Source of the DNA: Myxococcales bacterium
GTDB lineage: Bacteria; Myxococcota_A; Bradymonadia; UBA7976; UBA1532
Length of the DNA stretch: 64,000 nt
Assembly (NCBI GenBank): GCA_020633465.1
Contig: JACKDN010000004.1
Coordinates: forward strand, 130,290-194,289
Reading direction: 5' to 3'
Position numbers and translations under genes: made by a program. Positions 1 to 64,000 of the stretch are shown here, one piece after another. Numbering within the stretch: position 1 is the first letter of the stretch; each line of letters begins with the position of its first letter. Under the pieces are notes generated by a model. It saw only the letters and a program-made list of their open reading frames with translations. It did no database searches and was not told the DNA's origin.

Positions 1-311
1 GCCTCGACGGCGACCGTCGCCCGGCGGCCCTTCGTCCCGGTCACCCGCGCGGTCGCGTCGACGGTCTGCCCGACGGCCACCGGCGCCGTGAAACGCACCT
101 CAGCGCCGCCGAGCACGACGAGGGGATCGTTCACCGCCAGCATCGCCGCGTGGTCGGCCAGCCCGAAGACGAAGCCGCCGTGCACCAGGCCGCGATCGTC
201 GACGGCCATGTCGGGCGTGGCCTCGAAGCGTACCGTCGCCGTGCCTTCGGCGACGCTGACCGGCGCGCCGCAGAGGCGCGGATCGATCCCGAGGTGGGTG
301 TTGGGCTTCAT
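1..311 (-). CDS. PaaI-like hotdog-fold thioesterase (partial; C-terminus lies beyond the left edge)
   Basis: My own translation from the ATG at 311 (minus strand): MKPNTHLGIDPRLCGAPVSVAEGTATVRFEATPDMAVDDRGLVHGGFVFGLADHAAMLAVNDPLVVLGGAEVRF... This matches the PaaI/hotdog pattern. It is absent from the ORF track because it runs off the edge. Confidence 0.6.
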   Translation of the reverse strand, partial: MKPNTHLGIDPRLCGAPVSVAEGTATVRFEATPDMAVDDRGLVHGGFVFGLADHAAMLAVNDPLVVLGGAEVRFTAPVAVGQTVDATARVTGTKGRRATVAVE

Positions 312-397
312 GGGTCTGGCCTCCGTCGTGCTGGCGACGGCCCCAGGGTCGGCCCCCGCGTGGCCCGACGCAAGGCTCGCGCACACCCGGGAAGGGT

Positions 398-901
398 TTG
401 TCCGTACCCCTCGGTTGGATCGTGCAGCGTCACCGGCCGTTGACAGCCGTGACGGACGCGGAGCCGGTGGTTCCGCCCGAACCTCGGAGGCCCCTCGTGC
501 CACACCCTGCCGCGCACCTGCTCGACGCCCCCCTCGACCACCTCGCGCGGTTGTCGGACGACGAAGCGAACGATCTGACCCGGCTGCTCGACAGCGCCGC
601 GACCACACAGGACGTCCCGCCCCATCGCGTGGCGCGCGCCCGCGCCGGCCTGGCCCTGCGCGTCGGCGATCCGGGGGCCACGGCGCGCTGGTTGATGGAC
701 GTCTGGCGACCTGGGCGCCCGGTGGGCCCCGCCCTGTCCATGCTGCTCGAAGACGGGCTCGAGACGGTGGCCCACGCCATCGCCCGCGACGCCTGGTCCG
801 ACCCCACCTGCCCGGATCGCCACGCGGCGGCGGCCGTGATGCGCCAGGTCACCGACCAGCGCCGCCGCACCCTCGGGCTGCCCTCGACCCTGACCGCCTG
901 A
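398..901 (+). CDS. hypothetical protein
   Basis: 167-aa ORF with D/E/L-rich, realistic composition and high third-position GC. The antisense ORF 430..870 is R/S-rich and artefact-like. The true start may be the internal GTG near 497. No family recognised. Confidence 0.45.
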   Translation: MSVPLGWIVQRHRPLTAVTDAEPVVPPEPRRPLVPHPAAHLLDAPLDHLARLSDDEANDLTRLLDSAATTQDVPPHRVARARAGLALRVGDPGATARWLMDVWRPGRPVGPALSMLLEDGLETVAHAIARDAWSDPTCPDRHAAAAVMRQVTDQRRRTLGLPSTLTA

Positions 902-927
902 TCCCCGGCCGGGAGGGCGCGCGCGCT

Positions 928-1395
928 TCAGTACAGGTTGCACCACAGCGCGCGGGCTTCGACCGCGTCGTTCAGGCGCCGCAGCCGATCGGCGATGGCG
1001 CGGGCGATGTTCGTGACGACGCGCAGGTGGGCGTCGGGCTCGACGCGGCCCAGCGTGGCGAAGGACTCGGCCGACAACACCATCAGCTCGGCCATCTCGC
1101 AGGCGGCCACCGTCGCGGATCGCGGTCGCGCGTCGATCAACGCGACCTCGCCGAACACCTCACCCGCCGGCAGGTGGCCCAGCTCGACGCCGGCCTTCCC
1201 CTTGCGCACCACGACGCGGCCCGACGCGACCACGAACATGTCGCGCGCCCGGTCGCCCTCGCGCACGACGACGTCGCCCGGCGCGTACCGGACCCAGCGC
1301 GCCTGCTCGACCAGGCGCCGCAGGGCACCCTCGCCCACGCCCTCGAAGAGGGGGACGCCGCGCGCCACCGCCATCCGCTCGTCGACCTCGCTCAC
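928..1395 (-). CDS. cyclic-nucleotide-binding domain protein (stand-alone)
   Basis: Tail of ORF 928..1677. The GTG at 1395 is preceded by GGGAGGGAG. The cNMP-binding core reads FEGVGEGALRRLVEQARWVRYAPGDVVVREGD...GEVFGEVALIDARPRSATV. Confidence 0.75.
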   Translation of the reverse strand: MSEVDERMAVARGVPLFEGVGEGALRRLVEQARWVRYAPGDVVVREGDRARDMFVVASGRVVVRKGKAGVELGHLPAGEVFGEVALIDARPRSATVAACEMAELMVLSAESFATLGRVEPDAHLRVVTNIARAIADRLRRLNDAVEARALWCNLY

Positions 1396-1468
1396 CGCGT
1401 CTCCCTCCCCGCGGGTGCCCTTCGGCCCCCCGAGACACCGCCGCGCGACACCCGACGCCGCGCGCTTC

Positions 1469-3052
1469 GTGCTATCGTCGCAGGCCGTGACCGAAGAGCC
1501 CCCCGAGAGCGAGACGCTCGCGACGCTGAAGCGCTTGGCGCAGCTCGGCCTGCCGCGCCAGGGTACGCTGGCGCGCGGGGGAATGGCCACCATCGATGCG
1601 GTGGTCGACCCCGTGCTCGAGCGCCGCATGGCGATGAAGGTGATGGCGCCGACCCTGCTGGGGGACGAGGCCGCCATCGCCTACTTCGTGCGCGAGGCCC
1701 ACATCACCGGCCAGCTGGACCACCCGAACATCGTGCCGGTGCACCAGCTGGGCGTGGGCGAGCACGGCCAGCCCTGGTTCACGATGAAGCTGGTCGAGGG
1801 CGAGACCCTCGAGTCGCGCGTCCAGCGACGGCCGCGGGGGCCGGTGGATCACGGCGAGCTGTTCGACCTCGTCGGCGTGCTGATCAAGGTGTGCGATGCC
1901 CTCGAGATGGCGCACGCCCGCGGCGTCATCCACTGCGATCTGAAGCCCCTGAACGTGATGGTGGGCGCCTTCGGGCAGGTGTACCTGATGGACTGGGGCA
2001 TCGCCCGCCTGGTCACGCCCGCGGGGGTCTCCGAGGATCCTGGCCAGACGCTCGAGGCGCCCGTCAGCACGTACGTGGCCGATCTCGAGGTGGACGGGGT
2101 CATGGGCACGCCGGGCTACATGGCGCCCGAACAGGCCGAGGCGGGCGCGCTCGACGAGCGCACCGACATCTTCGCGATGGGCGCGATGCTGTACTTCGTG
2201 CTGACCGGCCGGGCCCCCTTCGACCACCCCGACGCGCTGGAGGCGATGCGGCGCGCCCACCGCGTGAAGTGCCCACCCATCGAGGAGCTGGCCCCCGAGG
2301 CGCCGCTGGGGTTGCGGCGCATCGCCGAGCGCGCCATGGCCCGGAGCCCAGGCGAGCGCTACCCCGACATCGCGGCCCTCCGCAACGCCCTGCAGCGCCA
2401 CCTGCGCGGCGAGGGCGCCTTCCCCGAGGTGCGGGTGCCGCGGGGCGAGCACGTCGTCGTCGAGGGCGACCCCGCGGACGCGGCCTACGTCGTCGTGCAC
2501 GGTCGTTGCCACGTCTACACGCGGCGCGAGGGGCGCCACGTGCAGCTGGGCGAGCTGGGGCCGGGCGACGTGTTCGGCGAGACGGCCATCCTGGCCGAGT
2601 CGACGCGCACCGCGAGCGTCGTGGCGGCCACCGACGCCGTGCTGCTGCACATCACCGCCGAGCACTGGGAGCAGGCGCTGGGGGACATGCGGCCGTGGCT
2701 GCGGGCCTTCGTGCGGGCGGTGGCGACGCGCTTCTCCGAGGCGCTCGAGCAGCGCGGCGCGCCCGAGGCGATGCGACCCGTCGATCGCCTGAACCTCGCG
2801 CTGATGCACCTGTTCACCTGGGGCGAGGCCGCGACGGACGGCAGTCGCAGCCTGGCCTGGTCGGCCTTCGCCGACCACCTGCTGGCCCGCCACGGCGTGC
2901 CGCGCCGCGCGCTGGCCATGGGGCTGGCCAGCGTCGAGGGCCTCGAGATCGACATCGAGGCGGATCGCGTGGTGCTGCGCGATCCCCAGCGGGCGCTGGA
3001 GCGGCTGCGGCCCCGGCTGGTGCCGAACCTGGCCGTCGCGCCCGGCGGCTGA
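1469..3052 (+). CDS. Ser/Thr protein kinase with C-terminal cyclic-nucleotide-binding domain
   Basis: Within ORF 938..3052. Hanks kinase motifs: AMKVM, HPNIV, HCDLKPLNVM, DWGIA, GTPGYMAPE. C-terminal cNMP domain: GEHVVVEGDPADAAYVVVHG...GDVFGETAILAESTRTASV. Start is GTG 1469 or 1487. Confidence 0.85.
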   Translation: MLSSQAVTEEPPESETLATLKRLAQLGLPRQGTLARGGMATIDAVVDPVLERRMAMKVMAPTLLGDEAAIAYFVREAHITGQLDHPNIVPVHQLGVGEHGQPWFTMKLVEGETLESRVQRRPRGPVDHGELFDLVGVLIKVCDALEMAHARGVIHCDLKPLNVMVGAFGQVYLMDWGIARLVTPAGVSEDPGQTLEAPVSTYVADLEVDGVMGTPGYMAPEQAEAGALDERTDIFAMGAMLYFVLTGRAPFDHPDALEAMRRAHRVKCPPIEELAPEAPLGLRRIAERAMARSPGERYPDIAALRNALQRHLRGEGAFPEVRVPRGEHVVVEGDPADAAYVVVHGRCHVYTRREGRHVQLGELGPGDVFGETAILAESTRTASVVAATDAVLLHITAEHWEQALGDMRPWLRAFVRAVATRFSEALEQRGAPEAMRPVDRLNLALMHLFTWGEAATDGSRSLAWSAFADHLLARHGVPRRALAMGLASVEGLEIDIEADRVVLRDPQRALERLRPRLVPNLAVAPGG

Positions 3053-3161
3053 CGCCGCGCTCACCCCGGCCTGCCCCCGAGGCGGTGTGCCCCGCCACCT
3101 CGGGTGCACCCCGATGGACCCGCCCTGCTATAGTGCGCCGCCTTTTCCGCGGAGGGTTCGG

Positions 3162-4985
3162 ATGCGGGGCCTCGGAACGTCGTTCGCCAGCCTTGGATTG
3201 TTCGCGCTCGTCGGCCTCGCCGGCTGCCTGCCCCAGAGCGGCGGAGGCGGCGGCGGCGCCTGTGTCGTGGGGCGCGCCGTGGCCTGCGCGTGCACCGACG
3301 GCACCGACGGCACGCAGACCTGCCTGGCCGACCAGACCTACGGGCCGTGCGTCTGCGGCAACCGGGCGGACGGCGGCGTGGGCGGGGCCCCCGGGGCCGG
3401 CGGCGCGCCTGGCGCGGGCGGCCAGCCGGGCGCCGGGGGCAGCCAGGCGCCGGCGGCGCGCCTGCGCCGGCGGCGAGCCAGGCGCAGGCGGCGGCGGGGC
3501 CGGCGGCGAGGGCGCGCGCCGCCGCCATGGGCGGCGCCCGGGAGCCAGCGGCGCGCCGGGCATGGGCGGCGCGCCGGGCATGGGCGGCGCGGGGGCGCGG
3601 ATCCCTGCGCCGCCGCGGCGTGCGCGGCCGACCAGCTGTGTGTCCCGGGGTCCGGCGCCTGTGTGGGCGCCGCGGCGGCGGCCTGCGCCGAAGACGCGCC
3701 GTGCCGCGCCGACGCCGAGTGCGTCGAGGGCGAGGGCGTGCCCGACGGGTTCTGCCGGGCCACCTGCCGCGTCGACGGCGACTGCGACGGCGGCGTCTGC
3801 GTCGCGGCCGGCGACAACAACATCTGCTTCGCGCGCTGCGACGGCGGCTGCCGCGCCGGGTGGACCTGCTTCGACGACGAAGAGACGGACAGCCGCTACT
3901 GCCTGCCCGATTGTCGCGTGACCGGCTGCGATCGCAGCCAGCTGTGCAACGAGGACACCGGCCAGTGCGAGGCGCGCCCCATCCCCTGCCCCTACGCTTG
4001 CGGCGTGGGCGAGACCTGTGAGGCGGGCCACTGCGTGCGCGCCGATCGCACGTGTGTCACCGACTACCACTGCGTGCGCGACGCCGAGAGCTGCCACCAG
4101 GGGCGCTGCGTCCCTCGCGTGGCCAGCGAGTGCGACGTCGCGGCCGACTGCGACGCCAGCCAGACCTGCGTGCCGCGCTCGAACAACCCGCTCGACGGCG
4201 GCGCCTGCCTCTTCTCGTGCGGCAGCGACGCCGACTGCCCCGCCGACTTCTCGTGCTACCCCGACCTGCAGGACGCCTGTTGGTACCGGTTCTGCGGCAG
4301 CGCCCACTTCAACGGTGAGGTCTTCGGCAGCTGTCAGGCCGGCGCCGACCAGCAGTGGCCGGGCACCTGCTACTCGACCGTCGGGGGCGGGACGACCGAG
4401 GGCATCTGCCTCGAGGCCGGGGACGTCGAGCAGGGCGGCGTCTGCGACGCGCAGGCCTCGGGCCGTGACGACGCGGCGCGCGCGCTGACCTGCGGACCCG
4501 GCCTGTTCTGCTTCGACGATCCCGACGACTACCTCGATCCGTCCCAGCCGGCGGGGCGCGGCACCTGCACCGCGCTGTGCGATCCCACCAGCCCCGACTG
4601 CGACGAGGGGCTCGCCTGCGTGTCGTTCAGCAACGCCGACGATCCGGCGACGCCCGAGGACGAGAGCCGCCTCTTCGGCGTCTGCGCGGTGGCCGACTGC
4701 GATCTCGAGCAGCCGGCCTGCGCCCAGGGCGGCCAGCGGTGCCAGCCCTTCACGCTCAACAGCGATCAGGGCCGCTGCCGCCCCGCCGGCCGCGCCGCCT
4801 TCGGCGAGGCGTGCGACCGAGTCGAGGACTGCCAGGGCGTCGCCTTCTGCGGTGATCCCGGCGACGGCGCGAAGTGCCTGCCGCTGTGCCAGGTGGACGA
4901 GGAGGGCGCCTGCCCCGACGGCTTCACCTGCCTGCTGCGCGAGACCTGGGCCTTCGGCGTGTGCCTGCCCGACGAGGCGCCCTGA
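3162..4985 (+). CDS. secreted Cys-rich repeat lipoprotein with G/A/P-rich linker
   Basis: ATG 3162 follows GGAGGG. Lipoprotein signal MRGLGTSFASLGLFALVGLAGC. More than 10 repeats of the type C-x-x-D-x-DC-x-x-G-x-C. The linker at 3400-3600 reads as natural GAPGMGG repeats only in other frames. Confidence 0.7.
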   Translation: MRGLGTSFASLGLFALVGLAGCLPQSGGGGGGACVVGRAVACACTDGTDGTQTCLADQTYGPCVCGNRADGGVGGAPGAGGAPGAGGQPGAGGSQAPAARLRRRRARRRRRRGRRRGRAPPPWAAPGSQRRAGHGRRAGHGRRGGADPCAAAACAADQLCVPGSGACVGAAAAACAEDAPCRADAECVEGEGVPDGFCRATCRVDGDCDGGVCVAAGDNNICFARCDGGCRAGWTCFDDEETDSRYCLPDCRVTGCDRSQLCNEDTGQCEARPIPCPYACGVGETCEAGHCVRADRTCVTDYHCVRDAESCHQGRCVPRVASECDVAADCDASQTCVPRSNNPLDGGACLFSCGSDADCPADFSCYPDLQDACWYRFCGSAHFNGEVFGSCQAGADQQWPGTCYSTVGGGTTEGICLEAGDVEQGGVCDAQASGRDDAARALTCGPGLFCFDDPDDYLDPSQPAGRGTCTALCDPTSPDCDEGLACVSFSNADDPATPEDESRLFGVCAVADCDLEQPACAQGGQRCQPFTLNSDQGRCRPAGRAAFGEACDRVEDCQGVAFCGDPGDGAKCLPLCQVDEEGACPDGFTCLLRETWAFGVCLPDEAP

Positions 4986-5052
4986 CCGGACCGTTGCGGC
5001 TCTGCTCGGTGGGGCGGCAGCGGCCGCCGCCGACCGGCCCTCGTCGACCGCG

Positions 5053-6692
5053 TCAGGGAGCGCAGTCGCCGGCGCCCACGATCAACACGGTGTCGCCCGC
5101 CGACAGGAACACCTCCGGAGCCAGCCGAACGACGCGCAGCGCCGGATCGTAGCTCCACCCGTCCACCGGACTGCCGTCCACCCAGACCGCGGCCACGCCC
5201 CCGGCGAGATCGGGCGGCACGGCGAACGTCCGCTGCACGCCGAAGGTGGCTTCGCCGATGCGGCTCAGGCCCGGCGCGAGCGCGGCGCAGATCGACTCGA
5301 CGCGCCCCCCGAGCCGTCCGACCGCCTCGACGTAGCGGCCCCCGGCGTCCGCGTCGCCGAGCTGCGAACTGCAGGCCTGCGCGCGGCCGTTCTGCGCCCC
5401 GACGATGGCGTGCAGGTGAACCTCCGCGGGCGCCACGCCCGCGGCGGCCAGCAGGCCATCGATGTAGGTCGAGACCGTCTCGGGCGAGTTGTCGTTCTCG
5501 TCGCTCAGGATCACCACGGCCAACGCGGCGCCGGGTCGGCGGAAGCCCGGGTTTCGGTTGCCGATCAGCGCCGCCCGTGCCGCGGCGAGGCCCTCCTCCT
5601 GGCCCGAGCCCGCGGTGCCTACCTGCACGCGCGCCTCCCACCGGTCGAGGCCGCCCGGCGCCAACGGATCGAAGTACGCGGGCATCCCGACCAGACGACC
5701 GGAGCGCTCGGGCGCGCTCATGTCGGTGGTGACCACGCCCACCCGCACGGCCACGCCGTGCCGGTCGGCCGCGTCGAAGAACTCGGCGCCCACGTCGGCC
5801 AGCGCCCCCTGCTCCTCCTGCATCGAGGCCGAGTCGTCCACCACCATCAGCACGTCCACCGCCGAGGGCACGCCGGCGAGGGCCTCGTGCGTCGGCGGTC
5901 CCTCGTCCTCGCCGGCGCCCTGCACGGCGACCTCGACCGTCTGCGTGGGGCCACCCTCGGCGCGCGCGGTCAGCACCAGGGTGCAGTCGACCGGATCGAC
6001 TCGGCGCGGCGTGAACTGCAGCTGGAACGAGAACCCCTCGGTCACCGACTGGCACCCACCCGGCCAGACGAGGCGGACGCCGAGGCAGTCGCCCTGCAGG
6101 ATGGGCGGCTCGAGGCAGACCTCGGCGCGCTGCGGCTCGACGCCCACCCGCTCGGTGACGGTGTCGCCCACGCCGCAGCGCAGGCCGACCGCCCCGAAGT
6201 CGATCTCCGCGGGGCTGACCCGCACCAGCTCGCCGGGCGCCTCGCAGGGGCCGGGCTGCTGGGGGCAAGGATCGCACGCGTCGCCCAGGCCGTCGTCGTC
6301 GGCGTCCATCTGGCTGAAGTTGGGCCGGTCCGGGCAGTTGTCCTCGTCGTCGGCGACGCCGTCGTCGTCACGATCGCCGGCAGGGCCTCCGCCCGCGCCC
6401 GGCGCGCCGCCCATGCCCGGCGCGCCGCCGCCCTGGCTCGCCCCCGGCGCCCGGTGTGCCGCCCGCGCCCGGCTCGCCGCCCGCACCCGGCTCGCCGCCC
6501 CCGCGCTCGGCTCACCGCCGGCGCCAGGCTGGCCCCGGACCCAGGCTGACCGCCCGCCCCCGGCGCCGCGCCGTCCAGCGACGCGCCGCCGCCCGCGCCG
6601 GGCCCTGCGTCGCCGACGCCTCCGCCGGTGGGATGACACCCCCAGCCGCCGACCGCCAGCGCCACCGTCGCCACCCAGCGCATCGTGGTCAT
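5053..6692 (-). CDS. lipoprotein with thrombospondin type-3-like Asp-rich repeats and a vWA-like domain (frame-disrupted in the linker)
   Basis: ATG 6692 follows GGAGGA. Signal MTTMRWVATVALAVGGWGC is in the frame of ORF 6042..6839. DDDGVADDEDNCPDRPNFSQMDADDDGLGDACD and the vWA-like VLMVVDDSASM...ILSDENDN are in the frame of ORF 5053..6639. The frames switch at about 6480-6560. Confidence 0.6.
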
Positions 6693-6712
6693 CCGACGTC
6701 CTCCGGTGCGAG

Positions 6713-7516
6713 TCAATACGAGAGGGTCAGGCCCAGCGACGCCCCGCCGGGCAGCGGCGTCAGCGCCACCGCGGGCGCGTCGGGCTCGAGCAGGAACAGC
6801 GTCACCGCCGCGGCCGCGAACAGCCCCGCGCCGCCCCAAGCCAGGTTGGCGGCCAGGGCGGCGTCCTCGGCCCGCGTGGCCGTGTCGGCCTTGTCGGGTC
6901 CGGTGATCGCGTCGGCGTGCTCGTCCTCGGCCGCGCCGGCCTCGACGCCGAAGTAGATGGCGACGCCCGCGGCGACGGCCGTCAAGCCCGCCGCGGTGTA
7001 GGCGTAGGGACGCAGGCTGGCCGCGGGCTCGGTGCGCGCCTCGGCCTTCGGCGGCTCGGCCGGCGGTGGCTCGGCCGGCGGTGGCTCGGCCGGCGGTGGC
7101 TCGGCCGGCGGCGGCTCGGCCTTGGCTGCCTCGATCTCGGCCAACAGGTTGCGCATGGTGCGCACCCGCGCCTCGACGTCGGCGCGATCGTCCCCGTCGG
7201 GCACCCGGGCCAGGTACAGCTCGAAGTGCTCGATGGCCTGCGTCCAGTGCCGCATCTCCTGATGCGTGCGCGCCAGGTTGTAGAGCAGCACCGGCGAGGG
7301 ATCGAGCTTGTAGGCCCGCTCGAAGCGCGCGAGCGCCTCGGCGAAGTCCTTGGCCTTGAAGGCCGCGACGCCCGCCTCGTAGGCCTCGGTGGCCTGCACG
7401 CGCGCCTGCTCGGTCGGCTGCGCGAGGGCGGGCGCGCCGAGCGACAGGAGCAACAGCAGAGGCAGCAGCGGACGAAGCACGGCCGCGAAGATAGCAGACC
7501 GACCCGTGCGGATCAT
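6713..7516 (-). CDS. TPR-containing secreted/membrane-anchored protein with (AEPPP)n repeat
   Basis: Tail of ORF 6713..8983; ATG at 7516. Signal LLPLLLLLSLGAPALA. TPR-like AFKAKDFAEALARFERAYKLDPSP. A 5x PPAEP repeat. Hydrophobic C-terminal segments. Confidence 0.7.
   Translation of the reverse strand: MIRTGRSAIFAAVLRPLLPLLLLLSLGAPALAQPTEQARVQATEAYEAGVAAFKAKDFAEALARFERAYKLDPSPVLLYNLARTHQEMRHWTQAIEHFELYLARVPDGDDRADVEARVRTMRNLLAEIEAAKAEPPPAEPPPAEPPPAEPPPAEPPKAEARTEPAASLRPYAYTAAGLTAVAAGVAIYFGVEAGAAEDEHADAITGPDKADTATRAEDAALAANLAWGGAGLFAAAAVTLFLLEPDAPAVALTPLPGGASLGLTLSY
7053..7121. repeat. 15-bp tandem repeat, about 4.6 copies (ggctcggccggcggt)
   Basis: Read directly from the sequence. It encodes the AEPPP/PPAEP repeats of the 6713..7516 gene. 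Confidence 0.9.
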
Positions 7517-7530
7517 GCGCGTGGCGCGCG

Positions 7531-8946
7531 TCACGCCGGGTCGTGCGGCAGGCTGCCCCGGGGCGAGCGCAGGTACTCGAAGGGGGTCAGCCGCTCGAAG
7601 TTGCTCACCCGCGACGTGTAGATGTCGGCGTAGCGCTCCACCTGCCGGGCCAGGTGGCTCTTGTCGTTCCCCGCCCGCATCAGCAGCCCCCAGCGCGGGC
7701 TGCGCAGCCGCCCGAAGGCCTCGGCCGCCGGCGCGATGCGGGTGTCGATCGCCAGCAGCGCCTCGCGCACCTGCTGAACCTCGGCCTCGATCTCGGCCTG
7801 GCCGCGCCCGGCCTGCGGGCCATACCCGTGACGCAGCCGCTGCAGCGCCAGCCGCAGCTTCGAGTAGGCGTACTCGAGATCCTGCTTCTCCTGCATCATC
7901 GCCGACAGCGCGGCCTGCTGCGCGTCGAAGGCGGCGATGGCCTCGACCTCCTCCTCCAGCTCGCGCATCACCAGGCAGGTGCGCCAGCGCAGGACGCTCT
8001 TGGCGACGTTCACGTCCACGAAGATGTGATCGCCGACGTAGAGGATCTCGCCGCCCTCCAGCCCCAGGCTGTCCTCGATCAGCGCCGCGTTGCCGCCGAC
8101 GTAGCAGCCGCCGTGGCCCACCGGCCCGCGGTGCTCGCGCAGCAGCCCCGAGTCGTCCACCACCGCGTAGGCCGCGGCCCCCGTCGAGAAGAAGTCGGGC
8201 TTGCGCGCCGCGAACAGCGACACCTCGAACAGATCCCGCCAGGTCATGTCGCCGGGCAGGAAGCGATCCACCGCGAAGTGCAACATGGGCGCGGCGTACG
8301 ACCACTCCGAGTTGGTGATCAGCAAGAGCTGCTTGCCCGCGCGCTTCTGATCGAGCAGCGCCAGCGGCATCTCGGGGTCGAGATCCACGAAGGCGTCGGG
8401 GTCGGCGATGATCTCGGCCTTCAGCTTGCCCTCGGCGTGCGCCCCGTCGAGCGTCCGCCGCACGATCTTGTACAGGTCGCGATAGGTGTAGGCCGCCTCG
8501 AACTCGCCCGCGTCGTACAGCTCGACCAGCTGGCTGAAGAAGCACGCCTCCGAGATGCTGAACAGCGTGTTGAGGAACACCCAGCGGTCGTGCCGCAGAT
8601 CGACCAGCGTGCGCGAGTACGCCTTGCGCTGCGCCTCCCAGCTCAGCGGCGCGGTGCCGTGCGCGGCCCGCTTCACGTAGCCGAAGCGGTTGGCCTTCAC
8701 CAGGTTGCCCAGATCGAGGTCGATCATCAGGCCGCGCGCCGCCAGGTCGGGATCGAAGGTCAGATCCCCCACCGGCCAGCCCTCGGCCAGCAGGCCCTGC
8801 TTGATGTAGTCGTAGGCCCGCTGCTCCCACCCCTCCATGCGGTAATGCACGAGGGTGTAGTCCATGTCGTAGCCGATGGCCTTGATGCCCCGCAGGTTCA
8901 GCGTCCGGTTGCAGAAGACGCCGCGCGGATCGGGCGGCCGGTGCAT
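7531..8946 (-). CDS. HAD-superfamily cytosolic 5'-nucleotidase (cN-II / HAD-IG type)
   Basis: 471-aa ORF. VFCNRTLNLRGIKAIGYDMDYTLVHY (the DMDYTL HAD motif I), LLLITNS, YVGDHIFVDV. These are typical of the 5'-nucleotidase (purine, cytosolic type) family. Confidence 0.85.
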   Translation of the reverse strand: MHRPPDPRGVFCNRTLNLRGIKAIGYDMDYTLVHYRMEGWEQRAYDYIKQGLLAEGWPVGDLTFDPDLAARGLMIDLDLGNLVKANRFGYVKRAAHGTAPLSWEAQRKAYSRTLVDLRHDRWVFLNTLFSISEACFFSQLVELYDAGEFEAAYTYRDLYKIVRRTLDGAHAEGKLKAEIIADPDAFVDLDPEMPLALLDQKRAGKQLLLITNSEWSYAAPMLHFAVDRFLPGDMTWRDLFEVSLFAARKPDFFSTGAAAYAVVDDSGLLREHRGPVGHGGCYVGGNAALIEDSLGLEGGEILYVGDHIFVDVNVAKSVLRWRTCLVMRELEEEVEAIAAFDAQQAALSAMMQEKQDLEYAYSKLRLALQRLRHGYGPQAGRGQAEIEAEVQQVREALLAIDTRIAPAAEAFGRLRSPRWGLLMRAGNDKSHLARQVERYADIYTSRVSNFERLTPFEYLRSPRGSLPHDPA

Positions 8947-9001
8947 GCCGTGTCTCCACAGATCGTGATGGGGCGTTGTACACCGGCGCCCGCGTGCGCC
9001 G

Positions 9002-9883
9002 CTACGGCGGCGCGCCCACGGGCACGATGGGCGCGGGCAGCGGGCCGGCGCACAGCAACGCGGCCAGGCGCTGGGGCTCGCCGTCCCACGTGCCGCGCGG
9101 CACGACGCGCAGGCCCGCGTCCGCCGTCCACGGGGGGTCGGCCAGCCCCACCGTCTCGCCGTCCACCGTCGCCGCCAAGGGCCGCCCGGCGTCCAGCGCC
9201 CGCGTCACCCGGGCCGCGGCGGCGTCGTCGAGCCGCACCTCGACCAGCCCGCCCCGGGCTCGGGCCCCGACCACCGCGTAGGGCGGCACCACGGCCAGCC
9301 CCGGGTCGCGCGGCACCGCGAGCTGCACCTCCAGCCGGCCCCCGCCCAGCGCCAGCGCTCGCACCCACGCGGGATCCGCGTCCAGGGTGTAGGCGATCTC
9401 GAGCCGGTCGTGCCGGGGGAAGTGGATCGCCGCGCGCCCGGCGGGCAGCCGGGCCAAGCGATCCCGCACGATCTCGGCGCTGCGGTTGAAGGCTCGCTTC
9501 TGCAGCGCCACCCACAGATCGGGCGACGCGCGAAAGAGCGCGCCCGCCGGGCCTTCGATGGGCGCGAGGAAGCCGGGCCCCAGCAGATCGGGCGCCTCCA
9601 GCGCCGCGAGATCGGCCACGCCGCGCACCCGGATGCCCGGCGGATCGCCGTCCTCGTAGGCCGCCGCCGAGGGCCCCAGCCGCCGCGCCAGCGCGTCCGC
9701 CCGCCACGCGAGCTGCCGCCGCGCGCCCTGCCCGACGTCCACCTGGCAGGCCAGCGCGTCGTGGCCCTCGGCCAGCGCCGCCTCGGTGCCGGGCCGCAGG
9801 CGCGCGAGGCCCACGACGCCCAGGCCCACCGCCAGCGATCCGGCGATCACCCAGGGCAGCGGATCCGCGGCGCTGAGCCTCAC
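9002..9883 (-). CDS. hypothetical N-terminally membrane-anchored protein
   Basis: 293-aa ORF with an N-terminal TM segment (PLPWVIAGSLAVGLGVVGLA) and realistic composition. Overlaps the upstream gene by 4 nt. No family recognised. Confidence 0.55.
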   Translation of the reverse strand: MRLSAADPLPWVIAGSLAVGLGVVGLARLRPGTEAALAEGHDALACQVDVGQGARRQLAWRADALARRLGPSAAAYEDGDPPGIRVRGVADLAALEAPDLLGPGFLAPIEGPAGALFRASPDLWVALQKRAFNRSAEIVRDRLARLPAGRAAIHFPRHDRLEIAYTLDADPAWVRALALGGGRLEVQLAVPRDPGLAVVPPYAVVGARARGGLVEVRLDDAAAARVTRALDAGRPLAATVDGETVGLADPPWTADAGLRVVPRGTWDGEPQRLAALLCAGPLPAPIVPVGAPP

Positions 9884-10335
9884 CCGAAGCTGATGGTGTC
9901 GGGCCGCTGGTTGCCCTCGGGCGCCTCGCCGGGCACCGAGGCCCGCAGGATGTCGCCGATGGCGCCCAGCGCCGCCACCAGGCCGTCGGCCAGCGCCCCA
10001 TCGCGCAGGCCGTCGCGGGCGGCGTCGACGGCGGGCTGCCAGAAGGCGGGATCGGTGGTGCCCGGGATGCCGGGGCCCGAGAAGACGGCCACGCGACGAT
10101 CCTCGACGGACAGGTACAGCAGCACGCCGGTGCCCTCGGCCGTCTCGTACATCTCGAGATCACCGAACACGTCGTGCGCCCGCTCGACGGGATCGAAGCG
10201 GCAGCGCGCCTCGAGGTGCACCCGCACCTCGCCGCGGTTGCCGCGCTCGGCCTCGCCGATCGCCGCCACCACGCGCGTGCACGACGACGCGTCGAGCCAG
10301 ACGGGCCCCTTCTTTCGGAACGGCCACCACACCAT
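9880..10335 (-). CDS. TPM-domain (TLP18.3/Psb32/MOLO-1-like) protein
   Basis: Tail of ORF 9880..11031; ATG at 10335. VVAAIGEAERGNRGEVRVHLE...TAEGTGVLLYLSVEDRRVAVFSGPGI matches the TPM-domain pattern as I remember it. Confidence 0.65.
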   Translation of the reverse strand: MVWWPFRKKGPVWLDASSCTRVVAAIGEAERGNRGEVRVHLEARCRFDPVERAHDVFGDLEMYETAEGTGVLLYLSVEDRRVAVFSGPGIPGTTDPAFWQPAVDAARDGLRDGALADGLVAALGAIGDILRASVPGEAPEGNQRPDTISFG

Positions 10336-10367
10336 CGGCGCATGATGCGCCCGGTGGCGGCCGCGGT

Positions 10368-10880
10368 TCAACCGTCCGGCGACGCCTCGAACACCGCGCG
10401 CGGCAGGCCGTCGCGCAGGGCCGTGGTGATGGCCTCGCTGCACCGCGCCGCGAGGCCGGCGGTGGGTTGTTCCGGGCCGTTGAAGCAGGCGATCAGCAGG
10501 ACGCCGGCCTCGTCCACGTCGCCGCGGATCAAGAAGCCCTGCCGGGCAGGCTCGGCCGTGATCCAGCGCTGCCCCTCGAAGGTGCGCCCGTCGATGGTCA
10601 GCGTGTAGGGCGCCACCGTGGCGCGCTCGGCGCCGAGGTTGGCCTGGACCACCGTGAAGACGGCGTCGTGCGACAGGGTGGGCGGCGCCCGCCGGATCGA
10701 CAGGAGGAAGGTGGGGCAGCCCACGTCGAGGGTCTCGGGGTCGCGGTGCGCCGCCCGGCAGCCCGCGAAGACGGGCTCGACCGCCTGCGTGACGGGCGGG
10801 GCCGGCCGCGCGGCGCCCCCGCAGCCGGCCAGCGCCGCCGCCACCCCCCACACGACCCCCTTGCCGCCGACCGACCGCAT
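10368..10880 (-). CDS. hypothetical lipoprotein
   Basis: 170-aa ORF. Signal with lipobox MRSVGGKGVVWGVAAALAGC. Confidence 0.6.
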   Translation of the reverse strand: MRSVGGKGVVWGVAAALAGCGGAARPAPPVTQAVEPVFAGCRAAHRDPETLDVGCPTFLLSIRRAPPTLSHDAVFTVVQANLGAERATVAPYTLTIDGRTFEGQRWITAEPARQGFLIRGDVDEAGVLLIACFNGPEQPTAGLAARCSEAITTALRDGLPRAVFEASPDG

Positions 10881-10957
10881 GCCGCGACGATAGCAGCCCG
10901 GCCCCGGTCGGCGCGCGCCGTTGCCGCGCCGAGGAGGGTGCGGTATACGGGCCGCCC

Positions 10958-11758
10958 ATGCGCCTCACCGAAGCCGTCATCCTGGCCGTCGACACCGAGA
11001 CGACCGGCACCGATCCCGAGCAGGCCCGCATCGTCGAGCTGGGCGGGGCCTACTTCCGCGGCGGGGCGGTCTACGGGAAGCTGGTGCGCGACCTGGTCAA
11101 CCCGGGCATCTACATCCCGGCCGGGGCGTCGGTGGTGCACGGCATCAAGTCGGAGGACGTCGAGAGCGCGCCGCCGTGGACCGAGATCGCGGCCCGCTTC
11201 GCGCGCCACCTCGACGCCGGGCCCGTGCTGTGCGGCTACAACTTCGCCTTCTACGACGCGCGCGTCATCGCCGCCGAGAACGCGCGCCACGGCGTCGAGT
11301 GGGCGCTGCCCGAGGCGCTCGACCCCTTCGTCTTCGCCTGCTGGCACCACCGCGGCGAGCGATCGCGCAAGCTGATCAACGTCTGCGCGCTGTACGGCAT
11401 CGGGCTGCCCGAGGATCGCGCGCACAGCGCCGACGCCGACGCGCTGGCCACGGGCGCGCTGCTGCTGGCGATGGTGCGCGCGGGCTGCATCCCCGACGAC
11501 GTCGAGGCCGCCTTCGCCGAGCAGGCCCGCCTGCGCGCGGTGCTCGACGGCGAGGAGGCGCTGTACGGGCGCTATCTGTACCCCGATCGCGGCGACGAGC
11601 GGCTGCGCGTGGGCCTCGGCAAGCACGCCGGCACCCTGCTCGAGGACGTGGACGAGGAGTACCTGCGCTGGCTCGGCGGCCGCCCGGATCTGCCCGACGC
11701 GACCCGACTCGCGGTCAACCGGCGGTTGGGACGAATCGAGCAGGTCTCGTTGTTCTGA
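10958..11758 (+). CDS. DnaQ-like 3'-5' exonuclease with C-terminal DUF3820-like extension
   Basis: ExoI motif ILAVDTETTG, ExoII YNFAFYDARV, ExoIII HSADADALA. C-terminal GKHAGTLLEDVDEEYLRWL. Confidence 0.8.
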   Translation: MRLTEAVILAVDTETTGTDPEQARIVELGGAYFRGGAVYGKLVRDLVNPGIYIPAGASVVHGIKSEDVESAPPWTEIAARFARHLDAGPVLCGYNFAFYDARVIAAENARHGVEWALPEALDPFVFACWHHRGERSRKLINVCALYGIGLPEDRAHSADADALATGALLLAMVRAGCIPDDVEAAFAEQARLRAVLDGEEALYGRYLYPDRGDERLRVGLGKHAGTLLEDVDEEYLRWLGGRPDLPDATRLAVNRRLGRIEQVSLF

Positions 11759-11813
11759 CCGGGCGCGAACCCCCGCCCCCCGCGGGGATGCGCGCTTTCG
11801 ACGCGCAGCCGAC

Positions 11814-11842
11814 GTGACAGCCGGCTTTCGTTTCGCTACATT
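11814..11842 (+). promoter_or_regulatory. candidate sigma-70-type promoter (GTGACA-N17-TACATT)
   Basis: Lies in a locally AT-richer stretch about 95 nt upstream of the sigma-factor gene. Based on hexamers and spacing only. Confidence 0.3.
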
Positions 11843-11938
11843 CTCCGCCGCCTTTTTGGTCGGTGTCCCCGCTGCGTGGTGGGCCGGCCGGGCGACCGAC
11901 ACCCACTCGACGCGCCCGGGAGGACGTCCTTGAGCTCC

Positions 11939-13273
<1,335 letters not shown>

Positions 13274-13275
13274 CG

Positions 13276-13299
13276 GCGGCGCGGGCCGCGCCGCTTTTT
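13276..13299 (+). terminator. Rho-independent terminator-like hairpin plus T5
   Basis: gcggcgc (13276-82) pairs with gcgccgc (13288-94) and is followed by ttttt (13295-99). It sits immediately after the sigma gene stop at 13273. Confidence 0.55.
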
Positions 13300-13369
13300 C
13301 TTCGCCTCGCGGTCGATCCGCGGCATCGTCGGACGTCATCGACCCCGACGACCTGCCGCGGAGCACCCC

Positions 13370-14059
13370 ATGGCCGCCTTCGAAGGCTTCCCGCCCGACC
13401 TCTTCGACTTCCTCGCCGAGCTGACCGCGCACAACGAGCGCGCGTGGTTCGACGCGCACAAGGACGACTACGAGCGCGCCCTGCGCGAGCCCGCCCGCGC
13501 CTTCATCCGGGCGATGGGCGAGCGCCTCGAGAAGGTGGCGCCGCACCTGGTCGCCGACGATCGGCGCGCCGGCGGCTCGCTGATGCGCATCTACCGCGAC
13601 ACGCGCTTCGCCAAGGACAAGACCCCCTACAAGACCAACGTGGGCATCCAGTTCCGGCACGAGGCGGGCAAGGACGTGCACGCGCCGGGGCTGTACGTGC
13701 ACTTCGATCTCGAAGAGGCCTTCGTCGGCGCGGGCATGTACATGCCGCCGAACGAGGCGCTGAACGCCATCCGCGCGAAGATCGTCGAGCAGCCCGACCG
13801 GTGGACGGCCATCACCCGCGACCCGGCCTTCGTCGAGACGTTCCGCCAAGGGGGCGAGAGCCTGAAGCGCCCCCCGCGCGGCTTCGACAAGGATCACCCG
13901 CTGATCGAGGATCTGAAGCGCAAGAGCTTCATCCTGGTGCACGACCTCGATCCCGAGGTCGCCGAGTCGCCCGATCTGGTCGACCGGGTGACCGAGCTGA
14001 TGCGCCGCGCCAAGCCCTACTGCGACTTCATCTGCGGCGCGGTGGGGCTGCCCTTCTGA
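13370..14059 (+). CDS. DUF2461 (TIGR02453) family protein
   Basis: FPPDLFDFLAELTAHNERAWFDAHKDDYE...MRIYRDTRFAKDKTPYKTN...FDKDHPLIEDLKRKSF is the characteristic pattern of this family. Confidence 0.75.
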   Translation: MAAFEGFPPDLFDFLAELTAHNERAWFDAHKDDYERALREPARAFIRAMGERLEKVAPHLVADDRRAGGSLMRIYRDTRFAKDKTPYKTNVGIQFRHEAGKDVHAPGLYVHFDLEEAFVGAGMYMPPNEALNAIRAKIVEQPDRWTAITRDPAFVETFRQGGESLKRPPRGFDKDHPLIEDLKRKSFILVHDLDPEVAESPDLVDRVTELMRRAKPYCDFICGAVGLPF

Positions 14060-14184
14060 CCACCGGGGTCGCCAGCGCACGGCCAGCGCGGTGACCACCT
14101 GCCGGCCGGGTCGGGCGGCGCGGCAGGCCGCCGGCCGGGCACGCGCCTTGCTGAACGCGCGACCGCGCCCTCGAGGAGAACCCC

Positions 14185-15621
14185 ATGCGCCGCATCGCTC
14201 GCGTCGTCGCCACGCTCGGACTGACCACCGCCCTCGCCGCCTGCGCCGACGCGCCCGAGGAGGCGACGCCGACGCCCGGCGCCGAGCCTGGCGGCGGCCG
14301 CGTCACCGGCGGCAAGGCCGACACCGCGTTCACCGACGGCCCGCTGTACCTGACCGGCGCGTTCGACGGCAGCAAGAGCTTCAACATGTGGGCGGCGACG
14401 ATGGAGTTCGCCCGCGAGATGAAGCGCGATCACGGCAAGCGGGTCGGGTTCACCTACTTCATCAACTCCTGCTACTACGACACCGAGGTCACCGGCAGCG
14501 ACATCGGCCGCGCCCTGTCGCGCGACGAGACCCTCGCCCGCTGGGCCATCACGCAGCAGGCGATCAACGAGGGCCACGAGATCGGCAACCACACGGTGCG
14601 CCACAAGGACGGCGGCAGCTGGAGCAAAGAGCGCTGGGAGACCGAGGTGCAGGAGTTCCACCGCCTGGTCGAGCGCAACCTGTTCCAGCCCATCCGCGAC
14701 GCCGAGGGGCGCCCGGTGTTCCCCGACTACCAGCCGCGCAGCGACGTCGCCGGCGCCCAGGGCGCGGCCTGCGCCGCCGACAGCGAGTGCGACTCGGGCC
14801 TGTGCCTGCCGGTGACCGACGCGCTCAGCCTGTGCAGCGCGCGCTGCAACAAGCACAACCCCTGCGCCGACGGCATGGCCTGCGGCGCGCCCGACTGGAA
14901 CAGCAGCCGCGACGTGTGCCTGCCGCTGCCGCGCTTCCCGGTCGAGTACGAGGGCGAGGTGCTGTTCGACGCCGAGGGCACGCCCAACCTCGACCACCCG
15001 GCGCTCGAGCCCTACCGCGTGGTGGGCTTCCGCGCGCCGCTGCTGGCGCACAACAGCGCGCTGTTCGACGTGCTGACCGCGTTCGACTACCGCTACGACA
15101 CCAGCAAGATCCTGCAGCCCGGCCCGCCGCAGAAGACGCTGCACCAGGGCACCATCTACGAGACGCTGTACCAGTTCGCGCTGATGAAGAACCCGGGCTC
15201 GCGCACGATCCCGATGGACTACAACTACTACGTCAACGAGACCTCGGGCGAGCGGATGCAGAGCGACTACCGCGCCTCCATCCTCGACGCCTACAACGCC
15301 CGCGAGCGCCAGCCGTGGAACATCGGGCACCACTTCTCGCTGTGGAAGAGCGGCGCGTACTGGGCCGCGATGAAGGACGCCTTCGTGTTCGCCGCGAAGG
15401 GCTGCCCCGACGACGCCGGCCAGCAGCGCTGCGCCGAGGTGCTGTTCCCCACCTTCGCCGAGCTGGCCGACGTGCTCGACGGCAAGATCGACGCCGAGCG
15501 CGTCGCCCTGGGCCCCAAGGCCGACGGGCTGGCCGAGGACATCTTCCGCAGCGAGGTGTCGCGCGAGATGGAGAACGACAGCCCCGCCTTCTGCGTGTGC
15601 GGCGACGAAGAGCACCACTGA
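14185..15621 (+). CDS. polysaccharide deacetylase (NodB/CE4)-like lipoprotein with inserted Cys-rich module
   Basis: Lipobox LTTALAAC. FTYFINS...GHEIGNHTVRH is CE4-like metal-binding. Insert: CAADSECDSGLCLPVTDALSLCSARCNKHNPCADGMAC. Confidence 0.6.
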   Translation: MRRIARVVATLGLTTALAACADAPEEATPTPGAEPGGGRVTGGKADTAFTDGPLYLTGAFDGSKSFNMWAATMEFAREMKRDHGKRVGFTYFINSCYYDTEVTGSDIGRALSRDETLARWAITQQAINEGHEIGNHTVRHKDGGSWSKERWETEVQEFHRLVERNLFQPIRDAEGRPVFPDYQPRSDVAGAQGAACAADSECDSGLCLPVTDALSLCSARCNKHNPCADGMACGAPDWNSSRDVCLPLPRFPVEYEGEVLFDAEGTPNLDHPALEPYRVVGFRAPLLAHNSALFDVLTAFDYRYDTSKILQPGPPQKTLHQGTIYETLYQFALMKNPGSRTIPMDYNYYVNETSGERMQSDYRASILDAYNARERQPWNIGHHFSLWKSGAYWAAMKDAFVFAAKGCPDDAGQQRCAEVLFPTFAELADVLDGKIDAERVALGPKADGLAEDIFRSEVSREMENDSPAFCVCGDEEHH

Positions 15622-15637
15622 GCACGCACGCAGCGGC

Positions 15638-16276
15638 TCAGAGCGCCCAGCTTCCCCCCATCACCAGCCGCGGATAGCCGCCGAAGACCGTGAACGGATC
15701 GTCGGGCGCCAGCGGCACCGCGTACTCCAGCCGCAGCGACAACGTCACGTCCTCGTGAAGGGGCCGGTCGGCGGTGAGCGCCAGCTCGACGAAGGCTGGG
15801 AAGGGCGTGGTGTCGAGCACCTCGTCGCCCGCGACGTCCTGATACAGCAGCCACTGCACCTGCAGGCCGGCGTCCAGCGACAGGGCGCCCGGCGCGCCGC
15901 GCCAGGTCAGCACCCCGCCGAACAGCGTCGCCAGGTCACCGCCGGCGTCCAGCTCGTCCTCGTAGGCGCCGGCGACGCTGCCGGTCGCCCACACGCGGGC
16001 CGCGCCGGATAGGCCACCCACCGCGAAGACACGCGCGCGCACCTCGGGACCCAGCCGGTGCACCAGCCCGGCGTGGGTCTGATAGCGCGCGCGCACGTCG
16101 AGCCCGTCGACCAGCCCCCAGCCCACCTCGGCGTCGCCCGTCAGCACCGGGAAGTAGGGCAGCGGCGGCACCTGGATGCCGATCACCATCAGCCCGCCGT
16201 CCAGGTGCACCGCCGACGTGCCCGGCGGCAGCGTCTCGGCGGTCAGCAGGCCCAGCGCGAGCAGCCAGGGCGTCAT
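15638..16276 (-). CDS. putative outer-membrane beta-barrel protein
   Basis: 212-aa ORF with a short signal, alternating hydrophobic beta-strand pattern and an aromatic/hydrophobic C-terminus (GGSWAL). Paralogous in feel to 16302..16895. Confidence 0.5.
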   Translation of the reverse strand: MTPWLLALGLLTAETLPPGTSAVHLDGGLMVIGIQVPPLPYFPVLTGDAEVGWGLVDGLDVRARYQTHAGLVHRLGPEVRARVFAVGGLSGAARVWATGSVAGAYEDELDAGGDLATLFGGVLTWRGAPGALSLDAGLQVQWLLYQDVAGDEVLDTTPFPAFVELALTADRPLHEDVTLSLRLEYAVPLAPDDPFTVFGGYPRLVMGGSWAL

Positions 16277-16301
16277 CGCGACACGCTCGCGCGGCGCACG
16301 C

Positions 16302-16895
16302 TCACAGGGTCCACGCGCGCCCCACCACCACCACCGGCAGGTAGCCCAGCACCCGCAGCTCGGCCTGAATCGGCAACACCGCTCGGCCGCGCAGGAAGAG
16401 GCCGCCGACGAAGTCGACGCCCACCTCGACGTGCGCGTGGTGCAGCGTCGGGTCGAACACCCGGTCCTGCGTCCCGACGTCCACGTCGTCGACGTGCCAC
16501 CAGCGGGCGGTCAGCCCCGCCTCCAGCCGGACCGCGTGTCCGCGCGCCGTGTGTGTCGTCCAGCCGCCCACCAGCGCCGTCGTCAGGCCCTCGCCCAGCG
16601 GCGCGTGCTGCAGCTGGATGCCGCCCAGATCCTCGACGCCGAAGAAGCCGTGCGCCACGGCCAGCCCGACGTCGTAGGCCGCGTGGTGCCAGCGCCCGGT
16701 GAGCCCCACGTCGTGGGCCAGCCCGGCCACCGTGTCGTAGCGCACCTCGAGATCGACCGCCTCGGCCAGGGGCGCGCGCAGCCCCGCCGTCGCCGAGGGA
16801 AACAGCCCGCTGAAGCCCCCGCCCGCGCGCAGCCCGGCCGGCGGCGCCGCCTGCGCCGCGCCCAGCAGCAGGCCCAGCGCGACGAGCCCCCTCAA
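16302..16895 (-). CDS. putative outer-membrane beta-barrel protein
   Basis: Tail of ORF 16302..17342. The TTG start at 16895 overlaps the TGA of the upstream Mo-enzyme gene (TTGA). Signal RGLVALGLLLGAAQA. Beta-strand pattern. Confidence 0.5.
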   Translation of the reverse strand: MRGLVALGLLLGAAQAAPPAGLRAGGGFSGLFPSATAGLRAPLAEAVDLEVRYDTVAGLAHDVGLTGRWHHAAYDVGLAVAHGFFGVEDLGGIQLQHAPLGEGLTTALVGGWTTHTARGHAVRLEAGLTARWWHVDDVDVGTQDRVFDPTLHHAHVEVGVDFVGGLFLRGRAVLPIQAELRVLGYLPVVVVGRAWTL

Positions 16896-17911
16896 GCGTC
16901 CGCCTCGATGACCACCACCCGCACCGCGTGGATCGCGCCGCTGTCGTAGGGGAAGTCCGTCTCGGCGTCCTGCGTGTTGCCCTCGACGTCGAAGGCGCGC
17001 ACCTGCAGCACGTGCCGGCCCGTTCGGGTCGGCGTCCACTCGATGCGCCACAGCGACCAAAGGTAGGGACCGCGATCGTCCGCCAGCGTGTTGAAGGTCA
17101 GCTCGGCGTCCTGCCACGCCCCGTCCAGCCGCACCTGGACGCGCGAGACCCCCACCCCCGGCGCCAGCGCCAGCCCGCGCACCTCGACCGGCTGCCCCAC
17201 CCGCACGGTACGCCCGTCGCCGGGCAGGTCGATGCGGCTGCGCAGCCGCATCTCGGCGGCCACGGGATCGCCCAGCCCGCGCAGCGCCCCGTAGGGCGCA
17301 TAGCTGCGCACGGCGGTGATGCTGTCGAGCCACTTCACGCATACCAGCCCGTAGCGCCCCGGGACGAGCACGCGCGCCGGCGCCCCGTGGATCGGCTCGA
17401 GCGGCGCGTCGTTCATGCGCAGCGCCACGATGCCCGCGTCAGCGTCGGCCACCGAGCGGGGCAGGTACGCCGGGTAGCCGTCCAGCCCCTTGAAGCTCAG
17501 CGCGTGGGCGGTCGACTCGGGCTCGGCCAGCGCCAGCACGTCACGCAGGCGCGGCCCCTCGAACGCGCCGCTCGAGATCAGCCCGCCGCCGGGCCGGTTG
17601 CCCACGCACTCCATCGTCACCTCTCGCCGCACCTGCGGCAGCGCCTCGAGCTCGGCGTAGGTGACCGTCCGCGCCGACCTCACCAGCCCGTCGAGGTGCA
17701 GCCGCCAACGCGCGGGCGGCGGCGCGTCCGGCCGCCCGCAGCAGTAGTTCACGTACCACTCGGCGGTGGGCGTCAGGGGGCGCTGGGGCGTCGGCAAGTA
17801 GTCGCTGTCACGGGCCAGCGCCTCGCCGTCGCTGCAGCCGGCGAAGTTGATGGGCAGCGCTGCCACCCCCACGCTGCCGCCCAGCAGCTTGATCGCGTCG
17901 CGTCGATTCAC
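16892..17911 (-). CDS. sulfite-oxidase-family molybdopterin oxidoreductase, Tat-signal lipoprotein
   Basis: Twin-arginine signal MNRRDAIKLLGG plus lipobox FAGC. Mo-binding core TMECVGNRPGG...APLEPIHGAPARVLVPGRYGLVCVKWL. C-terminal Ig-like dimerisation-type domain. Confidence 0.8.
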   Translation of the reverse strand: MNRRDAIKLLGGSVGVAALPINFAGCSDGEALARDSDYLPTPQRPLTPTAEWYVNYCCGRPDAPPPARWRLHLDGLVRSARTVTYAELEALPQVRREVTMECVGNRPGGGLISSGAFEGPRLRDVLALAEPESTAHALSFKGLDGYPAYLPRSVADADAGIVALRMNDAPLEPIHGAPARVLVPGRYGLVCVKWLDSITAVRSYAPYGALRGLGDPVAAEMRLRSRIDLPGDGRTVRVGQPVEVRGLALAPGVGVSRVQVRLDGAWQDAELTFNTLADDRGPYLWSLWRIEWTPTRTGRHVLQVRAFDVEGNTQDAETDFPYDSGAIHAVRVVVIEADA

Positions 17912-17990
17912 GGCGGCCAGTATGCCCGTCGCGTCGCCGGCGAGCGAGCGAGCGTTGGCCCTCGCCCGCCCCGCCGGCCATACTCCCCCC

Positions 17991-18809
17991 GTGCGCGCCG
18001 CCCTGCCCCTGCTGCTGACGCTCGTCCCTACCGCCGCCCTCGCCGGCGCCTGGGTGCGCGCGCCCGGCGGGGTCTACCTGCGCCTCGGGCCCTCCGTCTT
18101 CGTCGGCGAGCCCACGCCCGGCGGCCTCACCGACGCGCCCCCGGCCACGTTCACCGGCGCCGCCCTCGACGGCTACCTCGAGGTCGGCCTCGGCGCCGGC
18201 CTCGAGCTCGATCTGTCGGCGCGCTGGGTCGACCACCGCCACGACCTCGACGACGGCGGCACCCGCCAGAACGTCGGCGCGGGTGACGTCGAGGCGCTGC
18301 TGAAGTGGCGCCTGCTCGAGTCCACCGGCGGCCACGTCTTCGCGCTGACGGCCGGGGCGCGGATCGCGCCCTACGACACACCCACGCTCGAAGAAGAGGC
18401 CGTGGGCGAGCCGCCGCGCGGCCCCGGCGGCGCCGACGTGCTGACCGGCGCGTCCTGGGGCGTCGGCCTCGAGGTGTTCCCCGGCTGGCTGACCGTCGAC
18501 CTGCTGCACCGCCTGCGCCTGAACAGCCCCAGCGCCGGCCTGTCGCTGCGCGCCGAGGTGGGCTGGCGCCCTCTCACCGCGGTCGCCCTCGCCGCCACCG
18601 CCGACCTGCAGCCCGCCTACGGCCGCCGCATCGACGGGCCCGAAGACGCGCCGCTGCCCGTGCCCACCCAGAGCGGCCTGGGCGGCAAGCTGTTGGTCGC
18701 CCTCGGCGCGGGCCTCGGCCTCGGGCTCGACGCCACCTGGCAGCCCGACGCGTTGAACGACGGCCCCGGCTATCGACTCGGGGCCGGGGTCACCTACGAG
18801 AGCGACTGA
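17991..18809 (+). CDS. putative outer-membrane beta-barrel protein
   Basis: GTG 17991 within ORF 17847..18809. Signal RAALPLLLTLVPTAALAGA. Beta-strand pattern ending GAGVTYESD. Confidence 0.5.
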   Translation: MRAALPLLLTLVPTAALAGAWVRAPGGVYLRLGPSVFVGEPTPGGLTDAPPATFTGAALDGYLEVGLGAGLELDLSARWVDHRHDLDDGGTRQNVGAGDVEALLKWRLLESTGGHVFALTAGARIAPYDTPTLEEEAVGEPPRGPGGADVLTGASWGVGLEVFPGWLTVDLLHRLRLNSPSAGLSLRAEVGWRPLTAVALAATADLQPAYGRRIDGPEDAPLPVPTQSGLGGKLLVALGAGLGLGLDATWQPDALNDGPGYRLGAGVTYESD

Positions 18810-18903
18810 TCCGGGGCGGCGCGCCCCGCGCGCTCGACCAGCCGGGGCAACGCGCGACGCCACAAACACAACCCATTGATTCAAAACGGCATTCATCCAA
18901 CGA

Positions 18904-18919
18904 CGGAATGCTGTTTGCC
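18904..18919 (+). promoter_or_regulatory. weak sigma-54-like element (GG-N10-GC: cGGaatgctgttTGCc)
   Basis: GG at 18905-06 and GC at 18917-18 have canonical spacing. It lies about 40 nt upstream of the BON gene ATG (18960, RBS AAGGAGG). The match to TGGCAC-N5-TTGC is only partial. Confidence 0.2.
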
Positions 18920-18959
18920 TCTCGCGACGGCCAGGAACCAGCCGCCAAGGAGGCACGCC

Positions 18960-20402
18960 ATGAAGCGACGCATCTCACTCCTCACCGCCCTGGTCGGCGG
19001 GCTGGCCCTGCCCTTCGCCACCGGCCAGGCCAAGGAGCACAAGGAGCCGACCGACGGCGCCATCACCCGCGCGCTGAGCGCCGAGCTGTTCCTCGACGAA
19101 GGCGTCCGGTCGCAGAAGATCGACGTGAAGGTCGACCACGGCATCGCCACGCTCACCGGCACCGTCGACAACGTGCTGGCGAAGGATCGCGCCGTCGAGC
19201 GCGCCCGCAGCCTGCGCGGGGTGCGAAGCGTCGTCGACCGAATCGCCGTCGTGCCCGTGGCGCGCAGCGACGCCCGCATCCGCCAGGACATCGAGTCGGC
19301 CCTCGTCGCCGATCCCGCCGCGGACGCCTACGAGCTGCGCGTCACGGTGAACGCGGGCGAGGTGACGCTCGAAGGCACCGTCGAGTCGTACGGCGAGCGC
19401 AACCTCAGCGAGGTGGTGGCCAAAGGGGTCCGCGGCGTGCGCGCCGTCGACAACCGGGTGATCGTCAAGTCCCCCGACCACCGGCCCGACCACGAGATCC
19501 TGCACGACATCAACGGCCGGCTGACGCGCTCCATCGAGGTCGACGCGGATCTGGTCGAGGTCGACGTGAACGACGGCGTCGTGGCGCTCACGGGCATCGT
19601 CGGCAGCGCCGCCGAGAAGGCCCGCGTCGCCCGGATGGCCTGGACGGCCGGCGTGAAGAACGTCGAGACGAAGGGCCTCGAGGTGCGCAGCTTCGCCCGC
19701 GACGACGACAAGCGCCAGGCGGGGATGCCGGCGCCCACGGACGACGCGATCGTCGCCGCCATCCGCTCCGCCCTCGGTGAGGATCCCCGGGTGTCGACCT
19801 TCAGCCCGGTGATCGAGGTCGAGAACGGCGTGGTGACGCTGACCGGCATGGTCGGCAGCCTCGCCGCCAAGCTCGCCGCCGGCGACGACGCGCGCAACAC
19901 CGTCGGCGTCTGGCGCGTGCGCAACCTGCTGCGCGTGCGCCCCCTCGCCGCGGTCGCCGACCGGAGCATCCGCGAGTCCATCACCCAGGCCCTGCGCCGC
20001 GACCCCTACGTCGAGCGCTACGAGGTCGGCGTCACCGTCACCAACGGCCACGCCTACCTGCAGGGCCTCGTCGGCACCGACTTCGAGCGCGACCGCGCCG
20101 CGGACCTCGCCGAGAACGCCAAGGGCGTCGTCAGCGTGCAGAACCTGCTGCGCACCAGCGAAGATCCCACGTGGGTCGACGACCTGCAGGTGAAGCAGGA
20201 CATCGAAGACGAGCTGTTCTGGAGCCCCTTCGTCGACGAGGACCAGGTCGAGGTCAGCGTGGAGAACGGCGTCGCCACCCTGCGCGGCACCGTCGACACC
20301 CTGCGCGAACGCTACAACGCCGGCAGCAACGCGCTGGAAGGCGGCGCGCAGGCGGTCATCAACCGGCTGCAGGTCGAGGGGATGGAGCAGAAGGAGCTTT
20401 GA
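18960..20402 (+). CDS. multi-BON-domain periplasmic protein
   Basis: ATG 18960 follows AAGGAGG and is followed by a signal peptide. About six repeats of the BON pattern, e.g. IDVKVDHGIATLTGTVDNVLAKDRAVERARSLRGVRSVVDRI. Confidence 0.8.
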   Translation: MKRRISLLTALVGGLALPFATGQAKEHKEPTDGAITRALSAELFLDEGVRSQKIDVKVDHGIATLTGTVDNVLAKDRAVERARSLRGVRSVVDRIAVVPVARSDARIRQDIESALVADPAADAYELRVTVNAGEVTLEGTVESYGERNLSEVVAKGVRGVRAVDNRVIVKSPDHRPDHEILHDINGRLTRSIEVDADLVEVDVNDGVVALTGIVGSAAEKARVARMAWTAGVKNVETKGLEVRSFARDDDKRQAGMPAPTDDAIVAAIRSALGEDPRVSTFSPVIEVENGVVTLTGMVGSLAAKLAAGDDARNTVGVWRVRNLLRVRPLAAVADRSIRESITQALRRDPYVERYEVGVTVTNGHAYLQGLVGTDFERDRAADLAENAKGVVSVQNLLRTSEDPTWVDDLQVKQDIEDELFWSPFVDEDQVEVSVENGVATLRGTVDTLRERYNAGSNALEGGAQAVINRLQVEGMEQKEL

Positions 20403-20429
20403 AGCGCGTCCCCGCCTGACCGGGCCGTT

Positions 20430-20456
20430 CGCCGCGCGACCACCGGCCGCGCGGCG
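20430..20456 (+). terminator. 9-bp-stem hairpin downstream of the BON gene
   Basis: cgccgcgcg (20430-38) pairs with cgcgcggcg (20448-56). It is followed by a pyrimidine-rich tract but no clean T-run. Confidence 0.3.
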
Positions 20457-20492
20457 TATCCTCCTCTGTCGTTCTGATCGAGGAGACCCCGT

Positions 20493-21524
20493 TTGCTTCT
20501 CCCCCTGTCCATCGAAGCCGCCGAGCGCGGCGTGGTGCCCGATGTCGCGGTGCGCTGGGCCATCCGGCGGCTGCTGCGGGCGCGGCTGAAGGCCGAGCGG
20601 GCGGCGGGGGCGGAGGACCTGGACGCCTTCGTAGCGTGGATGGCCGACGGGCCGGTGGCCGAGGCGACGGGGGACGCGAACGCGCAGCACTACGCGGTGC
20701 CGCCGGCGTTCTTCGAGGCGGCGTTGGGGCCGTGGCTGAAGTACAGCTGCGGGTACTGGCCCACGGGCGTCGAGACGCTGGCGAAGGCCGAAGAGACCAT
20801 GCTGGGGATGACGGCGGCGCGGGCCGGGGTCGAGGACGGCATGCGGGTGCTCGACCTGGGCTGCGGGTGGGGTTCCTTCACGCTGTGGGTCGCGTCGCAG
20901 ATGCCGGGCGTGCAAGTGCACGCGGTGTCGAACTCGGCCCCGCAGCGCGCGTACATCGAGCGGGCCTGCGTCGCGCGCGGGTTGCGGAACGTGCGCGTGA
21001 CGACCTGCGACGTGAACGTCTTCGACCCGGGGGAGCGTTACGACCGCGTGGTGTCGGTGGAGATGTTCGAGCACGTACGCAACTGGCCGACGCTGTTCGA
21101 GCGGGTGGCCGGTTGGCTCGAGCCCGCGGGGCGGTTCTTTCAGCACGTCTTCTGTCATCGGTCGCTGGCGTATCGCTTCGAAGTCCGGGGTGACGCCCCG
21201 GACCCCTCCGATTGGATGGCGCGGCACTTCTTCACCGGCGGTCTGATGCCGGCCTTCGCGTTGCCGGAGAGCGTGCCGGGGCCGCTGACAGTGGAGCGTC
21301 AGTGGCGCGTGGACGGTACGCACTACGCGCAAACGTGCGAGGCGTGGCTGGCCAACGTCGACGGCGCGCGGGACGCGGTGCTCGACGTGTTGGGCCCCGA
21401 CCCGGAGCTCGCCCGGCGGCGCTACCATCGCTGGCGGCTGTTCTTCCTGGCCTGCGCCGAGCTGTTCGGCTTCCGCGGCGGCGAGGAGTGGTTCGTCGCG
21501 CACACGCTGCTGAGGCGGCGCTGA
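20493..21524 (+). CDS. cfa: cyclopropane-fatty-acyl-phospholipid synthase family SAM-dependent methyltransferase
   Basis: HYAVPPAFFEAALGPWLKYSCGYW, the SAM motif VLDLGCGWGSF, SVEMFEHV, and RWRLFFLACAELF are all typical of the CFA-synthase family. Start is TTG 20493 after GAGGAG. Confidence 0.8.
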   Translation: MLLPLSIEAAERGVVPDVAVRWAIRRLLRARLKAERAAGAEDLDAFVAWMADGPVAEATGDANAQHYAVPPAFFEAALGPWLKYSCGYWPTGVETLAKAEETMLGMTAARAGVEDGMRVLDLGCGWGSFTLWVASQMPGVQVHAVSNSAPQRAYIERACVARGLRNVRVTTCDVNVFDPGERYDRVVSVEMFEHVRNWPTLFERVAGWLEPAGRFFQHVFCHRSLAYRFEVRGDAPDPSDWMARHFFTGGLMPAFALPESVPGPLTVERQWRVDGTHYAQTCEAWLANVDGARDAVLDVLGPDPELARRRYHRWRLFFLACAELFGFRGGEEWFVAHTLLRRR

Positions 21525-22336
21525 TGGGTCCCTGGCGGGACGCCTGGAGCGTTCACCTGGAGGGGCTGGCGCTGGTCGCCGGCGTGCTCTCGCTCGTCTG
21601 GGTGGTGAGCGTCGTGAAGAAGGACGCGAGCATCATCGACCCCTGCTGGGGCCCCGGCTTCGTCCTCATCGGCTGGTATTGGCACCTGCGCTTCGGCGCC
21701 GAGTCGCTGCGCGCGGCGGCGCAGCTGGGCGCGGTGACGCTGTGGGGCGTTCGGCTGGGCGCCTACCTCACCTGGAGGGCGTGGGGCGAGGAGGAAGACC
21801 GGCGCTACCAGGCGATGCGCGCGCAGGCACCGCGAGCGTTCCCGTGGGTGAGCCTGGTCAGCGTGTTCTGGCTGCAGGCGGTCATCCTGGCGGTGGTCGC
21901 GGCGCCGCTGTTCGTGGTGCAGGGGGCGACCGGGGCGCCCGGTTGGACGCTGCTCGATGGTGTGGGTGTGGGCCTGTTCGCGGTGGGGCTGGCCTTCGAG
22001 AGCGTCGGCGACTGGCAGCTCGCGCGCTTCAAGGCCGATCCCGCGAACGCGGGCAAGGTGCTCGACCGCGGGCTGTGGCGCTACACCCGCCACCCGAACT
22101 ACTTCGGCGACGCGCTGGTGTGGTGGGGCCTGGGGCTGATGGCGGTGAGCGTCTCGGGCGGATGGCTGGCGCTCGTGGGGCCGGCGGTCATGACGCTGTT
22201 CTTGATGAAGGTGTCGGGCGTCGCGCTGCTGGAGCGTTCGCTGGCGAAGACGAAGCCCGCCTACCGCGACTACGTGCGGCGCACGCCGGCGTTCGTCCCC
22301 TGGTTTCCGAAGCGTTCAGACGAGACGCAGACGTAG
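21524..22336 (+). CDS. DUF1295 family membrane protein (steroid 5-alpha-reductase/ICMT-like fold)
   Basis: The ATG at 21524 overlaps the cfa stop (TGATG). IIDPCWGPGF...GLWRYTRHPNYFGDALVWWG is diagnostic of DUF1295. Multiple TM segments. Confidence 0.75.
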   Translation: MGPWRDAWSVHLEGLALVAGVLSLVWVVSVVKKDASIIDPCWGPGFVLIGWYWHLRFGAESLRAAAQLGAVTLWGVRLGAYLTWRAWGEEEDRRYQAMRAQAPRAFPWVSLVSVFWLQAVILAVVAAPLFVVQGATGAPGWTLLDGVGVGLFAVGLAFESVGDWQLARFKADPANAGKVLDRGLWRYTRHPNYFGDALVWWGLGLMAVSVSGGWLALVGPAVMTLFLMKVSGVALLERSLAKTKPAYRDYVRRTPAFVPWFPKRSDETQT

Positions 22337-22514
22337 ACCGTCGGTGCCCTGGCCAGCGAGGACGGCCAGAAGTTGGACGCCGTGGACGCTCGATACGCCG
22401 CCGGCGGGACGACGTCGACCCACAACCCTTTGATTTCGCTCGCTTCATGCGCCCGGCACGGTCCTCGCTCTACTGTCCCGCGTTGGCCCACCCCGACCCA
22501 CGGAGGCGACGACG

Positions 22515-23596
22515 GTGCCCTCGGTCCTGCACGACACACTGGTGGATCTGTTCCGCCACTGCCCCACGCTGGCGCTGATGCTGGCAGGCGACCGCATCCC
22601 CGGCGCGGCCGGTCGGGCGCGGATCGTCGAGGTCGGCGACTCCACGCTCTCGCGCCTGGCGCCGCCCACCTTCGAGGCCGACCTCGTGTTGGGAGCCTGT
22701 TGCGCATTCGGGGCACTTCGCGGTGCACGCCCCCGAACGCTCGTCTCAGCGTTGCGAAGGCAAGTCGATATCATCGGATATCGTCATGCCTTCGCGCCTT
22801 GATCCGAGCTTTCGGTGACGCACCCCGCTCGACCCCCTCTATGCGCAACAGGCTCCTGGTCATCGATCCGAGCCGCGACCGCTACGGCCGAGCCGTCGCG
22901 GAAGGGGTCGTGGTCGTCGAGGCTCAACTGAGCGAGAACCCCCTGAAACGATTCTCGTGGCCGGCGTACGTCGGCTCGGCGCGCTTCCTCTGGCGCTGTC
23001 CGGTGATCGTCCTGGTCATCGCCCCCGATCCGCGGGTGGCCGAGTGGGCGCGGCAGCCCATCGAGTTGGGCGCGGGGTCCGTGATCCGCCCCGTCGTCCT
23101 CGATCCCCACGATATCCCGCGGGTGATCGAACCCGAGACGGCGCGGGCCCGACCCGAGCTCGCTGTCCTCTCGGCGCTGATGCACAAGGACCACGGCGCC
23201 GACATCGAAGTCGTCTTCGCGGGCGCGGTCGCGGCCGACGCGGTGGCCGCGGTCGACTACGAGCGGGGCGCTGTCTACTATGACCTCGTCACCCGCGACC
23301 TGGACGCCGTCGCGCGCGCGGCGCTGGAGGCCATCATGCGGAAGGAAAAGCACACGTTCACCTCGCAGTTCGCCCGCGAGTACTACGGCAAGCTGCTGGC
23401 CGAGAACCTCGAGGAGGGCGAGCTCCTCGGTCGGCGCCACGCCCTCGTGTCGGTGCTCGACGCGCGTGGCCTGCGAGCCGACGAGGCGCAGGCGGCGCGC
23501 ATCGACGCCTGCACCGACATCGATCAGCTCGACGCCTGGCTGCGTCGCGCCGTATCGGCGTCGTCCCTCGACGACGTGCTGGGCGACGACGCGTAG
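22515..23596 (+). pseudogene. Rpn/YhgA-like PD-(D/E)XK nuclease family gene, interrupted by a 165-bp insertion
   Basis: The N-terminus (GTG 22515 after GGAGG: LHDTLVDLFRHCPTLALML...FEADLVL) is in one frame. The rest (VVIDPSRDRYGRAVAEGVVVVEAQLSENPLKRFSWPAY...PELAVLSALMH...) is in the frame of ORF 22373..23596. The two join in frame if 22693..22856 is removed. Confidence 0.55.
22692..22856. mobile_element. MITE-like insertion with perfect 16-bp terminal inverted repeats
   Basis: ggagcctgttgcgcat (22692-22707) is the reverse complement of atgcgcaacaggctcc (22841-22856). An internal 9+7-bp hairpin spans 22754-22795. The element is visibly less GC-rich than its flanks, and both flanks carry TG. 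Confidence 0.5.
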
Positions 23597-23612
23597 CGCC
23601 CAACCCTGCCCC

Positions 23613-25190
23613 TCAGGGACCGACCACCAGCCGCCGCTGCAGGTACGCGCGGTTCGGCGCGTTGAAGGCCGGCGTGCTGCTGGCCACGTCGGCCAGACTG
23701 AAGCTGGTGCCCGACTGCATCAGGTTGAAGCCCTCGGTGTCGATGTGGGCGCCGTCGACGTCGGCGCTGACCCAGGGGCCGTCGACGCCGGCCAGCAGGC
23801 CCTCGGGCGGAAGGCCTTCCCTGACCAGGCCAAGTGAGTGCCCGATCTCGTGCGCCAGCACCGAGGCCATGGCCAGGGCCAGGGTGTCCAAGGCGAAGCG
23901 GAAACGCAGGGCGCGGATCTCGGCCTGCCCCTCGAGCTGGGTGGGGTCGAAGTCGGCGTCGAGGAAGTCGGCGTCGCTGGGCAGGCTGCCGAAGGGCTGG
24001 CCGCCGGCCGCCGGCAGGTAGTCGCGCAGCAGGGTGACGGTGACGCGGTTGGCGAGCACGAAGCGCACGAACGAGGTGGTGAAGACCCCGCGGTCGGGCG
24101 CGGTGTTGTCGTCCACCGCCTGGTTGTTCCAGTCGATGGCGGCGCGACCGAAGAAGGTGCGGCCGCCCGGGGTCCACTCGGCGTCCTCTCCGCCGACGGC
24201 GATGACGCTGAAGCCCGCGGCGGCGGGATCCTCGGGGGCGTCGACGTCGCCCTCGAACACGAACCGGATGCGTACGCTGTCGTCGTCGCGCGTGCCGTCG
24301 GGGCGCAGCAGGTAGAAGGCGTGCAGCTGCTGCCGGACGGCCTCGCGGAGCTGGCGCAGCACCTCGGCGTCCCAGGCGTCGTCGCCTCCGAGCAGACCGA
24401 GCACCTCGACGGCCTCGTCGAAGTCCGGGCGGCCGTCGGGCTCGGCGACGCTGGTGACCGCGAAGCCGTCGCCCGCGGCGGCGACCTCGAGGCGGCCCCG
24501 GTCGCGCGAGAAGGTGACGAACCAGGGATCGACCTCGACGAAGGGATCGAGCTCGGGGGTCAGCTCGCGGCGCAGCACCGTGACCAGATCGGTCGTGGTG
24601 CCGGCGACGGCGGCCTGCAGGGTGAAGCGGCCAGGCGCGCCGGGCGGCGGGGTCACCACGCGGCCCTGCCAGCGGTGGCCGCTCTCGACGCGCTGCCAGC
24701 GGCCGCCGGCGGGCGCGACGTGCGCGGGCTCGATCACGTGGCGCGGCTGGTCGACGTCGACGGCGCGCCACAGCAGGTAGGGCGCCTCGGGCGGCGGCTC
24801 CCAGGCGCCGCCGTGGTCGGCGTACACCTCGATGGTCCAGCCGGCCTCGGGCAGGGCCCAGGCGAAGGTCGAGCGGGCGCCGTCCACGCGCCCCGGCTCG
24901 AGGCCGCGCATGTCCTCGGGGATGTCGTTGACGGTCACCCACAGGTGGCGCAGCACGTCGGGCGGCCCCAGGTCGGGCGGCGCGGCGTCGAAGCGGAAGC
25001 CGGGCTCGGCGTCGGTGGTCGCGTCGCCCGGGACGTCGCCGTCGCCGGTCGTCGAGGTGGCGTCGAGATCGTCGACCGCGCCGTCGCCCGGCGCGAGGGC
25101 CGCGTCGGCCGCCGGCGTCGCGCCGTCACCGCCGCCGTCGTCGCAGGCGACCGCCAGCGCGGCCAGGAGCAGGATGAACGAGGTACGCAC
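23613..25190 (-). CDS. secreted zinc metalloprotease-like lipoprotein (HExxH)
   Basis: GTG 25190. Signal/lipobox VRTSFILLLAALAVAC. Zincin motif VLAHEIGHSLGL near the C-terminus. Confidence 0.7.
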   Translation of the reverse strand: MRTSFILLLAALAVACDDGGGDGATPAADAALAPGDGAVDDLDATSTTGDGDVPGDATTDAEPGFRFDAAPPDLGPPDVLRHLWVTVNDIPEDMRGLEPGRVDGARSTFAWALPEAGWTIEVYADHGGAWEPPPEAPYLLWRAVDVDQPRHVIEPAHVAPAGGRWQRVESGHRWQGRVVTPPPGAPGRFTLQAAVAGTTTDLVTVLRRELTPELDPFVEVDPWFVTFSRDRGRLEVAAAGDGFAVTSVAEPDGRPDFDEAVEVLGLLGGDDAWDAEVLRQLREAVRQQLHAFYLLRPDGTRDDDSVRIRFVFEGDVDAPEDPAAAGFSVIAVGGEDAEWTPGGRTFFGRAAIDWNNQAVDDNTAPDRGVFTTSFVRFVLANRVTVTLLRDYLPAAGGQPFGSLPSDADFLDADFDPTQLEGQAEIRALRFRFALDTLALAMASVLAHEIGHSLGLVREGLPPEGLLAGVDGPWVSADVDGAHIDTEGFNLMQSGTSFSLADVASSTPAFNAPNRAYLQRRLVVGP

Positions 25191-25305
25191 GCGGCGAGGG
25201 TACGAGCGCCGCGCCGGCCGACGCAACGGGACGCGCGCGCCGGCCTTGGCGCGGCCCCCCCGACCGTGGTACGAGCGCACGCTCGCGCCCAGCCCAGGAG
25301 CCCCC

Positions 25306-26824
25306 ATGAGCGACGTGACCCCCGAGCCCGAAGACGCCCTGCTCGCGCTCGGCGCCTCCTTCGATGACCTGCACGCCATCGTCGAGGCCCGCGCCGTGCA
25401 CGCCGGCGACGTCCACGACGCCACCGTCACCGCGGTCGACGGCGACACCCTCCTCGCGGACATCGACGGGCAGGTCGCCCGCGCGCCCATCTCGGACTTC
25501 GCGATGGCGCCCGCCGTCGGCGACACCGTGCGGCTGTACGTCGAGCAGGTGCTGGCCGACGGGCTGCAGTGCTCGCACCACAAGGCGCTTCGCCTCGACC
25601 TGTTCGAGCGGCTCGAGAACCTGGCCGCCGAGGGTCAGACCCTCGAGGGCACCGTCACCGCCGAGATGAGCGGCGGCTGGGCCGTCGACGTGGGCATGAA
25701 GGCGTTCCTGCCGCGCCGGCAGCTCGACGCGCCGCAGGGCGACCTCGAGACCATGCTGGGCAGCACCTTGACCGTGCGGGTGCTGCGCTGGGACGACCGC
25801 AAGAACTGGTTCGTCCTGTCGACGCGCGCCGCGCAGCCGGCGGTCGAGCAGGAGCCCGTCGCCCTCGACGAGATCGAGGAAGGCGAGGTGCGCAGCGGCC
25901 AGGTGGTGCGCATGGCCGACTTCGGCGCCTTCGTCGACCTGGGCGGCGTGACCGGCCTGCTGCACATCAACGACCTGACCTGGGGCCGCCCCAACCACCC
26001 GAGCGAGGTGGTCGAGGTGGGCGACACCGTCAAGGTGAAGGTGCTGAAGGTCGACGAGAAGAAGAAGCGCGTCGGCCTGGGCATGAAGCAGCTTCAGCCG
26101 CACCCGTGGACCAGCGCGACGAACGCCTACCCCGTCGGCAGCAAGGTCAGCGGCAAGGTCATCTCGCTGGTGAACTACGGCGCCTTCGTCGAGGTGGCGC
26201 CGGGCATCGAGGGGCTGGTGCACGTGTCCGAGCTGGCCTGGGACCGCCGCATCCAGCACCCCAAGGAGGTGCTGACCGTCGGTGAGACCGTCGACGCCGT
26301 CGTCGTGCTGTGCGATCCCGAGCACCAGAAGCTGAAGCTGAGCGTCAAGCGCACGCTGCCCAGCCCGTGGTCGAAGCTGCGCGAGGCGCTGCCGCCCGGC
26401 ACCCGCATCGAGGGGCCCATCCGCAGCATCACCGACTTCGGCCTGTTCGTGTCGATCGCCGAGGGCATCGACGGCCTGGTGCACCGCAGCGACGTCGGGT
26501 GGGAGCGCGACGACAGCCCGCTGACCGATCGCTTCCGCCGCGGCCAGAAGGTGCAGGTGATGGTGCTCGACATCGACGACGAGCGCGAGCGGGCCAGCCT
26601 GGGCATGAAGCAGCTCCTGCCGCGGCCGTCGCCGGACGCCGAGCCCGCGGCCGCGAAGGCTGAAGAGGACGAGCAGGCCGCGGCCGCGCCGACCGAGGCG
26701 CCCGAGGCGGCCCAGCGCGCCGCGCAGGCCGCGCCGGCCGATCCGGCCCCCGCCGCCGCGAACCCCGCCCCAGGCCCCCGCGGCCGACGCGCCGCCCGCG
26801 ACGGATCCCACCCCCGAGGGCTGA
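25306..26824 (+). CDS. S1 RNA-binding-domain repeat protein (RpsA-like); C-terminus needs a 1-nt frame correction
   Basis: ATG 25306. Several S1 repeats, e.g. GQVVRMADFGAFVDLGGVTGLLHINDL and GKVISLVNYGAFVEVAPGIEGLVHVSEL. As sequenced the ORF runs on to 28287 with an R-rich artefact-like tail. A shift at C5 run 26775-79 gives ...PAADAPPATDPTPEG-stop at 26822-24. Confidence 0.7.
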
Positions 26825-26971
26825 CGCTCCCCCGCGGCTCGGAGATCCGTCGCGCCCTCTCGGACTTCCGAGGCGTCGGCCGAACGCTCCCCCGCCCCTT
26901 CGCGCTTTCGCGCGTGGCACGCACGGTGCAATTCGCCCCTCTCACTCGACACTCGACCGGGAGAGGGACGG

Positions 26972-29900
26972 ATGTACGCGCCGCGACGATGGCTCTTTGC
27001 GTTCTCGACACTGTTGGCCGTGGGGGCGCTCGCGCTCGCCGGCTGCGACGGGGAGACCAGCGACGGCCCCGCGGGCCAGCCCAGCGAGCCGCCGCCGAGC
27101 GAGCCGCCGATCGTCCAGCCGCCGCCGCCGAGCGGCGCCGCGCCGGGGCTCGATCCCTCCATCTTCCCCACCGCGGGCGCCCGCGACTTCCTGACCGCCA
27201 ACGAGAACGAGGAGCTGTCCGACGGCACCCGCCGCGTCAACGCGGCCAACGGTCGTGGCGCCCTCGACGAGGACGCCGACTTCGCGGCCGACGGCGCGGG
27301 CGAGGCCGATCCCGGCGCGCCGCCCGCGCAGCCCGAGCAGGAGGCCGTGCCCGACCTGACCCGCGAGATCGTCGAGGCCGACATCTACCGCCTCGAGGGC
27401 GACCTGCTGTACGTGCTGAACCGCTACCGCGGCCTGGTGATCATCGACGTTTCGGATCCCGATCGCATGCGCCTGCGCGGCCGCCTGCCCTTCCAGGCCG
27501 TGCCCATCGAGATGTACGTGCGCGAGGGCCGCGCCTACATCGTCAGCAGCGACTACTTCGTCTACTGGCAGTACGATCCCGAGGCCGACCCCCACGGCTT
27601 CCACGGCAGCCAGGTGATGGTGGTGGACGTCGACGACGCCGACGCCCCCGAGAAGCTGGGCACCTTCGCCGTCGACGGCGAGGTGACCGACACGCGCATG
27701 GTGGGCGATGTCCTCTACACGGTCAGCAAGCGGCGCCCGGACTATTGGCGCTACAACACCGCGGACTGGGAGGATCGCACCTGGATCCTGTCGATGGACG
27801 TCGCGAACCCGGCCGACATCCGCGAGGTGGCGCGGCTGGAGTTCAAGGGCAGCAGCACGCTGATCCACGTCGCGCACCACGCCATCTTCGTCGCCGCGTG
27901 GGATCCCAACTTCGTGTTGGTCGATCCGGAGCACGAGCAGGAGACGCTGGTGACCTACGTGGACATCAGCGATCCCACCGGCGCGCTGCGCCAGCGCGGC
28001 ACCGTGTACGTGCCCGGCCACATCCCCGATCGCTTCAAGATGGACTGGCACGACGGCTACTTCCGCGTGTTCAGCCAGCGTTGGTACGGCGACGACGCGC
28101 TGTCCCTGTTCGTCGTGTCGACCCAGCACCCGGACGACCTGGCCATCGACGCCACGCTCGAGCTGCGCGACGTGCGCCCGAGCGGCCTGCAGGCCACGCG
28201 CTTCGCCGGCGAGCGCGCGTTCGCGGTGCGCTCGGAGTGGGTCAGCAACACGCGCCGTCGGTGGCTGCACGCGGTCGACCTCAGTGATCCGCTGCGCCCC
28301 CGCATGGCCGGCGATCTCGAGCTGGGGCTCGACTTCAACCACCTGGAGGTGCACGGCGACCGCCTGCTGGGCATCGGCCGCCACAGCGCCCGCAACCAGG
28401 GATCGGGCACCGCCGTCGCACTGTACGACGTGAGCGACCTCGACGCGCCGGCCCTGCTGAACTGGCAGCGGCTGGGCGAGGGCTACAGCAGCAGCGAGGC
28501 GAACTACGACGACAAGGCCTTCAAGTCGTTCCCCGACCTGGGGTTGCTGCTGATCCCGCTGAACTTCTGGACCAACAACACGCGCTTCCAGGGCGTGCAG
28601 CTGGTCGAGTGGGCCGACGACCGCCTGACCGAGCGCGGGCGCGTCGAGAACGCGGGTGGCGTCCGCCGAGCGTTCCCGGTCGGCGACCGGCTCGTCGCCG
28701 TCGGTGAGACGACGCTCGCGGCCATCGACGCCACCGACCGCGACCGCCCGCGCGTGACCGAGAAGCTGCAGCTCGTGCGCACGGTGCACGACCTGTTCGA
28801 CGTGCAGGGCAAGCAGGTGCAGCTCTTGAGCGATCCCTACACCAGCGGCGTGCGCCTCGAGGTGCGCCCCTTCTCACGCGACGACGACACGCCCGCCGAA
28901 GCGACGCTCGAGCTGCCCTTCGGCTACGTGCCCTACGTCCTGCGCGACGGCGATCGCCTGCACCTGATCGGGCACGTGCCCGATCGCGGCCAGATCGTCG
29001 CAACGGCCGACCTGAGCGATCCGGCGGCGCCTCGCCTGCGCGGCGACCTGCGCCTCGACGACGCCCTGCAGTTCGTCCACAACCAGCAGGGCTATTACAC
29101 CCACTACTGGAACCCCTACGCCGGTCTGCCCCTGCGCAACCAGATCCTGCCGGTCACCTTCCGCCGCATCGTCGAGGCGCCCGACGGCCGCCGCGACTGG
29201 CACAGCGAGCTGCGCTTCCTCGACCTGCGCGACCCCGACGCGCCGCGCGTGGCCGACGGCGCCGTGCCGATGAACGACTACCCCTTCGTCAACAAGGTCA
29301 CGCACGGCGACGTGCTGTACAGCACCCACGTCGAGCAGGCGAAGAGCGAGGCCGGGGACAGCCTGCTGTATCACGTGCGCGCCTACGTCGATCGCATCGA
29401 CGTGAGCGATCCCGACCACCCCGTCGAGCTGCCCAGCCTGAACGTGCCCGGCTACCTGGTCGACGTGAGCGACGACGGCCAGCTGCTGTACACCATCGAC
29501 TTCCAGTGGGATGACTACGGGCGCCGCCGCAACAGCCTGAACGTTCTGCGGGTGGTCGGTGAAGACGCGGCCGAGCTGATGACCGTGCTGCCGGTGGCCG
29601 ACCAGATCCACCGCGCCGCGCTGCGGCCGGGCAGCCTGAGCGGCGACGACGCCGGGCGTCCCATCGGCTGGCACAATCGCACCCTGTGGCTGACGGCCCA
29701 CAAGTATCCCTGGTGGGGCGTGCAGAGCGACACGGTGGCCAGCCGCCAGCCCTACACCGTCATGCGTCGCCTCGACTTCGGCGAGGCGGGCGACGTGGTG
29801 GCCGAGCAGACCGCGACGCTGGCCGGTTACCACTTCGACCTGCTGGACGTCGAGGGCACCCGCCTGTACCTGGGCAGCCGTTTCCCGACCGGCCTGCTCG

Positions 29901-30034
29901 TGGTGGACGTCGCCGACGCCGCGGCGCCCATCGTCGAGCACGCCGCGCGCACGATCGGCTATCTGAGCCGCATCGTGGTCAACGAGGGCAAGGTGTACGC
30001 GCCCATGGGCAGCTTCGGCGTGCACCGCTACTGA
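26972..30034 (+). CDS. beta-propeller-domain lipoprotein (LVIVD-like repeats)
   Basis: RBS GGGAGAGGGA. Lipobox LALAGC. EADIYRLEGDLLYVLNRYRGLVIIDVSDP, with recurring L..VDVSDP / VDVADA blades. Confidence 0.7.
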   Translation: MYAPRRWLFAFSTLLAVGALALAGCDGETSDGPAGQPSEPPPSEPPIVQPPPPSGAAPGLDPSIFPTAGARDFLTANENEELSDGTRRVNAANGRGALDEDADFAADGAGEADPGAPPAQPEQEAVPDLTREIVEADIYRLEGDLLYVLNRYRGLVIIDVSDPDRMRLRGRLPFQAVPIEMYVREGRAYIVSSDYFVYWQYDPEADPHGFHGSQVMVVDVDDADAPEKLGTFAVDGEVTDTRMVGDVLYTVSKRRPDYWRYNTADWEDRTWILSMDVANPADIREVARLEFKGSSTLIHVAHHAIFVAAWDPNFVLVDPEHEQETLVTYVDISDPTGALRQRGTVYVPGHIPDRFKMDWHDGYFRVFSQRWYGDDALSLFVVSTQHPDDLAIDATLELRDVRPSGLQATRFAGERAFAVRSEWVSNTRRRWLHAVDLSDPLRPRMAGDLELGLDFNHLEVHGDRLLGIGRHSARNQGSGTAVALYDVSDLDAPALLNWQRLGEGYSSSEANYDDKAFKSFPDLGLLLIPLNFWTNNTRFQGVQLVEWADDRLTERGRVENAGGVRRAFPVGDRLVAVGETTLAAIDATDRDRPRVTEKLQLVRTVHDLFDVQGKQVQLLSDPYTSGVRLEVRPFSRDDDTPAEATLELPFGYVPYVLRDGDRLHLIGHVPDRGQIVATADLSDPAAPRLRGDLRLDDALQFVHNQQGYYTHYWNPYAGLPLRNQILPVTFRRIVEAPDGRRDWHSELRFLDLRDPDAPRVADGAVPMNDYPFVNKVTHGDVLYSTHVEQAKSEAGDSLLYHVRAYVDRIDVSDPDHPVELPSLNVPGYLVDVSDDGQLLYTIDFQWDDYGRRRNSLNVLRVVGEDAAELMTVLPVADQIHRAALRPGSLSGDDAGRPIGWHNRTLWLTAHKYPWWGVQSDTVASRQPYTVMRRLDFGEAGDVVAEQTATLAGYHFDLLDVEGTRLYLGSRFPTGLLVVDVADAAAPIVEHAARTIGYLSRIVVNEGKVYAPMGSFGVHRY

Positions 30035-30098
30035 CGCGACGCAGAGCGCGACGTCGGCGCGGTTGCGCCGGCGTCGCGGCGCGGTGTTCAATCGCGCC

Positions 30099-30740
30099 AT
30101 GTCGCGCCCCCTCCTCTGCGCCCTCGTCGCGCTCGCCTCGCTGGCGCCGGTCCCGGCGCCCGCGGCGCCCAGCGACGAGGTGGTGGTGGTGCAGCGCCGG
30201 CCCTTCAGCCGCGCGGGACGCTGGACGCTGACGCCCTTCGTCGGCGTCGTCGCCAACGACCCCTTCCTGACCTACTTCCCGGCCGGCCTGCGCGTGGGGC
30301 GCTTCTTCAACGAGAGCTTCCAGGGCGAGGTGTCGCTGGCCTACCTCGACCAGCTGTCGGTCGACCGCGACCTGCGCGCGCGCGTCGACAGCGACGTGGC
30401 GCTGCCCGACCATCAGGTGGGCCGCGCGCAGGTCAGCGCCGCCTGGACGCTGCTCAGCGCGAAGGGCCGCTGGCTCGGCGGCGACATGCTCTACCTGCGC
30501 GGCCACCTGCTGGGCGGCTTCGGCGCGGTGCTCACCCGCGACACCGACGACGCGCTCGACCCCCGGCCCGAGGGACTGTTCGGCCTCGGCGTCGAGGCCC
30601 ACACCGGCGAGCGCGGATCGCTCCGGCTGGAGCTGCGGCAGGCGGTGTTCCAGCGCGCGGCGGGCGGCGCCCTGCTGCCGACCGAGATCTCCATCGGCTA
30701 TGCGTTCTACCTGGGCGCGCCGCTCGCGGGGGCGCGATGA
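30099..30740 (+). CDS. outer-membrane beta-barrel protein (first gene of a five-gene envelope operon)
   Basis: Signal MSRPLLCALVALASLAPVPAPA. Beta-strand alternation. C-terminal EISIGYAFYLG. The alternative TTG 30063 gives an R-rich leader. Confidence 0.55.
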   Translation: MSRPLLCALVALASLAPVPAPAAPSDEVVVVQRRPFSRAGRWTLTPFVGVVANDPFLTYFPAGLRVGRFFNESFQGEVSLAYLDQLSVDRDLRARVDSDVALPDHQVGRAQVSAAWTLLSAKGRWLGGDMLYLRGHLLGGFGAVLTRDTDDALDPRPEGLFGLGVEAHTGERGSLRLELRQAVFQRAAGGALLPTEISIGYAFYLGAPLAGAR

Positions 30741-31318
30741 GGGCGCTGGCGTTGGTCCTGCTGATGGCCGTCACGGCGCACGCGGCGCCCCCGCCCGCCG
30801 ACGTCGTCCAGGGCGGGCTGCTGGGCGGCGTCGGTCCCGCCGAGCCCCTCTATACGCACGTCGTGCTCGGCGGCTGGGTCGGCGTCGGCCTCGGCGACAC
30901 CTGGCGCCTCGAGCTGACCGGCACCTGGCAGGGCGGCCTCGAGTCCGAGACGGACATCAGCGACTTCCTGCGCACCGAGGCGCTGCTGGACGAGGACGAC
31001 GCCCTCGCGGATCGCACGCTGTGGACCGTCGACCTGTTGCTGCGCGCCGAGCCCCTGCGCGGCAAGGTCGCGGCCCTGCAGACGACCCTGGGGGGCTTCA
31101 CCGCGCACCTCGGCGGCGGCGCCGGGCTGCGGGCGCAACGCTCCCGCACCGACGAGGACCACCTCGCGCCCAGCGTGCTGGCCGCGGGCGGCGCCGACCT
31201 CCGATTGCTCGGCTGGCTGCTGCTGCGCCTCGACCTGCGCGCCTTCGCGATGCTGCGGCGCGACGACACCGTCGGCGGGGGCGCCGAGCTGTTGCTGGGC
31301 GCGGGGGCGCGCCTGTGA
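30737..31318 (+). CDS. outer-membrane beta-barrel protein
   Basis: The ATG overlaps the upstream stop (ATGA). Signal MRALALVLLMAVTAHA. Beta-strand pattern. Confidence 0.55.
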   Translation: MRALALVLLMAVTAHAAPPPADVVQGGLLGGVGPAEPLYTHVVLGGWVGVGLGDTWRLELTGTWQGGLESETDISDFLRTEALLDEDDALADRTLWTVDLLLRAEPLRGKVAALQTTLGGFTAHLGGGAGLRAQRSRTDEDHLAPSVLAAGGADLRLLGWLLLRLDLRAFAMLRRDDTVGGGAELLLGAGARL

Positions 31319-32718
31319 CGGCGCTGCTCGCCCTGGTCGTGGCGCTCGCCGGCGTCGACACCGATGCTCTCGTGGCCTGGGTCCGCGCGCCCGACGCGGA
31401 CCCCATCCGGCTGGCCCGCGCGCTGGCCCGCGCCGACCTGCCGATCCTCTCGACGGCGACGCTCACCGAGACGCTGGTGCTGAAGCGCGCCGATCCGGTG
31501 GCGGTTGCGGCGGCCCTCGATCTGTATCCCCTCTCGCTGCGCGGCGAGCCGCCGATCGACCGCGTGCTCGCCAGCCTGGCGGGCGAGCCGGCGACGGGCC
31601 TGTCGCCGCGACACGTCGCCCTGCGCGCCTTCCTGGTCGGCCAGGCGCTGCTGGTCGACGGGCAGGCCGTGGCCGCGTCGAAGCACCTGGCGAACGTCGC
31701 GCCCGGCAGCCCGGCCTACGCGCCCGCCCGCTATCTGATGGGCGTCGCCCGGGTGACGCCCCCGCTGAACGATCTGAAGGGCGCGGCGACGCACTTCCGC
31801 GAGGCCATCGTCGAGGCCGAGTCCAGCCCCCAGGCGCCCCGGCGCGTGGTGCGCGAGGCCCGGCGGATGGCGCTCTTGGGTCTGGCCCGACTGTCCTTCG
31901 AGGTGGGCAACAACGAGGTCGCGCTCTACTACGACCAGCAGCTGCCGCGGGGCGCGCCCGAGCGCGTCGAGGCCAACTTCGAGGCCGCCTGGGCGCACCT
32001 GCTGCGCGGCGACATGCAGCGCACGCTGGGCGCGGTGCACGGCGCGCGCTCGCCCGACCAGCCCCATCCGCTGCAGTCCGAGCTGCACCTGCTCGCCGGC
32101 GCCGCGCTGGTGGGGTTGTGCCAGGTGGAGCACGCGCGGGCCGAGCTGGACGCGCTGAAGCGCGACCACACGGCGCACCTGCCCGCGCTGACCGCCGCGC
32201 TGGCGACGCTGGACGCCGGCGCGAAGCCGCGGGCGCTGCTCGGCGCCGCCGGCGGGCTGCCCGAGGCGGTCCGCTCGGCGCTGCAGGCGGATCCGCGCGT
32301 CGCGCGGGCGCTGGCGGCCGAGGCCGCGCTGACCGCCGAGCTGGCGCGGGTCGAGGCCATCGGCGCGGACGAGGGCGTCGACCTGGCCGCCTTGGGTCGC
32401 CGCGGCGTCGCGTTGCTGTCGCGGGACGGCGCGCGGGTGCACGCGGCCGTGGGCGCCGCCCCCAACGACCAGGTGGCCACCTGGACGCGGCTCGACGAGG
32501 CGGCCGACGCGCTGTTGGTCGATCTGCTCGAGGCCGAGGGCGAGACGCTCGAGGCGGCGATCCGGGGCCGCGACGAGAGCGGCGGCGCGCGCGCCGGCGG
32601 TGTGACCGCCCTGGGCGAGGACTGGCAGCGTTGGGCGGTGGATCAGGTGTGGTGGCCCGACGAGCTGGGCGCCTATCGCAGCACGCTGCCGAACCAATGC
32701 GCGAAGGGAGCCCCGTGA
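31315..32718 (+). CDS. TPR-like helical-repeat periplasmic protein
   Basis: GTG 31315 overlaps the upstream TGA (GTGA). A-, L- and R-rich helical repeats (e.g. YLMGVARVT..., ALYYDQQLP...). Signal-like N-terminus TALLALVVALAG. Confidence 0.55.
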   Translation: MTALLALVVALAGVDTDALVAWVRAPDADPIRLARALARADLPILSTATLTETLVLKRADPVAVAAALDLYPLSLRGEPPIDRVLASLAGEPATGLSPRHVALRAFLVGQALLVDGQAVAASKHLANVAPGSPAYAPARYLMGVARVTPPLNDLKGAATHFREAIVEAESSPQAPRRVVREARRMALLGLARLSFEVGNNEVALYYDQQLPRGAPERVEANFEAAWAHLLRGDMQRTLGAVHGARSPDQPHPLQSELHLLAGAALVGLCQVEHARAELDALKRDHTAHLPALTAALATLDAGAKPRALLGAAGGLPEAVRSALQADPRVARALAAEAALTAELARVEAIGADEGVDLAALGRRGVALLSRDGARVHAAVGAAPNDQVATWTRLDEAADALLVDLLEAEGETLEAAIRGRDESGGARAGGVTALGEDWQRWAVDQVWWPDELGAYRSTLPNQCAKGAP

Positions 32719-33011
32719 TGGCGAGTGGAGTGATGCGCCGAACGCTCGCCGGCCTGCTCTTGCTTTGCGGGAGCGTCGCCCACGCGCAGGACGCGCCCAC
32801 CGACGGGGCCGCCGAGGACGAAGCGGCGCGCACGCGCTTCTACGACTTCGAGGAGCTGGAGCTGCAGGGCCGGAAGGTGAAGCCGAAGGTGCTGTACACC
32901 GACGCGCGGCAGCGGGCGCAGTTCGAGAAGCTGCTGGAGCTGAAGCGTTCGTTCATCCCCGAGCTGCGGCGCTCGGCCGATGGCTCCGCGGCCGTCGAGG
33001 GGGCGCGGTGA
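32718..33011 (+). CDS. small secreted protein
   Basis: The start cluster GTGATG overlaps the upstream stop. Signal MRRTLAGLLLLCGSVAHA. Conserved-looking FYDFEELELQGRKVKPKVLY. Confidence 0.5.
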   Translation: MASGVMRRTLAGLLLLCGSVAHAQDAPTDGAAEDEAARTRFYDFEELELQGRKVKPKVLYTDARQRAQFEKLLELKRSFIPELRRSADGSAAVEGAR

Positions 33012-33568
33012 GCGGTGCCTTGCCCCTGCTGATCGTGGCGCTGCTGACGCCCTCGGTGGATCCGTGCGGCGCGCGCACCGACCTGCGAGCCAAGGCGCTG
33101 ACCGTGCAGGACGCCGCCGCGCTGTGGCAGATCGAGGCCGCGCTCGCCGATCTGCCGCCGTGCGTGGAGAGCAGCGCGCCGAGCGCGGTGGCGACGCCGG
33201 CCCGGGTGGAGGCTCCGGTGGACCTGCCGGCGCAGCCGAGCGGACCAGGCGCCGGACCGTGGGTGTTGCTCGGTGTCTCGGCGGCGCTGCTGGGTGGGCT
33301 GATCTACGTCGACGGGGCGGCCGACGGGCCCCGGGACGACCTCGCGGCGGCCAGCGCGGCGGGGGATCGAGCGGCGTTCGAGGCGGCCGAGGACGACTTC
33401 GCGGTGTATCAGTGGGTGGGCCGCGGGCTGGCGGCCGGGGCGGCGGTGGCCGGGGTGAGCGGGCTGTTGTGGCTCGCGTTCGGGGGTGAGGACGATCCGG
33501 TGCAGTCGCGGCCGGTGTTCGGGCCGCTGCCGGGCGGGGCGTCGGTGGGCTGGGGGGCGACGTTTTGA
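33008..33568 (+). CDS. membrane protein (N-terminal signal/anchor plus two C-terminal TM segments)
   Basis: GTG 33008 overlaps the upstream TGA (GTGA). GALPLLIVALL; WVLLGVSAALLGGLIYV; AAGAAVAGVSGLLWLAF. Confidence 0.5.
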   Translation: MSGALPLLIVALLTPSVDPCGARTDLRAKALTVQDAAALWQIEAALADLPPCVESSAPSAVATPARVEAPVDLPAQPSGPGAGPWVLLGVSAALLGGLIYVDGAADGPRDDLAAASAAGDRAAFEAAEDDFAVYQWVGRGLAAGAAVAGVSGLLWLAFGGEDDPVQSRPVFGPLPGGASVGWGATF

Positions 33569-33686
33569 TGCCTCCGGCTGCTGAGCGTGGTCGTGATCGG
33601 TTCTCTGAGCGCGATGGGCAGATCCTTCGCGGACGGCGCGATGACGGGCCGATCGGCAGGGCCGGCGCGGTGCCTTCGTTGGTTTC

Positions 33687-33714
33687 GACGACGACCACGA
33701 CGACGACGACGACG
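33687..33714. repeat. (ACG)n trinucleotide microsatellite, about 9 units with one interruption
   Basis: acgacgaccacgacgacgacgacgacgg read directly. It lies in the 150-nt gap before the lipoprotein start at 33718, or encodes T9 if the 33565 start is used. Confidence 0.9.
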
Positions 33715-33717
33715 GCC

Positions 33718-34416
33718 GTGCGGGGCATCGCTTCGCTGTTTCGACCGCTGCGTTGGCTCGCGATCCTGCCGTGGGTGGCGGGCTGCATCGTCACCGAGGA
33801 GATCCCCGAGGGCGTCTTCGACGAGTCGACCAGCTTCGCGCTGCGGTGCGACCTGCGCGGCTACGACGTGGGGCTCGGCTGCGTGCTGCTCTGCGGCGCG
33901 ACGGGCAGCCCCGCGCTGGGCGTCGGCGAGACGCTGCGCGCGTTCGGCGGCGCAGGCACGACCTACGGGGTCGAGACGTCCGAGGGCGCCGACTTCGACC
34001 CACGCTGCGGCACGAGCGCCTGGCGAACCTGCGTCACCAACGCCTTCGGCGGCTTGGTCTGCAGCCAACGCACCCGGGACTATTGCACCGTCTGCACCGA
34101 GGACGGCGTCGCGATCGGCGACACCGCCGGGCGCACCGGCGGCGCGCCGCGGGTGCCCGCGTCGGTGTTCGCGCGCTCGGCGCTGCCCAGCATGTTGGAC
34201 GGAACGCTCCCCGGCGAGCCGGGCAGCTGCCTGGCCGCGTGCGTCGCCGCTGCGACGCGGCCGACCTGCGGCGCGTGCGCCGACGACGAGGGCTGCCTCG
34301 AGACGGAGTTCGGCGACGTGTGCCACCCGCGCGGAACGCTCCGGAGCGACGCGCCCTGCCGCGGCGACCAGGACTGCGTGTCGCTCCGCTGCGCGCCGGG
34401 GGGCCGCTGTGAGTGA
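33718..34416 (+). CDS. Cys-rich lipoprotein
   Basis: The GTG at 33718 gives the classic lipoprotein signal (M)RGIASLFRPLRWLAILPWVAGC. 20+ Cys. The ORF-track start at 33565 would add a 50-aa non-signal leader. Confidence 0.55.
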   Translation: MRGIASLFRPLRWLAILPWVAGCIVTEEIPEGVFDESTSFALRCDLRGYDVGLGCVLLCGATGSPALGVGETLRAFGGAGTTYGVETSEGADFDPRCGTSAWRTCVTNAFGGLVCSQRTRDYCTVCTEDGVAIGDTAGRTGGAPRVPASVFARSALPSMLDGTLPGEPGSCLAACVAAATRPTCGACADDEGCLETEFGDVCHPRGTLRSDAPCRGDQDCVSLRCAPGGRCE

Positions 34417-35893
34417 GCGTTTGCTGCCTCTGCTTGTGCTCGCGCTGACGGCCTGCGGCAACGAGCTCGAGCTGAGCGCCGGCGCCGCGGACGCGGGCGC
34501 CCGCCAGGTGGTCGCGGTTGGCACGCGGCCCGTGTGCGGCAACGGCGTGGTCGAGGCCGGCGAAGAGTGCGACGACGGCAACGGGGTCGAGACCGACGGG
34601 TGCGACGGCCGCTGTCAGGCGCCCTGCGGCGCGGACGCGCTGGCGGTCTTGGGCTGCGAGGCTGGCCGCACGTTCATGGAGAGCGTCGAGGTCTACAGCA
34701 ACAGCCGTATGGAGTGGGTCACCGCCGAGGCCGGCCGCACCACGCAGATCTGCCGCACCGAGGACGGGCAGACGTTCGAGGTGGCGGTGTGCCGCAACGG
34801 CAACTGCCTCAATCTGCTGCCGCCGCTCGACGGCGGGCACCTGTGCTCGGCGCCCTGCGTCGAGACGCCGGACTGTCCCTTGGGCCAGGTGTGCGTCGAG
34901 ACCTGGGAGGATCGCCCCGCCGTCGACCGCCCGCTCGACATCCGGCGGGCGGCGGGACCCCAGCCCACCGGCGCGGGGCAATGTCTCACCGCCGTCGGCG
35001 GCGGCGTCGGCGATCGCTGCGGCACCTGCGGCGCGGGCCTCAACTGCAACGAGGTGTCCGGCCTCGACAACCAGTTCCTGTGCATGCCGAGCTGCGAGGT
35101 GGACGACGACTGCCCGGGCGGCAGCATCTGCAGCAACGCCTACTCGGTCTACACCGGCGATCCCAACGGACGCAGCTGCTTTCACTCGGTGACGCCGCCG
35201 GTCGGCAGCCTGGTGGACGATCCCGAGCTGTGCGCGCGCTCGCTGACGCTGCCCGCCGAGGTGGTGCTGGGCGTGTGTCGCGAAGCCTGCACGCAGGTGT
35301 ACGTCGAGTGCGGCCAGTGCTTCGAGGACGCCGACGGCGACTGTCAGACCCAGCTCTGGTGCCGCGACTCGTGCCTCGAGGGCGGCAACTGGGACTTCTT
35401 CGCCTGCCTGGCCGACCAGAACGCGTGCGGCGCGCTCGACGCCTGCGCCGACGCGGGGCCGAGCGGCCGACAGTACTGCACGCGCAACTGCCAACGCGAC
35501 GAGGACTGCCCGGCCACCTGGCGCTGCCTGGACTTCGGGGCCGACGTCGGCCGACGGTGCGCCGCGAACAGCCGCGCGTCGCTGACCGAGAGCACCGAGT
35601 TCGTGCTGGTGCCCGAGCGGGTGTTCCCCCACCCCGACTGCGCCGAGGACGTGGACGAGACCTGCACCTTCGAGAGCGCGTGCGATCCCGACTGCCTGCG
35701 CACGCTGGGCTGCGGCGACGTGCCCGCTGCGGGGCGATGCCGCGAGGACGGCAGCGTCGTCTTCTGCGCGCAACATCAGATGGTCAGCATCGACTGCGTC
35801 GCGCGCGGCCTGACGTGCGGCCTCGACCCGGCGCGGGCGCGGTTCGACTGCCTCGAGGCGGCGCCCACCCTGGACGCGGGGGTGACGCCGTGA
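34409..35893 (+). CDS. lipoprotein with myxococcus-type cysteine-rich repeat and further Cys-rich modules
   Basis: GTG 34409 overlaps the upstream gene by 8 nt. Lipobox LALTAC. CGNGVVEAGEECDDGNGVETDGCDGRC, then many C-x-DC-x-G-x-C modules. Confidence 0.7.
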   Translation: MSERLLPLLVLALTACGNELELSAGAADAGARQVVAVGTRPVCGNGVVEAGEECDDGNGVETDGCDGRCQAPCGADALAVLGCEAGRTFMESVEVYSNSRMEWVTAEAGRTTQICRTEDGQTFEVAVCRNGNCLNLLPPLDGGHLCSAPCVETPDCPLGQVCVETWEDRPAVDRPLDIRRAAGPQPTGAGQCLTAVGGGVGDRCGTCGAGLNCNEVSGLDNQFLCMPSCEVDDDCPGGSICSNAYSVYTGDPNGRSCFHSVTPPVGSLVDDPELCARSLTLPAEVVLGVCREACTQVYVECGQCFEDADGDCQTQLWCRDSCLEGGNWDFFACLADQNACGALDACADAGPSGRQYCTRNCQRDEDCPATWRCLDFGADVGRRCAANSRASLTESTEFVLVPERVFPHPDCAEDVDETCTFESACDPDCLRTLGCGDVPAAGRCREDGSVVFCAQHQMVSIDCVARGLTCGLDPARARFDCLEAAPTLDAGVTP

Positions 35894-37164
35894 AGCGTCG
35901 CTCTTCGAGCCGGGCTGGAGGGTCCGGGCCCGCGCTGCCGCGCGCCTCGCGAGCGCTGGTCGCGGCCGCGATGCTTTTGGGCTGCAACACGGCGGCGCAG
36001 TTCGACGTGGAGGCCGAAGAGGTCGCGTCGCTGACCGCCGTGGGCGCGCAGGGCGCCTGCGCCGGCGAGGGGCACCAGCTGGCCGTGGTGCTGCAGAACC
36101 AGCACGGCGGCGCGGTGCGGGTGGGCGGCCGGCGACTGCGCGCCCTGCCCAGCGGCGCCGCCGGCGCGTTCACGATCGAGGACGCCTTCGTCGACGGCGC
36201 CGCCGTGACCGTGACCATCACGGGCGTCGAGGCGGCGCAGGCGCCGCGCGGCGTGCCCTTCGCGGCGGTGCTGCAACGCGACGGTGTGGCCTGCGGCGCC
36301 CTGCCCACCGGGCCGTGGCCGGCGCGCTGCAACGCGGCGCCCTGCGGCGACGGCGCCGAGGACTGTGATCCCGCGCGCGGCTGCTGTGACGCGGGCGCCG
36401 TGTGCACGGCGCGCGTCGAGGGCGAGGCGCTGACGCAGGTGTGCGCGACGCCCGGCGCCGGCTGCGCCGAGGACTGCGGGGCCGACGGCGTCTGCGTCGA
36501 CGGCGCCTGCCGCACGCGGCTGTTCGGGCCCGTCGACCCCGAGGACGATCTGGTGCAGTCCTTCGCCGGCACGGCCGCCGGGCTGCTCGATCCGGCGGGG
36601 GGGCGCCTGGGCCCCGGCGTGCCGGCCCTCACCGCGTGGGCCGCGAGCGGCGCCGGCCTGCAGACGCTGACCGAGCTGCCCGCGACCACCTTCGACCCGC
36701 TCGGCGCCGCCCTCGAGACGGCGCTGCTGCCGCCCTACGGGGCCCCCGGGTTGCTCGAGGCGCTGGCCCGCGCGCCGGACGACGCGCCCACCGTGGTCTG
36801 GGGGCTGCGCGCCGGCCCGCCGGCCGATCTCACCGGTCGCGCCCCCCACTTCTTCGCGGTGCCCGAACACGCCGCGCTCACCGGCGCCGACGACCGCGCC
36901 TTCGCCGCCGCGGCCTGCGCCACCGGGGGCGGATACGGGCGTCTGCCCGCGGACGTGGTCGAGCCGCTGGCGAACGGCCCCATCGCGGCCGCGGCGCAGG
37001 CGCACCTGCGCCTGCGGGTGTCGATCGACCCGCCGCCCGCGCCGGGCGCTCGGCTGCGCGGGCTGCTGCGCCTGGACGTGCCGGCGCTGGTGGGTTCGAG
37101 CCCCGCGCCCCCGGTCACGACGCTCGAGCACCGCATCGACCTGATCGTCGGGGGGACGCCGTGA
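35890..37164 (+). CDS. hypothetical lipoprotein
   Basis: GTG 35890 overlaps the upstream TGA (GTGA). Lipobox AAAMLLGC. A Cys-rich centre followed by an Ala/Pro-rich C-terminal half. Confidence 0.55.
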   Translation: MKRRSSSRAGGSGPALPRASRALVAAAMLLGCNTAAQFDVEAEEVASLTAVGAQGACAGEGHQLAVVLQNQHGGAVRVGGRRLRALPSGAAGAFTIEDAFVDGAAVTVTITGVEAAQAPRGVPFAAVLQRDGVACGALPTGPWPARCNAAPCGDGAEDCDPARGCCDAGAVCTARVEGEALTQVCATPGAGCAEDCGADGVCVDGACRTRLFGPVDPEDDLVQSFAGTAAGLLDPAGGRLGPGVPALTAWAASGAGLQTLTELPATTFDPLGAALETALLPPYGAPGLLEALARAPDDAPTVVWGLRAGPPADLTGRAPHFFAVPEHAALTGADDRAFAAAACATGGGYGRLPADVVEPLANGPIAAAAQAHLRLRVSIDPPPAPGARLRGLLRLDVPALVGSSPAPPVTTLEHRIDLIVGGTP

Positions 37165-37583
37165 GCCGCTGTCTGCCCGCCCTGCTGACCGCCGGCCTGG
37201 CCTTGTCCGGCTGCTACAGCCAGCGCCCCATCGGCCTCGACGCCCTCGACCAGCTGACCGCAGCGCCGGGCCGGCCGCCCGAGGTCGAGGTGAAATCGAC
37301 CGAGGGCGAGCCGATCACCGTGGACGCGACCTCGCCCTTGGTGCTGACGACCGCCGACGGGCGCACCCACCGCGTGACGCCGTTCTACTTCCACATGTCC
37401 GACACGCAGCTCGTGTCGCCCGACTACGGCGTGCTGGTGAACCGCGCCGATCTCACCGGCGCCGAGGTGCGCCAGCTGAGCGTGGGCGGCACCGCCGCGC
37501 TGATCGGCGTCGTGGCCGCCGTCGCGATCGGCACCTTCGTCGCGCTGCAGGCGACGGCGGGCGAGGACGCGCTGGCCGAGTAG
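37161..37583 (+). CDS. small lipoprotein with C-terminal TM segment
   Basis: GTG 37161 overlaps the upstream TGA (GTGA). Lipobox LALSGC. C-terminal TAALIGVVAAVAIGTFVAL. Confidence 0.55.
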   Translation: MSRCLPALLTAGLALSGCYSQRPIGLDALDQLTAAPGRPPEVEVKSTEGEPITVDATSPLVLTTADGRTHRVTPFYFHMSDTQLVSPDYGVLVNRADLTGAEVRQLSVGGTAALIGVVAAVAIGTFVALQATAGEDALAE

Positions 37584-37664
37584 CGCGGCCGCGCCACAGC
37601 GGTTGGCCCGCGCGGCGGCCGCGGGTAGACTGCGCCGTCCAAAACCCGAGCGAGAGGAGCCCCC

Positions 37665-38402
37665 ATGACCCGCACCGCCCTGTTCACCGCCCTGCTGTTC
37701 CTGGCCCTGAGCGGCTGCAAGAAGGACGAAGCCTCGGCCGCCGGCGGCGAAGGCGACAAGGCGAAGGCCGCCGACGCGAAGAAGGGCGGCGACGCGCCCG
37801 CGGCGGCTCAGGACAACAGCGCGGCGCTGAAGGATCCCAGCAAGGCCACGCTCGAGGCGCCGGCCACCTACACGGTGAAGCTCGAGACGACCAAGGGCGA
37901 CCTGCTGATCGACGTGACCACGGCGTGGGCGCCGAAGGGGTCGCAGCGGTTCTACAACCTGGTCAAGGCCGGCTACTACGACGACGTCGCGTTCTTCCGC
38001 GCCATCCAGGGCTTCATGGCGCAGGTGGGCCTGCACGGCGACCCCGAGATCAACAAGATCTGGCGCGAGGCGCGCATCCAGGACGATCCGGTCAAGGAGT
38101 CGAACAAGCGCGGCTACGTCACCTTCGCCACCGCCGGCCCGAACACGCGCACGACGCAGTTCTTCCTGAACTTCGGCGACAACGTGCAGCTCGACGGCAT
38201 GGGCTTCGCGCCCTTCGGCAAGGTGCGCGAGGAGAGCATGAAGGTGCTCGACGCCATCAACACCGAGTACGGCGAGGGCGCCCCGCGCGGCCGCGGCCCC
38301 AGCCAGGGGCGCATCCACGGCGAGGGCAACGCCTACCTGAAGGCCGAGTTCCCGAACCTGGACTACATCAAGAAGGCGACGGTGGTCGAAGAGGGGAAGT
38401 AG
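37665..38402 (+). CDS. cyclophilin-type peptidyl-prolyl cis-trans isomerase, lipoprotein
   Basis: Lipobox LALSGC. FYNLVKAGYYDDVAFFRAIQGFMAQVG...GYVTFATAGPNTRTTQFFLNFGDN. Confidence 0.9.
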   Translation: MTRTALFTALLFLALSGCKKDEASAAGGEGDKAKAADAKKGGDAPAAAQDNSAALKDPSKATLEAPATYTVKLETTKGDLLIDVTTAWAPKGSQRFYNLVKAGYYDDVAFFRAIQGFMAQVGLHGDPEINKIWREARIQDDPVKESNKRGYVTFATAGPNTRTTQFFLNFGDNVQLDGMGFAPFGKVREESMKVLDAINTEYGEGAPRGRGPSQGRIHGEGNAYLKAEFPNLDYIKKATVVEEGK

Positions 38403-38405
38403 CCC

Positions 38406-38777
38406 TCACCCGCCCGCGGCGCCCGTACCCTCGAAGGCGCCGGTGAGGTCGAGCAGCACGTCGAGCTGCGTCGCCCCCTCCAGATCGAAGGCCTCGGTGG
38501 CCAGGGCGCGCATGCGCTGCTGGATCGGGTGGCTCGACGCCGCGTAGGCGGCGTGAGCCGCGGCCAGGTCCACCGCCTTGGTGAAGAGGATCACGCTGGG
38601 TCCGCTCGGGCCGCGCTCCAGCAGCAGCACCTCGGCCAGCATGCCCTCCTCGCGCAGCACGGCGCCGAGCGCGGAGGGATCGGCGGCCAGGCCGCGGGCG
38701 AAGGCGACGAAGGCGTCGGCGCCATCCGGGCGCATCGGGATGCGCAGAGCTTGGGTCTGGGGGGGCGTGGGCTTCAT
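38406..38777 (-). CDS. hypothetical protein
   Basis: 123-aa ORF with realistic composition. Convergent with the PPIase gene. No family recognised. Confidence 0.45.
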   Translation of the reverse strand: MKPTPPQTQALRIPMRPDGADAFVAFARGLAADPSALGAVLREEGMLAEVLLLERGPSGPSVILFTKAVDLAAAHAAYAASSHPIQQRMRALATEAFDLEGATQLDVLLDLTGAFEGTGAAGG

Positions 38778-38819
38778 GGGTCCTCCGCGTGCGGGTGGGC
38801 CCAGGATGCCGCGCGACGC

Positions 38820-39572
38820 TCATCCCCGATTGAACGAATCGGACGCCGGGCCCCACCACGCGCCAGGCGGGTGGCCGGTGAGCGCGCGGCACTCGCGGAC
38901 GAAGTGCGCCTGGTCGGCGTACCCCAGGTCGTAGATCGGCGAGAAGCCTTCGTGCGCGTGCAGGCGGTCGAGCAATTGGGCCGCCCGCCGGAAGCGGCGC
39001 AGGCGGAGCACCTGCTTGGGGCCGACGCCCGCGACGTCGAGCGTGCGCCGGTGCAGCGTGCGAGGCGTCACGCCCAGGGCGCGGGCCGCGTCGTCGACGC
39101 GGTCGTGGGACGCGAGCGCGGCCCACAGCGCCGCCGACGGCGGGCGCAGGTCGGCGCGGCGCAGCCAAGCGATCGCGGCGGCCGCGCGTCGCGCGGGGTC
39201 GGGGTGCCACCAGATGGCTTCGTCGGCGAGGCGGACCCGGTCGGCCAGCGGTCCGGCGCCGCCCGCAGCCCCCAACACGCCGCCGACGCCTGGGCGCAGC
39301 CGCACGCCAGTGAGGCGGTTGCTCGGACCGTGCCGGTACTCCCGCGGATGGAGCGTTCCGACATCGAGCCAGTGGGCGGCGACCGGCAGCGCCTCACTCA
39401 CGCACGCGCGGACGTACGACGGGCCGCCGACGAGGACGACGTCGGTGTGCAGCGTGGGCCACGCGTGCTCGGTCCACGGCGTGGCGGCGTCCGTGTCGAG
39501 CGTCCAGACGGCCGCGACGCGGTCGGTGAGATCGCCCGGGACGAGGTGGAGTCGGTAGCGGACGGCGCTCAT
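38820..39572 (-). CDS. AraC-family transcriptional regulator
   Basis: C-terminal HTH: VDDAARALGVTPRTLHRRTLDVAGVGPKQVLRLRRFRRAAQLL...GYADQAHFVRECRALTG. Confidence 0.8.
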   Translation of the reverse strand: MSAVRYRLHLVPGDLTDRVAAVWTLDTDAATPWTEHAWPTLHTDVVLVGGPSYVRACVSEALPVAAHWLDVGTLHPREYRHGPSNRLTGVRLRPGVGGVLGAAGGAGPLADRVRLADEAIWWHPDPARRAAAAIAWLRRADLRPPSAALWAALASHDRVDDAARALGVTPRTLHRRTLDVAGVGPKQVLRLRRFRRAAQLLDRLHAHEGFSPIYDLGYADQAHFVRECRALTGHPPGAWWGPASDSFNRG

Positions 39573-41464
39573 CGGCGCAGCTGCGCGAGGGCCTCGGCGA
39601 CGACGGCGTGGACCGCCTCCTCGGCCTCGCGGTTGTCGATCCAGTCGCGGGTGGGCGAGACGAAGCGAGGTCCCTCGAGAAGGACGTGCAGGCCGTACAG
39701 CAGGCCGTAGCGGCGGAAGCGCGACGCCTTCACCGCCCTGCGCAGGCCGTCGACGTGCGTACCGCCGAGCGTCTCGCTGAAGTTGATGAACGACCAGCCC
39801 ATCTGCCGGTCATCGCGTTCACTCACGAACATCGCCAGGTCGACCGCCACGTCGCCGTGCCGGCGGCGGAGCTGCACGTCGGCGGGGCCGAAGCCCAGGC
39901 GGCCGGCGCAGCCCGCGCGCCGGGTGACCAGGCCGGCCAGGCCCCCTGCGCGCACCGGGTGGCCGTCGAGCGTCACTGCCAGGTCGCTCAGGGCGGCGAT
40001 TCGCTCCAGCGCGTCCACGACCAGCACGAGGTCCACGGCCGCCGGGATGATGTCGCGATCGAAGACGGCTTCGATCTCGAGCCCGGTCGTGGTCGTCGGG
40101 CCCAGCTCTTCGGCGGGCCCCAGTGGCTGGCCGAACGCATACCGGCGACGGGTCACGCGACCTGCGAACCGCGTGGTCCACTCGAAGCGACGGCAGAGCG
40201 CGTTGACGGGCGCGAGGCCAACCCCCGCGAACGAGAGCCGCGGGTGGACGTGGGGCCAGTGACCGTCGGCCGTGGCTCCAGCATGCAGCGCGCTCGCATG
40301 GACGTGAAATCGATCGGGTTCCGCGCCCGGACCGTCGTCCGCGACGCGGAACCCATCGGGAATGAGTCGAACGTCGATGCGCGTACAGCGCCCGCCGAGG
40401 TGCTGATCGAGGCTGTTGCCCAGCACCTCCAGCAGGAGTTGGATGGGAGCGGCGACGTCGTCCGGGTCGCCGATGTACATGCCGGGGCGGCGACGGACCG
40501 CTTCCAGGGAGGCCCGGCGCAAGACGAGTTCTTCCCCCTCGGGCGCTTCGAGCAGCGCCCAACGAAGATGACCGACCGTCCACTCTGCGGGCCGCTGCAA
40601 CGCGCTGCAGCGATCGACCATGCGGCGACAAAGCGGCGTGTCGACGCCAGCGTCACCGGCGAGCCGCGCCACCTCACCGTACAGCGCGCCGGCCTCCGTC
40701 GGACGGCCGCGGGCCACCGACTGCCAGGTCGACCCGCCCGGGCGCGTGCGCCCGTCGGCGAGCGGCGTGCTGGTGGTCGGGCACAGGGCGAGCAGGTCGG
40801 CGACGGGGTGGTAGGGCAACTCGAGGGCGCGGAAGACGGCCTCGGCCTCGGCTTGGAGCAACCGCAGCAGATCCTCGGGCACCGTGCCACAGGCCGCTTG
40901 CAGGCCGCCGGCGAGGTTGGTCAGCAGCTTGGTGCGCTTCCACGCCATGATGTCGTCGCGCAGATCACTCTGGAAGCCGGCGGCGCGCAGCAGGTCGCGA
41001 GCCATCGCGGCGACGTCGCCGGCGCCGGAGGGCCAATCGCCGACATCGACGCGCCCCTCGGCGGCCAGACAGTGCAGCCGCACCTCGCCCGGCTCGAGGT
41101 GCACGGCGGGCAACCACACCATCGCGCCGACCACCGGGTGCCCCGCGGCGTCGATCAGGCGCTCGTTGCCGATGCCGTTCTGGAGTGAGACGACGGGACA
41201 GCCCGCGGGCACGCCGCCGAGGGCGTCGGCCGTGTCCTGGCTCTTGACCGCGAGCCACACCATGTCGGTGTCGTCGGGCACGCGGTCGCGGGCGTCCACG
41301 CGCAGCGTCTCGATGCCCTCCGGCTCGGCCAGTCGCAGGCCCTCGGTCTGCATCGCGCGCAGATGCTCGCCGCGCGCGACCAGCGTCACCGCGTGCCCCG
41401 CCCGGTGCAGCCGCGCGCCGACCACGCCGCCGATGGCGCCCGCGCCGAGGATGGTGGTGTGCAT
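39569..41464 (-). CDS. fusion protein: ketopantoate-reductase (PanE/ApbA)-like N-terminal half plus GyrB-type GHKL ATPase/transducer C-terminal half (no Toprim)
   Basis: ATG 41464 follows AAGGGGG. Rossmann motif MHTTILGAGAIGG...VTLVARG. Then LEAVRRRPGMYIGD, LLEVLGNSLDQ, ADDGPG, GVGLAPVNALC, FSETLGGTHVDG. One uninterrupted frame. Confidence 0.7.
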   Translation of the reverse strand: MHTTILGAGAIGGVVGARLHRAGHAVTLVARGEHLRAMQTEGLRLAEPEGIETLRVDARDRVPDDTDMVWLAVKSQDTADALGGVPAGCPVVSLQNGIGNERLIDAAGHPVVGAMVWLPAVHLEPGEVRLHCLAAEGRVDVGDWPSGAGDVAAMARDLLRAAGFQSDLRDDIMAWKRTKLLTNLAGGLQAACGTVPEDLLRLLQAEAEAVFRALELPYHPVADLLALCPTTSTPLADGRTRPGGSTWQSVARGRPTEAGALYGEVARLAGDAGVDTPLCRRMVDRCSALQRPAEWTVGHLRWALLEAPEGEELVLRRASLEAVRRRPGMYIGDPDDVAAPIQLLLEVLGNSLDQHLGGRCTRIDVRLIPDGFRVADDGPGAEPDRFHVHASALHAGATADGHWPHVHPRLSFAGVGLAPVNALCRRFEWTTRFAGRVTRRRYAFGQPLGPAEELGPTTTTGLEIEAVFDRDIIPAAVDLVLVVDALERIAALSDLAVTLDGHPVRAGGLAGLVTRRAGCAGRLGFGPADVQLRRRHGDVAVDLAMFVSERDDRQMGWSFINFSETLGGTHVDGLRRAVKASRFRRYGLLYGLHVLLEGPRFVSPTRDWIDNREAEEAVHAVVAEALAQLRR

Positions 41465-41659
41465 GCTGCCCCCTTCTCTCGCCCGTCGGCAGTCTACCGC
41501 AACTCCACAGCGGCCGGCGCCCTCGCGCAGCACGCTGCGCCGAGGCCCGCGGTGCGTTGACCGGCTCGACGATCGGCGCGAGCCAGGGAGCGTCTCCTAC
41601 CCGGCGCGTGCGAGGCCGGTCGGTGCACCGGCGCCGAGCGTTCCTCGGCGCGTGAGCGG

Positions 41660-42643
41660 TTGACCCCGAGCGACAGCGACGCCGACACTGCCCCGGTGCC
41701 GCTCTCGATCGCCGACCTCTTCACGCTGGACGCGGCGTCCTTGGCCGCCCCGCTCGCTGCTGGGGCGACCGTGTCGCTCAGTGAGCGATCGGTCGCGCTG
41801 CCCCGGGACGTCGACGACGCGCGGCGGCGGGTGGCGCACGAGGCGGTCGAGCTGTGGCTGGACCATCCCCGCGACGCGGGCCGGCTGCTCGACGGCGAGG
41901 CCGCGCTGCGGGGCGCGCTGCGGACCGAGGCGCGGTTCCTCGCCCGGCTGACCGGCGCGCTGGCCGATCGCCTTCGCGACGGCCTGGCGCCCGACGCCGA
42001 CGGGGCCGACGCGCTGCGCACCATCCTCGGCGACAGCCGCGTGCCGCGGCGGCTGCGCTTCAAGGCGCTGGACGTACTGCTGCTGGCGCAGGACGCCGCC
42101 GAGCGCGAGGCGACGCTCGCCCCCTTCCTCGCGCTGGACCGCGAGGCCGCGCGCAGCCGCTTCCGGCGCGACGACCGCGAGGCGATGCTCGACCACCTGG
42201 GCTGGCTGGGCGTGGCCGACGCGGCCGCCTGGATCGAGCGCCTCGCGCCCACCCTCGACATCGAGGACGTGCACGGCGCGGTGTGGGCCCTGATCGAGCT
42301 GCAGGAGGCGCCCGAGCCCCTGGTCGGGCCGCGCTTCGCCGCCCGGTTCGGCGAGGGGCCGTGGGCCGCGCTCGAGTCGCGCGCGCTGGGCTTCCTCGAG
42401 GACGACGACCGCCGCGTCGCGGCCATCGGCGTGCTGCGCCACATCGGCACGCCGCGCTGCCTGGGACCCCTGCGCCCCTGGAGCCGGGGCTTCTTCCGCG
42501 CGCGGGTCCTGAAGGACGCGGCCCGCGCCGCCATCGACGCCATCGAGGCGCGCGGCACCGGCCCGGGCGCCGGCGCCCTGAGCTTCGCCGCCGGCCCCGC
42601 CGGCGCCCTGTCCCTGCCGCGCCGCGACGACCTGCGCGTCTGA
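41660..42643 (+). CDS. hypothetical helical-repeat protein
   Basis: 327-aa ORF (TTG start; the internal GTG about 33 nt downstream, VPLSIADL, is also possible). A/L/D/R-rich helical composition. The antisense ORFs are R/G-rich artefacts. Confidence 0.45.
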   Translation: MTPSDSDADTAPVPLSIADLFTLDAASLAAPLAAGATVSLSERSVALPRDVDDARRRVAHEAVELWLDHPRDAGRLLDGEAALRGALRTEARFLARLTGALADRLRDGLAPDADGADALRTILGDSRVPRRLRFKALDVLLLAQDAAEREATLAPFLALDREAARSRFRRDDREAMLDHLGWLGVADAAAWIERLAPTLDIEDVHGAVWALIELQEAPEPLVGPRFAARFGEGPWAALESRALGFLEDDDRRVAAIGVLRHIGTPRCLGPLRPWSRGFFRARVLKDAARAAIDAIEARGTGPGAGALSFAAGPAGALSLPRRDDLRV

Positions 42644-42659
42644 CACCCCCGTTGACCCC

Positions 42660-43250
42660 GTGGCGCCAGCGGACTACACCCGTGGCACGGAACCCCCGGG
42701 AGCCCCAGTGCGCGACAACAACCGCCGCGAGTCCCTGCAACGCATCGAAGTCCGCGAGCTCGAGCTCGACGATCTGGCCGCCGTGTTCGCCCTCGGCGAG
42801 CGCATCTTCACCGCCGACCAGGCGCCGACCCTGCACCGCACCTGGGATCCCTACGAGGTCGTCAGCTTCTTCCAGGGCGATCCCGAGACCTGCCTCGTGG
42901 CCATCGACGAGCAGACCGAGACGATCTGCGGCTTCGCCCTGGGCACCGTGCTCGAGAAGCGGCGCAGCGCCTGGACCTATGGCTACCTCGTCTGGCTCGG
43001 CGTCGACCCGGCCTACGGCAACGCCGGCGTCGGCGGCAAGCTGCTCGCCGATCTGACCGAGCGCTTCATCGAGCAGGGCGCGCGCATGCTGCTGGTCGAC
43101 ACCGAGGCCGATAACGACCGCGCCTTGAAGTTCTTCGCCCGCAACGGCTTCGGCCACCCGCGGCCGCACGTCTTCCTCAGCAAGAACCTGACGCGCGAGC
43201 CCGCGTACCGAAAAGCGCGCAAGCCGAAGGGCAACGAGCCGGCGAAGTAG
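42660..43250 (+). CDS. GNAT-family N-acetyltransferase
   Basis: YLVWLGVDPAYGNAGVGGKLLADLTERFIEQGARMLLVDTEADNDRALKFFARNGF is the acetyl-CoA-binding R/Q-x-x-G-x-G/A motif region. Confidence 0.75.
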   Translation: MAPADYTRGTEPPGAPVRDNNRRESLQRIEVRELELDDLAAVFALGERIFTADQAPTLHRTWDPYEVVSFFQGDPETCLVAIDEQTETICGFALGTVLEKRRSAWTYGYLVWLGVDPAYGNAGVGGKLLADLTERFIEQGARMLLVDTEADNDRALKFFARNGFGHPRPHVFLSKNLTREPAYRKARKPKGNEPAK

Positions 43251-43341
43251 CCCTCCGAAAAAAGACGCCCGTCGAAGAATTCACCGACGAGATTCGGGGC
43301 GGGCGCGTAGCAGACGGCCGAACCCACGCACGGAGGCGCTC

Positions 43342-44094
43342 ATGCGCTCGACTCGAAGCCGTCTGACCCTTGCCCTGATCACCACCCTCGCCCTCGCCGC
43401 CGGGTGCCGGCCCGAGGCCACCGCGCCGGCGTCGGGCGCGGAGGCGCCGCTGGAGCTGCGCACCTACGTCGTGCCGGAGGGCGCGCAGGAGGAGGCGGTG
43501 TCCATCGTTCACGAGCTGCTGGGGCGCGGGAAGGACGCGCCGCGGCTGGGCTCGGTGGCGGCCGGGCCGGGTCATCAGGTGTTGGTGACCGCGCCGGCGA
43601 GCTTCCACGCGGGCGTCGCCGATCTGGTGGAGCGGCTGAAGAAGGAGCCGCCCGCGCCGCCGCCGACCGTGGCGATGGAGTACTGGATGCTGCTCGGCCG
43701 CCCGGCCGAGGCCCCCACGGACCCCGCCGGTTTCGAGCCGGCGTTGCGGCCGGTGGTGAAGGCGCTGCAGGCGGCGCACGGGCCGATGGCGCTCGCGCTG
43801 TCGGGCCGGGTGCAGGTCGCCTCGCTGGCGGGGCGCCACGCAGAGTCGGTCGGCGACACCCTGCAGGTGCAGCAGCGCGCGGTGCCCCACCGGGGCGGTC
43901 TGCTGACGACGCTGCGCCTGGCGCCCGCGGGCGGCACCGAGCTGCGCACCGAGGTGATGCTGCCGCCCGACAAGGTGGTGGTGCTGGGCTACGCCGGCAT
44001 GGGCGGACGCAAGGTGCAGGCGGCCTTTCCCGACGCCGAGACCGCCACCGCCTTCTACGTCGTGCGCGGCGGCGTGACGACCTTCGGCGAATGA
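43342..44094 (+). CDS. hypothetical lipoprotein
   Basis: Lipobox TLALAAGC. It directly precedes the ECF sigma gene with a 3-nt gap. Confidence 0.55.
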   Translation: MRSTRSRLTLALITTLALAAGCRPEATAPASGAEAPLELRTYVVPEGAQEEAVSIVHELLGRGKDAPRLGSVAAGPGHQVLVTAPASFHAGVADLVERLKKEPPAPPPTVAMEYWMLLGRPAEAPTDPAGFEPALRPVVKALQAAHGPMALALSGRVQVASLAGRHAESVGDTLQVQQRAVPHRGGLLTTLRLAPAGGTELRTEVMLPPDKVVVLGYAGMGGRKVQAAFPDAETATAFYVVRGGVTTFGE

Positions 44095-44097
44095 GCG

Positions 44098-44637
44098 TTG
44101 ACCGCCACCGACGCATTCGACCGGCCGGCCCTCGAGCGGCTGTACGCCGAGGTCGAGCGCCCGCTGTTCAACGTGGTGTATCGCTGGCTGTGGCAGCGCG
44201 ACGACGCGGCCGAGGTGGTGCAGGAGGCCTTCCTGCGCCTGTGGGCCATGCGCGCGCGCGTCGAGCCGGCGACGGCGCGGCCGCTGGTGTACCGCATCGC
44301 GCTGAACCTGGCCGCCAGCCGGCGCCGGCGCGCGAAGGTGCGCCGCTGGGTGGGCCTCGAGGCCGCGACGCCGCGCGACGAGCGGCACCCGGAGCGCCTG
44401 ATGGGCGGCGCGACCGAGGACGCTCGGGTCCGCGCCGCCATCGAGGCGCTGCCCGAGAAGCTGCGCCGCGTGATCACGCTCTGCGAGCTGGGCGAGATGG
44501 CTTACCGCGACGTGGCCGAGACGCTGGGCATCCCCGAAGGGACCGTGGCGTCGCGCCGCCACGCCGCCCTGCAGCAGCTCCGCCGGGCCCTGAAGGACCT
44601 GGCACCACCCACGGGAGGCGACGATGGACGACGATGA
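44098..44637 (+). CDS. ECF (RpoE-like) sigma-70 family factor
   Basis: Region 2: LFNVVYRWLWQRDDAAEVVQEAFLRLW. Region 4: ELGEMAYRDVAETLGIPEGTVASRRHAAL. Start is TTG. Confidence 0.8.
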   Translation: MTATDAFDRPALERLYAEVERPLFNVVYRWLWQRDDAAEVVQEAFLRLWAMRARVEPATARPLVYRIALNLAASRRRRAKVRRWVGLEAATPRDERHPERLMGGATEDARVRAAIEALPEKLRRVITLCELGEMAYRDVAETLGIPEGTVASRRHAALQQLRRALKDLAPPTGGDDGRR

Positions 44638-44973
44638 TCTGATCCGCCGCGTCTTCCCCACCGAGGACCCGCCCCCCGGCGGCCTCACCCGCCTGCGCGC
44701 CCACCTGGACGCCGCCGAGCGCCCGCGCCGCGCCTGGGTGCCCGCCCTCGCCGGCCTGCTGACCGCCGCCGCGGCCGTCGCCCTGCTGCTGCTGCCGCGC
44801 GCCCCCGAGCCCGCGGCCCCCATCTGGACCGCCGCCGACCATCCCGCCCTGGCCAACCTGGGCTACGCCGCCCCGCCACCCCGGCGCCACCCCCCGGCCG
44901 AGCCACCGTCCTGCGCCCCGTCCCCACCCACGACGACAGCGTCCTGCTCTACTGGGTCGACCGAACGCCCTGA
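44624..44973 (+). CDS. putative anti-sigma factor (single TM); frame-disrupted near the C-terminus
   Basis: ATG 44624 overlaps the sigma gene by 14 nt. TM segment WVPALAGLLTAAAAVALLLL. After about 44890 the plausible C-terminus ...TVLRPVPTHDDSVLLYWVDRTP-stop (TGA 44971-73) is in another frame. The as-sequenced frame runs into the repeat array. Confidence 0.5.
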
Positions 44974-45007
44974 GCGCCCCACCCCCCCCCCGCAACGCCC
45001 GCAAAAC

Positions 45008-45300
45008 GTGCCCGTGCCCGTGCCCGTGCCCAACGTGCCCGTGCCCGATCAACGTCCGCCCCCGCCGAACGCTCCACCCACCCCGGCGCCCACCCCCCTT
45101 GCCCTTGCCTTTACCCGTGCCCTGCCCCCCCCCCTCCTGACCTTGACCTTGACCTGCCCCTTGACCTTGACCTTGACCTGCCCCTCCCTTGCCCTGCCCC
45201 TTGACCTTGACCGTGCCCCTGCCCCTTGACCTTGACCTGCCCCTGCCCCTTGACCTTGACCGTGCCCTGCCCCCCTTGACCTTGACCGTGCCCTGCCCCC
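45008..45300. repeat. composite tandem-repeat array: (GTGCCC)n followed by about 6 copies of a roughly 25-30-bp unit (gccccttgaccttgacc[g/t]tgccc)
   Basis: Read directly. It fills the convergent intergenic space between the anti-sigma gene and the asparaginase-like gene. Confidence 0.85.
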
Positions 45301-45309
45301 CCCCGGACC

Positions 45310-45831
45310 TCACCCCTCCCCCGCCCCCACGAACCGCCCCCGCGCCCGATCCTTCACCACCCCCGGAAAACGCAGCACCCGGTTGTGCATCGCCACGTAC
45401 GTCCCCGGCGCCACGAGCTGCACCGCCAACAACGCCTCGGTCAGGTTCTGCAGCGCGTCCGTACTCCGCAGCTCGTACGGCCGCATCGCCCCGGTCAGCA
45501 CGATCGGCACCGGCGGCTCGGGCCACAGCGCGTGCACCCGCTCGCCGGTCACCGCCAGCCGATCCGTCCCGTGCACGATGATCACCCCGTCGTGCGCCTC
45601 GGCCATCGCCCCCGCGGTCTTCGCGATGAGCGTGTGATCCTTCTCCCCCATGTCGAGGCTGTCCTTGTTCATCAGCGGCACCCGCACCAGCTCGACCCCC
45701 TCGAGGTCGAGCTGCGCGAGCATCACGTCCAGCACGCTGACGGCGTTGGCCAGCACGCCGGCGAGCTCGTCGTAGGTCTTCTCGATGGTGCCCCCGGTCG
45801 AGATGAGGGCGATGCGTCGCTTGGTGTTCAT
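45310..45831 (-). CDS. asparaginase N-terminal-domain protein (short, 173 aa)
   Basis: ATG 45831. RIALISTGGTIEKTY (the catalytic TGGTI motif), IIVHGTDRLAVT, VLTGAMRP. Confidence 0.75.
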   Translation of the reverse strand: MNTKRRIALISTGGTIEKTYDELAGVLANAVSVLDVMLAQLDLEGVELVRVPLMNKDSLDMGEKDHTLIAKTAGAMAEAHDGVIIVHGTDRLAVTGERVHALWPEPPVPIVLTGAMRPYELRSTDALQNLTEALLAVQLVAPGTYVAMHNRVLRFPGVVKDRARGRFVGAGEG

Positions 45832-45906
45832 GCGCGGAGGATAGTCGACGCGCCGCCGACGTGGCAGGCTCGCCGCGTCTCGCTCGAAACGAACGGAGGT
45901 CGCGAG

Positions 45907-46902
45907 ATGGAGTATCGCTTCCTGGGGCGCACTGGCGTGCGCGTCTCGATGCTGGGCCTGGGCACCATGGCCTTCGGCGGCGACGCCGACGCCGCGACGT
46001 CCGGCGCCCTGTACGCGCGGGCCCGCGACGCGGGCATCAACCTGTTCGACTGCGCCGACGTCTACGCGGGCGGCGAGAGCGAGCACGTCCTGGGCCGACT
46101 GATCGCCGCCCACCGCGACGACGTGGTCATCGCCAGCAAGGCCTACTTCCCGACCGGCGACAAGGGGCCCAACGATCGCGGCAGCAGCCGCTATCACCTG
46201 GTGCGCGCGGTCGAGGCCAGCCTGCGGCGGCTGAAGACCGATCGCATCGACCTGTACTTCCTGCACCGCTTCGACGACGAGACGGACCTGGCCGAGAGCC
46301 TGCGCGCGCTGGACGATCTGGTGCGCCAGGGGAAGATCCTCTACCCCGCCCTGAGCAACTTCGCCGCCTGGCAGGCGCAGCGCGCGGTCGACCTGTGCGA
46401 GCGCCACGGCTGGGCGCGCCCGGTGTGCGTGCAGCCGATGTACAACCTGGCCAAGCGGCAGGCCGAGGTCGAGATCCTGCCGCAGGCGAAGGCCAACGAT
46501 CTCGCGGTGATGCCCTACAGCCCGCTGGGCGGCGGCCTGCTGTCGGGCAAATACGGCGCCGAGCGCCGTCCCGACCGAGGGCGCCTGATCGACAACCCGA
46601 TGTACACGACACGCTACGCCGACGCCGAGCACTTCGCGGTGGCCGAGCGCTTCACCGCCTTCGCCGCCGACCGCGGCCTGCCGCCGGTGGCCCTGGCCGT
46701 CGCCTGGGTCGCCCACCACCCGGCGGTCACCAGCGCCCTCGTCGGCGGCCGCTCGGTCGCGCAGCTCGAGGGCTCGCTGGCGGCGGCCGATCTCGCGATG
46801 ACCCCCGATCTGCGCGCCGAGGTGTCGGCCCTGTCGGCCGCCCCGCCCCCCGCCACCGACCGCAACGAGGAGCGCAGCGCCAACAACTACGGCACGCGGT
46901 AG
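45907..46902 (+). CDS. aldo/keto reductase
   Basis: MEYRFLGRTGVRVSMLGLGTMAFGG, INLFDCADVYAGGESE, RIDLYFLHRFD, MPYSPLGGGLLSGKY. Confidence 0.9.
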   Translation: MEYRFLGRTGVRVSMLGLGTMAFGGDADAATSGALYARARDAGINLFDCADVYAGGESEHVLGRLIAAHRDDVVIASKAYFPTGDKGPNDRGSSRYHLVRAVEASLRRLKTDRIDLYFLHRFDDETDLAESLRALDDLVRQGKILYPALSNFAAWQAQRAVDLCERHGWARPVCVQPMYNLAKRQAEVEILPQAKANDLAVMPYSPLGGGLLSGKYGAERRPDRGRLIDNPMYTTRYADAEHFAVAERFTAFAADRGLPPVALAVAWVAHHPAVTSALVGGRSVAQLEGSLAAADLAMTPDLRAEVSALSAAPPPATDRNEERSANNYGTR

Positions 46903-48398
46903 CCGTCGTCGTGGCCGAGCACGTCGCTCTCGGCCAGGTACACCAAGCGCGCCCCCGGCGGCACCGGCGCGTCGTCGGGGGGGTTCAGCACGTCCTCGCC
47001 GTCGATGTTCAGCCCCAACAGCAGCACGCCGCGCGCCGCCTTCAGCGCCCGCGCCGCGTCGCCGAAGGTCACGTCCTCCCCCAGGTCGGCCGGCCGCGGC
47101 CCGACGAACAGGCTCTGCGACTCGGCCGACGCGACGCGCCCCAGGATGGCGGCCGTGCCGGGCTGCGCGATCGCGTGCGTCAACAGGCTGTAACCCACCC
47201 GCGTCGTCTCGATCACCTCGTCGCACCCGGCCGCCTGCGCGTGGTCGACGTTCTCGGGGTCGAGGATCTCGGCGACGACGTAAAGCGGCCGCCGCGGCGC
47301 GGGCAGGTTCTTCGCCTTCATGTACCGGCGCAGCGTGAACACGGTCAGCAGCGTGATGGCGTCGGCCTGCTGCGGCAGCAGGTCGCGCGCGCCCACCACC
47401 AGCACCCCGTAGGCGTGCGTCAGCCGCACCTTGTCCAGCTCGCTCTCCTTGGTGGGATCGCCGGACACCCACGTGAACTCGGAGGGCAGGTCGTCGGGCC
47501 GCTCGCCCCGCGCGAAGATGACCACCTCCATCCGCCGCAGGTGCGGCTCGGCGAGGATCGCGTTGACCAGCTGATGCGCGCCCGGCTGATAGCCGCACAC
47601 GATCAGGTGGTTGACGTGGGTGTTCATGCGGAACTGCTCCTGTCGGATGCCGAGCACGACGCTCAACAGCGTGTGGCCCACGATGCCGGCGAACATGGCC
47701 AGGGTGAACATGCCGGCCACCATCAGCACGCCGCCGACGATCCGCCCCATGCCGCTCTGCGGCGTGATGTCGCCGAAGCCGACCGTCGTGAGGGTGACGA
47801 CCGCCCACCAGATGCCGTCGCCCAGGGTGCCGATGGCCGGGTTGCTGCCGCGCTCGACGAGGTAGATCGACAGGCCGCCCACCAGCGCGCTGATGCCGAA
47901 CATCGACAGGCCGAAGGCGAACAGCAGGCGGTTCTCTTCGACGGCGCGGGCCAGGCCCCCGAAGGGGTTGCTGTACTTGAACACCTTGGCGGTGCGCACC
48001 AGGCGCAGCAGCCGCAGCGCGCGCAGGCCGCGCAGCTCGGGCACCAGCGCGACGACGGCCAGCAGGTCGATCACGATCAGCGGGTGCGCGCAGAAGCGCA
48101 GGCGCCCCAGGACGTGGGTGCGCAGCCGACGCGCGGGCCCATAGTCGAAGAAGTCGAGCGCCGGCGGGCGATAGGTGGCGATGCGCAGCCCGACCTCGGC
48201 GGCGAAGACGACGAGGATGGCGTGATCGAACAGCGCCAGCCAGCGGACGACCGGGTGGTCGCTGCCGAGGCCGATCTCCACGCCGATGAAGATGGCCGAC
48301 ACCAGGATGAGCCCGTAGATGGCCCACTCCACCGCCCGGTAGGCGCGCGTCGAGGGGTCGTGAAACGCCGGGCGCAGGGTCTCGAGGACGGGGTGCAT
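46887..48398 (-). CDS. voltage-sensor-type K+ channel with C-terminal RCK/TrkA-like domains
   Basis: S4-like LRGLRALRLLRLVR. Selectivity filter TLTTVGFGDITP. C-terminal NHLIVCGYQPG Rossmann-like RCK domain. ATG at 48398. Confidence 0.85.
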   Translation of the reverse strand: MHPVLETLRPAFHDPSTRAYRAVEWAIYGLILVSAIFIGVEIGLGSDHPVVRWLALFDHAILVVFAAEVGLRIATYRPPALDFFDYGPARRLRTHVLGRLRFCAHPLIVIDLLAVVALVPELRGLRALRLLRLVRTAKVFKYSNPFGGLARAVEENRLLFAFGLSMFGISALVGGLSIYLVERGSNPAIGTLGDGIWWAVVTLTTVGFGDITPQSGMGRIVGGVLMVAGMFTLAMFAGIVGHTLLSVVLGIRQEQFRMNTHVNHLIVCGYQPGAHQLVNAILAEPHLRRMEVVIFARGERPDDLPSEFTWVSGDPTKESELDKVRLTHAYGVLVVGARDLLPQQADAITLLTVFTLRRYMKAKNLPAPRRPLYVVAEILDPENVDHAQAAGCDEVIETTRVGYSLLTHAIAQPGTAAILGRVASAESQSLFVGPRPADLGEDVTFGDAARALKAARGVLLLGLNIDGEDVLNPPDDAPVPPGARLVYLAESDVLGHDDGYRVP

Positions 48399-48468
48399 CG
48401 GCGCGGACGATATCACGGGGGGCACGCGGCGGCTTGATCGCGCGCCCGCGCCGACCGATGTTCTTCCC

Positions 48469-49447
48469 ATGGCCGGCTGCACCGACTGCCCCCGCGCATG
48501 CGCCGCGCGCGGGCCCGACAGCTACTGCGGCACGTCGCGCCCGGGGCGGGTGTTCTGGCGCGGCGTGACGCTGCTCGAAGAGCACGCCATCAGCCCGACC
48601 TACGAGATCTACTTCACCGGCTGCAGCCTGCGCTGCCGCTTCTGCACCGTGCCCGACGCGCTGTACGCGCCCGACCTCGGCGAGTGGATGCCGGCCGAGG
48701 CGCTGGCGCGCGACGTGGCCGACGCGCGGCACCCGCCCTTCAACGCGGTGTCGCTGGTGGGGGGCGATCCCACGGTCAACCTGCCCTACGTGCGCGATCT
48801 GGTGCCGGCGCTGCGGCGCTGGGTGCCGACGGCCGACCTGGTGCTGAACACCAACCTCTTCGTGGCGCTGCATCACGTGCCCTGGTTGGCCGAGGCCTTC
48901 GACTGGATCGTCGGCGACGTCCACTTCTGGCGGCCGGCGTGCGCCGGGCCGCTGGCCGGATCGCGCGACTACCCCGCCGCGGCGGTGGCCGCGGCCGAGG
49001 CCTTCGCGGCGGCGGGGGCCCGCGTGATCCTGCGCGTGCTCGTGCTGCCCGGCCACCTCGACTGCTGCGCGGCGCCGACGGTCGCGTGGGCGGCCGCCCT
49101 GCCCGGCGACGTGCAGGTGCACGTGATGACGCACTACGCGCCGGCCGGCCGCGCGCGCGGCCACGCCGAGCTGGGCCGCGCGTTGACCGACGCCGAGGTC
49201 GCCGCGGCCCGGCGCTGCTGCTGCCGCCGGCGCCCGCGCGCCCGACGCCGCGCCGCGCCCCGTCGCCGCGCGGCCGACCACCGCCGAGGATCCCGCGGTG
49301 CCCTTCGAGGTCGGCCCCGACGGCCGCGTCCTGTTCCCCTTCGTCACCGGCGACCTGCTGCCGGTGGTCGCCGATCTGCAGCCGGCGCTGCGCGACCGAT
49401 TGAGCTACCTTGGAACCGCCGCCCCCGCGGCGCTGTCGACCGAGTAG
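48469..49447 (+). CDS. PflX-type (pyruvate formate-lyase activase-like) radical SAM protein; C-terminal region is in a different frame
   Basis: N-terminal CTDCPRAC...YCG, then the radical-SAM motif CSLRCRFC. After about 49205 the high-GC3 coding frame is the one ending at TAG 49445-47. The as-sequenced frame reads RRCCCRRRPRARRR... with poor GC3 and runs into the AAA gene. Confidence 0.65.
49298..49447 (+). CDS. alternative reading: separate 49-aa ORF between the radical SAM and AAA+ genes
   Basis: GTG 49298 lies 7 nt after GAGGA. (M)PFEVGPDGRVLFPFVTGDLLPVVADLQPALRDRLSYLGTAAPAALSTE. Strong third-position GC. That frame is open only from 49187. It is either this ORF or the C-terminal extension of the rSAM gene, not both. 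Confidence 0.3.
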   Translation: MPFEVGPDGRVLFPFVTGDLLPVVADLQPALRDRLSYLGTAAPAALSTE

Positions 49448-49449
49448 AC

Positions 49450-50919
49450 ATGCCCGCCGAACTCGACCTGCTGCTGCGCGCGCGCTACCCGCTGATCTGG
49501 CTCGACACGCCCGAGGAGCAGCGCGCGATCGACCTCATCTGCCAGACGGCCACGCGCCTGGGTGATCCCGTGTGCGGCTGGTCGAGCACCTTCGGCCTGC
49601 ACGACCTGCCCGGGCCCCCGAAGGGCGGCAGCCACCAGAGCCCCTCGGCCGTCGTCCAGCACCTGGTGGCCCACGATCGCCGAGCCCTGTGGGTGCTGCA
49701 CGATCTCGGCGAGTTCCTCACCCACGATCCGGCCCTGCAGCGCGCCCTGCGCGACGCCGCGCACGCCGCCCGCCAGCGCGGCGCGGTGATCGTCGTCACC
49801 GGCAACGGCACCGCCCTGCCCCGCAGCCTGCAGGGCATCGCCGCGGTGCACCGCCTCGCCCTGCCCGAGCGCGGCGACCAGGTGCGCCAGCTGCACCAGG
49901 TGGCCGCCCAGTGCAACGTCCGCCTCGACGCCGAGCACGCCCGCCGCCTGGCCACGGCCACCCTGGGCCTGACCCTCGAGCAGGCCGAGAACATCTGGGC
50001 GCGCATCCACGCCTCGGGCGGCCGCTTCGACGGCGGCGACCTGCCCCAGGTGCTGGCCGAGAAGGCCCGCATCGTCCGCGAGACCGGCTTCCTCGACTTC
50101 GTCCCCCCGGCGCGGCTGGAGGACATCGGCGGGCTGGCGCACCTGAAGGCCTGGCTGTCGCGCCGCCAGGTCGCGTTCACCGACCAGGCCCGCGCCCAGG
50201 GCCTGCCCTTCCCGCGCGGCGTCCTGCTGGTGGGCGTGCAGGGCTGCGGCAAGTCGCTCACCGCGAAGGCCGTCGCAGGCCTTTGGGGCCAGCCCCTGCT
50301 GCGGCTGGACGTCGGCGCGCTGATGGAGGGCTTCGTCGGCGCCAGCGAGGGCAACCTGCGGCGCGCCCTCGACCTGGCCGATCGCATCGCGCCCTGCGTG
50401 CTGTGGGTCGACGAGATCGAGAAGGCGCTCACCGGCCTGCGCAGCAGCAACGACGGCGGCGTGCTGACGCGCATGTTCGGCTCGATGCTGACCTGGATGC
50501 AGGAGAAGACGACGCCCACCTTCGTGCTGGCGACGGCGAACTCGATCGAGGGGCTGCCCCCCGAGTTCCTGCGCAAGGGCCGCTTCGACGAGATCTTCTT
50601 CGTCGACCTGCCCGACGCCGGCCAGCGCGCGGACATCTGGCGCATCCACCTCGAGGCGCGGGCGAAGGCCAGCGGCGACGCGGCGCTGCTGCAGCGGACC
50701 GATCTGCGCGACCTGGCCGCCCAGTCCGAGGGGTACAGCGGCGCCGAGATCGCGGCGGCCGTGGTCGAGGGCGCCTTCGAGGCGCTGACCGCCGGCGAGC
50801 CTCTGCAAGGCCACCACGTCACCCGCGCGCTGGCCGCCTCGCCGCCCCTGTCCCGACTGCACGCCGAGTCGCTCGAGGCGCTGCGCGCCTGGGCGCGCGG
50901 CCGCGCCCGGAGCGCCTGA
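49450..50919 (+). CDS. Ycf46-like classical AAA+ ATPase
   Basis: The ATG lies 2 nt after the preceding TAG. Walker A GVQGCGKSLTAKAVA, Walker B CVLWVDEIEK, SRH FVLATANSIEGLPPEFLRKGRFDEIFFVDLP. Confidence 0.85.
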   Translation: MPAELDLLLRARYPLIWLDTPEEQRAIDLICQTATRLGDPVCGWSSTFGLHDLPGPPKGGSHQSPSAVVQHLVAHDRRALWVLHDLGEFLTHDPALQRALRDAAHAARQRGAVIVVTGNGTALPRSLQGIAAVHRLALPERGDQVRQLHQVAAQCNVRLDAEHARRLATATLGLTLEQAENIWARIHASGGRFDGGDLPQVLAEKARIVRETGFLDFVPPARLEDIGGLAHLKAWLSRRQVAFTDQARAQGLPFPRGVLLVGVQGCGKSLTAKAVAGLWGQPLLRLDVGALMEGFVGASEGNLRRALDLADRIAPCVLWVDEIEKALTGLRSSNDGGVLTRMFGSMLTWMQEKTTPTFVLATANSIEGLPPEFLRKGRFDEIFFVDLPDAGQRADIWRIHLEARAKASGDAALLQRTDLRDLAAQSEGYSGAEIAAAVVEGAFEALTAGEPLQGHHVTRALAASPPLSRLHAESLEALRAWARGRARSA

Positions 50920-50920
50920 C

Positions 50921-51406
50921 ATGAGCGTCGTCGTCACCGTCGCCGCGGCCGGCGCCGTCACCGTCGCCGCCCCCATCTTGAGCGCCATCGCCGCCACCGC
51001 CGCCGCGACGCTGGGCCTGAAGGCGCTGGCCGAGGTCGAGGCCGAGCAGCGGCTGGGCGCCGAGGCGCGCGCGTCCGCCCGCAACGAGGCCCGCATCGAG
51101 GCGCGCGTGGCGCAAGAGGCCGCCCTGAGCGAGTTGGTGGCCGACCGCTGCACGCTGCACTTCGGCGACGACCAGATCACGCTCATCGTCCAGCGCGACA
51201 TCCGCGGCCGCCTGACGATCGTCGCGCACGGCGAGCTGCCCGCCACACAGCTCCGCGCGCGCGCCGAACAGCTCCTGGGGCTGATCCAGCAGCAGGTGGC
51301 CTATCGCAACGTCGTGCAGAAGATGAAGGCGCACGGCTTCGCGGTGGACGCCGAGCAGCGGCTCGAGGACGGCACGGCGCGCGTGCGCCTGAAGCTGAAG
51401 CGATGA
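50921..51406 (+). CDS. DUF1257 (Ycf35)-like protein with Ala-rich hydrophobic N-terminus
   Basis: The ATG lies 1 nt after the AAA gene stop. The C-terminus QQQVAYRNVVQKMKAHGFAVDAEQRLEDGTARVRLKLKR resembles the DUF1257 C-terminal signature as I remember it. The N-terminal 35 aa are hydrophobic. Confidence 0.5.
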   Translation: MSVVVTVAAAGAVTVAAPILSAIAATAAATLGLKALAEVEAEQRLGAEARASARNEARIEARVAQEAALSELVADRCTLHFGDDQITLIVQRDIRGRLTIVAHGELPATQLRARAEQLLGLIQQQVAYRNVVQKMKAHGFAVDAEQRLEDGTARVRLKLKR

Positions 51407-52179
51407 GCCGCTTCCAGCACATCGGCGGCGACGCGCCGACCGCGCCCACCCCGCGCGGGGCGGCCGCGCCGGTGCGGGGCTACGCCGACTTCATGGCCGA
51501 GGCCGACGGCGCGCTGCGGCGCGGCCGCTTCGAGGCGGCGCTGCGCTGGTACGGGCGCGCCCTCGAGGAGGATCGCGCGCAGCCCGAGCCCTGGTGCGGC
51601 CAGGTGCGGGCGCTGATCGAGATGGCGCAGCCCCTCGAGGCGCTGACCTGGCTGGAGCAGGCGCAGCGGGTGGTGGGTGAGTCGCCCCAGCTGCTGGGCT
51701 TGTGGGCCATCGCGACCGCGCGCACGGGCGCGCTCGACGACGCGCTCGCGTGGTGCGACCGGGCGATGAAGGCCGGCCCGGACGCGCCCGAGGTGTGGCT
51801 GGCGCGCGCCGAGGTGCTGTACCTCAACCGGCAGGGGCGGCTGGCGCCGGCGACGCTGGACAAGGCGCACGAGCGGGCGCCCGGGCCCGAGACGGCGCGG
51901 CGCTGCGCCGAGGTGGCGCTGACCGCGGCCGATCTGCCGACGGCGCGCGGATGGCTCGAGCGCGCGGTGCGGGCCGCGCCCGACGATCCGCTGGTGGCGC
52001 TGCGCTTCGGGGTCTACTGGGACGCCGCGGGTCACCCCGAGCGCGCGCACCGCGAGCTGACCCGCGCCCTGGCGTTGGAGCCCGGGCTGGAGCCCGCGCG
52101 CCTGGCCCTCGACAGCCTGGGCAGCCCCGGCCTGCTCGACCGGGCGCGCGCGGCGTGGCGGAGGTGGACGCGTGGCTGA
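51403..52179 (+). CDS. TPR-repeat protein
   Basis: ATGA overlap with the upstream gene. Repeats such as FEAALRWYGRALEEDRAQPEPW and LDDALAWCDRAMKAGPDAPEVW. Confidence 0.65.
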   Translation: MSRFQHIGGDAPTAPTPRGAAAPVRGYADFMAEADGALRRGRFEAALRWYGRALEEDRAQPEPWCGQVRALIEMAQPLEALTWLEQAQRVVGESPQLLGLWAIATARTGALDDALAWCDRAMKAGPDAPEVWLARAEVLYLNRQGRLAPATLDKAHERAPGPETARRCAEVALTAADLPTARGWLERAVRAAPDDPLVALRFGVYWDAAGHPERAHRELTRALALEPGLEPARLALDSLGSPGLLDRARAAWRRWTRG

Positions 52180-52396
52180 CGATCCGGTGATCGACCTGGA
52201 GATCCTGCCCGACGGCACGGTGCGCTTCGAGATCGACGGCGTGGCCGGCGAGGACTGCGAGGCGCTCGAGCGCCTGGTGCTCGAGGCGCTGGGCGGCGAG
52301 GTCGTGTCGCGCGAGCGCACCCGCGCCTTCTACGCGCGCACCGGCGCGAAGACCGGCGTGGCCCAGCGGCTGCGCAGCCTGCTGAAGCGGGGTTGA
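52172..52396 (+). CDS. DUF2997-like small protein
   Basis: GTG 52172 overlaps the TPR gene by 8 nt. IDLEILPDGTVRFEIDGVAGEDCEALERLVLEALGGEVVSRERTRAFY fits the DUF2997 pattern (I-x-F-x-I-x-PDG-x-V...G-x-x-G-x-x-C...LG...T-x-EYY) from memory. Confidence 0.6.
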   Translation: MADDPVIDLEILPDGTVRFEIDGVAGEDCEALERLVLEALGGEVVSRERTRAFYARTGAKTGVAQRLRSLLKRG

Positions 52397-52457
52397 GTGA
52401 GCAGGGCGTCGCGCGTCGAGGGGTCGAGGCGCCCCGAGCGGGCAGCAGGCGCCTGAC

Positions 52458-53432
52458 GTGGAGTGCCCGCGCTGCCGCGAGGACAACATGCCCGGGGCGG
52501 TGGCGTGCCTGGGCTGCGGGCAGCCGATGGACGCGCCGGTCGAGGCGCCGCCCAGCTTGGTGCCGCGGGTGCGGTCCGCCGACCCCCTCGGCGTGTCGCC
52601 GCCCCGTCCGCAGGCGCCGCCCCGCGATCCCTACGCACACCTGCGCGAGCGGGTCGACCGACTGCCCTCGGAGTCCCTCGGCGTGGCCCTGGGGGGTCTG
52701 GTGGCGGGCAGCATCCCGGGCTGGCAGGCCGGACGGCGCGGCGACCCGCGCGGGGCGGCGCTGCGGCTCGCCGCGGTGGTGGCGCCGCTCACCCTGATGC
52801 CGCTCGCGTGGCGCACCGACATGCTGCCCTGGCTGGGGTGGTTCGCGGCGTTGGGCTGGGCCTGGAGCCTCGCCGAGGGCGCCCATGATGCGCTGGACCC
52901 GCCGCCGGGCCTGGCCGGCTGGGTCGCCGCTTCGGCGCTCGCCGCGGCGGGCGTCCTCGGGCTGTACGCGGCAGCACGCGGCGCCCTCGACCTCTGGCGA
53001 CCCCCGGTGATCGTCGTCTACGATCTGCCCCGCTTCCCCCACGGCGTCATCCGGGTGCGTCCGCTCGACGCCCTGCCGGCGCCGGGCACGCTGGTCGCCG
53101 CCCGCCCCGCGAACACGCCGCTGCTGGTGACGCCCGTGCTGGCCGGGCCGGGCCAGGTCGTCGGGCTGGGCCACGACGGCGGCGGCGTGCACTTCGTGGT
53201 CGACGGCGCGCCCAGCGAGGTCGTACCGCTGCGCCCGCTGTACGGCGACATCGTCACGCCGCGCACCCATCAGGTGCCCGCCGACCGGGTGATGCTGTAC
53301 GAATGGCCGGTGCGCATCGTGGCGCTCGACGACATCCTCGGCGAGGTCGTCTGGCGCTGGACGCCCGCCGAGCTGCGCGGGCCGGTCATCTGGCCGCCGC
53401 CCGCCGAGGACACCGGAGACGCCGCCGAATGA
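52458..53432 (+). CDS. zinc-ribbon / multi-TM / degenerate S26 (signal-peptidase-I-like) domain protein
   Basis: Zinc ribbon ECPRCREDNMPGAVACLGCG. About four TM segments. The C-terminus GTLVAARP...VTPVLAGPGQVV...VVDGAP...VPADRVMLYEW...LGEVVWRWTP parallels S26 strands, but I see no SM-x-P Ser/Lys catalytic motifs. Confidence 0.55.
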   Translation: MECPRCREDNMPGAVACLGCGQPMDAPVEAPPSLVPRVRSADPLGVSPPRPQAPPRDPYAHLRERVDRLPSESLGVALGGLVAGSIPGWQAGRRGDPRGAALRLAAVVAPLTLMPLAWRTDMLPWLGWFAALGWAWSLAEGAHDALDPPPGLAGWVAASALAAAGVLGLYAAARGALDLWRPPVIVVYDLPRFPHGVIRVRPLDALPAPGTLVAARPANTPLLVTPVLAGPGQVVGLGHDGGGVHFVVDGAPSEVVPLRPLYGDIVTPRTHQVPADRVMLYEWPVRIVALDDILGEVVWRWTPAELRGPVIWPPPAEDTGDAAE

Positions 53433-54487
53433 CGCTCGACCTGACCGACCTGATGCGCGAGGCCATGCAGCGGGGCGCGAGCGACGTGCACCTGCTGACG
53501 CACCAGCCGCCCGCCTTCCGCGTGCACGGGGCCATCGAGCTGTCGCCGCGGCCGGCGGTGGACGAGGCGACGCTGACGCGCGCGCTCGACGCCATCCTCA
53601 CCGAGGCGCAGCGGGCGGAGTGGTTCACGCGCAAGCAGCTCTGCTTCAGCTGGACGCTGCCCGAGCTGGGCTACTTCCGGGTCAGCGTCTACAGCCACAT
53701 GGGGCGCATGGAGGCGGCCATCCGCATCGGCCAGCGGCAGGTGCCCGCCTTCGACGAGCTGGGGCTGCCCGAGGTGCTGGCCGAGCTGGCCTACAAGCCC
53801 TACGGCCTGGTGCTGGTCACCGGGCCGACCGGCGTGGGCAAGACGACCACGCTCAACGCCATCCTCGGGCGGGTGAACGCCGAGGCCCGCAAGAAGATCA
53901 TCACCATCGAGGATCCCGTCGAGTTCCTGATGCCCTCGGGCAAGTCGCTGGTGGTGCAGCAGGAGGTCGGGCTCGACTGCGACAGCTTCGGCGCGGCCTT
54001 GCGCCACGCGCTGCGGCAGGATCCCGACATCCTGTGCATCGGCGAGCTGCGCGACCTCGAGACGATCGCCGCCGCGCTGACCGCCGCCGAGACGGGGCAC
54101 GTGGTGTTCGGCACGCTGCACACGACGGGGGCCGCGGGCACCATCTCGCGCATCGTCGATGTGTTCCCGGCGAACCAGCAGAACCACGTGCGCAGCCAGC
54201 TGGCCCACGTGCTGCGCGCGACGATGAGTCAGCGCCTGCTGCCCCGGGCCGACGGCGACGGGCGGGTGCTGGTGTACGAGCTGATGCTGGCGACGGACGC
54301 CGTGCGCAACGTCATCCGCGACGGGCGCCTGCACCAGCTGGGCACCGTGCTGCAGACGGGGCAGGCGCAGGGGCAGGTGCGGGTCGACGACATGGTGCGC
54401 GACGCCTGGCTGGCGGGGGACATCACCTACGAGACGGCGCACGGCGCGGTGACCGATCCCGGCGTGCTGCAAGCGGCCCGCCGCTGA
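53429..54487 (+). CDS. PilT-family hexameric ATPase
   Basis: ATGA overlap with the upstream gene. Walker A GPTGVGKTTT, Asp box IITIEDPVEF, Walker B DPDILCIGELRD, His box GHVVFGTLHT. Confidence 0.85.
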   Translation: MTLDLTDLMREAMQRGASDVHLLTHQPPAFRVHGAIELSPRPAVDEATLTRALDAILTEAQRAEWFTRKQLCFSWTLPELGYFRVSVYSHMGRMEAAIRIGQRQVPAFDELGLPEVLAELAYKPYGLVLVTGPTGVGKTTTLNAILGRVNAEARKKIITIEDPVEFLMPSGKSLVVQQEVGLDCDSFGAALRHALRQDPDILCIGELRDLETIAAALTAAETGHVVFGTLHTTGAAGTISRIVDVFPANQQNHVRSQLAHVLRATMSQRLLPRADGDGRVLVYELMLATDAVRNVIRDGRLHQLGTVLQTGQAQGQVRVDDMVRDAWLAGDITYETAHGAVTDPGVLQAARR

Positions 54488-54518
54488 CGGGCAGCGCTTC
54501 CGAATCGGGAGGTGCGAC

Positions 54519-54547
54519 TTGCCTTTTTCCACATTTGCTGCAATATT
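54519..54547 (+). promoter_or_regulatory. candidate sigma-70-type promoter (TTGCCT-N17-AATATT)
   Basis: Lies in the most AT-rich stretch of the window, about 120 nt upstream of the glyoxalase I start. Based on hexamers and spacing only. Confidence 0.3.
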
Positions 54548-54667
54548 TCAGCCCGGCAGGTCGCGCAGAACGGGCCCTGGAGGACACCGAGCAGCGACCG
54601 ACGACGACGGGCTTTCACCCGCCCCTCTCACTGGGTAAGGATCACGCATCACGGGTTCGAGGCTGGC

Positions 54668-55093
54668 ATGCGTTTCCTGCACACGATGATTCGGGTCTAC
54701 GACCTCGAGGCCGCCCTCGCGTTCTTCTGCGGCGCGCTCGGCCTGCGCGAGGTGCGCCGCCGCGACTCGGAGAAGGGGCGCTTCACCCTGGTCTTCCTCG
54801 AGACCGGCGCCGAGGGTGACACCGCCCAGCTCGAGCTGACCCACAACTGGGACGAGGACGCGCCCTACACCGTCGGCCGCAACTTCGGGCACGTGGCCTT
54901 CGCCGTGGACGACATCTACGCCACCTGCGCCCGCCTGCAGGACGCGGGCGTCACCATCCTGCGCCCGCCCCGCGACGGCTACATGGCCTTCGTCCGCAGC
55001 CCCGACCAGATCTCGGTCGAGCTGCTGCAGCGCGGCGATCCCCAGCCCCCCTGCGAGCCGTGGGCGTCGATGCCCAACCAGGGCACCTGGTGA
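54668..55093 (+). CDS. gloA: lactoylglutathione lyase (glyoxalase I)
   Basis: [20 protein letters not shown]...FTLVFLE...LELTHNWD...[31 protein letters not shown]...[15 protein letters not shown]. Confidence 0.85.
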
Positions 55094-55100
55094 CGCCCGG

Positions 55101-56702
55101 ATGAAGACCCAGACGCCCCACGCCCGCCTGCGCACCCTGCTGGACGGCACCGCCACCTGGGACGCCTTCGACGCGCTGTGCGACGAGCGACCCGACGGCA
55201 TCGTGTCGGCCACCCGGGCCCTGCTGACCGAGTCCGAGGGGGCCCGGGCGCAGACCCTGGTGCGCTTCCTGGCCCACTGGGGCGACGACGAGGCGGTGGG
55301 GGCCCTGGTCGGCAGCCTCGACCACCCCGACGCGGGCGTGGTGGCGGCGGCGCTCGAGCACCTCAACCGCCTGCGCAGCCGCATCCCGCCGCCCAAGGTG
55401 CGCGCCCTGCTGGGCCACCCCGATCGGCTCGTGGTCCTCGGCGCGCTCGGCGCGGCGGGCCACACGGGCGATCTGTCCCTCGCGCCGGAGGTGGCGGCCT
55501 TCCTGCACAGCGAGGGCGAGCTGCAGGCGCAGGCGGCCGTCGCCCTGGGCCGCATCGGCGCCGACGCCTACGCGCGCCCCCTGGCCGCCGCCCTGCCGCA
55601 CCTCGACGATCTCGCCCGCGAGGCCTACCTGCTGGCCCTCGAGCTGATGGCGGCGCCGAGCGCCATCCCCTACCTGGTCCGCTGGCTCGAGACCGCGCCG
55701 GCCGCCTGGGTGCGCCCCATCGGCCACCTGCTGTGGTGCCTCACCAGCATCGAGCCGCACGACGTCGACGACACCATCGAGGCGCTGCGCGCGGCGTGGC
55801 TGAGCTTGATGCGCAGCGACCAGCCCGATCGGCCGGCCCTGGCGCTGCGCGAGGTCGTCGTCTGCGGGCCGCGGGTGGTGTCGTTCAGCCTGGTGGGCGG
55901 CCAGAGCCGCGTCTACACCGCCTTCGACCACGCCGATCCCGGCGGCCTGGTGCGGTGGAGCCGCTCGCTGTACGTCGACGGGCAGCGCCTGTTCGACGTG
56001 GGCAACGACGGGGGCACCTGCGAGGCGCTGCTGACGCTGGCCGGCTGGCCCCGCGAGCGCGCGCGGCTGGCGGCCGGCCAGCTGGCGACCGAGGTCGACG
56101 GGCTCGAGCTGCTGGACGAGGAGGCGGTGCACCGCTGCCTCCCGCTGCTGTCGACCATGCGCAGCGGCCGCTACCTGGCCGCGCTGCTGGACGTGCCCAT
56201 CGAGCGCATCGATCAGCCGCACCTGAGCTGGCTGTCGCGCCGCCGCCGCGCGCGCGCCGGCACCGCGCCGCCCGACATGGCCTGGGCCGACGGGCCGGAG
56301 CCCAGCGCGCCGCTCGCCGATCTGGTGCACTACCAGACGCCGATGGCCCTGGGCTTCGATCCGCCCACCCACGCCCTGATGATGCCCTCGCAGCCGACCG
56401 CCAAGGTGGACGGCCGCCACGCCGAGGCGCTGGCCGAGCGGCTGCGGGCGGGCCAGCGCCCGGCGGTCATCGCGCAGGGCTGGGTGGACGACCGCTTCGT
56501 CGACGCCCGCGTGGCGTCGCGGCTGCTCGAGATGGTGGTCATCGACGGCCACCACCGGCTGGAGGCCTACGCGCGCGCCGCCGTGCCCGCGCGCGTGCTG
56601 GTGCTGTGTCGGGTCGAGGACTCGTGGGGCCCCCCCGAGCACCCGGCGCGCTATCTGCGGGCGTGCTTCGCCGCGCTCGGGGCCCCGACGACGACGCCGT
56701 GA
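55101..56702 (+). CDS. HEAT-repeat protein with C-terminal ParB/Srx-like (DGHHR) module
   Basis: The N-terminal third has HEAT-like repeats (DDEAVGALVGSLDHPDAGVVAAALEHL; DAYARPLAAALPHL). The C-terminus has MVVIDGHHRLEAYARAAVPARVLV, a ParB N-terminal-domain-type motif. Confidence 0.55.
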   Translation: MKTQTPHARLRTLLDGTATWDAFDALCDERPDGIVSATRALLTESEGARAQTLVRFLAHWGDDEAVGALVGSLDHPDAGVVAAALEHLNRLRSRIPPPKVRALLGHPDRLVVLGALGAAGHTGDLSLAPEVAAFLHSEGELQAQAAVALGRIGADAYARPLAAALPHLDDLAREAYLLALELMAAPSAIPYLVRWLETAPAAWVRPIGHLLWCLTSIEPHDVDDTIEALRAAWLSLMRSDQPDRPALALREVVVCGPRVVSFSLVGGQSRVYTAFDHADPGGLVRWSRSLYVDGQRLFDVGNDGGTCEALLTLAGWPRERARLAAGQLATEVDGLELLDEEAVHRCLPLLSTMRSGRYLAALLDVPIERIDQPHLSWLSRRRRARAGTAPPDMAWADGPEPSAPLADLVHYQTPMALGFDPPTHALMMPSQPTAKVDGRHAEALAERLRAGQRPAVIAQGWVDDRFVDARVASRLLEMVVIDGHHRLEAYARAAVPARVLVLCRVEDSWGPPEHPARYLRACFAALGAPTTTP

Positions 56703-57676
56703 GCGAGCCGCCTCCCCGACGCCCCACCTGGCGAGAGCGGCGCCGCGCGCGGGCCGAGCGGCGCACCTCGGAGCGCGCCGCCGCGACCACCGACGCGCCG
56801 GCCGAGCCGCACGTCGACGCCGAGGGCCACCTGCACGACGGCCCGCCGCGCATCATCGAGGCGCACCCGGGGCCGCACATCGCGACGCCGCCGGTGCGGC
56901 CGGGCTGCCCGGACGGTCACGGCGCCGGCGAGCCGGACGCGCTGTCGGTGATGACCCTCAACGTCGCGCACGGGCGGGGGGCGCGCCTGCACCAGACCTT
57001 CCTGCGGCGGCGCACCATCGAGGCCCACCTGACCGCCATCGCGTCGGTGCTGGGGCGCGAGGCGCCGGATCTGGTGGCGCTGCAGGAGGCCGACGGGCCC
57101 TGCCTGTGGAGCGGCGGCTTCGACCACGTCGACTGGCTGGCGCGCGAGGGCGGGTTCGGCTGGCACGTGCGCGGCAGCCACGTGCAGGGTCGCCGGCTGG
57201 ACTACGGCACCGCGCTGCTGAGCCGGCTGCGCCCGGCCGATCCCCTGGCGATCACCTTCCGCCCGTCGCCGCCGACGCCGACCAAGGGCTTCGTCGTGGC
57301 GACGGTCGAGCACGGGGGGCACACCATCGACGTGGTGTCGGTGCACCTCGACTTCTCGCGCAGCCGGGTGCGGCGGCGGCAGGTGGCCGAGCTGGCCGAG
57401 GCGCTGCAGGCGCGCGACCACCTGCGCGTGGTGATGGGCGACCTGAACTGCGACTGGAAGGAGCGCGGCGGCACGCTGCGCACGCTGAGTGACGCCCTCG
57501 GGGTCGAGCCGCACGCGCCGGACGCGCACGAGGGCTTCGGCACCTACCGCGGGAAGGCGCGCCTGGACTGGGTGCTCACCTCGCCGACCTTGTCGGTGAA
57601 GGACTACCGCGTGCTGCCCGACGTGGTCAGCGACCACCGCGCGGTCGTCGCGCGGCTGGGCTTGCCGGGCGGTTGA
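56699..57676 (+). CDS. endonuclease/exonuclease/phosphatase (EEP) family protein
   Basis: GTG 56699 overlaps the upstream TGA (GTGA). MTLNVAHG, DLVALQEAD, VVSVHLD, VMGDLNCD, SDHRAVV. The Arg-rich 85-aa leader is of uncertain reality. Confidence 0.75.
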   Translation: MSEPPPRRPTWRERRRARAERRTSERAAATTDAPAEPHVDAEGHLHDGPPRIIEAHPGPHIATPPVRPGCPDGHGAGEPDALSVMTLNVAHGRGARLHQTFLRRRTIEAHLTAIASVLGREAPDLVALQEADGPCLWSGGFDHVDWLAREGGFGWHVRGSHVQGRRLDYGTALLSRLRPADPLAITFRPSPPTPTKGFVVATVEHGGHTIDVVSVHLDFSRSRVRRRQVAELAEALQARDHLRVVMGDLNCDWKERGGTLRTLSDALGVEPHAPDAHEGFGTYRGKARLDWVLTSPTLSVKDYRVLPDVVSDHRAVVARLGLPGG

Positions 57677-57743
57677 CGCTACCTTCGGCGCCATGAAGGA
57701 TGTCCACGCGCCCAGCACGCAGTGCCTATCGGCCGGGCTTTCA

Positions 57744-57928
57744 GCTGTCAGCGGTCAGCGGTCAGCTCGGCAACGGCTGAACGGACCGCGGCGCCCGCCC
57801 CCATCGCCGCGGCGCTCCAACTCCGGTGCCGAGCATGACACGCGCCGCGACGGCGCCTGCGGCGTGACCTCGCACCAGACGCGGGGGCAAGCAGACCGGC
57901 TGAGGGCTGACAGCTGACCGCTGACAGC
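57744..57928. repeat. perfect 16-bp inverted repeat (GTCAGC-rich) separated by 153 nt
   Basis: gctgtcagcggtcagc (57744-59) is the reverse complement of gctgaccgctgacagc (57913-28). Both arms sit in GTCAGC(G/T) reiterations. The region is bracketed by the direct repeat gcgccatgaagg at 57688-99 and 57961-72. Confidence 0.8.
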
Positions 57929-57965
57929 CCCTCACGATCCACCGCAGCGTGAGGTGCTTCGCGCC

Positions 57966-59291
57966 ATGAAGGTCCCCGACCATCTGCTCGACGCCATCCA
58001 CGGCGGGCGCTGCGTCGCCTTCGTGGGCGCGGGCTTCAGCGCCGCGGCGCGGCTGCCCGACTGGCGATCGCTGCTGACCGATCTGGCCGAGCACGCGCAC
58101 GTGGACGGGCAGGTTCAGGCCCACGTGCGCGATCTGGTGCTGCGGCCCGACGCGGGCGCGCACGAGTTCGATCAGGCGGCGCAGCTGGTCGAGGATCGCC
58201 TGGGGCGAGCCACCTTCCTCGCCGAGCTGCGCGCGCGGATGCAGGCGCCGCCGCTGGGCGACCTGATGAAGCGGCGGCTGCGGCACCTGCGCGGCATCCC
58301 CTTCCGCGCGATCGTCACGACCAACTTCGACCCCATCTTGGACGGCGAGGTGCCGTCGCCCGCGGCGTACCGGCGGCTGCTGCGGCCGACCGGCTTCCGC
58401 TGGTGGGAAGAGACCTTCTGGAGCGACGAGCCGCGCGGCGCGCGCGTGCTGAAGCTGCACGGCGACGTGCAGTCGGCCGCCGACGCCGACGCGGTCGTGT
58501 TGACCCGGCAGGACTACCGCCGACGCCTGTACCACGATCCCGGCTACATGACCTTCCTGCGCGGGCTGTTGTCGACCAACACCGTGTTGTTCCTCGGTTT
58601 TTCGTTCACCGACGCCTACCTCAACGAGCTGCGCAGCCAGGTGCTGGCCCTGTTCGACCACGGCCACGCCGGCGAGGACGCCCACCCGCTCGCCTACGCG
58701 CTGCTGGCCGACGTGCCCGACCTCACCCGGTTGCACCTGCAGCGCCACGAGGGCATCGAGGTGCTGCCCTTCAGCACGCACCGCGGTGAGGGCCCGCCCG
58801 ACTTCGCCGGCTTCGATCGGTGGCTCGAGGCCGTGTGGCGCGCCACCGCCGTCGAGCCGCGGTTCGGGCGCATGTTGGCCGGGCGCCGGCTGCTGTGGGT
58901 GGATCCTCACCCGGCGAACAACGAGGCGGGGTTCCGCTTCCTGCAGCGCGCCGCCCACGCCCACGATCACGGCGTGGTGCCCCTGCGCACCGTGCCCGAC
59001 GCCACCGCCGCGCTGGACGCGATGGCCGATCAGGGCTTCGGTCCGCGCGATCTGGTCGTGACGCACTGGGGCATCGACGCCGAGCAGGCCACCGGCCAGA
59101 GCACCGCCGAGGCGCTGCTGCGCGGCATGCGCGCCCGCGACCTGCGCACGCCCGTCGTGCTCTTCGCGTCGGCCCGCGAGGCCACCCGCCGCCGCGAGAT
59201 CGCCCTCGGCCTCGGCGCCCAGGCCTACTGCTTCGAGTGGCCGATGCTGTTCCGCGCCATCGAGCGCATCTTCGGACACCCGCACGATTGA
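57966..59291 (+). CDS. SIR2_2-family (SIR2-like) protein with C-terminal receiver-fold-like domain
   Basis: RCVAFVGAGFSAAARLPDWRSLL, IVTTNFDPIL, LKLHGDV and LFLGFSFTD are SIR2_2 signatures. The C-terminal approximately 140 aa (RRLLWVDPHPANNEAG...PVVLFAS...GAQAY) look like a CheY-like beta/alpha domain. Confidence 0.7.
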   Translation: MKVPDHLLDAIHGGRCVAFVGAGFSAAARLPDWRSLLTDLAEHAHVDGQVQAHVRDLVLRPDAGAHEFDQAAQLVEDRLGRATFLAELRARMQAPPLGDLMKRRLRHLRGIPFRAIVTTNFDPILDGEVPSPAAYRRLLRPTGFRWWEETFWSDEPRGARVLKLHGDVQSAADADAVVLTRQDYRRRLYHDPGYMTFLRGLLSTNTVLFLGFSFTDAYLNELRSQVLALFDHGHAGEDAHPLAYALLADVPDLTRLHLQRHEGIEVLPFSTHRGEGPPDFAGFDRWLEAVWRATAVEPRFGRMLAGRRLLWVDPHPANNEAGFRFLQRAAHAHDHGVVPLRTVPDATAALDAMADQGFGPRDLVVTHWGIDAEQATGQSTAEALLRGMRARDLRTPVVLFASAREATRRREIALGLGAQAYCFEWPMLFRAIERIFGHPHD

Positions 59292-61786
59292 GCCGCGCGC
59301 GCCCGCACCTGCCCATCGACGACGTCCTGCCCGCGGTGCTCGACGCGCTGCGCAGCGACGGGGCGGTCGTCGTCGTTGCGCCGCCGGGCGCGGGCAAGAC
59401 GACGCGGGTGCCGCCGGCGGTGCTGGACGCGGGGCTGGCGGGCGCGGGCAAGGTGGTGATGCTGCAGCCACGGCGGGTGGCGGCGCGGGCGTCGGCGGCG
59501 CGCATCGCGAGCGAGCGCGGCGTGTCGCTGGGCGGCGAGGTGGGCTATCGGGTGCGGTTCGACGATCGCACCAGCGCGGCGACGCGCATCGAGGTGCTCA
59601 CCGAGGGGCTGCTGACGCGGCGGCTGCAGGTCGATCCGTTTCTGGAGGACGTCGGCTGCGTGGTGCTCGACGAGTTCCACGAGCGCAGCCTGCACGCCGA
59701 CCTGGCGCTGGCGATGCTGGCCGAGGTGCGGCAGGCGCGCGACGACCTGCGCGTGGTCGTGATGTCGGCCACGCTCGACCCCGGGCCGGTGGCCGGCTTC
59801 CTCGGCTGTGCGGTGGTCGAGGCGGCGGGGCGGGCCTACCCGGTCGAGGTGACCTACGATCCGGCGCCGATGGACGGCCGGCCGGCCGAGCGCGCGGCCG
59901 CGGCGGCGCTGCAGGCGCTGCGCGACACCGCCGACGGGCACGTGCTGGTGTTCCTGCCGGGCGTCGGTGAGATCGAGCGCGCGGCCGAGCGACTGGTCGG
60001 GGCGCCGGCGCAGGTGCTGCCGCTGCACGGCAGCCTGTCGGCGGACGCGCAGGACCGGGCGCTCGCCCCGAGCGCCGACCGCAAGATCGTCCTCGCCACC
60101 AACATCGCCGAGACGTCGGTGACGCTCGAGGGCGTGCGCGTCGTGGTCGACACGGGCCTCGCGCGCGTACCGCGCTTCGATCCCGCCATCGGGCTCACCC
60201 GCCTGGAGCTGGGGCGCATCAGCCGGGCGTCGGCCGAGCAGCGCGCGGGCCGCGCCGGGCGCACGGGACCGGGCCGGTGCCGCCGGCTGTGGACCGAGGC
60301 CGAGCACCGCGGCCTGCTCGACTTCGAGGCGCCGGAGATCCGCCGCGTGGATCTGGCGGGCACCGCGCTGGAGGTGCTGGGCTGGGGCGCCGAGCCGGCG
60401 ACGTTCGGCTGGTTCGAGGCGCCGCCGCCGGCCGCGCTGGCCCACGCGGACGCGGTGCTGCGCCAGGTGGGCGCGCGCGACGACGCCGGGCTGACCCCGC
60501 TGGGCCGCACCCTGCTGCGCCTGCCCCTCTCACCGCGGCTGGCGCGCGTCGTCGTCGAGGGCCACGCGGCGGGCCACCTCACCGCCGCAGCCACGGTGGC
60601 CGCGCTGGCCGCCGAGCGCGATCTGTACCGCGATCCGCCCGACCACGTCGGCGACAGCGATCTGACCCTGCGCCTCGACGCGCTGGCGGCGCACGCGCGC
60701 GGCCGCACGCCGCCCAGGGTGAGCCGCGCGCGCGCCGCCCAGGTGGCCAAGGCGCGCGACCAGCTCGTGCGCGTGGCCCTCGGCGCGCTCGGCCCGCCCA
60801 GCGCCGACGCGCCCGCCGACGAGCGCACGCTCGCCCGCCTGCTGCTGGCCGGCTTCCCGGACCGCGTCGGGCGGCGGCGGGCCCCCAACGCCGACCGCTT
60901 CCGCCTGGCCAGCGGCGCCGGCGCCCGCCTCGACGCGCGCAGCGCCGTGCGCCACGCCGAGCTGATCGTGGCCGTCACCCTCGACGGCGCCCGCCGCGGC
61001 GAGCGCGCCGAGCACCGCGTCCGCATCGCGACGGCCATCGACGCCGCCGATCTGCCCACCACCACCGCCGTCGAGACGCGCTTCGACGCCGAGCGCGAGG
61101 CGGTGACGCAGGTGCAGGTGACCCGCTACCTCGAGCTGGTGCTGGCCGAGGTGCCCGCGGGCCGCGCGGCCGACCCCGCGCAGGTCGCGCGCACGCTGGC
61201 CGAGGCCGTCGCCGTCGATCCGCCGCGCGCCCTGGCGCTCGACGGCGACGCCGCCGCCTTCGTCGACCGCCTGCGCTGGCTGGCCGCCGCCGATCCCCCG
61301 CTCGACCTGCCGACGCTGCCCGAGCTGCAGCCCGGCGCCGAGGTGAGCCCCCTCCTCGAAGCCCTCTGCCACGGCCACCGCAGCTTCGCCGACCTGCGCC
61401 GTCTCGACCTGCACCGCTGGCTGCAGGGTTGGCTGGGCCACGGCGTCGTGCAGACCGTCGACCGCCTCGCCCCCACCCACCTGCCCCTGCCCGACGGCAC
61501 GCGCGGCCGCCTGACCTACGCCCCCGGCCAGCCGCCCGTGCTCGCCGCCCAACTGCAGCGCCTGTTCGGCCTGACCGAGACCCCCCGCGTCGCCGGCGGC
61601 AAGGCGCCGGTGCTGCTGCACCTGCTCGCCCCCAACCAGCGGCCCACCCAGATCACCGCCGACCTCGCCAGCTTCTGGGCCAACGGCTACCCCGAGGTGC
61701 GCAAACAGCTCCGCGGCCGGTACCCCAAGCACCGCTGGCCCGAGGATCCCCTGACGGCCGAACCGGGCGTGCGCCGCCCCCGCTGA
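59288..61786 (+). CDS. hrpB: ATP-dependent DEAH-box RNA helicase HrpB
   Basis: TTG 59288 overlaps the SIR2-like gene's stop (TTGA). LPIDDVLPAVLDAL, APPGAGKTT, LDEFHERS, SATL, ATNIAETSVT, QRAGRAGR. C-terminal HrpB-type domain ending KHRWPEDP. Confidence 0.85.
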   Translation: MSRARPHLPIDDVLPAVLDALRSDGAVVVVAPPGAGKTTRVPPAVLDAGLAGAGKVVMLQPRRVAARASAARIASERGVSLGGEVGYRVRFDDRTSAATRIEVLTEGLLTRRLQVDPFLEDVGCVVLDEFHERSLHADLALAMLAEVRQARDDLRVVVMSATLDPGPVAGFLGCAVVEAAGRAYPVEVTYDPAPMDGRPAERAAAAALQALRDTADGHVLVFLPGVGEIERAAERLVGAPAQVLPLHGSLSADAQDRALAPSADRKIVLATNIAETSVTLEGVRVVVDTGLARVPRFDPAIGLTRLELGRISRASAEQRAGRAGRTGPGRCRRLWTEAEHRGLLDFEAPEIRRVDLAGTALEVLGWGAEPATFGWFEAPPPAALAHADAVLRQVGARDDAGLTPLGRTLLRLPLSPRLARVVVEGHAAGHLTAAATVAALAAERDLYRDPPDHVGDSDLTLRLDALAAHARGRTPPRVSRARAAQVAKARDQLVRVALGALGPPSADAPADERTLARLLLAGFPDRVGRRRAPNADRFRLASGAGARLDARSAVRHAELIVAVTLDGARRGERAEHRVRIATAIDAADLPTTTAVETRFDAEREAVTQVQVTRYLELVLAEVPAGRAADPAQVARTLAEAVAVDPPRALALDGDAAAFVDRLRWLAAADPPLDLPTLPELQPGAEVSPLLEALCHGHRSFADLRRLDLHRWLQGWLGHGVVQTVDRLAPTHLPLPDGTRGRLTYAPGQPPVLAAQLQRLFGLTETPRVAGGKAPVLLHLLAPNQRPTQITADLASFWANGYPEVRKQLRGRYPKHRWPEDPLTAEPGVRRPR

Positions 61787-61879
61787 CCCGGCGCCGCGCC
61801 CTGCGAGGCGCCCGGCCGTGGTCGTCGTCGTCGTGGTCGAGCGCCCGAAGCGCGGCGCACGGACCCCCGCCGCCCGGCG

Positions 61880-63598
61880 TCAGGGATCGAGCTGAGGCAG
61901 TCGCCAGACCGCGACCGCCTGCTTCGCCATGTACCGCTGCCGCGCCCCGATCGCCTCGGCGTCCCAGCGCTCGTACCGCTCGGCGACCGCCCGGGTGGCT
62001 TCGATGGGGCTCAGCAGCATCGCCGCTCGCTTCGCCTCGTAGTCCGCCTGTCCCAACTGACGGTTGGGCTTGCCGTGCAGCAGCACGAGGTTGCCCAGGC
62101 GGTCCACCCACCGGGCGTGCTCGTCCTGAGTGAAGGGACCCCACCCTTCCTCGGGCATCCGATCGGGCAGGATGTGCTCCAGCGTCAGGTCCGACGCCTC
62201 GGTGTCGAGCGGCAGGCGATGCGCGTGCCGGGCCAGTCGCTCGAGGATGTACCGCGCCACCGTGTTGTTGCGCCCCGTGCGCGCGCGCAGCGAGCGCACG
62301 GCGAAGTCACCCCGAAACGCCTCGTCGTCGACGTAGATGGGCGCCAACGCGCGGATGATCGCGCCCGATTGCCCGAGCTCGCCCTCGCTGACCGCGATGG
62401 CGACGCGGTTGTAGGCGCGCTCCTGCTCGGCGGGCGACCGGCCGGCGATCACGTTGTAGCGGAAGCTGATCACCACGCACGCGCGCAGCACGTCGGCGAA
62501 GTCCCCATCGGTCAGCCTCCGACGGCAGGCCAACAGCAACGGCCACGGCTGGCGCACGCCGAAGCTGCGCAGCTCGCGCGCCAGATCCGCCAGCGGCCGA
62601 GACCAGACCTGCTCGTCGGGCTCCGCCAGGCCCATGAACGTCTCGACGTCGTCGTCGAGGGCGCGCAGCAGATCGAAGACCGCCTGCCGCGACGTGACCG
62701 TCTCGCGGATGCGCTTGAAGAGGTGCGCCTCGCGCACCAGCGGAGAGCGGCTGTTCCAGTGCGCGCGCAGGAACGCGGTGAACTGCTTGGCGCCCAGCTG
62801 GCCGACCAGCGACTCCCACCGCCGCTCGAGCGCCTCGAGCTCGTCGTCCGGGGCACCGACGGCCTCCCGGCTCACCACCGCGAACAGGTGGTTCTTCAGC
62901 AAGTCGGTGGGCGACAGCCGCACGCCCCGCGCGTTCAGTGTCTCGAACACCTTGAAGGCGTTCAGCTCGTCGGTGACGACGATCGAGGTGAAGAACAGCG
63001 ACTGCGCCACCTGTTGCAGGAACGCCGCCAGCCCTTCGCCCGTCTTCGCCCCGGCGAACCGCGCGCGGACCCTCCGATCGAACCACTCGAAGGCCTTGCG
63101 CAGCTGATGCTCGGAGCGCCGCCGGTTGCGCCGGGGCAGCTTGGCCAGCGGCACGATGTAGTGCCGGTAGTACGCGTCGTTGTGCCGGTTCAGGCTCAGC
63201 TTGGGTTCGGACACCAACGTGACCGGGTCCAGCGAGCCGACGTAGCGCTTGCGCAGCTCGTCCGCCCGGCGGCGCTCGACGTCCGCGGGATCCGGCGTCT
63301 TCGCGCGCTGCTCGATCTGCCCGATCACCGCCAACGCCAGCAAGCTCAGCGTCGTCAGGCGCTGCTGCCCGTCGATCACGTCGTAGCGCTGGTCGCCGCG
63401 CCCCTGCAGGACGAGGTAGCCCATGTAGTGGCCGACGCCCTCCGCGCCGCCCTCGAACAGCTCCTCGAGGTCCCGCCACAGATCGTCCCACTCCTCCTCG
63501 TCCCAGCTGTAGTCGCGCTGGAACGGCGGCACGCGGTAGCGCACCCCGTTGCCGAGCAGATCGGCGAGCGAGCGGTTCGAAGTGTCGATCGCGAACAT
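61880..63598 (-). CDS. DUF262/DUF1524 (GmrSD-like) protein, candidate type IV restriction/nuclease
   Basis: ATG 63598. DUF262 region: YRVPPFQRDYSWDEEEWDDLWRDL, VIDGQQRLTTLSL. DUF1524 His-Me region: LEHILPDRMP...VDRLGNLVLLHGKPNRQLG. Confidence 0.8.
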   Translation of the reverse strand: MFAIDTSNRSLADLLGNGVRYRVPPFQRDYSWDEEEWDDLWRDLEELFEGGAEGVGHYMGYLVLQGRGDQRYDVIDGQQRLTTLSLLALAVIGQIEQRAKTPDPADVERRRADELRKRYVGSLDPVTLVSEPKLSLNRHNDAYYRHYIVPLAKLPRRNRRRSEHQLRKAFEWFDRRVRARFAGAKTGEGLAAFLQQVAQSLFFTSIVVTDELNAFKVFETLNARGVRLSPTDLLKNHLFAVVSREAVGAPDDELEALERRWESLVGQLGAKQFTAFLRAHWNSRSPLVREAHLFKRIRETVTSRQAVFDLLRALDDDVETFMGLAEPDEQVWSRPLADLARELRSFGVRQPWPLLLACRRRLTDGDFADVLRACVVISFRYNVIAGRSPAEQERAYNRVAIAVSEGELGQSGAIIRALAPIYVDDEAFRGDFAVRSLRARTGRNNTVARYILERLARHAHRLPLDTEASDLTLEHILPDRMPEEGWGPFTQDEHARWVDRLGNLVLLHGKPNRQLGQADYEAKRAAMLLSPIEATRAVAERYERWDAEAIGARQRYMAKQAVAVWRLPQLDP

Positions 63599-63653
63599 GG
63601 CGCGTCCTTCGGGCGACCGCAGCGAGGGTACCATCACCCGCCTCGGCTGAGCG

Positions 63654-64000
63654 CTACCGCCGCTTCAGCGCGATGCCCAGGTCGTCGTCGTCGTTGATGT
63701 CGCGGCCCAGGTCGAGGCGGTGGAAGCGACCGTCGCCCAGGCTCTGGGCGCAGCGGCGGGGGACGAGGATGCGGCCGACGCGCACGCTCTCTTCGCCGGG
63801 GCACTGCGGGGTCCACTGCTCGGCGCCGTCGGCGGGGCCCTGGCTGTTGGGGGCCCAGGCGATGTGCACCGCGACGCTCTGGGCGAAGGCCGCCGCGCGG
63901 ACGGGATCGGCGGCGTCGCGGCAGACGAAGGCGATGCCCAGGTCGTCGTTCTCGTCGACGTCGCCGCCCAGCGTCATGGCGCGGAAGCGGCCGTCGAAGC
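63654..64000 (-). CDS. hypothetical protein with internal repeat (partial; N-terminus beyond the right edge)
   Basis: Stop at 63654. The module DGRF(R/H)...(T/D)LG(G/R)D(V/I)(D/N)(E/D)(N/D)DDLGIA(F/L) occurs twice within the visible 115 aa. No family recognised. Confidence 0.4.
   Translation of the reverse strand, partial: FDGRFRAMTLGGDVDENDDLGIAFVCRDAADPVRAAAFAQSVAVHIAWAPNSQGPADGAEQWTPQCPGEESVRVGRILVPRRCAQSLGDGRFHRLDLGRDINDDDDLGIALKRR

What the first reader, a model, noticed from the sequence alone, without database searches (positions are those of the whole stretch)
57966..61786. SIR2_2 protein with a receiver-like domain, translationally coupled (TTGA) to the DEAH helicase HrpB
Seen in the sequence: a 441-aa protein with SIR2_2 signatures (GAGFS, TTNFD, KLHGD) and a C-terminal approximately 140-aa alternating beta/alpha domain that begins LLWVDPHPANN. 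Its TGA stop (59289-91) overlaps the only plausible HrpB start (TTG 59288). That start aligns with the conserved N-terminal LP..VLP.L..AL of HrpB.

Established knowledge: SIR2-like domains act as NAD+-depleting effectors in several anti-phage systems (Thoeris ThsA, DSR1/2, SIR2-HerA, SIR2-pAgo). Helicases are frequent sensor partners. HrpB itself is normally regarded as a housekeeping or poorly understood RNA helicase.

Inference: a two-gene SIR2-REC-like/HrpB module could be an RNA-sensing NADase system, or a regulatory sirtuin-like pair. I do not know of a described system with this composition.
Basis: partly seen in the sequence, partly recalled or inferred. Interest (0 to 1): 0.7.

Follow-up and report, generated by a model that had tools for sequence, protein, structure and literature searches.

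The report
Solo SIR2–pseudo-receiver gene beside ordinary hrpB
The two genes are real and overlap by four bases, but comparison with relatives shows that an uncharacterised NAD-cleaving-type SIR2 protein with a degenerate receiver domain merely sits next to an ordinary HrpB helicase in one narrow bacterial lineage, so they are not a conserved two-gene system.

Summary
Bases 57966-59291 (+) encode a 441-aa protein with a Pfam SIR2_2 domain whose catalytic Asn120, Asp122 and His165 are intact. Its C-terminal ~135 aa has a receiver (CheY) fold. The TGA stop overlaps a TTG at 59288, which starts a full-length, equivalog-level HrpB.

The proposed SIR2-REC/HrpB module is not supported. The pair occurs only in the window and two close lineages (SIR2 92-93% and 72% identical). 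In those lineages about eleven genes are syntenic, so the pairing carries no independent weight. None of 79 other genome loci of the family has hrpB within the flank held (up to 10 kb), and a 58%-identical relative lacks it too. All five nearest HrpB outgroups (66-67%) lack the SIR2 gene.

The SIR2-REC protein belongs to a sizeable unnamed family: 487 hits among 90% clusters, 312 representatives at E<=1e-10. The family has no conserved neighbour and almost no defence genes nearby, and none was found on viral contigs. Its receiver domain lacks the phospho-acceptor Asp (His366 instead) and the conserved Lys, so it is a pseudo-receiver. That domain is found almost only fused to SIR2_2.

Best reading: a stand-alone, pseudo-receiver-gated NAD+-consuming enzyme, co-transcribed by local accident with housekeeping hrpB. 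Interest is modest.

The parts
57966..59291 (+). Gene for the 441-aa SIR2_2 + pseudo-receiver protein
   Evidence: ORF. Pfam SIR2_2 at 7e-23. PADLOC ThsA, LmuA and Dsr1 models match the SIR2 portion only. AF2 model has pLDDT 86 and pTM 0.86. 487 homologues, about 50% identical over the full length.
57966..58850 (+). SIR2_2 catalytic domain (residues ~1-295): GAGFS loop, Asn120/Asp122 (TTNFD), His165 (LHGD)
   Evidence: These residues are invariant in 24 family members. They align to TTNYD and HGDV of EcThsA and SeThsA. Top Foldseek hits are the SIR2 domains of ThsA, KomC and DSR2, E 1e-11 to 1e-9.
58890..59288 (+). C-terminal receiver-fold domain (residues 309-441), a pseudo-receiver: His366 replaces the phospho-acceptor Asp, the beta5 Lys is absent, Asp313 is kept
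   Evidence: AF2 model of residues 296-441 has pLDDT 90 and a (beta-alpha)5 topology. Foldseek top hits are receiver domains: Spo0A, CKI1, FleR and XynC, target-normalised TM 0.6-0.73. The family profile matches the PmrA receiver at 2e-6, with 'dLvithwG' aligned to 'DLILLDLG'. Pfam Response_reg matches only weakly, in 9 of 20 members.
59288..59291 (+). TTGA stop/start overlap between the SIR2-REC gene and hrpB
   Evidence: Seen in the sequence. The same TTGA is in L001; GTGA is at the homologous site in L081. L090 has the same 4-nt overlap by gene coordinates.
59288..61786 (+). hrpB, an ATP-dependent DEAH/RHA helicase of 832 aa
   Evidence: TIGR01970 scores 755.7 bits against a cut-off of 546.15. 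Pfam DEAD, Helicase_C and HrpB_C all match. 7996 homologues at E<=1e-50.
57677..57965 (+). 289-nt intergenic element upstream of the SIR2 gene. It has a 12-nt direct repeat GCGCCATGAAGG (57688, 57961) and a 23-nt inverted repeat (57744-57766 / 57906-57928). It probably carries the pair's own promoter or operator, or is a small inserted element.
   Evidence: Repeats. Mean column identity is 93% across window, L090 and L001. It is absent in L081, where the EEP stop overlaps the SIR2 start as TTGA. RNA fold z-score is -2.7.
56699..57676 (+). Context: endonuclease/exonuclease/phosphatase (EEP) family gene. It lies upstream in the same orientation and overlaps the HEAT-repeat gene (55101-56702) by 4 nt.
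   Evidence: Pfam Exo_endo_phos on the orthologues in L081 and L090. HEAT_2 on the window protein.
61880..63637 (-). Context: GmrSD-type (DUF262/DUF1524) type IV restriction-like gene, convergent with hrpB
   Evidence: Pfam GmrSD_N at 2e-39 and GmrSD_C at 3e-23. PADLOC HEC-06 at 1.8e-202. It is also downstream of hrpB in L001.

Best explanation
Two functionally independent genes share a transcript in one lineage.

Gene 1 encodes a stand-alone SIR2_2 enzyme fused to a dedicated pseudo-receiver domain. The SIR2 domain has the Gly-rich NAD loop and the Asn/Asp/His catalytic set of the defence-type NAD+ glycohydrolases ThsA, DSR2 and KomC. It is therefore most likely an NAD+-consuming enzyme: an NADase, or less likely an ADP-ribosyltransferase. 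This is inferred from homology.

The C-terminal domain has the receiver fold but cannot be phosphorylated on the canonical Asp. It most likely acts as a regulatory switch that keeps the NADase off until a trigger is met. That switch could work through ligand or partner binding, or through oligomerisation, by analogy with the C-terminal sensor domains of ThsA and DSR2. This too is inferred, and the trigger is unknown.

Gene 2 is an ordinary HrpB RNA helicase. Its start overlaps the SIR2 stop (TTGA), so the two are probably co-transcribed and translationally coupled here. The juxtaposition arose once in a shallow clade and reflects local gene order, not a conserved sensor-effector partnership.
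For: Domains and catalytic residues:
- Receiver fold with the acceptor Asp replaced by His366. Position 366 varies in the family (H, Y, R, C, D).
- HrpB reaches equivalog level.

Linkage is confined to a narrow clade:
- tblastn with HrpB hits only L001 among 80 genome loci.
- L081-84 (SIR2 72%, HrpB 77%) and L090 (93%) share the whole order AAA-DUF1257-TPR-DUF2997-x-T2SSE-glyoxalase-HEAT-EEP-SIR2-HrpB.
- The 58% relative P0003 has opposite-strand neighbours on both sides.
- The nearest HrpB outgroups P0123-P0127 have five different upstream genes, and none is SIR2.

The family is a solo gene:
- No conserved neighbour cluster exists; the best recurs in 11 of 80 loci.
- 96 immediate and 146 further neighbours are heterogeneous housekeeping genes.
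- The pseudo-receiver profile finds 312 representatives at E<=1e-10. In the 150 best hits that are near full length it sits C-terminal to where the SIR2 domain lies, and SIR2_2 was confirmed in five of the ten odd-looking hits scanned.
Against: - The 4-nt overlap is kept with a different start codon (TTGA versus GTGA) even though the SIR2 C-terminal tail differs by about 20 residues. That fits selection for coupled expression in this clade.
- A GmrSD-type defence gene lies just downstream of hrpB, so hrpB is flanked by two defence-like genes.
- NADase activity and the regulatory role of the pseudo-receiver are not demonstrated.
- The family is not defence-island associated and was not found on viral contigs. 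This weakens the immune reading of the NADase.
- No expression data exist. Only DNA runs, mostly activated-sludge and wastewater metagenomes plus a few marine, estuary and biofloc ones, hold the sequence.
Confidence: 0.72

Rival explanations
1. Lineage-specific functional module. In this clade HrpB has been recruited as the nucleic-acid sensor or partner of the SIR2-REC NADase.
For: The stop/start overlap is retained in three lineages with different start codons. SIR2 effectors do pair with helicases or ATPases in known systems such as SIR2-HerA (established knowledge). A GmrSD defence gene lies next door.
Against: The same clade conserves about eleven genes of synteny, so the pairing has no independent support. 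The pair is absent in 79 of 80 family loci, in the 58% relative and in 5 of 5 nearest HrpB outgroups. HrpB is not divergent: it is a TIGR01970 equivalog. Four-base overlaps are the commonest overlap type in high-GC operons (established knowledge). No paper in the library links HrpB and SIR2 in bacteria.
Confidence: 0.08
2. The SIR2-REC protein is a single-gene anti-phage abortive-infection NADase. The pseudo-receiver senses a phage cue. hrpB is a bystander.
For: The closest sequence and structure matches are all defence NADases: ThsA, LmuA-SIR2, Dsr1/2 and KomC. The taxonomic spread is patchy: Myxococcota, Actinomycetota, Chromatiaceae, Gemmatimonadota, Planctomycetota and Verrucomicrobiota, with 109 tblastn-confirmed places in a collection of 185,579 species genomes. 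Some members carry an XRE-HTH or metallophosphoesterase fusion.
Against: Among 242 neighbouring genes of about 60 loci, hardly any match PADLOC models beyond generic kinases and DinG-type helicases. None was found on viral contigs. The pseudo-receiver shows no effector swapping, as it is found almost only with SIR2_2. No PADLOC or NCBIfam model covers the full protein.
Confidence: 0.3
3. The SIR2-REC protein is a housekeeping or regulatory NAD+-dependent modifier, a protein deacylase or ADP-ribosyltransferase. It would act in signalling in developmentally complex bacteria, and NAD+ depletion would not be its function.
For: Genomic contexts are housekeeping and variable. The family is enriched in Myxococcota and Actinomycetota. 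Pseudo-receivers are used as protein-interaction modules in signalling (established knowledge, for example FrzS and KaiA). NUDIX neighbours occur in 3 of 96 cases, and Metallophos fusions exist. Both would fit turnover of ADP-ribose-type products, which is an inference.
Against: There is no match to the classical sirtuin family; human sirtuin-2 scores only E=0.86. Pfam reports SIR2_2 alone. The nearest relatives are all NADases.
Confidence: 0.2

Closest known systems
Thoeris ThsA (SIR2 + SLOG/STALD NADase)
   Same: Both have an N-terminal SIR2_2 domain with the same catalytic Asn and His, followed by a C-terminal alpha/beta sensor-type domain in a protein of about 450-480 aa. ThsA gives the best sequence and structure matches.
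   Different: The C-terminal domain here is a receiver fold, not SLOG. PADLOC ThsA models align only to the SIR2 part. No ThsB/TIR partner and no other conserved neighbour was found.
DSR1/DSR2 and KomC (Kongming) defence sirtuins
   Same: The SIR2 NADase core is shared, with target-normalised TM of about 0.7.
   Different: DSR proteins are about 1000-1200 aa with large helical sensor regions. NCBIfam Dsr1 scores 28.5 bits against a cut-off of 1400. KomC is a 264-278-aa SIR2-only subunit of a multi-gene system. Neither has a receiver domain.
SIR2-HerA (Nezha) and other SIR2 + ATPase/helicase pairs
   Same: A SIR2 gene lies next to an NTPase that acts on nucleic acids.
   Different: HrpB is an SF2 DEAH/RHA RNA helicase, not a HerA/FtsK-type ATPase. 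The adjacency is not conserved across the SIR2 family.
Two-component response regulators, and Detocs DtcC (receiver + effector)
   Same: Both join a receiver-fold domain to an enzymatic effector that attacks an essential nucleotide cofactor. Detocs is described in bioRxiv 10.1101/2023.01.24.525353.
   Different: The domain order is reversed here, with the effector N-terminal. The phospho-acceptor Asp and the Lys are missing. No histidine kinase recurs nearby.
cRec, the divergent receiver domains of NAD+/ADP-ribose and RNA-repair contexts (Iyer et al., PMC7824862; PMC9503650)
   Same: Both are receiver-like domains never linked to a histidine kinase, found together with NAD+-processing domains.
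   Different: cRec is defined as keeping the catalytic aspartates and is predicted to be a cyclic-phosphate esterase. Here the beta3 Asp is lost. No cRec sequence was available for a direct comparison.
HrpB of E. coli, Pseudomonas and Xanthomonas
   Same: It is a full-length orthologue with DEAD, Helicase_C and HrpB_C domains.
   Different: Nothing notable was found beyond the TTG start overlapping the upstream gene.

Membership tests
SIR2_2 (PF13289) NAD+-utilising domain | Pfam model above the gathering score, with the Gly-rich NAD loop and the catalytic Asn and His present | tested here: met
   The score is 81.7 bits against a cut-off of 24.5. GAGFS, Asn120, Asp122 and His165 are invariant in 24 members and align to the ThsA motifs.
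Thoeris ThsA | C-terminal SLOG/STALD domain that binds the ThsB-made signal | tested here: not met
   The C-terminal domain is a receiver fold. PADLOC ThsA hits cover profile positions 12-213 of 478 only.
Thoeris ThsA | Adjacent ThsB (TIR) gene | tested here: not met
   The window neighbours are EEP and HrpB. No recurrent neighbour was found in 80 loci.
DSR1/DSR2 | A protein of about 1000 aa or more, with SIR2 plus a large C-terminal sensor; NCBIfam Dsr1 equivalog score | tested here: not met
   The protein is 441 aa. NF041818 scores 28.5 bits against a cut-off of 1400, over residues 2-125 only.
   HrpB is found next to the SIR2 gene only in L001, L090 and L081-84. It is absent in 79 other loci, next to P0003 and next to five HrpB outgroups.
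Canonical response-regulator receiver (PF00072) | Phospho-acceptor Asp at the end of beta3, Lys at the end of beta5, acidic pair after beta1 | tested here: not met
   His366 aligns to the acceptor Asp of PmrA, and no Lys follows 'AYC'. Only one Asp, Asp313, follows beta1. Position 366 varies in the family. Pfam Response_reg stays below threshold.
Canonical response-regulator receiver (PF00072) | (beta-alpha)5 CheY-like fold | tested here: met
   The AF2 topology is five strands alternating with helices. Foldseek matches receiver domains with target-normalised TM 0.6-0.73.
Two-component system | Cognate histidine kinase encoded nearby | tested here: not met
   No HisKA or HATPase family appears among the recurrent neighbour families. 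The lists show only the top 25 families, so single occurrences cannot be excluded.
cRec domain | Receiver-like fold that keeps the catalytic aspartates, in NAD+/ADPr or RNA-repair contexts | tested here: inconclusive
   The context (fusion to SIR2) fits. The beta3 Asp is absent while Asp313 and Asp362 are conserved. No cRec reference sequence was available.
HrpB (TIGR01970) | Equivalog score, and DEAD + Helicase_C + HrpB_C architecture | tested here: met
   The score is 755.7 bits against a cut-off of 546.15. HrpB_C matches at 1.7e-45.
Classical sirtuin deacylases (CobB/Sir2, PF02146) | Match to the classical sirtuin model, including its Zn-binding module | tested here: not met
   Pfam reports only SIR2_2. 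The best classical sirtuin in the PDB scores E=0.86.
Defence-island gene (guilt by association) | Family members are frequently next to known defence genes | tested here: not met
   Among 96 immediate neighbours, PADLOC hits come from two kinase-domain proteins. Among 146 genes at positions +-2 to 5, only a handful hit, such as DinG, Mokosh-like and mad3 models. The gene calls were crude and the sample was about 60 loci.

The most novel reading that the evidence does not exclude
In this activated-sludge Myxococcota-like lineage, the solo SIR2-pseudo-receiver NADase may have captured the housekeeping helicase HrpB as an RNA-sensing partner. That would create a young, clade-restricted SIR2-REC/HrpB immune or stress module, and an example of a defence system being born from a housekeeping gene.
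Probability: 0.07. Interest if true: 0.75.

Novelty: new variant of a known kind. Interest (0 to 1): 0.3.

Why it matters
The proposed SIR2-REC/HrpB system would have been a new sensor-effector pairing, but the evidence says it is a local gene-order accident.

What remains is a fairly large, unnamed family. It has at least 312 clusters at 50% identity, mainly in Myxococcota and Actinomycetota. In it, a defence-type SIR2 NADase core is permanently fused to a private pseudo-receiver domain, and it sits in housekeeping contexts.

If the pseudo-receiver gates NAD+ hydrolysis, this would be a further way of controlling SIR2 effectors, alongside SLOG in ThsA and the helical sensor of DSR2. It would also be a case where a defence-like NADase is not island-associated. 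That bears on how far 'SIR2_2 = immunity' can be generalised.

Tried and rejected
- Conserved-partner search. All-against-all BLAST of ORFs within +-6 kb of 80 loci gave no partner. The best cluster recurs in 11 of 80 loci at varying distance and orientation, and is probably kinase or repeat proteins.
- Defence-island test. PADLOC on 96 + 146 neighbours was essentially negative.
- Viral carriage. A scan of IMG/VR found no relative.
- Effector swapping. A profile of the pseudo-receiver was searched against 1.84 billion representatives. In the best 150 the near-full-length hits carry the domain at the SIR2-REC position. Ten odd-looking hits were scanned: five had SIR2_2, two (Glu_synthase, sigma-70 r2) look like fused or misjoined metagenomic gene calls, one had a weak Response_reg match and two had no Pfam match.
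- Promoter and terminator consensus scans of 57400-62100 found nothing, which is uninformative at 74% GC.
- Rfam on the whole window found nothing.
- Expression evidence. Only DNA metagenome runs hold the sequence, and there are no RNA runs.
- Literature. No paper links HrpB with bacterial SIR2, and none describes SIR2 plus a receiver.
- Horizontal-transfer signal. GC and GC3 of the SIR2 gene (72.9% / 94.6%) are not distinct from several neighbours.
- ThsA-like SLOG identity for the C-terminal domain was rejected by fold and profile matches.
- A second hrpB or hrpA copy is absent from the 64-kb window. The rest of the genome could not be searched.

Full report
**Observation.** The ORF from 57966 (ATG) to 59291 (TGA) on the + strand encodes 441 aa.

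- Pfam gives SIR2_2 over residues 115-266 (E=7e-23, 81.7 bits, cut-off 24.5).
- PADLOC models of ThsA, LmuA and Dsr1 match only the SIR2 part.
- The sequence GAT TGA at 59286-59291 contains a TTG at 59288 in the hrpB frame.
- From that TTG the 832-aa product scores 755.7 bits on TIGR01970 HrpB (cut-off 546.15), with model position 1 at residue 8. It also has DEAD, Helicase_C and HrpB_C domains.
- Other in-frame starts exist: GTG at 59237 and GTG at 59336. The homologous position in a 72%-identical relative is a GTG that again overlaps the upstream stop, so 59288 is the best call.

**The SIR2-REC protein.** A search of 5.8 billion proteins gave 487 hits. The top 120 are 45-93% identical over 95-100% of the query. 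Some sources label them 'CheY-like'.

- In an alignment of 24 members, G21, G23, S25, N120, D122, H165 and G166 are invariant. They align with TTNYD and HGDV of ThsA structures.
- The full-length AF2 model is confident (pLDDT 86, pTM 0.86). Its best PDB matches are the SIR2 domains of ThsA, KomC and DSR2.
- The C-terminal 146 residues, modelled alone (pLDDT 90), form a five-stranded beta-alpha domain. Its best structural matches are receiver domains, with target-normalised TM 0.6-0.73.
- A profile of the domain hits the PmrA receiver at 2e-6. The family's 'DLVITHWG' is aligned on 'DLILLDLG'. His366 therefore occupies the phospho-acceptor position, which is H, Y, R, C or D across the family.
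- The beta5 Lys is absent, and only one acidic residue (Asp313) follows beta1.

The domain is a pseudo-receiver.

**Is the SIR2-hrpB pair a module?** I collected 80 genome loci of the family from GTDB species representatives, out of 109 confirmed. Several lines of evidence bear on the question.

- tblastn with the window's HrpB hits only L001, a 92%-identical near-relative.
- A 93%-identical relative (L090) and a 72%-identical one (L081-84, HrpB 77%) also have the pair with a 4-nt overlap: TTGA in L001, GTGA in L081, and the same overlap by gene coordinates in L090.
- These contigs, however, share the entire order AAA, DUF1257, TPR, DUF2997, unknown, T2SSE, glyoxalase, HEAT, EEP, SIR2, HrpB. 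The pairing is therefore no more conserved than everything around it.
- The next relative, P0003 at 58%, is flanked by opposite-strand genes on both sides.
- The five closest HrpB proteins outside the clade (66-67% identity) have five different upstream neighbours: an unannotated gene on the opposite strand beside a sigma-factor gene, a redoxin pair, an epimerase, an FG-GAP protein and an unknown gene. None is a SIR2 gene.

The exception is the shallow clade itself.

**What accompanies the family elsewhere?** All-against-all clustering of flanking ORFs found no conserved neighbour; the best cluster recurs in 11 of 80 loci.

- Pfam on 96 immediate neighbours and 146 genes at positions +-2 to 5 gave ferritin, NUDIX, transporters, methyltransferases, peptidases, CTP synthase, tryptophan-synthesis enzymes and similar.
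- PADLOC hits were limited to two kinase-domain proteins, DinG-type helicases and a few others.
- No relative was found on viral contigs.
- Architectural variants exist: an N-terminal XRE helix-turn-helix version of about 600 aa, and a C-terminal calcineurin-like phosphoesterase version of about 730 aa.
- A profile of the pseudo-receiver searched against 1.84 billion representatives gave 312 hits at E<=1e-10 and 74 at E<=1e-30. In the best 150, the hits of about 400-480 aa carry the domain at about residues 290-450, and many shorter ones look like fragments.
- Ten hits of unusual length or domain position were scanned with Pfam. Five have SIR2_2. Two (Glu_synthase, sigma-70 r2) look like fused or misjoined gene calls. 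One has a weak Response_reg match and two have no Pfam match.

The two domains thus form a fixed unit. There is no effector swapping, no obligate partner and no defence-island signature.

**Mechanism.**

Shown:
- An intact SIR2_2 catalytic set.
- A receiver fold without the acceptor residues.
- A probable shared transcript with hrpB in this clade.

Inferred:
- The enzyme consumes NAD+. It is most likely a glycohydrolase, like its nearest relatives ThsA, DSR2 and KomC.
- The pseudo-receiver gates this activity through ligand or partner binding or through oligomerisation, as C-terminal sensor domains do in ThsA and DSR2.
- The conserved, remodelled pocket residues (D313, N319, W368, G369, F400, Y421) are compatible with a binding site. 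This is not tested.

Whether the biological role is immunity, stress response or regulation is open. Homology points to defence NADases, and genomic context does not. HrpB is a housekeeping RNA helicase by homology and by the literature (PMC7237152, PMC4804567).

**Local context.** In the window, a GmrSD/HEC-06 type IV restriction-like gene lies convergent to hrpB, as it does in L001. hrpB is therefore flanked by two defence-like genes, which keeps a small probability for a local functional link.

A conserved 289-nt element (57677-57965) separates the pair from the upstream HEAT-EEP genes.
- It has 12-nt direct repeats and a 23-nt inverted repeat.
- It is present in the 92-93% relatives.
- It is absent in the 72% relative, where the EEP stop overlaps the SIR2 start as TTGA.
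- It may supply a promoter or operator, or it may be a small inserted element.

**Comparison and novelty.** The protein works most like ThsA, with an SIR2 domain followed by a C-terminal alpha/beta sensor. It fails ThsA membership because it has no SLOG domain and no ThsB neighbour.

- It fails DSR membership on size and on the NCBIfam score.
- It is not a response regulator.
- The 'cRec' concept of divergent receivers in NAD+/ADPr contexts (PMC7824862, PMC9503650) is the nearest idea for the C-terminal domain. cRec keeps the catalytic aspartates, and no reference sequence was available to test.
- No paper in the library describes SIR2 plus a receiver, or a SIR2-HrpB pair.

I rate the architecture a new variant of a known kind. 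The proposed two-gene system is not supported, and overall interest is modest.

Noticed in passing
window 57677-57965: A 289-nt intergenic element lies between the EEP gene and the SIR2 gene. It has a 12-nt direct repeat GCGCCATGAAGG (57688 and 57961; the second copy contains the SIR2 ATG) and a 23-nt, 96%-complementary inverted repeat built of GCTGACA/GCGGTCA heptads (57744-57766 / 57906-57928). Mean column identity is 93% across window, L090 and L001. It is absent in the 72% relative L081, where the EEP stop and SIR2 start overlap. The heptad motif occurs nowhere else in the window. It could be a small inserted element or an operator or leader.
   Followed up: partly
window 61880-63637 (-): A full-length GmrSD-type (DUF262 + DUF1524) protein lies convergent with hrpB, 93 nt away. 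PADLOC HEC-06 matches at 1.8e-202. It is also present downstream of hrpB in L001.
   Followed up: partly
window 55101-57676 (+); L081 5435-8004: The HEAT-repeat protein (533 aa) and an endonuclease/exonuclease/phosphatase-family protein overlap by 4 nt. In L081 the chain of 4-nt overlaps continues through SIR2 into hrpB. The ancestral arrangement therefore looks like one tightly packed HEAT-EEP-SIR2-hrpB operon.
   Followed up: partly
window ~48400-54500 (+); L090 497-6515: Upstream is a conserved cluster: radical SAM, AAA ATPase, DUF1257, a TPR protein, DUF2997, an unknown gene and a T2SSE/PilT-like ATPase. It is syntenic in all three lineages. Its function is unknown.
   Followed up: no
P0088, P0095 (SIR2-REC-Metallophos); P0010, P0032, P0254 (XRE-HTH-SIR2-REC): Some family members carry a C-terminal calcineurin-like phosphoesterase or an N-terminal XRE helix-turn-helix. 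NUDIX genes are immediate neighbours in 3 of 96 cases. The phosphoesterase and NUDIX links would fit processing of ADP-ribose-type products.
   Followed up: partly
window 61787-61879: The 93-nt convergent spacer between hrpB and the GmrSD gene is 85% GC and contains a (GTC)n run, GGTCGTCGTCGTCGTGGTCG. No terminator-like hairpin with a T-run was detected.
   Followed up: no
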